From Parvularia atlantis (taxonomy: Eukaryota), in the NCBI GenBank assembly GCA_943704415.1, contig CALSCO010001240.1:1-50410 (forward strand): a stretch of DNA of 50,410 nucleotides. The letters are read 5' to 3'. Positions 1 through 50,410 of this stretch are shown here, one piece after another. The notes under the pieces were generated by a model that was not told the origin of the DNA, made no database searches, and worked only from the letters and a program-made list of their open reading frames with translations. A program made the translations under genes and the position numbers. Positions within the stretch are counted from its first letter, which is position 1; each line of letters begins with the position of its first letter.

Positions 1-187
1 CGTCGTCACGTGCAAGTTGCAGCTGACTTGCCGGTCGACATCGGTCGAATCGCCTCGCGGCTCTGATGCGCGCTCTGCACAAAGGCGCTTAGCGCTCAGC
101 ATGTGGTCGGTGGCGGGCGCATTCCGCCAATAGCGACATGCCGATGAATAACTCAACCAGCCGTTCGGGACCGTGACTGCCTGGAAC

Positions 188-950
188 TCAGAAGCACGGA
201 TGGACGACTCGGACGGGTTGCGGCTGTGCTACTTGAACAAGCAATCTGCATCGAGCGCCGGCCCACGCAGTTTGTGCACGTGCTCCGGCTGTTCATCGCG
301 TACATCTTCGTGGCCATGCGCGTCGCACGATGCCGCCTGCGGATCTTTGACGAGTACTGGTGCGCGTCGCGTGCACCGCGCGCATCGCCTGAGCACACGC
401 GCCGCAGGCAGAGCATCGCCGCGTTCGTGCTTATGGTCATCGCCGCGACCGTGTACTGCGGCTCGCTGCTCGCCTTCTTCCAGTGGTTCCCAGCCGGGCG
501 CACGACGGTCGTAACGGTGGTCCGTGCGCCCGGCACGGCGTCCGCCCGCACAGGCCGGCTCATGTGCGCGCGCACAGTTCACGGTCGTCATCAACCCGAT
601 CATCTGGTCGTTCGTGGCGCTGCCGCTGTTGAACCGGCTGTTCAGGCACGAGCGCGCGCTGGCCGATTTCCGATTTCCAGGACGGTGCGCGGCCTGCGTG
701 CTGCCGCTGCCTCGCCTCGTTCACGTTCACGTGGACCACAGCGATCTCCAACAAGCGCATCGTGCTGAACGACGCCGACATGCCGACATCGTCGAGCACG
801 GGGCGGCACCCGAGCCTGTTTGACCGCGTGCTCACTGGCAGCAGCCCATCGTCGCTCAGCCCGACGGCGAAGACGGCGCTCTCGCCGATGACTAGCACAA
901 GCCTCGGAGGCGGGGACGCCACGGCCGACGCCCCCGCCGCCGCCATGTGA
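188..950 (+). pseudogene. 7TM GPCR-like paralog copy 1, 5'-truncated and frameshifted
   Basis: Exons encoding RLRIFDEYW / RQSIAAFVLMV / INPIIWSF..RHERALA / ISNKRIVLND match the intact paralogs. A 7-nt tandem duplication (cgatttc at 664-670 and 671-677) frameshifts the ALAEFQD motif, and exons 1-4 are not recognisable in 1-190. Confidence 0.7.
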
Positions 951-1100
951 AACGCGCCGTTTCCTCTGGCTGGCTGTCGCTCACTGAACAGTGCAGGCCA
1001 CCGGTCCGTGCACGGGGCCCGTTCCCGCGCGCCGATTGGCCGCGCTCTCCCCCATCGATTCTTCCACGACGCCGTTCGCACGCCGCGCGGCCCTCGCACC

Positions 1101-2657
1101 ATGTCCTCGCCGGTGCCCGTCCTGCCGTACCCGGGCCCGGGCAACGCGTCCACGCTCTTCCCGCCGGGCGGCACGCTCGTGCAGACCGCGGCCGACTGGA
1201 CGACGGGCGAGCGGTGCGCGGCCGCGCGCGGAATCCGCCTCCAGACGCGTCTCACACCTGTCGCTGCCGCGCAGATTCGCCGTGTACTTTGGCGTCGCCG
1301 TGTATGCCTCGACGCTGCTCGCCGTGGCCGTGCTCAACTGGCACCGCGCCGTGCCCTACGTCAAGGCGCGTCTCGTGCGGCTGAAACGCGCTGTCGCGGC
1401 GGCGTCTCAGCTTTTCCTTGCGCCGCGCGGCGCAGATCAAGGGCCTGCCGTTCGTCAACGCGATCGTCTTCTGCGCGAGCCTGTTCTGGTGCGCCCTCCG
1501 CGCGAGCGCGGGTCGCGCGTGAGGGCGCTGACGCGGGCTGCGCGCAGGTTCACGCTGCTCACGAGCATCCGCATTGTCCCGCAGAATGGCGCGTTTCTCG
1601 GTGCGTCGCTGGGCCGCGGCCGTGCCCCAGCCGTCGCTAAGCGGGCGCGGCCGCGGCGCAGTGTGCGACTTGTTCAACATGTGGCTGTTCACGGTCTCGG
1701 GCGCGGGCCTGATGATGGCGCTCGTGGGCCGCGCATACCGCTTCGACCTCATCCTCGTCCAGCGCAAACCCGCCACGGGCTGGCGCGCGCACCTGTTCCC
1801 GTTGCTCATCGGCAGCCCCGTGCTCGTGTACAACGTCATCGGCAGCATCCGGCACTCGGACGGCCCGTGGCTAATGGACAACGGCTGGACGATGTGCCTG
1901 CTCGAGGGGTGGTTCTCGTACGTCGCGGTGCGTGGCATGAGCTAGCACGCGTGCGCGCACTGCTGACGGACACGCAGATCATCCACTACCTGGCCATGTA
2001 CGTCGCGTTCATCGTCATCGCCGTGCGCGTGTCACGCAAGCGGCTGCGCATCTTTGACGAGTACTGGTGCGTGCACCCGCACTCCACGCGCGGCTTGCTC
2101 TCACGCACGCGACGTGCACACCAGGCAGAGCATCTTCTCGTTTGTGATGCTCGTGATCTGCACGGCCATCTACGCCGGCGTCACGGGCTCGGGGAACCAC
2201 TTCTACGCAGCCGGGCGCAGCGCGACCGTGATCGTGGTGCGTTGGCAACGCAGAAGAAGAACGTGCGCACATTAAGCCCGGGCCTCGCCCACGCGCGCGC
2301 GCGCCGCACGGCAGTTCACGCTCGTCACGACCGCGATCATGTGGTCGTTCCTGGCCGCGCCGCTGTTCAACCTGTTCTTCCGCCACGAGCGCGCCCTCGC
2401 CGAGTTCAAGAACGGTGCGCCCCTCGCCCTTGCACCGTGCACGCGCCCGCCCACCCTGTCTGTGCACAGCGATCAGCAACCGGCGCATCCTGCTCAACGA
2501 CGTCGACGACGCGTCCTCGTCGCACACGCGGCGCACTGGCATGCCGATGGGCTCCGAGTCGGCGGCCTCGCCCACGAGCGACCGTGACAGCGCGCTCGAG
2601 ATGAAGAACGCGGCCAGCACGGCCTCGCTCGAGTCGTCGCCCGTCGTCGGCTTCTAG
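1101..2657 (+). CDS. 7TM GPCR-like protein, copy 2 (class C/GABA-B-like membrane domain, short N-terminus); 9 exons
   Basis: Spliced model MSSPVPVLPYPGPGNASTLFPPGGT..DWTTGER|FAVYFGV..NWHRAVPYVK|IKGLPFVNAI..|..CDLFNMWLF..RAYRFDLILVQRK..|..RIFDEYW|RQSIFSF..|..RHERALAEFKN|AISNRRILLND..VVGF*. Seven hydrophobic segments; the introns keep frame and intron 2 has a GC donor at 1366. Confidence 0.85.
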
Positions 2658-2717
2658 TCAGTGAGCGCTGCTTGCTGCTGTTTGTGGTAAGAGGGCGCGG
2701 GTCGCTCTATTTGAGTT

Positions 2718-3209
2718 TGGTCTACGTGCCGCCGTACCCAGGCCCGCCGCCCGGCGCGACGCTCGTGCAGACGGCCGACGACTGGACGGCGAGCTAGCGG
2801 TGCGCCCGCGCCCCATCCGCCGTTGGCCGCTGCTGATCGCGGTGCGCAGCGTCGCCGTGTAGGCAGAGCATCGCCGCGTTCGTGCTCATGGTCGCAGCCA
2901 CCGTGCTCTACGGCGGCGTCATCCTCGTCGGGCTGCACTGGTTCGCGCGACGACGATGATCGTGGTGCGCCGCTGAGCGCCCGCAACGCTGCGCCGCGCC
3001 GCTCACTACTCGGACCCGCACAGCTCACGTTCGTGATCGTCGCCATCATCCTCTGGACGTTCCTCGCCCCGCCGTTCGCCAACCTCCTCTTCCGGCACGA
3101 GCGCGCGCTGGCCGAGTTCAACGAGGGTGCGCTGCTCCCCCGCTGCTGCAGTGCTGCCTCGCTCACGCCGACCGCAGCCATCCGCAACAAGCGCATCATG
3201 CTCGACTGA
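2718..3209 (+). pseudogene. 7TM GPCR-like paralog copy 3, internally deleted pseudogene
   Basis: The exon-1 remnant PPYPGPPPGATLVQTADDWTAS* has GAG>TAG at 2795-2797 and no ATG. Intron 1 runs straight into the RQSIAAFVLMV exon, so exons 2-6 are missing. There are further frameshifts near 2950 and 3207. Confidence 0.85.
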
Positions 3210-3428
3210 CGACATGGACGAGCCCGTCTCCGGCTCCGACGTCGACGTCGGCCGGCGCGTCGCGCGGACGGGCGTGCGTGGGCGCAGGCTCGGTCGACGA
3301 CACGAAGCAGACGCTGAGCATTAATAACCAGGTTGCTGAGACATGAGACAGAGGGTCAGCGATATCGCAGGGGTTTGTTTGGCATCCGCAGTTCGCATCT
3401 TCACACGCACTTCTTCTCTCGGACTGCC

Positions 3429-5030
3429 ATGGACGGCACGGGGCCGCCCGCCTTTAGCCGCAACGCGAGCCAGGTCTTCCCGCCCGGCGCAACGTTTGTG
3501 CGCTCGCCCGCCGACTGGACGCCGGCCGAATGGTGCGCGCCCTCTTAGACTCTCCCTTGGCGCCGCAACCACCACACACCGACCGCGGCGCAGGTTCGCC
3601 GTGTGCTTCGGCGCGGCGTGCTTCAGCGTGACGCTGCTGGCCATGGCCGTGCTCAACGCGCGCCGCGCCGTGCCGTACGTCAAGGTGCACGCACTGAAAC
3701 GCGCCGTCGCGCGCGCGTCTCATGTGCGTCTCGCCATGCAGATCAAGAGCGTCGCGTTCCTCAACGTCGTCGCCGTCTCCGCCACGCTCTTCTGGTGGTG
3801 CTACCGTCATGGTCCCTACCCGTGTGCACGATGCGCCTGACCGCGCGGGGCCGCGTGCAGGTTCGCGGTGCTGTGCAACGTGCGCATCGTCCCGCAGACG
3901 GGCGCGTTCCTCGGTGCGACTCCCAGCCTCCGCGCGCTCCGCTCACGGCCGCATACGTACTGCATTCCGCGCAGCCTGTGACTGGTCCAACATCTGGCTG
4001 TTCATGGTTGCGCCCACGACGCTGCTCGTCGCGCTGATCCAGCGGCTGCACCGCTTCGACCGCGTGCTCGTGCAGCGCAAGCCGGCCGTCGGGTGGCGCG
4101 CGCACGTCCTGCCGCTTTGCCTCTGGCTGCCAGTCCTCGTCTACTGCGCCGTCGGCTCGGGGCTGCGCGCGGACGGGCCGTACGCGTTCGACAACGGCGT
4201 CGTCATGTGCTACCTCTCATTCTGGCTCTCGGCCGTCTTTGTGCGTGCGCCGTCCGATCCGTCTGCCAGTGCGCCTGATCGTGGCCCGCGCAGACACTGC
4301 ACATGGTCGTGCTCTTCGTCGCGTACATCGTCGTCGCACTGCGCGTCGCTCGGGCGCGCACGCGCATCTTCTACGAGTTTTGGTGCCGTGCGCACGCTCA
4401 GCCTGCGTCGGTGGTCGCTGAGCCTCGTGCGCGCCTGCAGGCAGAGCGTGTGCGCGTTCGCGATGATGGTCGTCGTCACGGTTATCTACGCCTCACTCCT
4501 GTTCGGCAGCTATCAGTTTGTGGCGTGGGGCCGGGCCACGATCGTCATCCTCGTGCGTCCCGTTCAGTTACTCTCCTGGAGCTCGCTCTGACGCGGTGCT
4601 GGCAGTTGGCGGTCGCGATCAACCCCGTCATCTGGTCGTTTATCTGCACCCCGCTCTTCAGCCTCCTTTTCCGGCATGAGCGCGCGCTGGCCGAGTTCCA
4701 GGACGGTGCGTCTCGTCGTCCGCTGCTGCTGCCTCACGTCGCTCACGCTGGTTCGCAGCGATCACGAACAAGCGCATCCTCCTCAACGACGTCGACGCGC
4801 CCGGCTCGACCAGCTCGGTCGGCGGCGGCTCGGGCGACGGCACGGGGCGGCAGAGCGCCTCGTCACGCGCCCGCGGCTTTGTCGGACTCTTTGCGCTGCG
4901 CTCGATCGCGCGGCCGGCGCCCGTCACCAACTCGAGCAACGACGACAAGGCCGACGCCGCGGCCGAGAGCTGGGCCGAGCGGCGTCTTTCCCAGCTGACG
5001 CCCCGGGCGAGCAGTGACGCGCCCAACTGA
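3429..5030 (+). CDS. 7TM GPCR-like protein, copy 4
   Basis: MDGTGPPAFSRNASQVFPPGATFVRSPADWTPAEW|..NARRAVPYVK|IKSVAFLNV..|..CDWSNIWLF..RLHRFDRVLVQRK..|..RIFYEFW|RQSVCAF..|..RHERALAEFQD|AITNKRILLND..SDAPN*. Intron positions match copy 2. Confidence 0.85.
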
Positions 5031-5192
5031 TGCACCCACGCAGTCCGAACGGCACCTTGCACATGCCGCGCGTAATGCAGCCGTAGTAGCCCTGCGCTCT
5101 CACGACCTCGTCCGTCGCAGTGTTCTTCGGCGCGTACTAGACCGTCTTGACTGGGAGTGACACATGCGCTGTACAAGTCGTTCGCTCGCTCG

Positions 5193-6817
5193 TCACATCT
5201 CGCGGTCGAGGTCGGCGTGGCCAGCTGTGCTCAGCTCGGCGAGGATCGAGTCGGCGTCGAGTGTGACGGTCACGACGTCACGGCCCGGGTGCGACGTGGG
5301 CGATGCCGCGCCGGGGGCCACGATGCTGCTGTTGCTGCGGATCACGCGCAGGTGCTGCGACGAGCCGTCGTGCGAGCCCGCCGGCGACCGCGCGAAGAAC
5401 GTGCGCGCGAACCAGCCGCGCTGCGCCGTCGAGCCGCTGCCGGCGTCGCCCAGCGCCGACGACGAGCCCGCCTCGAGCGAGCTGTCGGCGACGATGAACT
5501 TGTTGGCGAGCACTGGTCGGCGCTCGTGAGCAAACGCGGTGCAGCCACGCGCGGCACGCACGGAGCTTGAACTCGACCAGCGCCTCCTCGTGGCGGAAGA
5601 GCAGGTTGTAGACGGTCGAGCAGACGAGCACGGTCAGGTAGATGTTGATGCAGCACCCGAGCTGCGGGCCGCGTCAGCGCGTGCGGGCTGGCGGCGCACG
5701 GCTCGCGCGCACCACGAGCGCGATGGCGATGCGCCCCGAGGCCGTGAATGTGGCGTTGATGAGCGACATGACCTGCCGTGCGCCACCCGTGAGCGCAGCG
5801 CGGCAGAGCACGCACCGGCACGCACGCACCGAGATGAAGATGATGCACGTGAGGTATCCGACGAAGCACAGCAGGCTCCGGCTGAACTCGTTGAAGAAGC
5901 GCGTGCGGCTGCGCCAGAGCCGCACAGCGAGCACGACGTACACAAACACGAGCAGCGCGTTGTGCGTGGCCTGCGCGACAAAGTGAGCGCTCGTCAGCGG
6001 GCGAGCGAGCGCTGCCGATCGGCGCGCACCAGGGCGTAGCTCGACGCGTCTGACAGGGAGCACAGCACGCGCGGGCCAGTCGGGAAGTTGATCAGCGTCC
6101 AGGGCCCGCCGAGGCCCAGCGCCGTGCTTGCGGCGGCGTACGGGATGAACAGGCCCCACAGCACGAGCGGCGGCGCGATGGCAATCCAGCCCGAGGCGTC
6201 GCGCTTCTGGCACACGATGAGGTCGAGCCGCCACAGGCGCCAGAGCAGCAGCGAGATCAGGCCCGTCGTCGTGCCGAACCAGAGCCACCCGGGCCAGAAC
6301 CAGCACGCTGCCGGGCAACGGTCAAAGGGGCCGACGCGGAGGCGGCGCGCACCGAGAAACACGCCCGTCTGCGGGATGATCCGCAGGGTGCACAGCGCCG
6401 AGAACCTGCGCGGCGCGGCCTCCCGTGAGCGCCCCGGCATCGCCCCGTAGGCGTGCGCACGCACACACCAAAGCAGCGCGCTGTCGACGAGGATCGCGTT
6501 CAGGAAGCTGACCGAGAGGATCTGCGACGCGGCCGAGACGGCGCGTTTCAGCGTGTGCCCGCACCCTGTGGTGCCGTGTGGCGCGCACCTTGACGTACTT
6601 GACGCTGCGGTTCAGGTTGATGACGGCAAACTGCGCCGCCGTGAGGCCAAACAGCACGCAGCCGGTCACAACAGCGGCCCTGGGACATGACGTCAGTCGC
6701 ACGCGGGGCCGCACGCAGAAAAGCGCGCTCGCACAGCTCGCCCGGCGTCCACTCGGCCACCGACAGCGGCACGCTCGCGTCGGCCGGGAAGGTGAGGTTG
6801 CGCTCAGGGTAGTCCAT
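5193..6817 (-). CDS. 7TM GPCR-like protein, copy 5
   Basis: MDYPERNLTFPADASVPLSVAEWTPGEL..NLNRSVKYVK|ILSVSFLNAIL..RIIPQTGVFL..CWFWPGWLWFG..RLWRLDLIVCQKR..RFFNEFSRS..LLFRHEEALVEFK..DLDREM*. Confidence 0.85.
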
Positions 6818-6940
6818 GCGACGTCGGCCGTGGGGAAGCAATCGTGTCCAAAGCAAAGCAGCCGATTGGTTGTGACGTCCTGCGCGTCGATTGGCCGCAG
6901 CTGACGCGCCAGCAATCTCACTGTTGGGCCGACACCGCGG

Positions 6941-9844
6941 ATGGAGGCGTGGGATCCTGGGCACGCCGTGTCGTGGCGCTTCCGTGTCGTGGGCTTGCTG
7001 CTGGCGGTGCCAACGTTCGCCTTCGCCGCGGCTGCCAACGTCGCGTCGGGCGCGACGTACGTCCTGCTGCTGACAACAGCCGACTACTTCTGGTTCGAGA
7101 TCGCTGGCCAGCTCTTCAGCCTCGGCGTGCTCGCGTTCGCGGCGCTCAGAGAGGGCCGCGGGGAGCTCCGCAAGGCCGCCCGCGACCACTACGATCTCAT
7201 GGCGGAGACGCGCAGCGTGGCCATGCGCCTGTGGATCTGGGCGATGCTCCCGCTGACGGTGTTGCTGCGGGCGGTGCAATGCGTGATGTCGCTCGTGATC
7301 GCCTGCGTCTACTTCCTCCTCGCCGGGGTCCTGCCCATCCTCCTCAGCATGCTCGTCTTCGAGACGAGCGACATGACGGCGCTGCTCGTCGTCATGTGGC
7401 GCAACATCGGCGACGGCACGCTCCTCCTGATCTCTCCCGAGCTCTTCCCGCTCCCCGACGACAACGACGACCAGCACGACGTGAACACGAGGGCCGCCGC
7501 CAGCAGCGACGACACCGCAATCGAGATGACGACATCAGCAGAGCAGCAGAAGGCAGCCTCTGGTGCCGACAAGGGCGCTGCGGGCGCACCGTCGCGGGCG
7601 GCGTTCGGCTTTGCGCTGCTGCTCATGATCGTCAGCATGGCACTGCACGTGTACGACACGTACTCGGACGTCGAGTTTTGCGTGCAGATGTACGTCCTTA
7701 CAGACTACGCGCGATACGGCCTTATCTCCACTCAGGCGGGCACGGCGGCGTTCGTGCTTGCGGTCATCTCGGGCGCAGTAAGCTTCGTCACGTTCATCGG
7801 TTCTTTGGTCGCCGCGGCTTGGATGATCCGGCGCGGCATGCTCACGTGGACGGCGTTTGTGCTCGACTTCAACCCGCTCGCGTCCACGCCGGAGGCGGCC
7901 AAGCACGACCGCTCGCGCCACCTGTCGCCGGTAAAGCTCATGCGGCTGATCGGCCTCTTTTTCGGCAACATGCTGCAGTTTGTGCTCGTGTTGGCCACAA
8001 CTGGCTACTTTGCGAGCGGTGACAGCAGCGAAATCTGGCTGCGCACGACCAAGGCGGCGATCTCTGCCGCCAGTATCGTGCTCACCATCTCGTCGACGTT
8101 TTCCAGCTGGGCAGCCTCGCCTGACGGCACGTACCCGCTCGCTCGGCGCACCATCCTCTTTGCTGCGGGTTTTGTGGTGTACGGTGGCACTCTGGCGCTG
8201 CTCGTTGCTCTATCGGCACTGGGTCGCCTGCCGGGCTCGTCGGTTTGCGCTGCAGGGCGCATCGTCGACTCGGTAAATCAGCTCGGCGTGCTGGCGGTAC
8301 CCTGCGAGCCGTTCACGGGGCGCGTGCTCGTTGTCGGCCTGCTCAACGTTTCCACCGTGCACATCGGGTACAAGTCTCTCAACAAGGGCGCGTACATCTC
8401 TTTCGAAAACAATCCAGGCCTTGTCAGTGTTGCTGCGCCCGAGCTGCGCTACTCCTACAGCAGGTCGTACGACGAGCTCGTGAGCTTCTTCAACAATCCG
8501 CTGCTGGAGGAGGTCAGCATGCCGCTGCTCACGAACGGCACAATCGTTTTTGATGCGAACCCGGCACTGCGGCTCGTCAACGTCTCTTCGCTCTGCGGCG
8601 GCTACGGTCTGGAAGTGCGCTCAACGATTGCTGGGGTGTCGGCCGGCAACGCTGAGGTTCTGCACGTTGTGTGCGGCTGCTTTATGGACACGACTGCGTC
8701 GCTGCTCGGCGGCGATCAGGCTGTCGTCGCGCACCTGGACGTCCTCGAAAACATCGGCTACGCGTACACGGTCAACGTCACCGGCTCGCCGACGCTGCGT
8801 ACTTTGCGCCTGCACAACAACACCGAGCAGTATGCCGACCTGATCCTGGATGCCAATCCGGTGCTCGAGGCAGTTGAGTTCGCCGGCGCTGAGATCTTTG
8901 TCCACATGATGGTTCGCGACAACCCGCTGCTGCACACGCTCGATGTCCCAAACGTGCGAGTTCAGATCGCTCTCGCTGGCTACATCGAGGTTTACAGGAA
9001 CCCGCGGCTTGTCTTCTTCAGCTTGCCAATGCTCCGCAGCGCAAGTGCGCTTTACGTCGGTGGGGCGCTCAACTTCACCAGCCTGTTTCTGCCGAGCCTG
9101 AAGGACGTCAGCCGATACTTCCAGGTGGACACGGTCGATGGTCTGACGAGCATCACTGCTCCGCTGCTCGAAACGGTCGGCAACGTTCGCGTGCTCGAGA
9201 ACGTCAACCTCACCACTCTAAGTCTGCCGTCGCTCTCGCACGTGCGTTCAACCTGCACATGCATTCTCGGCTAATACGCGTGTCTGGCACCGCAGATTTA
9301 TGCGCTGTGCATTCTGCAGAACAACCCTCGTCTGGTCAACGTGGACATGGCCAATGTGGTTTCGGTCGGTGTCAGTGCGGACGACAAGATCTTTGCTGCT
9401 GCGGCACTGTCGCTGCGTCTGTCGACCGTAACCCAGTGGCCCTTCCCCAATCTGCGGCATCTTGCTCTCAGCTGGCTGACCGTGCGGCTTAACGCGGCAC
9501 TCAGCACGATCGATCTAAGCAGCCTCGAGCGTCTCTTCTTCGTCAACCCGTGGCCAGTGGACGCGACAGCGAACCACTTCATCTCGTTCCGGCAGAACCC
9601 AGCTCTCACGAGCGTCAGCGCCAACGTGACCACCCAGATCTACGGCTGCACCGTGCCCGCCGGCGGCAGCGACAACGCGGCGCCGATCAGCGAGGCGTGC
9701 ACGCTCGGCTCATGGACGTCCCTCCAGGTCTTCGACTGCATTGTTGACCCGGCGATGCTGCCGGCATGGAACGCGACGGTGACCGGCCCGAGCGCTCTGT
9801 TCGATGGCTCGATCTGCCGTACTCTGACCGCGTCTTTGGCCTGA
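6941..9844 (+). CDS. Multipass membrane protein: XK-related-like TM region plus C-terminal receptor L-domain/LRR-like ectodomain
   Basis: A 777-aa ORF plus one intron (9242-9295, gtgcgt..cgcag) continuing IYALCILQNNPRL..TASLA*. About 10 hydrophobic helices in the N-terminal half, then CAAGRIVDSVNQLGVLAVPCEPFTGRVLV and many 'NNPxLxxvsxPxL' repeats with N-glycosylation sequons. Confidence 0.75.
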
Positions 9845-9874
9845 CCGCTGTCGAGTGCTGCTTTGCTCTTGTTT

Positions 9875-9930
9875 TGGTTTGCTGTGGTTTGCTGTGGTTT
9901 GCTGTGGTTTGCTGTGGTTTGCTGTGGTTT
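9875..9930. repeat. 10-bp tandem repeat (GCTGTGGTTT)x5 in the convergent 3' intergenic region
   Basis: Perfect head-to-tail copies at 9881-9930 plus a partial copy; no spacers. Confidence 0.95.
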
Positions 9931-10040
9931 CGGTTTCCTGTGCTTGCCCTTGTGTCGGTTGGCCTTCGATTGATTTCCAATCTCTCACATACAGCAGAAC
10001 GCAGCCTGAGGCGTGTTCGCGGCCAGCGCCCTCACCCAAG

Positions 10041-11772
10041 TCACGCCTCGCTCGGGCCGTCCGCCTTGCCCTCGGCGCCGAGGTCGGTCGAGCCGGTGAG
10101 GTCGGCGATGATCGAGTCGACGTCGAGCTTGGCGGTGCTCGGCTGCGGCGACGCGCCGCGCGAGCCGGCCGCCTTGTTGCCGCCGCCCGAGAGCATCGAC
10201 TCGGTCGAGCCGCGCACCTGGCTGAGCTTGACGTTGTCGGCGGCCGTGCGACGTGCGCCATAGCCGCCGCAGCACAGCACGGCCGCGAGCGCCGTGTCGG
10301 CGACGGTGCCGCTGCCCTGGCTGCTGAGCGCGCGCGAGTCGGTCGCGACCGTGCTGTCGACGATGATGCGCCGGTTGTGGACGACTGCGGGCGCGCGGGT
10401 GAGCGTGCTGGGGGTGGGCCGCGAGCACGGCGCACCCTCCGAGAACTCGGCCATGGCCTCGTCGTGGCGGAAGAGCAGGTTGTAGATCGTCCGGCCGATG
10501 AAGATCGACTCGAACGCGGTGATCGCACTGGCGACCTGCGTGCGCCGCGCGTGAGCGGGCGCCGCGCGTGATGACGCAGCTGCGCACACCAGCAGGATGC
10601 ACAGCGAGCGGCCCCAGGCCGCAAACGTGTAGTTGAAGAACACCATCACCTGCGCGGCACCGTCAGCGCGCGCCCGCATACGGCAGGCGCGCCCGCGAGG
10701 GGCACCGTGTAGATCACGACGGCGATCACAAACATCACAAAGGCCACGACGCTCTGCCTGCGCACGGTGCACGCGAATGTGAGCCGGCGGGCACACGAGG
10801 GCGAGCAAGAGGACGCACCAGTACTCGTTGAAGATGCGGTGGCGCGCGTTGCGCAGGCGCACGGCAAAGGTGATGTAGACGAAGGCGAGCAGCAGCAGGT
10901 GGATCATCTGCAAGTCGCGCGCGTGAGCCGCAAGGGCGTCACAGCACGGGCGCGCACGGACGCACGCCGCAGTAGGCGATCGAGTCAAACATGTAGCACA
11001 TGACGACGGGGCGGCCGCCGACGTCGGGGAAGTAGTACGGCCCGTCGCCGCGGATCACGCTCGCAGCGGTCGAGTAGGCCAGGAACGGGAGCCACAGCAG
11101 CGTCGGGAGCAGGTACAGCCGCCAGCCCTTGGCCGACGTGCGCTGGACGATGACCAGGTCGAGGCGGTACAGGCGCAGGATGAGCATGGCGAGGACGCCG
11201 CTGGCCGATCCGAACCAGCCGAAGACGTTCCACAGGTCGCAGACTGGTGCGGGGCGGCCCATGCGTGATGAGCGGGTGATCACGACACGCGCGGTGCAGC
11301 ATGCGCGCGCGCACCCAGGAACGCGCCCGTCTGCGGGATGAGCCGCGTCGACGTGAGGTTGCAGAACCTGCGTACGCGCGCGCACATCCCGGCGTCAGCC
11401 CGCCTCCCCTCGCGAACGGGCCACCGACGCCACCAGTAGAAGAAGGCCAATGCGAACGCTGCATTCAAAAAGTTGACGCTCAATATCTAAGCGTCCAATG
11501 TTTAGCAGTGTATGTATCCGGCGACGCGGCGACGCGCCTTGACGTAGCGCACGTCGCGGTGCACGTTGACGTAGATCAGCCCGGCCGCGTTGACGGCGAA
11601 AAGCGCGCAGCCGACGCACAGCGCGGCGCTGCATCGCGCGGCCGCCGTCAGCACGCGCCGCCCGCGAGAGCGAGACGCACAGCTCGGCACGCGACCACTC
11701 GTCCGGCGACTGCGGCACGGTCGCGCCGGGCGGGAACGACGCCGCAAACGGCAGCGGCGGGTACTGGTCCAT
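10041..11772 (-). CDS. 7TM GPCR-like protein, copy 6
   Basis: MDQYPPLPFAASFPPGATVPQSPDEWSRAEL..NVHRDVRYVK|ILSVNFLNAAF..RLIPQTGAFL..CDLWNVFGWFG..RLYRLDLVIVQR..RIFNEYW|RQSVVAF..LLFRHDEAMAEFSE..ADGPSEA*. Confidence 0.85.
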
Positions 11773-12154
11773 CCCTCTTCCTGCTGCTGCGTACCGTGAG
11801 CGAGCGGACCGCGCAGCGAATGGGAAGCGGCAGGCGGCCCACGAGGAGGGCCGAGAACGTGGCACCACAATACGAGCGGGAAACACGTTGCATTCCTTTG
11901 ACGTGCGCGCGCAGCAGGCCATGGTGGCGCGCACGGCGGCGAGCGCACGGCGCAGCAGATAAGCCGCGCGCAGACGGGCAACGGAACGCAGCGCGCGCAG
12001 GCTGACGACGGGGAGGCGTAAACAGCCTGAGAGCAAAAACAACCTGCCGCCCGTTGTTTCAGCTGCGTCACGGCGCTGTTTCAGCCCTGTTCCCACGCTT
12101 CTGTCTTCCTTCAGTGGCGCCGGTCTTGCAGCATTTGCATCACGAACATACACT

Positions 12155-26300: not shown

Positions 26301-28151
26301 TTTCCTGTCTTCGGTCCAGTTGCCCGTCGCGATCGCGTACGCGAAGCCGCCGGTGATGATGCTCGGCTGGATTGCCTTGCGCAGGTCAAACTCCTTCTTC
26401 TTGCTCAGCGACTGCAAGCCCGCATGGTAAGACAGCGCGAGTACATGCCAAGCAAGACCCGTGCCTTTTGCAGGTTCGTCTGGATGTTCTTGCGCAGGCG
26501 CTTGAACAGGCCGCGGAAGAGCGACGTGAGCAGCGGCCCAGCGAGGTCGCAGCGCTTCTTGCCGTAGTGGTCGCGATCGTCCTGTGCACAACAACCGTCA
26601 GCCCCCACTACGCACCCGCCCCACCGTGACCGGACGCACCGGTGTGCGCCGGCCGAGCGCAACGAGCATGAGGCGATGTACCATGTAGCCGAGGAAGTAG
26701 GCCTTCTTGGTGTCAAAGTCGGGCCCGATGCCGATGTGCGGTAGCATCTCGCGCTCGAGCACCTCGCGCGCGTGCTGCTTCTGGCGCTCCGAGTCGTGGC
26801 CCATCGTCTCGCCCGTGCGACCGATGAACTTGAGCGCCTCCTGCATGCGCCGGTGAGCACGGCCGCAGCACGCCGCACACAATGTCACGCACCGACTGCG
26901 TCGTGATGTCTTGCGCCTCACGGATGCACGGAATGAGTGCCTCGACCATCTCGTTGTCGTTCTGCCACGCAGCCACGTCAGACCACGCAGTTTCGCAAGC
27001 GGCACACGCGCACGATGTCGTAGCAGACGTAGCGCAGGATCTCGACGTCGGCGATGATGCCGAGCGCGCGGAAAACGATCGCGAGCGGGATCGTCTCGCG
27101 CATGAAGGGCAGCTGCACATGGATCGTCCGCCCGTGCTCGTCGCCACCCGCGATGCGGCTGAGCATGTACACGTACAGAGGCGAGGCCGGGCGCGGCGCC
27201 GTCTCCGCCTGCGAGCGGATTTCCGCCACAAACGCGTACTGCGCGCGGCGTCAACCGGCTGTGCACGCGTACGCGCACGCGCGCCGCAGCGGCGCCCGGC
27301 CGTGCCTTGTGCGGCATGTGCTTGGCAAAGATGTGCACAATGTTGTGCGCCATGCGCTCCTGCGCGATCAGCACCTTCTCGCTCCCGTTGATGATGAAGT
27401 AGCCGCCCTGACACCGCACGCACACACTCAGCTGCCTGGCCAGGTCCGACAGCCGCCGCAGCACGCACCTGGTCGAACGGGCACTCGCCCACGCTCGAGC
27501 TCTCCTGCAGCGTCATGTTGGACAGGTGGCACACGTTGGACCGGAGCATGATCGGGACCTCGCCGATGAACACGCGCTCGTGCACGCGCTCCTCGGTCAC
27601 GGCCTTGCGGCCGACACCGCGCGTCACCGTCTCCTTAATCTTCAGAAACAGGTTGGCGCTGTAGGTCATGCCGCGCAGACGCGCCTCGTTCTGTGCGCCG
27701 ACAGCTCAGGCAAAAAGAAGCACGAGAGGGGCGCAGGCCGCACCGGGTTGAGGATCTTCTGCTCGCTGCCGTTGGCCTCGGTGACCATCGGGCGGCTGAT
27801 AAACATCTGCATGAACTCGATCGCGTAGCGCCGCGGCACGTCGTCCTCCTGGCCGGTGTGCTGCTGCTCGACCTCGATCACCAGCTCCTTGTTGCGCTCG
27901 TGGTGCAGCACGCTCGACATGGTCGAGAGGATGAACCGGTCGAACGAGTCGAGCTGCTGCCGCACCAGCTTCTTCTCGTCGAAGAAGGCCGTCACGACCG
28001 GCCAGCACTCGTCCTGCGTGCGGATGTCGTCTTTTCGCCGCGGCCCCTCTCAGTTAACCACGACGCGCCGGCCGAAATGGCTGCGCGCACCGTCGCCGTA
28101 GTCCAGGTCCATGGCCCCGGCCCGGTCGTCGGCCATCTCGAGGCCCGGCAT
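23355..28151 (-). CDS. RPB2: RNA polymerase II second-largest subunit
   Basis: [124 protein letters not shown]; more than 20 short introns. Confidence 0.98.
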
Positions 28152-28401
28152 GCGGCGGCGGCGGCGGGCGGGCGGCGGCGGCTCGAGACGGGTTCAACGG
28201 GGCGCGCCGGAGCGGCACGAGGCGAAAACAAAAGTGACGTCGCTTTCCGCACCCGCTTTGTACCAGTACACCTCAGCTCATGTTTCACTTTGTCTGTCTC
28301 CCAGCCACGCACTTGTGATGGCTGTGGTGACGGACGCGGTTCGACACGCTGCGCGTGGGCTCATGGTTTTCACATCACGCTGATGGGCGGTGAGGGGAGA
28401 G

Positions 28402-29235
28402 TCATGCCGGCGGGGCGGCGCGCTCAGAGGCGACCTTCTGCAGGAACGCGATCGCGTCGATGACCTGCTGCGCGATCGCGCCGCGCACGACCCAGTTCGG
28501 GATCGACCCTGCAGCACCACTGCATCAGCCGGGTGCGCGGCAGACAAGGCAGAGAGAGGCGCACCGCGCACGTCCATGTGCAGCACAAAGACGAAGCGCG
28601 ACCCGCCCGCGGCCGTGCGCTGGATGATCATGCCGCTCGGGTGGTTATGCGCGCGCACGACGCCCGGCAGCGGCGGGAACAGCACGGGCTCGTCGATCGA
28701 CGCAAAAACGCTGTGCACGGACCCGTCCGGCAGCGTTCGCAGCGCGCGCACGTTCGTCAGCTCGCGCGCCGACACGAGCCCGCCCAGCGCGCCCTTGTGC
28801 ACGTTGTGGTACAGGTGCGTCTTGTAGCCGTCGGCGGTCTGCGGCCCCCACGCGTGCCTGAGCGGTCGATGGTGCGCGCGATCGGCACGCCGCACCTCCC
28901 ACACGACCTTGTCCTCCGTCAGGTCGTGCGCGGGGTCCCACTCCAGCAGGCGCGAGTCGTCCTCAATCGCCTGCGCGGCAGTCGGTACGGCGCACGGGCC
29001 ACGCAAGCGACATGCGGCGCACGCGGATGCATTCGATCGGCGCCATCGCCACCTCGCCCTCGCCCACGAACACGTCCGGCCCGCCGCCCGCCGCCACGCG
29101 CGTCACGCGGATGCGCCGAGCACGGTCCTCACTGAACACGGGCGCGCCCGTCGCCGCACGCTCGTGCGCGAGCACGGCAGTCTCGATCTCGCGCACGCGC
29201 GCGTCGTATGCGGCGCGGTCAACCTCCGCCGGCAT
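28402..29235 (-). CDS. START-domain lipid/sterol-binding protein (STARD4/5/6-like)
   Basis: RLLEWD, GALGGLVSARELTNVR, FPPLPGVVRAHNHPSG, LHMDVRG|SIPNWVV..QQVIDAIAFLQK; three introns. Confidence 0.85.
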
Positions 29236-29384
29236 TGCCGTCTGCTTGCTGGGATTGCGAGCACACCGCTGGATCAGTTGGCTAAGTAACTTTTACATAA
29301 CGCATTCCTCAGCCATCCGCTCGTCTGATGCGCCGCGGCCCATCCGCGGCCGCCGCGGCCGCGGGAGGACGAGATCTGCTGTGG

Positions 29385-32300
29385 ATGGAGCAGATGGGCG
29401 GCGCGGACGGCCCGCCGGATGCGGCGGACGGCACGGATGGACCGCACGCGTCTGGTTGGCGCGCGCGCCGTTTGTTGTCTGGGGCGCAACGTCACGCTGG
29501 ACCGGGCTGCGCCGTCGCGCCGCGCACTGCCCGCGCGCCGTCGCCGTTTTCTTCCTCTGCTGCGCCCCCACTGCTGTGCTCGCCGTCTGCTGCCCGTGCG
29601 GCGCGCACGACGCCGGCCCTCACCCCCCTATTGAAGCCGTGCGCGGCCCATCTCAACCCCGCACGTGCCGCAATTGCGAACGCCGCCGTTCACGTCGCGC
29701 ACGTTGCCGCCGTGTGCGCAGCGCCGTGTTCCCCCCTCCGCTACCGCCACCCCGCACGTCGCGCCGATTCTGACCGTTACGCACAGGAGCCGCGGCGGGA
29801 CCCGGATGGCCCGCGTGTGAATGGCGCGTCGCGTGCTGCCGCCGCCTTCGACAAGTGCGCACGTGCTGACGCATCACGACGACGACACACAGCCCAACCC
29901 CCACCACCAGCCAACGGAGCGACGGCAGATGCAGCAGGGCGCGCAGCAGACGCAGGCAAGTCACGTGACGCGCTTGTTTTGTCCCGGGCCTTGGCGCTGA
30001 CCTCGCGCTCGCTCCTGCTCTGCGCTCTTCGCAGTACGTGATGCGCAGCCGTGAGTACGACCAGGACGATCCGATGGTGCGTGTCTCACCTTTGTCGCGG
30101 CGCTGTTTCCTGATGCGCGCTCATCAACAGGGACGGTCGAGCTCGGCGCCGCCGCACCTGCGCGACGACGACGATTTGCCCGCTGCCGTGCGCGGCCGCT
30201 GTACGTGTCGGTGCTGCTGTGGCTGACACGAGCGCGGCGACAGTACGCTGCGCCGCCGGGCCGCGGCGCGAGCCACTTCAACGGCACGGGCGCTCGCATG
30301 CCGACGCTCTCGAGCGGGCCGCAGCCCAGCAGCAGCAGCAGCCCGTGGGCGATCTGGAACAACGCGGCCTTCCCCGATGACGCCGCCAAGGCCGCCGCTG
30401 ACCCGGCCGCGAGCTGGGAGGAGAAGCGTGCGTTTGCGTGCTTGCGCCGCCTTCGACCGCTCATGGACGCGCTCTGTGCAGCCAACAAGCCCGACAGCCT
30501 CGAGCGCACGGTCTCGCTCGACGCCGAGCATGGCGGCTCGCGCCTGCTGGGCCGCTGGACCGACAACCGCCCGGCCGTGGTCATGCCGCCGCTGCGCAAG
30601 ATGACGGTGCGGTGCTGCCTTCTGTCCGCTGCTGGGCTGACCCGCTCGCTCGGGTAACAGGACGACTACGCGCACAACTCGTCACCGCTGTATGCGTTTG
30701 GGCTGCAGAACGACGCGCACAACGAGCCGTTCAGCGGGGCGCACCCGTCGGGCAGCCATGGCGCGACGACGATCGGCATAATGCGCACGCTGTCGTCTCC
30801 GGCGACCGCAACGCTCGCGCGCGACGACGGCGGTGCGGCCTCGTCGCTGCCCTGCCTGCCCTCACTGACTGCTCGCCGCTAGTGCCAAGCATCGCCGCGC
30901 CCGTGACGGGCTCGCGGTCGGCCTCGAGTGACCTGCACAAGGACAAGCCATTCTCGCTGTCTGCCTCGGTGCGAATGTTGCAGTGACACATGCGGCCACG
31001 GCTGTCTCACGCGCGGTACAGGCAAACGTGAGCACGGCGCCGTCGCGCGTCGCCACGCCGCCCGTGCACGACGTCGGCAAGTCGGGCGATGGCGGCTTGG
31101 GACGGCCGCGCGTGGTCGACGAGGACGACGCCGTCGCCGCTGCGCTGTCGGGCTTCAACACGCTATCGCTCAACGCGTCCGACGTGGTGCGCTGCCGGGC
31201 GACGTTCGGTGCGCCGGTCTGACGAGCGCTCGCGCAGGACGAATACACGTCGGGGATGCCCGGCAACGACTTTCTGCTGTCTGGACAGTACAACGACGCG
31301 CGGCTTTCGGCGTACCCGTCGCTCGGACCACAGTCGGGCTCGCAGACGCAGTCGCCACAGATGGCGCCGCAGCGCACGCCGCCGACCGGCCCGATGGACG
31401 AGTACGAGTACGAGGCGATGCCGCGGCGGCAGGCGTCGGCGGGCTACGCCGGCTACCCGGTCGGCCGCGGGCCGATGGCGCAGCAGCAGACCGGCTACGA
31501 CTACTATTCGGCACAGGCCGCGCTCTACGCCGCCGTCGGGCCGTACCCGGGCGCGTACGGCGTGCCGATGACGCACGAGCAGTACATGAACAAGCTGGTG
31601 GCGGCCGCGGCGATGGGCGTGTACCCGGGCGGCGGCGCAGGCGGGCGGCAGGGCTACTACCCGCCGATGTGGGACGCCAACGGCACGGATATGTCGCGCG
31701 GTGCGCTGCCGAGCGGCTGCTGAAGGGTCGTGCTGACTGCGCGGCGGCCAGGCATGCCGGGCTCGTACGGCGGCTACCCCATGGGCTACCCGACGCGCGA
31801 GTACATGTACAAGCAGCACATGGCGATGGCCGCGTACGGCATGGGCCCGCCGCCGATGCGCTCCGGCAGCGGGATGAAGCGTGGCGGTACGTGCTTTGTG
31901 CCTTGTGCTGTGCGCGGCTGACGCGTGCGGGTCGCACAGGCTACGGCTCATCGTCCAACTCGTCGCTCTCGCCCAACTCGGCGCCGTCGCCGAACGGGCC
32001 ACGGTCGATGGTGCTGGAGGAGTTCCGCGCCAACAAGAACAAGAAGTACGAGCTGCGGGTGCGTGTAACCTTGCGTATTATGTGTGCTCGTCGCTGACGC
32101 TGCGGCGGCCGCGCAGGACATCACGGGCTACGTTGTCGAGTTCAGCAGCGACCAGCACGGCTCGCGCTTCATCCAGCAGAAGCTCGAGGTGGCTCCGAAT
32201 GACGAGAAGCAGCTAGTGCGTGCTGGCCGCACCTGGAGTGCTTTGCTGATGGTGCATGCCACAGATCTTTGACGAGATCGCGCCGGCCGCGTTGAGCCTG

Positions 32301-33478
32301 ATGACGGACGTGTTTGGCAACTACGTGATCCAGAAGTTCCTCGAGCACGGTGCGTCGTTGCGGGGGAAGCGGGAACGGCGTGGGCTGACTGTATGTGTGT
32401 GCCCTTGCGCGCAGGCACCGATGCGCAGCGCGTGGCCCTGGCCGAGAAGATGCACTCGAACGTGCTGACGCTGGCGCTGCAGATGTACGGGTGCCGCGTC
32501 GTGCAGAAGGTGCGGTTCACCCGTGCTCGCGCCTAGCGAGCAGCGCTGACGCCGTGCGTGTGCAGGCGCTGGAGCAGATTGACCCCGAGCAGCAGGCTGC
32601 GCTGGTGCGCGAGCTCGACGGGAACGTGCTGCGGTGCATCAAGGACCAGAACGGCAACCACGTGATTCAAAAGTGCATCGAGCGCGTGCCACCGAACCGG
32701 ATTCAGTTCATCATCGACGCGTTCCACGGCCAAGTGTTCAGCCTCGCGACACACCCGTACGGCTGCCGCGTGATCCAGCGCATCTTTGAGCACTGCGACG
32801 AGGAGCAGACGGTGCGCGGCGCGTTTGTCGCGTGTGCGAGCTTGCTGATCGTTGTGCGCAGCGGCCACTGCTGGACGAGCTGCACAACTTTGTGCCGCAC
32901 CTGGCGCAGGATCAGTACGGCAACTACGTGATCCAGCACATCCTCGAGCACGGCAAGGTGCGCCGCGGCTTGCATTGGCGCACAGCGAGCGACTCACACA
33001 GCATGGGGCGCAGCCGCGGGACCGCGCGCAGATCATTGCCAAGGTCAAGGGCCAGATCCTGGTCATGTCGCAGCACAAGTTCGCGTCCAACGTGGTCGAG
33101 AAGTGTGTGCACAACGGGACCAAACGCGACCGCATGGTCATGATCGAGGAGGTCATCACGACGCGCGCCGACGGCGTTACGCCGCTGCTGGTGATGATGA
33201 AAGACCAGTTCGCCAACTACGTGATCCAGCGCATGGTCGACGTCGTCGACGGCGACCAGCGCGAGACGCTGATCCAGAAGATCCGCCCGCACCTGGCCAC
33301 GCTGCGCAAGTACACCTACGGCAAGCACATCATCTCCAAGGTGCGTGGCCCGTGCACGCGGGCGAGGGTGGCTGACATGACGTCGCCGCAGGTCGAGCGC
33401 TACATCAGCCAGGGCTACGGCAGCCACCACGGCAGCAACGGCCACCTGCACTCGAGCGAGACGCTGGCGACGGCCTGA
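29385..33478 (+). CDS. PUM: Pumilio-family (PUF) RNA-binding protein; start uncertain (alternative ATGs at 29929, 30041)
   Basis: [12 protein letters not shown] followed by eight PUF repeats with recognition motifs SRFIQ, NYVIQ, CRVVQ, NHVIQ, CRVIQ, NYVIQ, SNVVE, NYVIQ, ending [15 protein letters not shown]; long Y/G/P/M-rich N-terminus. Confidence 0.95.
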
Positions 33479-33731
33479 GCGCGCCGGGGGACATGTGCAC
33501 CTTTTTTTTTGTACCATCTGTTTCTTTCGCGCGACCGTGCGCCGTGCTGTAACTCTCTGTCCTTTTTCTCTGTGCTTCCTACACACTTCACGTTCCCGTG
33601 TCGCGTCTGTTGCCCATGGCTCATTGCACCCTTCCCCCGCTGAACTTGATCCCTCCCTCCGCGCCACCCGTTGTGTGATCGGATCGCGAGACTGCACGCT
33701 GTTCGGTCTGCCAGCACAAGCACAGCGGGAC

Positions 33732-35462
33732 TCACACCGACGCCATCGCCAGCACGGCCGCGACCGCGCCTGCCAGCGCCACGGCCAGCGCGCCCCACGG
33801 CATCGCCGACGCCGCGGCCCTGCTCGTGTTGCCGCCGCCGTTGCCGCCGTTGTTGTTGCCGCCGGACGACGTCGGCCGGTTGCTCGGGAAGCCGCTCGGC
33901 TGGCCCGACGGCACATCCGACGGCGCCAGCGACGGCGGGAAGGTCGGCACGGCCGTCGTGGGCGTGGGCGGCATGGTCGGAATGAGGTCGGGCGAGCTCG
34001 GCGGGTACGTCTGAAGGCGCGTCAGCCCGTGTGTGTCGATCAGTGCAAACGAGCAGGCGCACCTGGTTGCCCGCGTAGATAAACGCGACGGCGTTGCCCA
34101 GCGTCGTGTAGGCGTTGAGGTAGCCGTTGTATGTCGTCAGGCCCCACTGAATGTTGCTCTGGCGCACCGATCAGCACGCGCGCACGCAGACGCACGAGGG
34201 CGCACGCACCAGATACAGCTCGACCTGGACCTTTTGCGTCGCGGCGTAGTTGATAAAGTCCTGTGCGACGTGCCGTGAGCGACCGTGCGACCTCGCAAGG
34301 GAAGCAAGTCGACGGCACCTGCAGGTTCTGCGGCGCGGCGGTGACGAGCGTCGTCGCGTCGATCTGGATCGTCGTGACCTTGAGCCGCGCGAGGTTGAAG
34401 AGGCTGTTGGTGAACCGGAAGACGGCCTGGGTCGCATTCATGCCTGCGCGTCGGGCTCAGCACAAGTACGGCATGTCTTGTGCGCGCGCACCGTAGTACT
34501 GGATCAGCGACGAGTCCGAGATCCACACGTTGACGTTCTGCACGGCGTTGGCGAACGACACGCCCGGCGTGACCTTCATCTCGGCGAGCGAGTTGAGCTC
34601 GTGGATGACAAAGCCGCGGAACGAGGTCGCGTTGAGCTGGCGCGTCATAATCACGCTCGTGTTGACCAGCGTCCCGTGGAAGTACTGGTAGCCACGCTCG
34701 TAGAACGTGCCGGGCGGGTACGAGATGTTGGCGGCCTGCGTTCGCACCCGTCAGCAGTGCTGAGACTGTCACGGCGCGCGCGCACCTCAACGCGCAGGTT
34801 GCACGTGATGCCGTTCTGCACCGCGTAGCGGCACAGCTCGACGTTCTGGCTGCTGGCGATGAGCACGTCGGTCGCCTGCCGTTGCGGTCAGTGCCGGCGC
34901 GAGAGGACGGTCGGGCACGCACCTGGCTCACAGTGATCGACAGCAGCGCGCCTGCGAGCGCCTTCATCTCGTCGATGATCTGCCGGCGCCGCGCGTCAGC
35001 AGTCGTTGCGGTCGCAGGCAGGCGGTGCACGCACGTAGTAGCCGAACGGCCGCGTGTTGTTGTTGGCGTCGGTGTAGGGGTAGCGGAAGACGTCGCCAAA
35101 GTACGACGGCATGACAAAGTTGAGCGGGACCGGGTTGCCCCAGACGGACCACCACCTGGCGGGGCAGCCGCCGTCAGACGAGAGCACGAGGCACGGGGGG
35201 ACCGGGCGCACGCACTGCGGGACGTAGGAGTAGAACGTGCGGAGCTGGTCCATGGCCTCGGCCGTGTTGGTCAGGAAGAAGGGCGAGACGTAGGCGCGCG
35301 GGTCGAGCACGACGGCACTAGGGCGGATCACGTCGGCGGCATGGCTCGCGTCTGTCGGGCGCGGTGAGGACGTGCTGTGACCGCGCGCACACACGGCGAC
35401 GTACGTGCGAGCAGCAGGGCGCCGATCACGGCCGCGCAAACGAGGCGCTGGGTGTGGGCCAT
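33732..35462 (-). CDS. Secreted, probably GPI-anchored protein with a putative TIM-barrel-like domain and P/S/T stalk
   Basis: Signal-like start MAHTQRLVCAAVIGALLLA; about 10 exons that appear to splice in frame; PTxxPS-rich linker; hydrophobic C-terminus WGALAVALAGAVAAVLAMASV*. Confidence 0.75.
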
Positions 35463-35644
35463 GTTGACGGACGTGCGACGGCAGCAATAGAGGAGGGGAT
35501 GGCCGAGAACTGGTCCCGGCAGCCGCGCGCGCACGGGGCACTTATACGTCGCCGTCAGGCGGACGTGGCTTGTGGAGGCCCTGTCGACGCGCGCACGACG
35601 TGGCCCCGCACACGGGGCGCGCACCGGGTCCCGGATGGCCGAAA

Positions 35645-35662
35645 GGGGGGGGGGGGGGGGGG
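35645..35662 (+). repeat. G18 homopolymer between the divergent GPI-protein and IP3R-like genes
   Basis: 18 consecutive G directly before the first recognisable IP3R-like codons. Confidence 0.9.
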
Positions 35663-38600
35663 CAACAGAACTTTTTCAGCCTCGCGCAGCAGACCCGCGG
35701 CCTGGCCAACACGTACAAAATCGAGATCGAGTCGTGCATCGCGGTGCTCTTCCGCCTGTTTGAGACGTTCAAGATCGGTGCGCGCCACTGCCGCCGCCCA
35801 ACGACGTCGGGCAAACTGTGCCGCGGCGCACAGCCATCGGTTCGGGCCTGGACTCGGACGTGCCTGCGTTCCTCGAGAAGCGCCACCACACGAACCGGGT
35901 GCGTGAGAAGAGTCGTGTCCTGCCGCTGCGCGCGCTCAGACGCGGCCGTCGCGGCGCGCAGGCGATCAACACGTTCTTCGAGAACTGGCGCACGCGCAAG
36001 GGTGCGGCCGACAAGATGACGGCGTCGCGCAAGCTCTCGCAGTCGACGGTGCGCGCTGCGCCGTGCCTGGCCGCGAAGAACTGAGCACGGCGCGCAGATC
36101 GAGCTGCAAAACAGCATCGCGTCGCACCTCGGGCCGTTCTTTGAGCAGATGGAGCGCGACAACATGCCCATGATCGAGACCGGTGCGCCGCGGCGCTGCC
36201 CCTCGCCTGCCGACGCTGACAACGGAGGAGCCGCGCAGAGCGTGCGGTGCTCGTGGACGTCGTGCACCACTCGGCGCGCCTGTACTCGATGGACGCGACG
36301 GTCACGGACTCGCCGCTGCTGCTGCACCACAACTCGGGCGGCAAGGTGCGTGCTGGCGTAGTGCGCCGGCGGGCTTGACGGATGACGATGTGTGCGCGCA
36401 GGTCGGGGCGGCGCCGTCGTCGGGTGCGCTCATCGGCAAACTGGTCAAGCATGTGCGCTCGAAGCACTACGACAAGAAAGTGCGCACGACAACGCGAGTG
36501 CGCACGGCGGTTCTCACATGCACACGCGCAGTGGAAGCTCGAGCTGCTGTCGATCTTCTTGCGCATGATGACCGCGAGCACGCTCAGCGACGACGCTGCC
36601 ACGCTCAAGCAGTATGAGTTGGTGCGTGCGCGTACGCTGTGCATGGGGGGCGATGCGGACGGCCGCTGAACGACGGCGCGTGCATGCGCAGGACAAGTAC
36701 TTTGGGCGGTCGCGCATGTCGTGGGCGATCGACGTGCGCGCGATCCAGGACGAGCTGGACCAGTGCGGCGTGTCGGACCTGGTGATCGACCTCGCGTCCA
36801 GCAAGGACGACCGTGCGCGCTGCCTCGCGGCTCAGGCGGACGCTGACCCCGGCGCGCGTGCGCAGCGATGGTCTTTGTCGAGTCGATCCGCCTGGGCATC
36901 GCGCTGCTGGACGGCGGCAACACGACCGTGCAAAAGTCGTTCTTCGAGCGGTTCTCGTCCGGCACGGCGAGCGACTTTTTCAAGAACATCCAACGGCGGA
37001 TGCAGGAGAGCATGCAGGAGATGGAGTCGACCGTGGCCGTCAAGTCGTCCGACAAGCGCGGCACGGGTGCGCAGTGCGCCCTGCTGTGTGCGCCGCCGCT
37101 CATCGATCGCCGCGACGCCAGCGGGCTCGACCGAGTCGGCCAGCGTGCGCGCAACGCGCAACTCGCTCAAGCTGACGGACGACTTCAAGACGATGCAGCT
37201 GATCCTGCGCTTCCTGCAGCTGCTGTGTGAGAACCACAACGTCGACCTGCAGGCAAGCGCGCGTCCTCTGATCGCGGACGGTGCTGATGCACGCGCGCCG
37301 GCAGCTCACGCTACTCAAGAACAACCTTGTGCAGCAGACGCTCGCGTACCTGGACTACGTCTGCGCGAGCGCAATCGCTGGCGTGAGCGTGACGACGCTG
37401 CTCAAGTGCGCATGGCATTCGGGGCCGCGTGCGTGTGCTGACGCCCGGCGCAGCTCCGAGGCGCGCGTCAACCTCATTATCCAGTGCCTGACGACGCTGA
37501 CCGAGTACTGCCAGGGCCCGTGTCGCGAGAACCAGGTGCGCGACGAGCCTCACCGCCGCGGAGACCGCTGCTTACGACGACGTCCGGTGCAGGACTGCGT
37601 GGCGACGCATGACTGCCACGCGTTTGAGCTGTCCAACAACATCATCAACGTCGACCTGGGCATGCTGTCGACGCCGCTGCCAAAGTCGGCGGACGGGCTT
37701 TCGCGGCTCGTGTCGTTCCTGCAGGTCAAGGTGCGTGCGTGGCCGACGCCGAGGTCAGCCGGCACGCTGACCGCTGCGCCAGAACAACGTGTGCAAGTTC
37801 CTGCTCAGCGTGATCGAGAGCCGCGCGCCTCACGAGATCCCGGACAAGCTCGTGTACAACATCGACCTGATTGCACTGGTGCGCACGCGGGCATGCGCGC
37901 ACGGCGCGCGCACGGCTTAGCTTGTCGCGCTGCCGTACGCAGAGCAAGACGATCAAGCTGGTGCACCGCCTGCACTCGAGCGAAGTCTTCGTGGTCGAGG
38001 CCAACCACGACACGGTGGAGCAGGTCGCCTACGAGCTCGGCCAGAACCTGTTCCTGCTCGCGACGCAGCTCAGCAAGACCTCGGCCGACCGGCACGACAG
38101 CATTCACGCCGACTCGGACGTGTCGCTCAAGTACTACGCGTCGCTGACGGGGTGCGCCGAGTGCCGTCCGCGCGCGCGTGGGTCTCACGAGGAGCGCGCA
38201 GGACGATCGAGCTCGTGCGCAAGGGCCGGCTCGAGCAAATCAGCTTCCCGATCCCGTACGTGTGCCAGTTCCTGACGGACGAGTCCAAGACAGACATCAT
38301 CGAGAACTCGAAGCGCGACGAGCAGGGTGCGTGCGTGTGCGCGCGCCCGTGAGCACCGGGCTGCCTGCTGAGCGTGACACGCGCGCGCGCGCCCTCAGGG
38401 TCCAAGATCCCGCACTTTTTTGCGCGCATGGGCGAGCTGTACAGCGAGATGAAGTGGCAGAATCGGCTGCGCAAGTGGAAGGAGGTTTGTGGCGCGCAGG
38501 GCTCTGGCCCCCGCCTGACCCACCGCGCGGCGGGGCGCAGCTGTCGTGGCTGGCGCGGCACATCTCGACGTGGAAGGTGATCGCATTCTACGCCTCGGTC

Positions 38601-40275
38601 GTCATCAATTTGCTCATCATCTTCACCTTCCCGCTCACGAGCGACGGCTGGGGCGCGATCGCGACCGTGGTCCAGTGGACGCTGGCCCTGGGTGGTGCGC
38701 CTGACCGCTGCTGTGCACTGTGACCGCCGTGCCGACACCCGTGCGCGTGCGTGCGCAGGCCTGTTCCAGATCGCCATGGCCATCGTCATCTTGTGCAGCT
38801 ACGTCGGTGCGCGTCAGCACACAGGCCTGCCGCTGGATGCGTGAACACTAACCGTGCGCACGCGGCAGCCAACTACGGGCTGCTGTTGCTCAAGCAGGGC
38901 AGCCTGTGGAAGGACCTGATGCTCGACTACCACCTGGGCTACCTGTTTGTGGCCGTGCTGGCGCTGCTGCACCACCCGCTCTGGCACTCACTGCTCTTGC
39001 TCGACATTGGTGCGTCGACTGCTGCTCCCGGGGGGATGCTCGCGGGCTGAGTGCGGCGCGTGTAGTCGTGCGCGACGAGACGCTGCAGAACGTGATCAGG
39101 AGTGTGACGCGCAACGGCCGGGCCATCCTCGTCACGGGCGCGTTTGGCGCGATCATCATCTACCTGTTCTCGGTCGTGGGCTTCCTGTTCCTGCAGAACG
39201 ACTTTGTGCTCGACGTGGAGGACATGCAGGAGCGCGCGTGCGATTCGCTGCTCCTGTGCATGACGACGGCCCTCAACCATGTGCGCATCTGCCTGCGCGC
39301 TCGGAACGCGCTGCTGACGTGCGGCGGCGGGCGCGCAGGGCCTGCGCCAAGGCGGCGGCATCGGCGACATCCTGCTGCAGCGCAGCGTGCGCGACCCGCA
39401 CTTTGGTGCGCCCTGCGCGCTCTGCAGCGTTGAGGTGGTGATGACGCTACGCGCCCGCGCCAGCCACGCGCGTCGTGTACGACCTCACGTTCTTCCTGGT
39501 GGTGATCACGATCGTGCTGCACCTGATCGACGGCATCATCATCGACACGTTCGCCGACCTGCGCGCGGAAAAGTGCGTGGGCCAGCGGTACCCTTCGTGC
39601 GCCCAGTGGCTGACGCGCGCGCACGCGCGCTGCCGCCAGACAAGAGATGGAAGAGAACCGCAAGAACACGTGCTACATCTGCGGCCTGCACCGGTCCGCG
39701 TTCGAGCACAAGGCGGTGCGTCGCTGGGCGCGGAGGCCAGGGGCGCGGGGCGCACTCACGCACGCGCAAGGTGACCTTTGACGAGCATGTGACGAGCGAG
39801 CACAACCTTTGGAACTACCTCTACTTCATGGTGCACCTGTGGCAGAAGGACCCAACCGAGTACACGGGGCCCGAGTCGTTCGTGGCGCACATGGCCAGGG
39901 CGCAGTCGCTTGACTGGTTCCCGCGGCTGCGCGTGCGTCGCCGCCCGCGAGTGGCTGGACGCTGTGCTCACGCGTTCGTGCCTGCGCGCAGACGATGTCG
40001 ATCAGCTCGCAGAACGAGGACTCGGAGCAGGTCGACGCGCAGCGCCTGCGGCAACAGGTGGCCGACACGAACGCGATGGTGCGCAGCACGCATGCACTCC
40101 CCCAGCCGCTTCGGCCGACATACGGCGCGCGTCGCAGGTGGTCGACCTTCGCCGCCAGGTCGTCGCGATGCGCATGGAGGCGATGGAGCAGCGGCGGCAG
40201 GCGCTCATCACGACGATGCGCACGCGCCCGTCGTTCTCGACCATGGACCTCTTCGGGCGCACGGCGACAACGTAG
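35663..40275 (+). CDS. ITPR: Inositol 1,4,5-trisphosphate receptor-like Ca2+ channel, C-terminal part only (RIH-associated, ion transport, zinc finger, coiled coil); start unresolved
   Basis: [131 protein letters not shown]. No MIR/IP3-binding or suppressor domain exons were found upstream. Confidence 0.93.
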
Positions 40276-40343
40276 CAGGGGCGTTGTACGGCCTCTTTGC
40301 ACATAGGCCCTAAGCAACCAAAAGAATCCTGCGCTGCTGCGGG

Positions 40344-43300
40344 TCACTGGGACTCTGGTGGCACAGGGATCTGCTTGGGCGGCTGCGGCGCCTCGGCCGC
40401 CTGCCGGTTCGCGCACTCGGCGTCAGGCGCGCGCACGCCAAACCGTGCCGGCGCGACACGCACCGCCTCCTGCGGCGCAAACATGACCGAGAACGCCGGC
40501 GTAGCACCGGCCGCCGTCGACGCGGCCACGACCGGCTCCATCGGTGCGGGCAGGTCGCCGCTGGTGAGCGTGTCCAGGTTTAGCATGCCGCGGCGGACGG
40601 CGCGGGCCGCGCGCACCGCGAGGAGGTCGTCGGCGCCGTCAAGGTGAGCAGCGGCAGGTTGAACGTCTCCTCCGCGCTGCCGTCGGTCTGCAGCGGCCTG
40701 TCAGCGTCTGCGCGCTCGCGGCAAGCGCTGACGACCTGCTGCTGCCGCGCGTACGCGTACGACATGCGTGCTTGGTACATCTGGTCCTGCTTGGTAACGC
40801 GCGTTGAGCCCACGCCATGGCGGCGTTCTGCGCCCGCACGCCACCGTCAAGGCCGGCGCAATCGGCTGCCTGCTTGGGTATGCGGTGTGGGTTGATGCCG
40901 CCTGCGCGCAAACGATCAGCGCGCTGCAGCTGTGCAGGCGGGCGAGCACACCGTCTGCGGGCCGTAGATGGAGCCGTACGCGGGCGCGGGCGCGACTGCT
41001 CGACGGTGCTGCGTCAGGGTCGATGCCTCCAGTGCGGCCGCGCGCGCGACGCACCGCTCAGACCATAGCTGTAGGGGTAGGCGTACGCAACGTTGCTGAC
41101 ACCCGCCGGCTGGTACGGCTGCGAGCTTATGCTCGACGCCTGCGTGATCGGCGTCCACCCGAACGTGTAGCTGCTCGTGCCTGGAGGAAGGGGCATTACG
41201 TCCGACGGCGCACGCGCGCGGCAGGCAGCACGCACTGGGCGAGGCCGTGTGCTGCACGTAGCGGCCTGATGAGTCGATCGAGTAGGCCACGGTCGAGCTG
41301 GCCGGGTAGACCGTATTCTGCGGCTGGTGGTGTGATGCGTACGCCGACTGCTGCTGCAGCGGGTCCGCCAGCGCGCTGGTCGAGCTCGATGCGGACGCCT
41401 GCACCCGCAACGTCGCCGGCTGCCACTGCCGCACGCTTCCGGCCGCGTGCGGCGACGCTTGCGCGCTGGATGGGCCGGTGGCCGGTTCTTCAAGCGCGCT
41501 GCAGAGCGGGCGTGCCGTCAGGAAGGGGGCGAGCGGCGCGCGTGCAACCGCACCGCTTCAGGGGTCGCGGCTGCTGCCTGTTAGACTGCGTCTTCTCCGG
41601 CGTCGTCGTGTGCATGCGCCGCATATGGACCTGCAGGCCGACCTGCGGTGCGGCACGCCAGCGTGAGCCTTACTGGCCCGCGGCTGCCTGTGCGCACGCG
41701 CGCACCAGCGTGCCAAACGGCAGGCCTGTCTTGCAGCCGGCGACCGGACACTTGTACTCGATGTTGCGGTTTGTGCGACTGGGTTTGTGCTGGGCCGGCG
41801 CGAGCGAGTCGTGGGTGGTGGCGGCTGCGGCATCGACTGCCTCGACGGCTTCGACGCGCTCGTGCCTGCGTCTGCGCAAGCGTGTGTGGATGCGTGCATG
41901 TCAGCCATAGCGGTCACGAGCGTGTGTGTGTGCACGCACACAGACGACTCGGCCGGGTCGGCGGTCTGGAACATGCGCAGCTGGCGCGGGTCGAGCTCGC
42001 ACAGGAAACGCCCCAGGGCGAAGCGCAGGGCCGAGATCGCCGCGTCCGGGCTGACGGGCAGGCGCGCTAGGTCGGCAGCCACGACGTCAGGCAGACCAGC
42101 GGCATCGGCGGCCTGCTCTGCCGTGTGCCCGTTGATGGACGTCGCCGGCTCGTGCACGCGCTCGATGTCCGCCGCACCTGGCCCCTCTGTTGATACCGAC
42201 GGCGCCTCTGTCTTCGCGGGCTGGGTTGTTGCGGCATCCATCGGCACTGACGCATTGGCGCTGGTTGCGTCGGCCTCCATACCGTCCACCTTTGCCGGTA
42301 CGCTGTCCCAGAGCAGCGGCGCCAGCGCCAGTGTCTGCTGGCCGTGGCTGCTGCTGGCCGTGGGGCTCGCGGCGGTGGTGAAGTCGATAGCAGCGGACGA
42401 GGCATCGCCCGTGCGTGCAGCCTGCCCGTTGGCCTGGTTGGCCGCTGAGCTTGCAGCGGGCTCGTGCGCCGCCGACGCGCTGTGCGACGGCGGGCACGTT
42501 GCACGGATGAGCATGAACACGATCCTCACGAGGTCGGGCTTGGCGAGGTGATCGATCGCCCTGAGCAGCGGGCCGACAATGGGCAGGTGGTGCCGGTGCG
42601 CGAGGCCGGTGCATCCAGACCAGGCCAGCACGCGCCTGACGACGTTGGCGATGTCGCACGAGCACTCGGGCTTGTTGGCGTCCGCGCAGCATCGGCAGTC
42701 TGGGTCGTGCGCGCTCGCAGTGTACAGCAGGCCGTGCAGCAGGCGCAAGTTGCGGTCCTCTACCCGCGCACTCTGCTCTACGTAGGCCGCAAAGTTCGCC
42801 ATGTCGCCCAGGTGCCGCGTGACGTACTCGCGCCGCTGCGTCGCCGCAGGCCGTGCCCGAGTGGCGTCCGAGGCCGCGGCACCGCTCGCGGACAACGTCA
42901 CGCCCATGCTCGACCCGTCGCGCCGCATGCTCCATGCGTAGCCGTCGCCAGCCCAGGCCGCATGGTCGACGGGCAGGAGCGGCACATACATCTGCCGCGC
43001 CGAGCTGCCGCTGCTGCCCGCCATGTGGTCGTATGCCGACGCGTACGGCAGCCGCGCGTCGGTGGGCTTGGCGGGGTAGAAGAGGTGCTGCATCAGCGGC
43101 TGCGTCGGCTGCACCGGCTGCGGCTTGTGCGTCGCCGGCGAGCTGCGGACGCGCGGCGCCGCACGGGCCAGTGCCGGTGCGGGCACCGGTGTCGATGTGT
43201 TGCGCTCACGCGGGCGCCTCCCGCTCGAGCGCGTCGCGTGCTGCCGGATAGAGGCGGCGGCGGCGGCCGGCGCTGCCGCGTCCTGCTCGCCAGGCTGCTG

Positions 43301-43452
43301 CTCCTGCTGCAGCTTGTGCTGCGGCGGCTGCGGCGCCACGTCGGACGGCGTCACGTCGATCAGCTCGCCCGCCTCGTCCTCGCTCGTGCTCGCGCTCTCG
43401 ACGTAGGGCACGCGCCGCGCCACGGTCTGTCGCACGGGCCGTCGTGTGGCGT

Positions 43453-43493
<41 letters not shown>

Positions 43494-43666
43494 GGCTGCG
43501 GCGGCTGCGGCGGTGCCGGCGCCCCGGGCTTCGCGGCGGGCGCGTCGTCGCCGCCGTCCAGCGTCGACGACTCCTCAAACACAAACTCGTCCACCGCCGT
43601 GACCTCGACCGCGGCGGCGGCGGCGACGGCAGCGGCTGAAGCTGCGGATCGACGCCGCGGAGACAT
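40344..43666 (-). CDS. Putative nuclear protein with a DEK-like pseudo-SAP region and one C2H2 zinc finger
   Basis: Long first exon from MSPRRRSAAS containing LGDMANF..NLRLLHGLLY..VRRVLAWSGC. The spliced finger reads YKCPVAGCKTGLPFGTL|VGLQVHMRRMH. The S/Y/Q/P-rich tail ends QIPVPPESQ*; 3' exon boundaries are approximate. Confidence 0.65.
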
Positions 43667-43722
43667 CCGAAAGACGTGGCTGCCGTCTGCTCGTTTCGAC
43701 GTTTCTGCCGTCTGCCCGGACG

Positions 43723-46699
43723 ATGCTCGCCGCACCGCTGCCCGCCGCTGCCACCGCCGCCCTCGACGCGCCGCCAGCACCGTCGCCGCCCGTCGGCAAG
43801 CCGGCGGCGTGCGGCGACGGCGACGCCGCGGCCGCGCCGCCGGCTGCTTTGCTGGGCGCCGGGTGCGTGACACAGCGCACGCCGCCGCGCCGACGCGTAG
43901 CTCAGACGACGGCAGCGACACGCCCAGCCGCCGCGTGCCCGAGCTGGCGGCCAACGGCGGCGCGGCGTCGCCGTCGGACGAAGACGAGCTGCTGCTGGAC
44001 GCGGAGCACGCGGGCGTACGCAAGCGCGCGGCGGCCGAGGCGGCCGTGCCGCAGAAGCGCGTCAAGAGTGAGCAGCACGACGAGCCGCGCGCCGCCGCCG
44101 CCGCCGCCGCCGCGCCGGCCGAGCCGCCCGAGCCGCCCGCGCCGCCCGCGCCGCCTGCCGTGTCGGCGTCCCTCGCTGAGAAGATCGCGCAGCTGGCGCA
44201 CGTCCGCAAGCGCGTGCTCGTGCGGCCGGCGAGCGACGGGTGCGCACGCGCTTGGGTGCTGCCTCGCACGCGGCTGACCCTGCGCCCGTAGCATCATGCA
44301 GCGCTTCCACGAGGGCCTAGGCGACGCTGTCCTGATCGAGTACCAGGCCAACGGCGGCAGCGCGCTCGTGCATGTCTTCCCCGAGGTGCTCGTGGGCCTC
44401 ACGCGCGAGCAGCACCGACTGTTTTCGGAGATCTGGTGCGCGCGCGACGTGGTGCTGGGCGTGTGCTGACCGATGCGCGCGTGCGCGTGTGCAGCTACGA
44501 GATCATCTTCAGCGAGGACGAGGACGGCGACGCGCTGTACGTCTTCGGCATTGTGCACGACGGCGCGTGCGACATGCCCAACGTCCTGCGCTACATCGGG
44601 CAGCACTTCCCCAAGACGCCGGTGCGTACAGTGCTGCACGCGTGGCGCTGAGAGTGGGATGGCTGAGCTGCAGGCGGCGCAGGTCGTGCGGCACATCTTT
44701 GGCCAGTCGCGCCTGACCGAGACGGTCGCGATCGACAAGTATGTGACGATGATCGACAAGACGCTGCAGTTCAACACGCACCGCGCGGGCCAAATGGACG
44801 CGATGAGTCTGGTCGGGTGCCAGAAGCAGGAGGAGACTGGCGGGTACTTTGAGGACGTGCTCAAGCTGCTCGAATCGAACCAGTGGCTGAAGGACGTGCG
44901 TGCTCTGCGCGCGGTGTGCACGCTTGCTGCTGAACCCGGGGCTGGCCAGGTGCTGCCCTGGGGCCGCGCCTCGCGCTATGACAGCCTCGACCCGGCCGAG
45001 AGCGACGACGGGCCGATCATGTGGGCATGTCCCGGTGCGAGCGGCGGCGCGGCAGGCCGACCGCGCTGACACTGCGTGCGCCCCGCAGGCGAGCAAGTTG
45101 TGCCGCTGGTCGAGCTCGCGGCGATCGAGAAAGGCAACGCGGGCGAGGGGACGCCGGCCAAGCGCAAGCGGACGGACCTTGACCGGCTCGCGGTGCGGCC
45201 GTCGCGCATGCGCACTGGGGCGCCCTGACGCGCGATGTGCCCCGCGCAGCTGATGCCGCGCAACGAGCGCCCGCGCGAGAAGCTTGTCGAGGACCGCACG
45301 GGCGCGCACGCCGACATGGCCGGACTGTTCCCCGAGCGCCACCCCGTGGCCGCCGTGGGCTTTGTGCAGGGCATGAGCGGGTGCGCGCGCGCTCGGCTTT
45401 GGGTGGCTGAGTAGCTGGGTGGCTGAACGTCTGTGCGCGCAGGACGCGCTTTGACCTGAAGGACATCATCGCGTTCCAGGCCGCGGACATGTACAAGGTC
45501 GCGGACCTGTGCGGGCTGTACTTCCAGGAGGCGCGTGCGCCCGCCGCTGGCGCGATGCAGCCGGGGCTGATAGAACGCGTGTCGCAGGAGCCGAAGGACC
45601 AGCTGATCGACAAGGAGTTCTGGGTCAACGAGGCCAAGCTGAACCACCTGCGGCGGATGGGCGTGCGCTTTGCACACATCCGGCTCAAGTCGGACGACAT
45701 CTACTTCATCCCGCGCAAGGTCTGCTCGTGCGGCCATGTGCGGCCGTGTGCGGCAGGGCGCTGACGCGGTCTGTACGCCAGGTCGTGCACCAGTTCAAGA
45801 CCGTCTCGGCCTGCGTGAGCGTGACCTGGCACCTCAAGTACCGGCCGTACTACCAGCACCTGTTCCGGACAGGCGCGACCGTGCCGCAGCCGGTGCACAT
45901 TCTGCCGTCGAGCGACGTGGTCAAGGCGGCGCCGTCGCCCGCAGTCGAGCCGCGCAGCAGCCGTGCGTGGCGTGCCGAGCGTGCGCGCACGTGCTCTGAG
46001 CACGCGCCCGTCCGCAGTGGGCATGGGCGACGCAGGCAAGCCGGCCGCGAAGCGGGCACGGAAGCAGGCGACGGGCAAGGGTGCGCCGTGGGGGGCGCGG
46101 ACGCATCGGGGCTGCGTACTCACTGCCCCACCGCGTGTTGCCAGCGCCGCGGCGAAAGGGCGATGACGCGCGGCGCTCGCCGAGCAAGAAGCCGGACGGG
46201 CACGCGCGCAGCAAGACGGGCAAAGTGCGCCCGCTTGCCCCGCCTATGCGCCGTGGCTCACCGCGTCCGCGTGCAGGCGCCGCGCAGGGCTGCCGGGACA
46301 AGGAAGGCGCGGCCGCCGAAGACCGCCACGTGCGCGCGTGGCAGCGTGCACGCCTGCGTGCCATCGTGGCTGACGCGGGCGCTGCGCAGGTCGGCGCCGG
46401 CGGCCGGGCCAGTGGGACGACACGTGATCAAGATCTCACCGGCGGCGCTCAAGACGCAGCGCGGCTCGGACGCGTCGAGCAACTCGTCGTCGTCGTCGTC
46501 GTCGTCCGGCTCCGACTCGGGCTCGGAGGACGGCGCGAGCGACTCGGAGGGCTCGCACTCGTCGTCGAGCGGGTCATGCTCGACGTGCGACTCGCACTCG
46601 GAGTCGTCGTGCGCGCTCGCGCCACCGCGCTTTTGCGCGGCTGACCCGTCCGCCACGCCGCACAGCGACGACGAGCAGGATGACGCCAAGCGGCGCTGA
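43723..46699 (+). CDS. RSBN1: RSBN1/RSBN1L (KDM9, DPY-21-like) lysine demethylase homolog
   Basis: IEYQANGGSALVH, HRAGQMDAMSLVG, VLPWG..ESDDGPIMWACPGEQ, EDRTGAHAD..AAVG, WVNEAKLNHLRRMGVRFAHIRLKSDDIYFIPRKVVHQFKTVSACVSVTWH match the RSBN1 family; the HxD...H triad is intact. Confidence 0.9.
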
Positions 46700-46858
46700 G
46701 ACACAAAAAGCTGCCCATCCGCCCTGCCTGCCTGTGCATGTTTTTTTTTTTCTCCCTTCCTTCCCCCCTCGTTGCGCTGACGCCTTAGCACGGTTCCACG
46801 TCACAACACCACACAACAGCGCACGAGGGGCCCGCGCCCGCTGGGAGGGCCGGCTCAC

Positions 46859-48130
46859 TCACTTCTTGATGAACGACTTCCCGCTCGCGGTCTTGTTGCG
46901 CTCGACGGGCAGATCGGGCTTGGCGCGGTTGAGCACCTTGAGCAGCGAGTCGACGCGTGCGCGCATGCGCGAGTGCTGATGCGCCGGCCGTCAGCTTGGT
47001 GGTACGCAGACGGGGCGCCGAGGCCGCGCACCATGTACGCCTTCGAGCACTTGATGTGGTAGTGCAGGTAGTCGCGGAAGGTCTGGACGAGCGAGATGGC
47101 CATCTCGCGGTTCTTCTTGTCAAAGTGGCGCGGGTTGAGCACTGCGGCACATGGGGAGCGGCCGGTCATGCGGCCTGCCGCGCGTGGCGCAGGGCGGTCC
47201 GAGCGCACCAAACGTGACGTAGGTCGTGTTTTTGTCGCTCACGAGGCCCTTGACGTCCTTCAGCTCGACCGGCGGGTCCTTCGGGTAGTACAGGACCTGC
47301 GCGGCGCGCGGCTCGCGTCAGCCGTGGGCGGACGGCGCAGCACGGACGCGTGCCTGCGGCGCGTTCTGCAGACCCGGCTGGCGGCGCGCGTCGGCAAACT
47401 CCTGCAGGAAGACCTTGCCGAAGATCGAGTCGGTGTCGTCCTTGAACGTGGTCGAGAAGATGACCGTGACGCGGTCGGCAAAGCCCTGAGTGCACGCGCG
47501 CGCGGGGTGGCGTCAGCGTGCGCCGTCCTTGCGTGCGCCGCTCATACGCACGCGGATGAAGATGGTCTCGTTGTCGCGGTAGTGGATCTGCATCATTTCC
47601 GTCTCCTTGCCGGCGGTCTGCGCGTCGAACGCGCGCGCGAACGGCGCGGCGAGGGTGTTGCGCTTGAGCAGGGCGATCTTGTTGATGAGCGCGGTCACGT
47701 CCTCTGCGCGGCGCGGCTGGGTCAGCACGGTACGGCAGAACACAAGGCGCGGGCGTGGTGCGGCGCACTCTCGTCCTTGGGCAGGCTGTCGCGGTTGATC
47801 TTGAGCGTGAAGTCGTACGAGTCCTCGACCGGCGCGACCAGGTCCTTATACTCGTTCTTGAGGTACTCGTTCGCGCCAAACTTGGCCAGCTCGCTGAAGC
47901 ACTTCCACGCGATCGACACCACGACCTCGTTCTTCGAGCCGGCCGGCGTCCCCACGTGGAAGAGCACGCCGTCAAAGTCCGCGAACTTCATGTCGACGCT
48001 CGAGGGCTCGCTGCGCGCGGCTCAGCTTTGGGGGGCAGCGAGGGCGGGACGGGCGCGCGCCGGCGCACCTCGAGAAGCGGTCCTTGAGCGCCTCGACGAT
48101 GATCGCGTTCGCGTACTCGAGCAGGATCAT
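46859..48130 (-). CDS. ARPC2: Arp2/3 complex 34 kDa subunit
   Basis: [106 protein letters not shown]. Confidence 0.97.
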
Positions 48131-48286
48131 GGCGGCGGGCGGGCGGGCGGGGCGCGGGCGGGTGGCGGCTGTGTGTCCGAGCGGGCGCGCGGTGCGTGAG
48201 CGTGAGCATGGACCAGAAGGCTGCGCGAGCGAGCGAGCAGAGAAAACATCAGGCAGCGCCGGAGGGGCACGGCGCACGCGCCACCA

Positions 48287-49616
48287 ATGAGCGTGTGCGC
48301 GTGGCTGACGTGCGGCATTTGTCATGCCCGCGAGATGAAGTGCGGCTATTGCCTGCCGTCTGCGCGCGCGCTCGCTCACACATCGGCCCGGGCCAGCGTC
48401 GTGCGCGAGATCGAGCGCATCAACGAGCGCGAGCTCCAGCGCGCCGTCCCCGGCAGCGCCACCTGGCACGACCAGTACAAGGACTCGGCCTACGTCTTTG
48501 TCGGCGGCCTGCCGTACGACCTGACCGAGGGCGATGTCATCTGCATCTTCTCGCAGTGCGCCGCGGCCCATGCGTGGCGTGCGCGCCCGGGGTGACGCCC
48601 GCATGGCACGCAGGTTCGGCGAGATCGTCGACATCAACCTCGTGCGCGACCCAAAGACGGGCAAGTCGAAGGGCTTCGCGTTCGTCGCGTACGAGGACCA
48701 GCGCAGCACGACCCTGAGCGTGGACAACTTTAATGGGACCAAGGCACGCGCCGGGTGCAGACCGGTAGCACGCTCACACACACGGGCGCGCGCGCGCGCA
48801 TCGATGCAGATCATGGGGCGCACCATTCGCGTCGACCACGTCGGCAAGTACAAGCACAAGACCAAGAAGGACGAGGAGGAGGCGCCCGACCCGGAGATTG
48901 AGGCGATGAAGGCCGAAGCACTGTCGCTCGACCCGCGCGGTGCGCCCGCCTCGCCTCGCGCGCGCATGAGCACCGCTGAGCTCGCCGCAGTCATGCAGGA
49001 AAACTACAAAAAGACGTTTGGCATCGAGAACCGCCAGGCCGAGCGCAAGAGCGCCGTGACGTCGGCGCCACTCGAGGACGAGGACCCGCTGCTGGTGCGT
49101 GCAGGGTGTGCCACGCGGCAGCCCTCGCGCTCACGCACCGCGCAGGCCATGAAGCGGGCCCAGAAGCTGCGCAAGGAGCAGAAGAAGCGCGAGAAGAAGG
49201 AGAAGAAAGAGAAGAAGGCCAAGACGGGGAAGACGCCGGGCGATAGGTCGTCCGACTCGGACTCGGACGCCGAGCGGCCACCGGTCAAGAAGGTTGACCT
49301 CGCTGCGGCCGGCGCGGAGGACGAGGGCCTTGCGATCCGGCCGCCGCGACCTGCGCCTCGTGCTGAGCGCGATCGCGAGCCAGTGCGTGAGCCAGAGCGT
49401 GAGCCAGTGCGTGAGCCAGAGCGCGGACGAGAGCGTGAGCCAGTGCGCGATCGGGAGCGCGACCGCGACCGCGACCGCGACCGCGACCGCGACCGCGACC
49501 GCGACCGCGAGTACAAGCGTGATCGCAGCCGCGAGCGTGACCGGAAGCGCAGCCGAAGCCGAAGCCGAAGCCGAAGCCGAAGCCGCAGCCGAAGCCGAAG
49601 CAGAGAACGCAGATGA
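48287..49616 (+). CDS. RBMX2: RES-complex splicing factor RBMX2/Ist3/Snu17 (RRM plus RD/RS tail)
   Basis: [98 protein letters not shown]. Confidence 0.95.
49372..49605 (+). repeat. Coding tandem repeats: REPVREPE units, (GACCGC)n = DR, (AGCCGA)n = SR
   Basis: Visible directly in the last RBMX2 exon. Confidence 0.9.
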
Positions 49617-49658
49617 CAATATAGGCCTAATCCTGCAGATCGGATCGGCGGCGATCGC

Positions 49659-50410
49659 ATGGCCACCGCGCGGCGGGCGACGTCGCGCACGGTGTCGCAC
49701 GACTCGGCCACGATCCAAGTGCACGCCGCTACTGGCCCGTATCCCACCCTGACGGCGGCGCGGCGCAGGCCGACGTGCTCGCGCTCGGCGCGGCCACACT
49801 GCGGCGGCTGGACGGCGACGAGACGCTGCGCCTCGGCTCGCTCTGGCTCGACCGGCCCTGCGTGCTCGTGCTCGTGCGGCGCACGGGCTGCTACCGCTGC
49901 CTGGCCGCGGCGCAGCTGCTATCGGCGGCGCGGGCCCAGTTCGATGCGCTCAACGTGCAGCTCGTGGCCATCACGCACCAGTGCGCCACGCCCGGTGACC
50001 GCGAGGACGCGGCCGTGTACCAACGGCGCTTCGCGGGCACGGTCCTGGCCGACCCATCGGCCAGCGCGTTCAAGGCAGCCAAGGTCAACACGTTTCTGGG
50101 TGCGTGGGCGGCGCGCGGCGTGCGTGGGCGGGCCGGGCCGGCTGAGCGCGCGCGGCAGGCTTTGTGAGCAACTTCCGCTCATCGCTGCTCCACGGCGGGC
50201 CCGAGTTCAGCGCACTCGTGATGGAGCTGAAGGCGGCCGGCAACGGGCGCGGGGTCAGCCTGAACGGTGCGCACAGCACGGAGGGCGTGCGCAGGCAGCT
50301 GACGCCGCAGGGCGGGGCAGGGTCAGCGGTGTACGTGATTGAGCCGGGCGACCCGGGCCGCATCGTCTTCGAGCAGCGGTGCGCGCGGCGGTGGCTGAGT
50401 GCCCCCCGGG
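49659..50410 (+). CDS. Peroxiredoxin-like 2 / AhpC-TSA (FAM213/AAED1-type) thioredoxin-fold protein, 3' end outside the window
   Basis: LGSLWLDRPCVLVLVRRTGCYRC..LNVQLVAI..VLADPSASAFKA..QGGAGSAVYVIEPG..IVFEQR; CxxC motif. Confidence 0.8.

Follow-up and report, generated by a model that had tools for sequence, protein, structure and literature searches.

Permuted glycosidase barrels and dead glycosidase barrels are each known already. Family GH70 is circularly permuted relative to GH13: its barrel starts at alpha3-beta4 and ends with beta3, and permutation through duplication has been proposed for it (PMC4919382). GH70 is a natural glycosidase-barrel permutation at nearly the same place as the one reported here. 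It is however an unrelated family, bacterial and active, whereas in the present protein alpha3 stays C-terminal and the likely acid/base is lost. In the GH18 chi-lectins (TCLL, concanavalin B, YKL-39 and IDGF-2) the beta4 Glu and beta6 Tyr positions are changed, as here (PMC3662789). The chi-lectins are not permuted, and the present family is without a GH18 sequence match; the first Asp of the GH18 DxxDxDxE motif is His in the related bacterial family and Val, Ala or Thr in the permuted sequences. Cwp19 (GHL10) and the C-terminal barrel of PgaB/BpsB are cell-surface barrels with a beta4 Asp, but they have the canonical order, 10-14% identity and no Pfam match.

The closest system is a bacterial barrel family (10YV-like), to which the present protein is homologous over all eight strands after rotation. 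The two differ in that strands beta4 to beta8 here precede beta1 to beta3, the beta4 Glu is replaced by Arg and the beta6 M-A-Y motif is lost. Introns, a stalk and a GPI-type tail are likewise present in this gene, unlike the bacterial family. Literature searches, mostly of open-access text, returned no description of a permuted member or of this family, no relevant mention of PDB 10YV or of both motifs, and no paper pairing 'circularly permuted' with GH18.

Gene structure and protein layout

The gene lies on the minus strand of a 50,410-nt Parvularia atlantis contig (the whole stretch analysed, hereafter the window), with its ATG at 35462 and its stop codon ending at 33732. Nine GT-AG introns of 47-60 nt each interrupt it, and the spliced open reading frame of 1257 nt encodes 418 aa. 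Its features are as follows.

33732..35462, minus strand: whole gene, 10 exons, 418 aa (open reading frame and splice joints)
35462-35405, 35351-35216, 35155-35035, 34979-34923 and 34875-34786, minus strand: exons 1 to 5
34735-34492, 34443-34319, 34260-34210, 34158-34063 and 34010-33732, minus strand: exons 6 to 10
35338..35462, minus strand: predicted signal peptide, aa 1-24, split by intron 1 (hydropathy)
34810..35319, minus strand: segment A, aa 31-146, beta4, beta5 and beta6 with helices of the bacterial barrel, here N-terminal
35296..35304, minus strand: D36-P37-R38, aligned with the bacterial beta4 D-x-E; the Asp is retained and Arg stands in for the Glu
34574..34809, minus strand: segment B, aa 147-208, beta7 (E154 kept), FYxxG motif, beta8 (H199 kept) and alpha8
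34538..34573, minus strand: linker, aa 209-220, connecting alpha8 (old C-terminus) with beta1 (old N-terminus), all in exon 6
34063..34537, minus strand: segment C, aa 221-326, beta1, beta2, beta3 and alpha3, the bacterial N-terminus, here last
33825..34010, minus strand: Pro/Ser/Thr/Gly/Asn-rich stalk, aa 327-388, 47% P+S+T
33735..33824, minus strand: predicted GPI signal, aa ~389-418, small residues followed by a hydrophobic tail without charges, no cytosolic residues

The gene had been described in advance as intronised, and the contig data agree: all nine splice joints were found in contigs of public runs X2 and/or X3 (8/9 in each; the runs are presumed to be RNA). Two joints were found in X7 and one in X8, while runs X4-X6 yielded short pieces only. 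GC3 was 0.94 in the gene and 0.95 in a Pumilio exon stretch, and the coding differences in run X3 were at third positions in 11/11 cases, with a single residue change (E137D). The similar GC3 and the third-position differences indicate a native, constrained gene. No second copy of the gene was found in the window.

The window is eukaryotic, at approximately 68% G+C and with short introns. Pfam domains in neighbouring genes comprised RNA polymerase Rpb2, START, Pumilio, an IP3-receptor-like channel and ARPC2. A gene at 21021-22523 carries two E2F/DP winged-helix domains, as arranged in atypical E2F7/8-type factors. The window is possibly mis-joined at a G run (35647-35666): of two contigs in run X1, one ends at 35655, whereas the other begins at 35647 and is preceded by different sequence. 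The IP3-receptor-like gene has a contig in X2 that continues, before 35666, into sequence not found in the stretch compared. That gene, to the right, has RIH_assoc and Ion_trans domains only; it is possibly incomplete and might not be a genuine neighbour.

From its hydrophobic N-terminus the protein passes into a core of 300 residues and then a Pro/Ser/Thr stalk, and it ends in a hydrophobic tail that carries no charge and reaches the stop codon. The signal peptide is likely cut after A-S-H-A. The C-terminal tail has a mean hydropathy of 2.4-2.6 and no charged residue among the last 25 in 4/4 full-length sequences (see below); an N-terminal hydrophobic signal was found in 3/4 of these, P0124 being the one without. 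A GPI anchor and its omega site are predictions, which the anatomy fits.

The bacterial barrel family and the strand order

The preliminary description had named a bacterial glycoside-hydrolase-like family with its motifs in the order C-A-B. Such a family exists, with at least 137 stretches of bacterial genomes matching its motif, and has that order. Twenty-eight single-barrel bacterial proteins were aligned (alignment A1), and the A1 profile matched PDB 10YV, the sole deposited structure of the family, at E 2.1e-29. This entry is titled 'Putative GH97 from Cellulomonas fimi', and the GH97 label comes only from the depositors' title: there was no GH97 match in Pfam and no GH97 row among the fold matches listed for a bacterial member's model. 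A1 matched no Pfam family above chance, with GH18 in 0/28 of its members (E up to 0.1), and NCBIfam gave no model for the four family members tested. Many family records are labelled 'amidase' or 'hypothetical protein'. The structure model of the bacterial member (pLDDT 92.6) has eight strands. Its best fold match was Cwp19 (Z 19.5, rmsd 3.6, 245 aligned), followed by GH5, GH164 and GH18 (Z 17.3-17.6), all within approximately 2 Z units; chi-lectin folds were also among its top matches.

Secreted or surface-bound forms of the family carry SLH, CWB2 or Ig domains. At several Bacillota loci (scanned for 78/166 neighbouring ORFs, in the flanks of L001, L004, L011, L024, L049 and L057) the barrel gene is next to GT2, HEAT-repeat, receiver, GGDEF, UDP-glucose dehydrogenase or phosphoglucomutase genes. 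These neighbours suggest an exopolysaccharide role for the bacterial family, and the cluster looks like an undescribed c-di-GMP-controlled exopolysaccharide locus; a literature search on this gene cluster returned nothing. A subgroup from Acidobacteriota, Gemmatimonadota and Bacteroidota-like genomes (L017, L023, L064, L080, L162 and L163) is marked by an insertion of 60-80 residues between beta7 and beta8. One barrel gene (G004:C16:28439-29294) is broken into three pieces with stops, in a genome with 11 matches.

The spliced product contains all of the motifs on which the preliminary description relied, running A (31-110), B (137-204), C (223-299). Its central claim, that the protein is circularly permuted relative to the bacterial family, was borne out by profile matches in swapped order. 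A first profile built from 32 barrels gave two matches on the spliced protein with the order swapped, and rotation of the protein joined both into one match of 22.8 bits, compared with 2.3 bits for the best of 60 shuffles over all cuts. A native-order profile of 62 non-redundant barrels placed HMM positions 98-262 at aa 32-208 and positions 23-77 at aa 253-309. When the alignment was itself rotated, the best of 56 rotations was the cut between alpha3 and beta4, which gave a single domain spanning aa 32-309. The rotated profile scored 34.4 bits (E 7.9e-13 for one comparison), against 6.6 bits for the best of 1000 shuffles and -2.5 bits for the reversed sequence. An hhalign comparison of five sequences with the rotated 62-row alignment gave 97.5% (E 5.5e-12, 245 columns). 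In the reverse search, family members were top-ranked among 2149 bacterial ORFs, again in swapped order.

Segments were also searched separately. Segments B and C, scoring 19.5 and 13.0 bits respectively (0/1000 shuffles each), hit the same family in swapped positions, segment B corresponding to the C-terminal end of the bacterial barrel. The D-x-R call lies in segment A; this segment was weak alone with the main profile (2.1 bits; 16/1000 shuffles) and reached 11.4 bits (best shuffle 7.7) with an actinobacterial sub-profile chosen after inspection. Sub-profiles of beta1-alpha1 and beta6-alpha6 gave no match when used alone. A broader 76-row profile scored lower, at 16-18 plus 5-7 bits, with the matches not joined. 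When three relatives were compared with A1 by hhalign, the result was only 57.8% (E 1e-4), covering A and B only. Identity to bacterial members is 11-23% (alignment A7), and 16/44 well-conserved family positions are identical.

Relatives were sought with exon 6 against 1.84 billion representatives, which returned 2 proteins (E up to 0.001); a profile from these 2 proteins gave 4 relatives among 7997 scored candidates. Three of them, P0121, P0123 and P0124, have 428-442 aa, share the order, stalk and tail of the window's protein and show 58, 63 and 59% identity with its core, respectively. The fourth, P0122, is a 159-aa fragment of 46% identity whose likeness stops at the position of the window's intron 6, likely through intron read-through. 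The linker length is unchanged in P0121-P0124, and the shared anatomy points to these relatives being eukaryotic.

Other searches were uninformative. Pfam returned 0 families for P0121 and P0122 (E up to 1), GH18 included, and exon-level searches of Pfam and NCBIfam gave nothing usable. A word-indexed protein search with exon 6 gave 0/57 candidates, and the ESM Atlas gave a best value of 0.80 for the exon query and none for P0121. A STAT3 match in the PDB sequence search (E 0.002, 42 residues) was taken as chance, and PDB sequence searches otherwise gave no useful match. Among metagenome contigs 0/340 and 0/182 pattern matches were relatives, among viral contigs 0/6 and 0/24, and among plasmids none, in scans that introns weaken.

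A structure model of the 63%-identical relative P0123 has the barrel that was predicted, with eight strands in the predicted order, a core pLDDT mostly of 80-96 and a stalk under 50, the stalk being predicted disordered. It matched a broad range of TIM barrels (best Z 15.7, rmsd 3.5, 214 aligned). Fold lists for the permuted model comprised barrels of all kinds, as is expected for matches out of register; GH97 and GH18 were absent or low in them, which carries no weight as evidence. Of the 53 rows in the folding alignment, 49 were bacterial stretches in permuted order and 3 were relatives. Because these bacterial rows entered the alignment already permuted, the model is a statement of compatibility and not independent proof.

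The swap could in principle be an artefact of barrel self-similarity, of a chimera of unrelated halves, of mis-splicing or of mis-assembly. The scores are modest (20-35 bits), the family was chosen from the preliminary description and segment A is weak alone, all of which favour this explanation. Against it, segment profiles run on the rest of their own barrels scored at most 5.6 bits, so that barrel self-similarity does not account for the swap, and the alignment is continuous once rotated. The alpha8-beta1 junction lies inside exon 6, and therefore exon order, splicing or assembly error cannot make the swap; the junction is also contained in single contigs of runs X1, X2, X3 and X8. Four independent relatives have the identical junction. 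An artefact is accordingly considered highly improbable, and the strand order beta4-5-6-7-8-1-2-3 is held with high confidence to be a circular permutation of the bacterial family.

Active-site residues and predicted surface function

The beta4 Asp, beta4 Glu and beta6 Tyr were present in 27/27 single-barrel bacterial members (found by profile and not by motif), and the beta7 Glu in 13/27. This set of Asp, Glu and Tyr corresponds to the catalytic positions of GH18 as identified in hevamine and TCLL; in the chi-lectin TCLL all three of these positions are changed (PMC3662789). By this analogy the beta4 Glu and beta6 Tyr are likely catalytic in the bacterial family. The window's protein had been described as having its LDxEP acid replaced by LDPRA. 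This holds for the Glu, replaced by R38, but not for the Asp, which is kept as D36. All four full-length eukaryote-type sequences have D-x-R at beta4 and S-I/V-T in place of the bacterial beta6 M-A-Y, with Ile or Thr at the Tyr position in 4/4. D108 and E109 were considered as acids newly acquired where beta6 ends, and this was rejected, as profile alignment and model place them on helix alpha5.

Residues D36, E154, H199, D228, D264, W225, W299 and cysteines 139 and 149 are kept in the relatives, and R152 and D/E200 are also kept across the covering sequences (46-63% identity). Surface helices and the start of the stalk are conserved as much as the cleft.

On balance, and with moderate confidence, the gene product is read as a surface-anchored permuted barrel that is likely a glycan-binding pseudo-enzyme. 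A glycan-binding surface protein is the best reading since the beta4 and beta6 changes are those of the GH18 chi-lectins. The protein would be secreted and GPI-anchored, with the stalk holding the barrel off the membrane; the barrel would close normally because the 12-residue linker joins the old ends. The cleft, keeping D36, E154, H199, D228, D264 and several Trp/Tyr residues, would still bind sugar, and the ligand would most likely be an amino-sugar polymer, as for GH18-like barrels.

D36, E154 and H199 are, however, kept wherever covered, as they would be in an enzyme too. The permuted barrel could still be a surface glycosidase or transglycosylase using another catalytic pair, either Asp36 (beta4) with Glu154 (beta7) or Asp36 with Arg38/His199, and acting in cell-coat remodelling or in digestion of prey or biofilm polymers. 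Retention of D36, R152, E154, H199, D/E200, D228 and D264 at 46-63% identity favours this alternative. GPI-anchored glycosidases on stalks are also common in fungi and protists. GH5, GH42 and PgaB use a beta4/beta7 acid pair, and an Asp-Arg pair has been conjectured for Cwp19 (PMC5765458). The GH70 barrel, permuted at nearly the same place, stays active (PMC4919382). Weighing against catalysis, the beta4 Glu and beta6 Tyr that are invariant in the bacterial members are both lost and the beta7 Glu is variable among them; an Arg two residues past the Asp would moreover tend to pair with it. We regard a retained enzyme as rather unlikely, though a substantial alternative.

A further possibility is that sugar binding has been lost and the barrel serves as a coat module with a structural or protein-binding role, as in xylanase-inhibitor or narbonin-type GH18 derivatives. 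The low number of identical well-conserved family positions, a stem of ~6.8 changes per column to the bacterial family and the even conservation of surface helices, stalk start and cleft would fit such a module. At the C-terminal ends of the strands, polar and aromatic residues are nevertheless retained, which suggests a maintained cleft, and a coat module is considered improbable.

Origin of the permutation

Permuted members were sought in 301, 301, 251, 401 and 93 genomes from five phyla, the set of 401 consisting of small genomes of ~1 Mb and large Pseudomonadota, Cyanobacteria and Myxococcota not being knowingly covered. Among 53 distinct bacterial members found by profile in the five phyla, 51 had the canonical order, 1 was a tandem, 1 was of undetermined order and 0 were permuted. 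Tandem two-barrel proteins are common in Bacillota. In a Bacillota set picked by a motif requiring one intact barrel, and made up of related cases, the beta4 Glu was absent from the first barrel in 12/27 tandems (Lys, Gln or Arg instead) and from the second in 0/27. The beta7 Glu of the first barrel was replaced by Asn in 22/27, and the second barrel was intact in 27/27. A degenerate first and an intact second barrel likely form a binding-plus-catalytic pair. Tandems with a degenerate first barrel include L069, L077, L044, L051, L030, L050 and L195:955-3147, and one independent tandem (L195) has D-x-R.

The inner stretch of the tandems is colinear with the eukaryote-type proteins. Together with the existence of tandem precursors, this makes permutation by duplication, as put forward for GH70, the likely route. 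A bacterial-type barrel gene would have been duplicated in tandem and the outer parts then lost, with introns, signal peptide and GPI tail gained then or later. Transfer from bacteria is plausible from the distribution.

Candidate sources were considered and set aside. First barrels of the Bacillota tandems lost the beta7 Glu that the window's protein keeps, so those tandems are not the direct source. Two other candidates seemed suggestive on visual inspection but scored weakly. An actinobacterial donor (L153-L161) reached only 68% by hhalign and is given no placement by the tree, and a donor near the D-x-R tandem L195, which lies outside the tree, reached 5 bits only. In this quick tree (79 rows) the four sequences formed one group on the stem given above, with no sister group.

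A more specific reading would derive the permuted pseudo-enzyme from a bacterial exopolysaccharide-processing tandem gene acquired by a microbial eukaryote lineage and make it a surface receptor for the bacterial polymer that the parent enzyme cuts, as a prey or biofilm lectin; this is viewed as doubtful. In its account of the origin, beta4-beta8 of an already dead first barrel and beta1-beta3 of the second would have been retained, a step held to be equally doubtful.

The protein represents a clean natural example of a permuted glycosidase barrel that has lost the likely catalytic residue, and tandem proteins with the precursor architecture persist in bacteria. Such proteins are invisible to ordinary annotation, neither Pfam and NCBIfam nor the PDB sequence and ESM Atlas searches having returned a usable match; there is no Pfam or NCBIfam model for the family. 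If a bacterial polymer is bound, the protein would be a testable candidate for prey or surface recognition by a protist, and its ligand would help identify what the bacterial family acts on.

Follow-up and report, generated by a model that had tools for sequence, protein, structure and literature searches.

The window, that is, the whole stretch of 50,410 nucleotides that we analysed (Parvularia atlantis, contig CALSCO010001240.1), is GC-rich (61-73% in 2-kb bins) and intron-dense, and it carries the C-terminal part, roughly the last 40%, of an IP3 receptor (IP3R) gene. The 35 kb upstream of the IP3R exons is taken up by a dozen or more genes, lying on both strands: a group of multi-TM paralogues, genes with EAP30, WD40, RPB2, START and Pumilio matches, an E2F-like gene, and a gene divergent from the IP3R. 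The multi-TM genes form a cluster on both strands at 240-13730, in which the motif P(Q)(T/N)G(A/V)FL occurs five times and LF/LL-RH(D/E) six times clearly and once doubtfully; five of its exons gave no match in Pfam, and the cluster is possibly a lineage-specific receptor family. The E2F-like gene (21047-23260) has two E2F_TDP Pfam matches, which we take to be the arrangement of atypical E2F7/8-type factors. The housekeeping genes assigned by Pfam lie at 16200-33480 and 47000-50400 and also include p34-Arc, an RRM protein and AhpC/TSA.

Two sequencing runs from two studies match the window, a DNA run of 2022 (X1, with 0.97 of the words of the stretch) and an RNA run of 2015 (X2, with 0.42), which come from different samples. 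X2 was taken as RNA because its contigs have spliced joints, and X1 as DNA because its contigs are unspliced; X1 may be the same sample as the source of the window. Contigs of both runs were aligned on 34000-37100, and together with the reading frames and homology they define the following features:

33730-35462 (ATG at 35460-35462), reverse strand: divergent gene of the left flank, unrelated to IP3R, from RNA and reading frames
34318-35541, reverse strand: RNA cover of the 5' part of the divergent gene (X2 contig 9, in pieces)
35645-35662, no strand: run of 18 G's, the longest in the window and the likely point of a misjoin (X1 record 1 and X2 record 10)
35663-35668, forward strand: CAACAG, probably the last letters of an IP3R intron that lacks its donor here (RNA contig and donor survey)
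35669-40275, forward strand: C-terminal 27 exons of an IP3R gene, 1,035 aa (spliced model, homology, profile and Pfam)
39351-39368, forward strand: selectivity filter GGGIGD, from the sequence and its alignment with animal IP3Rs
39520-39531, forward strand: pore helix variant H-L-I-D, with His at rat N2583, Asp at the gate residue F2586 and I2590 kept (ungapped structure match)
39671-39803, forward strand: C2H2 zinc-finger residues (Cys 39671, Cys 39680, His 39786, His 39801), split by intron 24

Eight introns of the divergent gene are spliced in X2 contig 9 (CT..AC ends), and its RNA reaches 35541. It has a hydrophobic N-terminus, a Pro/Thr-rich stalk and a hydrophobic C-terminal tail, so that its predicted product resembles a secreted or GPI-anchored protein; no Pfam family was found on the four stretches of it that were scanned. 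IP3R-like coding starts 206 bp from its ATG, in agreement with the distance of about 200 bp given in an earlier note on this DNA.

Splicing the window at consensus sites gave an IP3R model of 27 exons and 26 introns, from 35663 or 35669 to 40275. The introns are 48-72 nt long, 25 of them GT-AG and one GC-AG. Counted from 35663, the model has 1,037 codons with no internal stop and ends in TAG at 40273-40275; counted from the acceptor at 35668, it has 1,035 stop-free residues. The truncation described in the earlier note thus stands, with a size of 1,035 aa in place of roughly 1,100, as do the intact frames, splice sites, filter and zinc finger. Compared with animal IP3Rs, the model shows 35-37% identity over long blocks (E to 3e-163), and it spans positions 1533-2738 of 2745 in an HMM of 21 full-length animal IP3Rs drawn from 120 listed proteins. 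Its first residues correspond to about 1514-1515 of rat IP3R1 (numbering via P0004 and chain 6mu1). The RIH-associated domain (RIH_assoc, PF08454) was found with 36.2 bits against a cut-off of 28.5, while Pfam Ion_trans stayed below the cut-off when the exons were scanned singly. The zinc finger (C-x2-C...H-x4-H) aligns with those of animal IP3Rs, as does a C-terminal coil of the IP3R type. We rejected a ryanodine receptor (RyR) identity, as the pore is closer to IP3R: the pore exon scored 35.5-37.5 bits on IP3Rs versus 23.5-25.3 on RyRs, with all 12 IP3Rs ranking above all 39 RyRs. Exon 21 as the query matched four proteins from 99 candidates, two of them named animal IP3Rs and two unnamed. 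Judged by its sequence, the gene is an IP3R on every feature tested here (filter, S6 type, RIH-associated domain, zinc finger and coil).

In the alignment with animal IP3Rs, the region between TM1 and TM3 (38541-38806) is about 40 residues shorter, and the luminal loop ahead of the pore helix (39066-39280) about 60 residues shorter. Missed exons could not fit into the introns of these two regions, given their small size. In rat IP3R, the region between TM1 and TM3 is described as holding the MA1-MA2 helices (PMC8149723). The single GC-AG intron lies at 37253-37304 and is followed by an exon a few residues shorter than in homologues; this boundary may be misplaced.

The pore register was fixed by an ungapped match to solved structures, in which query residue 2 corresponds to 2566 of 6mu1/3jav. 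At the two variant positions, 119 of 123 animal homologues have N..F, the other four lacking the region. Among the best 150 of 250 representatives, the F2586 position is F in 148, C in one and D in one, and this sole D match (P0124) also has His at N2583. P0124 shares 91% identity over 32 residues, then reads through into an intron that has the same position but an unlike sequence, and belongs to a cluster of two members (P0124 and P0274, on 8 and 10 contigs). The unlike intron read-through suggests that P0124 is probably from a different organism, and the aligned sequences indicate that the His/Asp variant is likely real and common to this second organism. A search for the locus of this His/Asp relative led, among the 596 stretches listed, to one locus (L001), which is an unrelated IP3R with a canonical N..F pore and so gives no information on the N-terminus of the orthologue. 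It is an intron-poor IP3R of another microbial eukaryote (positions 1-5219), cut at both contig ends, and its coding sequence begins with the contig and extends past the point that corresponds to the break. F2586 and I2590 are described as the two hydrophobic seals of the closed pore and N2583 as lining a cavity Ca2+ site, and the F2586K substitution is reported to attenuate Ca2+ release (PMC9663519). We found nothing relevant on F2586D, F2513D, F2585D or N2583H in the literature, of which subscription papers and supplements, including those of the Capsaspora study, could contain such alignments.

We looked for the N-terminal part of the receptor across the whole window. When the IP3R HMM was compared with 1,100 six-frame ORFs, every domain at iE<5 lay at profile position 1604 or beyond. 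A tblastn search with the first 1,450 residues of 21 animal IP3Rs against both strands returned just three matches, at E 0.28-0.48, whereas the C-terminal part, used as a control, gave a match at E<=2e-22 for each of the 21 proteins. Neither the suppressor, MIR and IP3-binding core nor RIH (RYDR_ITPR) domains were found in the window by these searches, which are weak for short divergent exons: of the first seven exons of the model itself, most escaped the scan when taken singly. With this restriction, the results agree with the earlier note, which found no such exons upstream, and for their absence the occupation of the 35 kb by other genes is a stronger argument than the profile scan. A search with exon 1 for a longer protein from the same organism had two candidates and gave none at E<=10, which is weak evidence.

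The start of the IP3R coding coincides with the run of 18 G's; no other run of G's in the window is longer than 7. Of the 26 introns of the model, 24 have a donor beginning with GTGCG, versus none of the seven GT dinucleotides in the flank at 35541-35662, where we found neither a consensus donor nor an in-frame ATG for the first exon. Positions 35666-35668 read CAG, and the triplet before it is CTG in the RNA contig described below versus CAA in the window, so CAACAG is best read as the end of an intron. The break lies mid-domain, at an acceptor for which there is no consensus donor. The earlier note had named two possible start codons. The ATG at 35635 lies 28 nt ahead of the frame, and a run of 17 G's would indeed bring it into frame, as would one of 20. 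The ATG at 35499 can reach the acceptor at 35668 in frame, solely via non-consensus donors (10 candidates). Both starts were rejected as non-homologous, since the window's own sequence upstream of the first exon scores -13 to -22 on the IP3R profile in the three frames. Positions 35635-35655 read ATG GCC GAA AGG and then G's, and this ATG may be the true start of a gene that continues on X1 record 1.

The evidence at the join itself comes from assembled contigs rather than reads, one of RNA and one of DNA. The RNA contig, X2 record 10, is 2,005 nt long, and its last 79 letters (1927-2005) lie on 35666-35744 with no differences, while the other 1,926 nt fall outside this segment and off the aligned stretch 34000-37100. 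The 30 letters next to the exon, which had no match in the whole window with up to three mismatches allowed, read KNHLFFIALL in the exon frame, running into QNFFSL; homologues at this position read QTRQPVFVRLLQGAFRV. All 10 of these codons have G or C at the third position, compared with 93% in the IP3R model. The register on the 21-sequence IP3R profile was fixed independently by the window's QNFFSLA, which scores 9.5 there and negatively in all six neighbouring registers. At that register KNHLFFIALL scores 11.6, ranking 10 of 2,694 profile positions, and a score at least as high was reached by 65 of 20,000 shuffles, 256 of 86,813 window 10-mers and 4 of 1,028 model 10-mers. One column off, at the register from an ungapped scan, it is not significant, with 2,200 of 20,000 shuffles scoring as high. 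Taken alone, this peptide offers modest evidence of IP3R coding.

On the other side, the DNA contig X1 record 1 (16,080 nt) follows the window at 34000-35655 with its letters 8732-10387, without a difference over 1,656 bases, and departs after 11 G's of the run. It continues for 5,693 further letters, none of them aligned on 35656-37100, and this path away from the window has a depth of 193. Among the contigs aligned on 34000-37100 there was no X1 contig along the IP3R exons; several bins within 35768-37100 have zero depth in X1, which we did not count as evidence of absence. No contig listed for X1 or X2 bridges the join. As one contig leaves on the left side and the other enters on the right, both flanks of the G-run continue elsewhere.

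We consider it highly likely that the headless IP3R is an assembly artefact in which two loci were fused at the G-run, a chimera that had been raised as one possibility beforehand and that X1 record 1 and X2 record 10 now support. The left partner would be the promoter or 5' flank of the unrelated divergent gene, and the right partner the end of an IP3R intron, each carrying a G-run. Contigs presumably broke at these homopolymers and were then merged on a short overlap of shared G's, which would leave the missing upstream exons on another contig. The observation named in advance as telling against a headless gene, a misjoin with the N-terminal exons elsewhere, has thus largely been made: the contigs diverge at the G-run, and the placement of those exons on another genomic contig is what we infer from this. 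Provided that the whole of the RNA contig is coding, the true protein likely has at least 1,677 residues, and the 1,926 nt would reach to about rat residue 870, covering one RIH domain. The IP3-binding core spans about rat residues 224-604, and the extension would still stop short of it. From what is known of the family, the intact gene would be expected to encode a complete ER Ca2+-release channel that forms tetramers and opens in response to IP3 and Ca2+.

A real headless copy, arising from a recent partial duplication of an IP3R beside this promoter and acting as an IP3-independent channel or modulatory subunit, is very unlikely. The intact frames, splice sites, filter and zinc finger would suit such a copy, but a normal gene predicts an intact C-terminal half equally well. 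The ATG at 35635 is only one base out of frame, the altered gate would fit an unusual subunit, and C-terminal IP3R fragments have been reported to be leaky and complementary fragments to assemble (PMC5209332). The RNA contig, with its 1,926 nt further upstream, would then have to come from a full-length copy, and because the X1 contig leaves the left flank within the G-run, that flank would have to be duplicated too. We found neither an in-frame ATG or consensus donor nor a transcript 5' end at the truncation, where a naturally headless gene would be expected to have its own start. The suggestion of a split gene is likewise unsupported, as the RNA contig crosses the break in frame.

It is also highly improbable that the join is genuine and that the preceding exon is either separated from the first exon here by over 35 kb, as a giant intron containing other genes, or joined to it by trans-splicing. 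This would explain why the RNA contig reads in frame, why the acceptor has no partner and why the 30 letters are missing from the window, but all 26 introns are 48-72 nt long, the interval is filled by the genes on both strands, and the X1 contig departs from the window after 35655. We give similarly little credence to a true rearrangement at the G-runs that broke the gene in one allele or a sub-population of the culture. The RNA and DNA runs are indeed different samples, and rare variants get dropped from contigs, but the DNA run with 97% of the stretch's words takes the other path at a depth of 193, and no listed contig spans the join of the window.

Under the misjoin, the real gene might still represent an undescribed protist IP3R lineage, with a ring of four aspartates at the F2586 gate, His at N2583 and no MA1-MA2, gated at I2590 alone and perhaps without a need for IP3, and its N-terminus beyond about rat 870 could still lack the IP3-binding core; we regard this as unlikely. 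The remaining value of the locus is its unusual His/Asp gate, which is worth a small follow-up, as a natural Asp at F2586 in two genomes is a ready test of the role of the upper seal. There is also a broader lesson: where a truncated gene begins at a long homopolymer, the first step should be a comparison with read-derived contigs.

Truncated relatives do exist, and the precedent in Paramecium cited by the earlier note is sound. CRC-VI-3, a natural Ca2+-release channel of the same superfamily, is described as having a truncated N-terminus and a cDNA-verified length of 2,021 aa, within a range of 2,021-3,130 aa for the 34 Paramecium CRCs listed (PMC3213138). In that case cDNA verifies the truncation, whereas the cDNA-derived sequence here points the opposite way. 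Fragments of IP3R1 offer another comparison, as C-terminal products of caspase and calpain are reported to be leaky and complementary fragments to reassemble into IP3-regulated channels (PMC5209332). These are likewise channel halves without the IP3-binding part, but they arise by proteolysis of the full-length protein and are not encoded by a gene. The window gene can be explained with no recourse to either precedent. In Capsaspora, IP3 binding is reportedly confined to the A form of the receptor. The presence of IP3R-A and IP3R-B in this organism illustrates that unicellular relatives of animals have IP3Rs (PMC9522344). The closest comparison is with animal IP3Rs (rat IP3R1 in 6mu1/3jav, ITPR2 and ITPR3), with which the window gene has in common the order and sequence of the C-terminal regulatory region, the RIH-associated domain, the six-TM pore, the GGG(I/V)GD filter, the I2590 gate, the zinc finger and the C-terminal coil. 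It differs from them in being represented only from about residue 1515, in its Asp for F2586 and His for N2583, and in the regions that are about 40 (TM1-TM3) and 60 (luminal loop) residues shorter.

What the first reader, a model, noticed from the sequence alone, without database searches (positions are those of the whole stretch)
39511..39564. IP3R gate helix reads [10 protein letters not shown]: hydrophobic gate Phe replaced by Asp, Asn by His
Seen: codons cac (39520) and gac (39529) give [18 protein letters not shown]. Established knowledge: IP3Rs have [18 protein letters not shown], in which Phe (F2586 in rat IP3R1) and the Ile four residues on form the gate; RyRs have Gln at the Phe position. 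TTC>GAC needs two changes, so a read error is unlikely. Inference: in a tetramer this makes a ring of Asp with His about one turn above, which could give a leaky, pH-gated or metal-gated pore. Combined with the missing IP3-binding head, it points to an undescribed class of Ca2+ channel.
Basis: partly seen in the sequence, partly recalled or inferred. Interest (0 to 1): 0.85.

Follow-up and report, generated by a model that had tools for sequence, protein, structure and literature searches.

The report
IP3 receptor with acidic pore gate
An IP3-receptor calcium channel gene carries aspartate and histidine at two pore positions where its relatives have phenylalanine and asparagine, and so does its full-length counterpart in a second organism; this likely turns one of the channel's two greasy seals into an ion-binding ring, while the "missing head" is likely an assembly error.

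Summary
The residues are real in the assembly: CAC (His, 39520) and GAC (Asp, 39529) align without gaps to N2583 and F2586 of rat IP3R1. A third pore-lining site, I2579, is Thr; the lower gate Ile2590 is kept. A syntenic orthologue in a second organism (L004) has the same Thr/His/Asp, although synonymous sites are near saturation (pS 0.73, pN 0.033). None of 139 other homologues retrieved has His or Asp there.

The "headless" half of the finding fails. Homology starts at an 18-G run where contigs of two runs leave the window, and L004 is a full-length receptor keeping 8 of 9 listed IP3 contacts.

[quoted passage not shown] The mechanism is untested, the gate codons were not checked in reads, and the survey is small and animal-heavy. 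New variant of a known kind.

The parts
39529..39531 (+). Asp codon at the position of the upper gate residue F2586 (rat IP3R1) / Q4933 (RyR1)
   Evidence: same residue in L004; F 131, L 8, D 0 of 139 other homologues
39520..39522 (+). His codon at the position of N2583, the cavity residue next to the luminal Ca-VL ion in rat IP3R1
   Evidence: N in 139 of 139 other homologues
39508..39510 (+). Thr codon at the position of pore-lining I2579 (IP3R2 I2530)
   Evidence: same in L004; Thr in 2 of 139 others
39541..39543 (+). Ile codon at the lower hydrophobic gate position I2590 (RyR1 I4937), unchanged
39464..39572 (+). Exon 23 of the model: the pore-lining TM6 helix
   Evidence: gene model; PDB match E 9.6e-9
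39351..39368 (+). Selectivity filter GGGIGD, intact, in exon 22 (39339-39405)
39640..39932 (+). Exons 24-25: linker domain with the Cys2/His2 zinc-finger residues and the T2654 equivalent of the activating Ca2+ site
35666..40275 (+). 3' part of an IP3 receptor gene: 27 modelled exons, 26 introns of 48-72 nt, one open frame of about 1,036 codons, no start codon; corresponds to roughly rat residue 1500 onward
   Evidence: hand-built model without internal stops, GC3 0.93; 36% identity over 945 columns to a fish IP3R; start position estimated
35645..35662 (.). Run of 18 G: likely assembly misjoin that removes the 5' part of the gene from the window
   Evidence: only such run; X1 contig of the left flank leaves at 35655 with 5,693 bases still to go; X2 contig matches 35666-35744 and has 1,926 other bases before it

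Best explanation
This is the 3' part of a likely full-length IP3 receptor whose pore helix has Thr, His and Asp at three pore-lining positions, and which likely still opens with IP3 and Ca2+ and likely closes at the retained Ile ring alone, as ryanodine receptors do. Shown: the residues, their register against solved structures, their conservation in a syntenic full-length orthologue, an intact filter, zinc finger and activating Ca2+ site, and intact IP3 contacts in the orthologue. Inferred: in the tetramer the four Asp and four His line the cavity just luminal of the Ile gate; His (i-3) pairs with Asp and partly offsets the charge of four close carboxylates; the ring works as a cation-binding site that replaces the Asn-lined Ca-VL site and would change divalent occupancy, conductance or block, with luminal pH or Zn2+ as likely modulators rather than primary gates.
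For: Register. The IP3R2 structure paper lists I2530, N2534, F2537, I2541 and R2548 as pore-lining (PMC13503717 passages); these map to T, H, D, I, R here, all within a 60-degree arc on an ideal helix. N2583 sits next to a cavity Ca2+ ion (PMC9663519 passages). RyR1 has polar Q4933 as an ion-favourable site and I4937 as the barrier (PMC12290639 passages, simulation study). Conservation: 129 codons of TM5 to TM6, pS 0.73, pN 0.033; 94-95% identity in TM5 and filter/TM6 against 74% in TM4 and 64% in the linker. Orthology: colinear downstream genes; window and L004 group at 100/100. Full length. IP3 contacts T267, R269, R504, K508, R511, Y567, R568, K569 kept in L004, S274 is Glu (alignments against the list). 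Activating Ca2+ site motifs kept in the window.
Against: No functional or structural test was run. In IP3R1 both rings seal the closed pore, and it is F2586 that moves on activation while I2590 stays at about 5 A, so the Ile-only gate is an analogy to RyR. A charged substitution (F2586K) strongly reduced release, so a charged ring may impair the channel. L001 has Asp with Asn, so His is not always needed with Asp. The IP3 pocket was seen in the orthologue, not in this organism, and its first roughly 170 residues lie outside the fetched locus. A second, canonical IP3R in the same organism could not be looked for.
Confidence: 0.5

Rival explanations
1. The His4/Asp4 ring is a primary luminal sensor: protons or a transition metal such as Zn2+ bind there and open or block the channel, suiting it to an acidic or metal-storing organelle.
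For: His and Asp are fixed together on one helix face. In RyR2, histidines engineered at the E4872 site of the same inner helix turned luminal Ca2+ gating into luminal Ni2+ gating (PMC5583710 passage, a review). A basic residue at the luminal mouth (R in 93 of 129 others) is Leu in both proteins. The stem branch is long (0.63) and the tips short (0.10, 0.22), as after a change of function.
Against: E4872 corresponds to IP3R1 D2594/D2595 (PMC10105685 passages), two turns further cytosolic and unchanged here, so the RyR2 result is only an analogy. IP3 and Ca2+ sites are intact, which argues that they remain the main gate. Nothing is known of the protein's location.
Confidence: 0.2
2. The changes alter what passes, not how it is gated: the acidic ring makes the pore more divalent-selective or blocked by Ca2+/Mg2+ in the cavity.
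For: All three changes raise polarity on the luminal half of the cavity; acidic inner-helix residues of RyR1 bind divalents strongly in simulation.
Against: The filter and D2551, D2591, D2595 equivalents are unchanged. Overlaps with the best explanation and cannot be told from it by sequence.
Confidence: 0.12
3. His and Asp are a compensated pair that became locked in, and the channel behaves like any IP3R.
For: An i/i+3 His-Asp pair can be near neutral (established chemistry, not from a call). The position tolerates Leu in 8 of 139 homologues and Gln in RyR.
Against: Phe to Asp needs two base changes through a non-canonical residue; Asn is invariant in 139 of 139; three changes fall on one pore-facing stripe.
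Confidence: 0.08
4. The channel is a constitutive leak because one hydrophobic seal is lost.
For: F2586 is one of two seals, and the tighter one in one apo map (4.5 vs 6 A; PMC6274648 passage). Four carboxylates would repel and wet the pore.
Against: Ile2590 is kept; RyR1 closes with a polar residue here; F2586K, I2590N and I2590T left basal Ca2+ unchanged; the IP3 pocket is conserved in L004.
Confidence: 0.06
5. A headless, IP3-independent new class of Ca2+ channel.
For: The window holds no N-terminal exons, and an ATG at 35635 would be in frame if the G run were one base shorter.
Against: An X2 contig identical over 35666-35744 carries 1,926 other bases upstream, the 30 shown reading in frame without a stop; an X1 contig of the left flank leaves the window at the G run. 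The syntenic orthologue with the same gate is full length.
Confidence: 0.02
6. The codons are an assembly error or the gene is a relic.
Against: Identical residues in a second organism; 1,037-codon frame without a stop; run X2 holds 0.43 of the words against 0.49 expected for spliced mRNA and 0.057 for the neighbour gene alone; strong purifying selection.
Confidence: 0.02

Closest known systems
Animal IP3 receptors (IP3R1-3; PDB 3jav, 7lhe, 12ai, 6dqj)
   Same: Colinear domain order in the orthologue, GGG(I/V)GD filter, I2590, D2591, D2595, R2597, zinc finger, activating Ca2+ site, 8 of 9 IP3 contacts.
   Different: I2579T, N2583H, F2586D on the pore-facing stripe; R2554 equivalent is Leu; S274 is Glu in L004.
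Ryanodine receptors (RyR1 Q4933/I4937; RyR2 E4872 luminal sensor)
   Same: A polar residue one turn luminal of a single Ile gate; precedent for an inner-helix cation site that His can re-tune.
   Different: Asp not Gln, plus His; sequence is much closer to IP3R (E 1e-8 against 1e-4); IP3 pocket present; SPRY and RyR repeats were not searched for, but L004 is colinear with insect IP3Rs.
Engineered IP3R1 gate mutants (F2586K, I2590N/T, D2594K; disease allele N2543I at the N2583 position)
   Same: Same helix and positions.
   Different: Those are loss or gain of function mutants in a mammalian background; no F-to-D or N-to-H mutant was found in the searched library.
Truncated IP3R/RyR-like release channels of Paramecium (recalled, not confirmed by any search; one search returned only PMC3194816)
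   Same: Would have been the precedent for a headless form.
   Different: The gene here is not headless.

Membership tests
IP3 receptor | C-terminal pore domain with GGGXGD filter | tested here: met
   (Ion_trans on single exons, one of three above the cut-off)
IP3 receptor | N-terminal suppressor, MIR and RIH domains; about 2,700 residues | tested here: met
   In orthologue L004: RIH 60.8 bits (above cut-off), MIR on 4 exons (1 above cut-off), suppressor domain weak (E 0.013); colinear with insect IP3Rs from about residue 190 to the end. In the window's organism only indirectly: 1,926 bases upstream in an X2 contig.
IP3 receptor | RIH-associated domain before the membrane region | tested here: met
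   By alignment of the model to P0051, which carries PF08454; not scanned with Pfam directly
IP3 receptor | IP3-coordinating residues | tested here: met
   8 of the 9 listed in PMC9663519 are kept in L004, S274 is Glu; not visible in the window
IP3 receptor | Activating Ca2+ site (E1978, E2042, Q2045, T2654) and C2H2 zinc finger | tested here: met
   T2654 and both His by numbered alignment; the Glu/Gln and Cys motifs by identity to a fish IP3R and the residue list; R1982 equivalent is Val
IP3 receptor | Double hydrophobic seal F2586 + I2590 (a conserved trait, not part of the family definition: 8 of 139 homologues have Leu) | tested here: not met
   Asp at 2586, Ile kept at 2590; this is the variant
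IP3 receptor | Tetrameric channel releasing Ca2+ in response to IP3 | not testable with these tools
   Needs expression and recording
Ryanodine receptor | Gln at the 4933 position | tested here: not met
   Asp
Ryanodine receptor | About 5,000 residues with SPRY and RyR repeats | tested here: inconclusive
   Not scanned on all exons (13 exons, none matched them); about 10.6 kb of L004 with introns is colinear with IP3Rs, leaving no room
Headless IP3R/RyR-like channel | Gene starts within the armadillo region, no ligand-binding head | tested here: not met

The most novel reading that the evidence does not exclude
A lineage of non-animal eukaryotes has rebuilt the IP3 receptor's upper gate into a His4/Asp4 ring that senses luminal protons or Zn2+, giving a coincidence detector for cytosolic IP3 and organelle pH or metal load, and a natural proof that Ile2590 alone is the family's true gate.
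Probability: 0.2. Interest if true: 0.85.

Novelty: new variant of a known kind. Interest (0 to 1): 0.6.

Why it matters
Structural papers leave open how IP3Rs conduct when the Ile ring barely widens, and put the gating motion at F2586 (PMC9663519, PMC6274648, PMC13503717 passages). A natural, strongly conserved, full-length receptor with Asp at that position and His at the cavity Ca2+ site is a ready experiment on which ring is the gate and on whether a luminal ion site in the pore controls gating, a disputed point for IP3Rs (PMC10105685 passage). The same Asn position is mutated in Gillespie syndrome. The case also shows how a poly-G misjoin can fake a new domain architecture.

Tried and rejected
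No whole genome is held, so neither the 5' part of the gene nor a canonical paralogue could be searched for. No listed holder is on record as RNA; X2 is treated as RNA because its contig skips two introns of the neighbour gene. Lack of X1 cover over most of the IP3R body is no evidence, as records are filtered. The HMMER search of 1.84 billion representatives could not be run, so the survey rests on three word-based searches limited to proteins of 31-2,000 residues (15 of 81, 117 of 126 and 9 of 9 candidates passed), mostly animal-like, with no full-length IP3R. The Asp pattern found 4 loci in metagenome contigs and 0 in viral contigs; it demands Asp, so it gives no denominator. One apparent Asp among 142 rows was a misalignment of P0108 (it reads N/F). 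The first tree used a wrong frame for the last L004 exon and is discarded; others (28 rows; 18 rows, chosen from 144 proteins for length and spread, long branches P0099, P0118, P0122, P0095 left out) replace it. Exon 8 gave no PDB match. The ESM Atlas gave only generic channel clusters. Earlier findings: nothing. Three papers on Capsaspora IP3Rs and IP3R pore mutagenesis were not held and may contain relevant alignments or mutants. No structure or complex was predicted: the pore domain is split over exons and no coordinates would be returned. The reading 'ATG at 35635 with a miscounted G run' was considered and rejected. The lineage was not named; the tree only places it outside animals, near an ichthyosporean sequence and unnamed environmental ones.

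Full report
Observation. The window reads cac at 39520 and gac at 39529, within an exon (39464-39572) that translates to a TM6 helix ending [18 protein letters not shown]. The 35-residue exon aligns without gaps to rat IP3R1 2566-2599 and IP3R2 2517-2550. His therefore stands at N2583, Asp at F2586, and the Ile four residues on at I2590. The same search maps the exon on RyR1 4913-4944, which puts Asp on 4933 and Ile on 4937. Phe to Asp needs two base changes, Asn to His one. The IP3R2 structure paper lists I2530, N2534, F2537, I2541 and R2548 as pore-lining (PMC13503717, passages seen); here these are T, H, D, I and R.

The gene. I built a 27-exon model by hand from 35663 to 40275. It has 26 introns of 48-72 nt (25 GT-AG, 1 GC-AG) and gives 1,037 codons without an internal stop and without a start codon. 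It is 36% identical over 945 columns to a fish IP3R. The filter (GGGIGD), the zinc-finger Cys and His, T2654 and the Glu/Gln motifs of the activating Ca2+ site are present (residue list from PMC9663519, passages seen). Run X2 holds 0.43 of the sampled words of 35000-40400; a spliced transcript would give 0.49 and the neighbour gene alone 0.057. This fits expression but does not prove it.

The head is not missing. Homology begins right after a run of 18 G (35645-35662), the only G or C run of 9 or more in the window. Two runs were laid on 35000-37150. An X1 contig of 16,080 bases matches 35000-35655 exactly and then has 5,693 bases left that do not follow the window. An X2 contig of 2,005 bases matches 35666-35744 exactly at its end and has 1,926 other bases before it; the 30 loose letters shown read in the IP3R frame without a stop (translated by hand). 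Another X1 contig also begins with the G run, so such runs occur at more than one locus. The simplest reading is a misjoin of two loci at a shared G run. No N-terminal IP3R exon is found elsewhere in the window. About the first 1,500 residues are absent (estimated).

A second organism has the same gate. A search with the gate exon found P0001, with His and Asp; its cluster has two members seen on 8 and 10 contigs. A scan of metagenome contigs for Asp at this position gave 4 loci. L002-L004 are one organism (99.8-100% identical) with 50-54% GC against about 68% in the window. L004 is the orthologue: its downstream genes are colinear with window 41.9-49.1 kb and the two proteins group at 100/100. 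L004 is full length as far as the locus reaches. It is colinear with insect IP3Rs from about residue 190 onward, with suppressor (weak), MIR and RIH matches on single exons. It keeps T267, R269, R504, K508, R511, Y567, R568 and K569; S274 is Glu. So the His/Asp gate goes with an intact IP3 pocket. Over 129 codons of TM5 to TM6 the two genes differ at 0.73 of synonymous and 0.033 of non-synonymous sites. TM5 and filter/TM6 are 94-95% identical, TM4 74%, the linker 64%.

How rare. Among 139 other homologue entries, position 2583 is Asn in 139, position 2586 is Phe in 131 and Leu in 8, and position 2579 is Thr in 2 (for the first 133 entries). The nearest relatives in the tree, P0046, P0052 (91/91) and P0081, are canonical, so the changes arose on the stem of this lineage, which is long (0.63) against short tips (0.10, 0.22). 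The group lies outside the animal clade, beside an ichthyosporean sequence. The survey is small, word-based, capped at 2,000 residues and animal-heavy, so 'rare' is shown only within it. L001, a 1-kb fragment of 22% GC and about 31% identity to the window protein, has Asp with Asn: a probable separate origin of Asp, and a sign that His is not always required.

Mechanism. Shown: residues, register, conservation, intact ligand sites. From the literature: F2586 and I2590 form two seals; on activation F2586 rotates while I2590 stays near 5 A; N2583 lies next to a cavity Ca2+ ion; F2586K cut release but left basal Ca2+ unchanged (PMC9663519; PMC6274648; PMC8149723; passages seen). RyR1 closes at I4937 with polar Q4933 as an ion-favourable site (PMC12290639, simulation study, passages seen). 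Inferred: the channel closes at the Ile ring alone, and four Asp with four His form a cation site on its luminal side, His partly offsetting the charge. I put 0.5 on this with IP3 and Ca2+ still the main gate. A primary pH or metal sensor gets 0.2; histidines engineered in the RyR2 inner helix gave Ni2+ gating (PMC5583710, review passage), but at the site matching IP3R1 D2594/D2595 (PMC10105685, passages), which is unchanged here. Altered selectivity alone gets 0.12, a neutral compensated pair 0.08, leak 0.06, headless class 0.02, error 0.02.

Comparison and novelty. It meets the IP3R features listed in PMC3194816 (passages seen), partly through its orthologue, and departs in one conserved trait, the Phe seal. 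It works like an IP3R with an RyR-style single Ile gate; it is not an RyR. A full-text search for the motif and for F2586D, F2585D, F2592D or N2583H found 0 papers; searches listed none describing such a variant (listings and abstract starts only, apart from the papers named). The library lacks most subscription papers, figures and alignments are not searchable, supplements were not searched, and three relevant papers were not held.

Verdict. Observation of the gate confirmed and strengthened; headless claim refuted; new variant of a known kind; interest 0.6.

Noticed in passing
window 35645-35665: The window is likely chimeric at this G run; anything read across it, including gene order left and right of it, is unreliable. 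The bases just before 35669 end in CAG and could be the 3' end of an IP3R intron.
   Followed up: yes
L001:771-1050 (minus strand): A divergent IP3R/RyR-like fragment from a 22% GC source with Asp at the F2586 position but Asn kept; probable independent origin.
   Followed up: partly
P0077, P0080, P0084, P0086, P0096, P0100, P0102, P0104: Eight homologues with Leu at the F2586 position; the three placed in the last tree form one group (100/99).
   Followed up: partly
P0046, P0052, P0142-P0144, P0081: Unnamed environmental IP3Rs with the canonical gate that are the nearest relatives; they could be a sister lineage or the canonical paralogue.
   Followed up: partly
L004:415-537: The IP3 pocket has Glu at the S274 position, a P4-phosphate contact in rat IP3R1; it might lower IP3 affinity.
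   Followed up: no
window 39369-39405: Luminal loop after the filter: a conserved Arg is Leu and a Leu is His in both organisms, further changes near the luminal mouth.
   Followed up: partly
window 37253-37304: The one GC-AG intron among 26 in the model.
   Followed up: no
window 39406-39463: An intron between filter and TM6 exons that the orthologue L004 lacks.
   Followed up: no
window about 24000-28110 (-), 30030-33479 (+), 33700-35461 (-): By eye: RNA polymerase II second subunit, a Pumilio-repeat protein, and a probable secreted or surface protein with a Pro/Thr-rich tail; two introns of the last are skipped in an X2 contig. Names are from recall, not from a family search.
   Followed up: no
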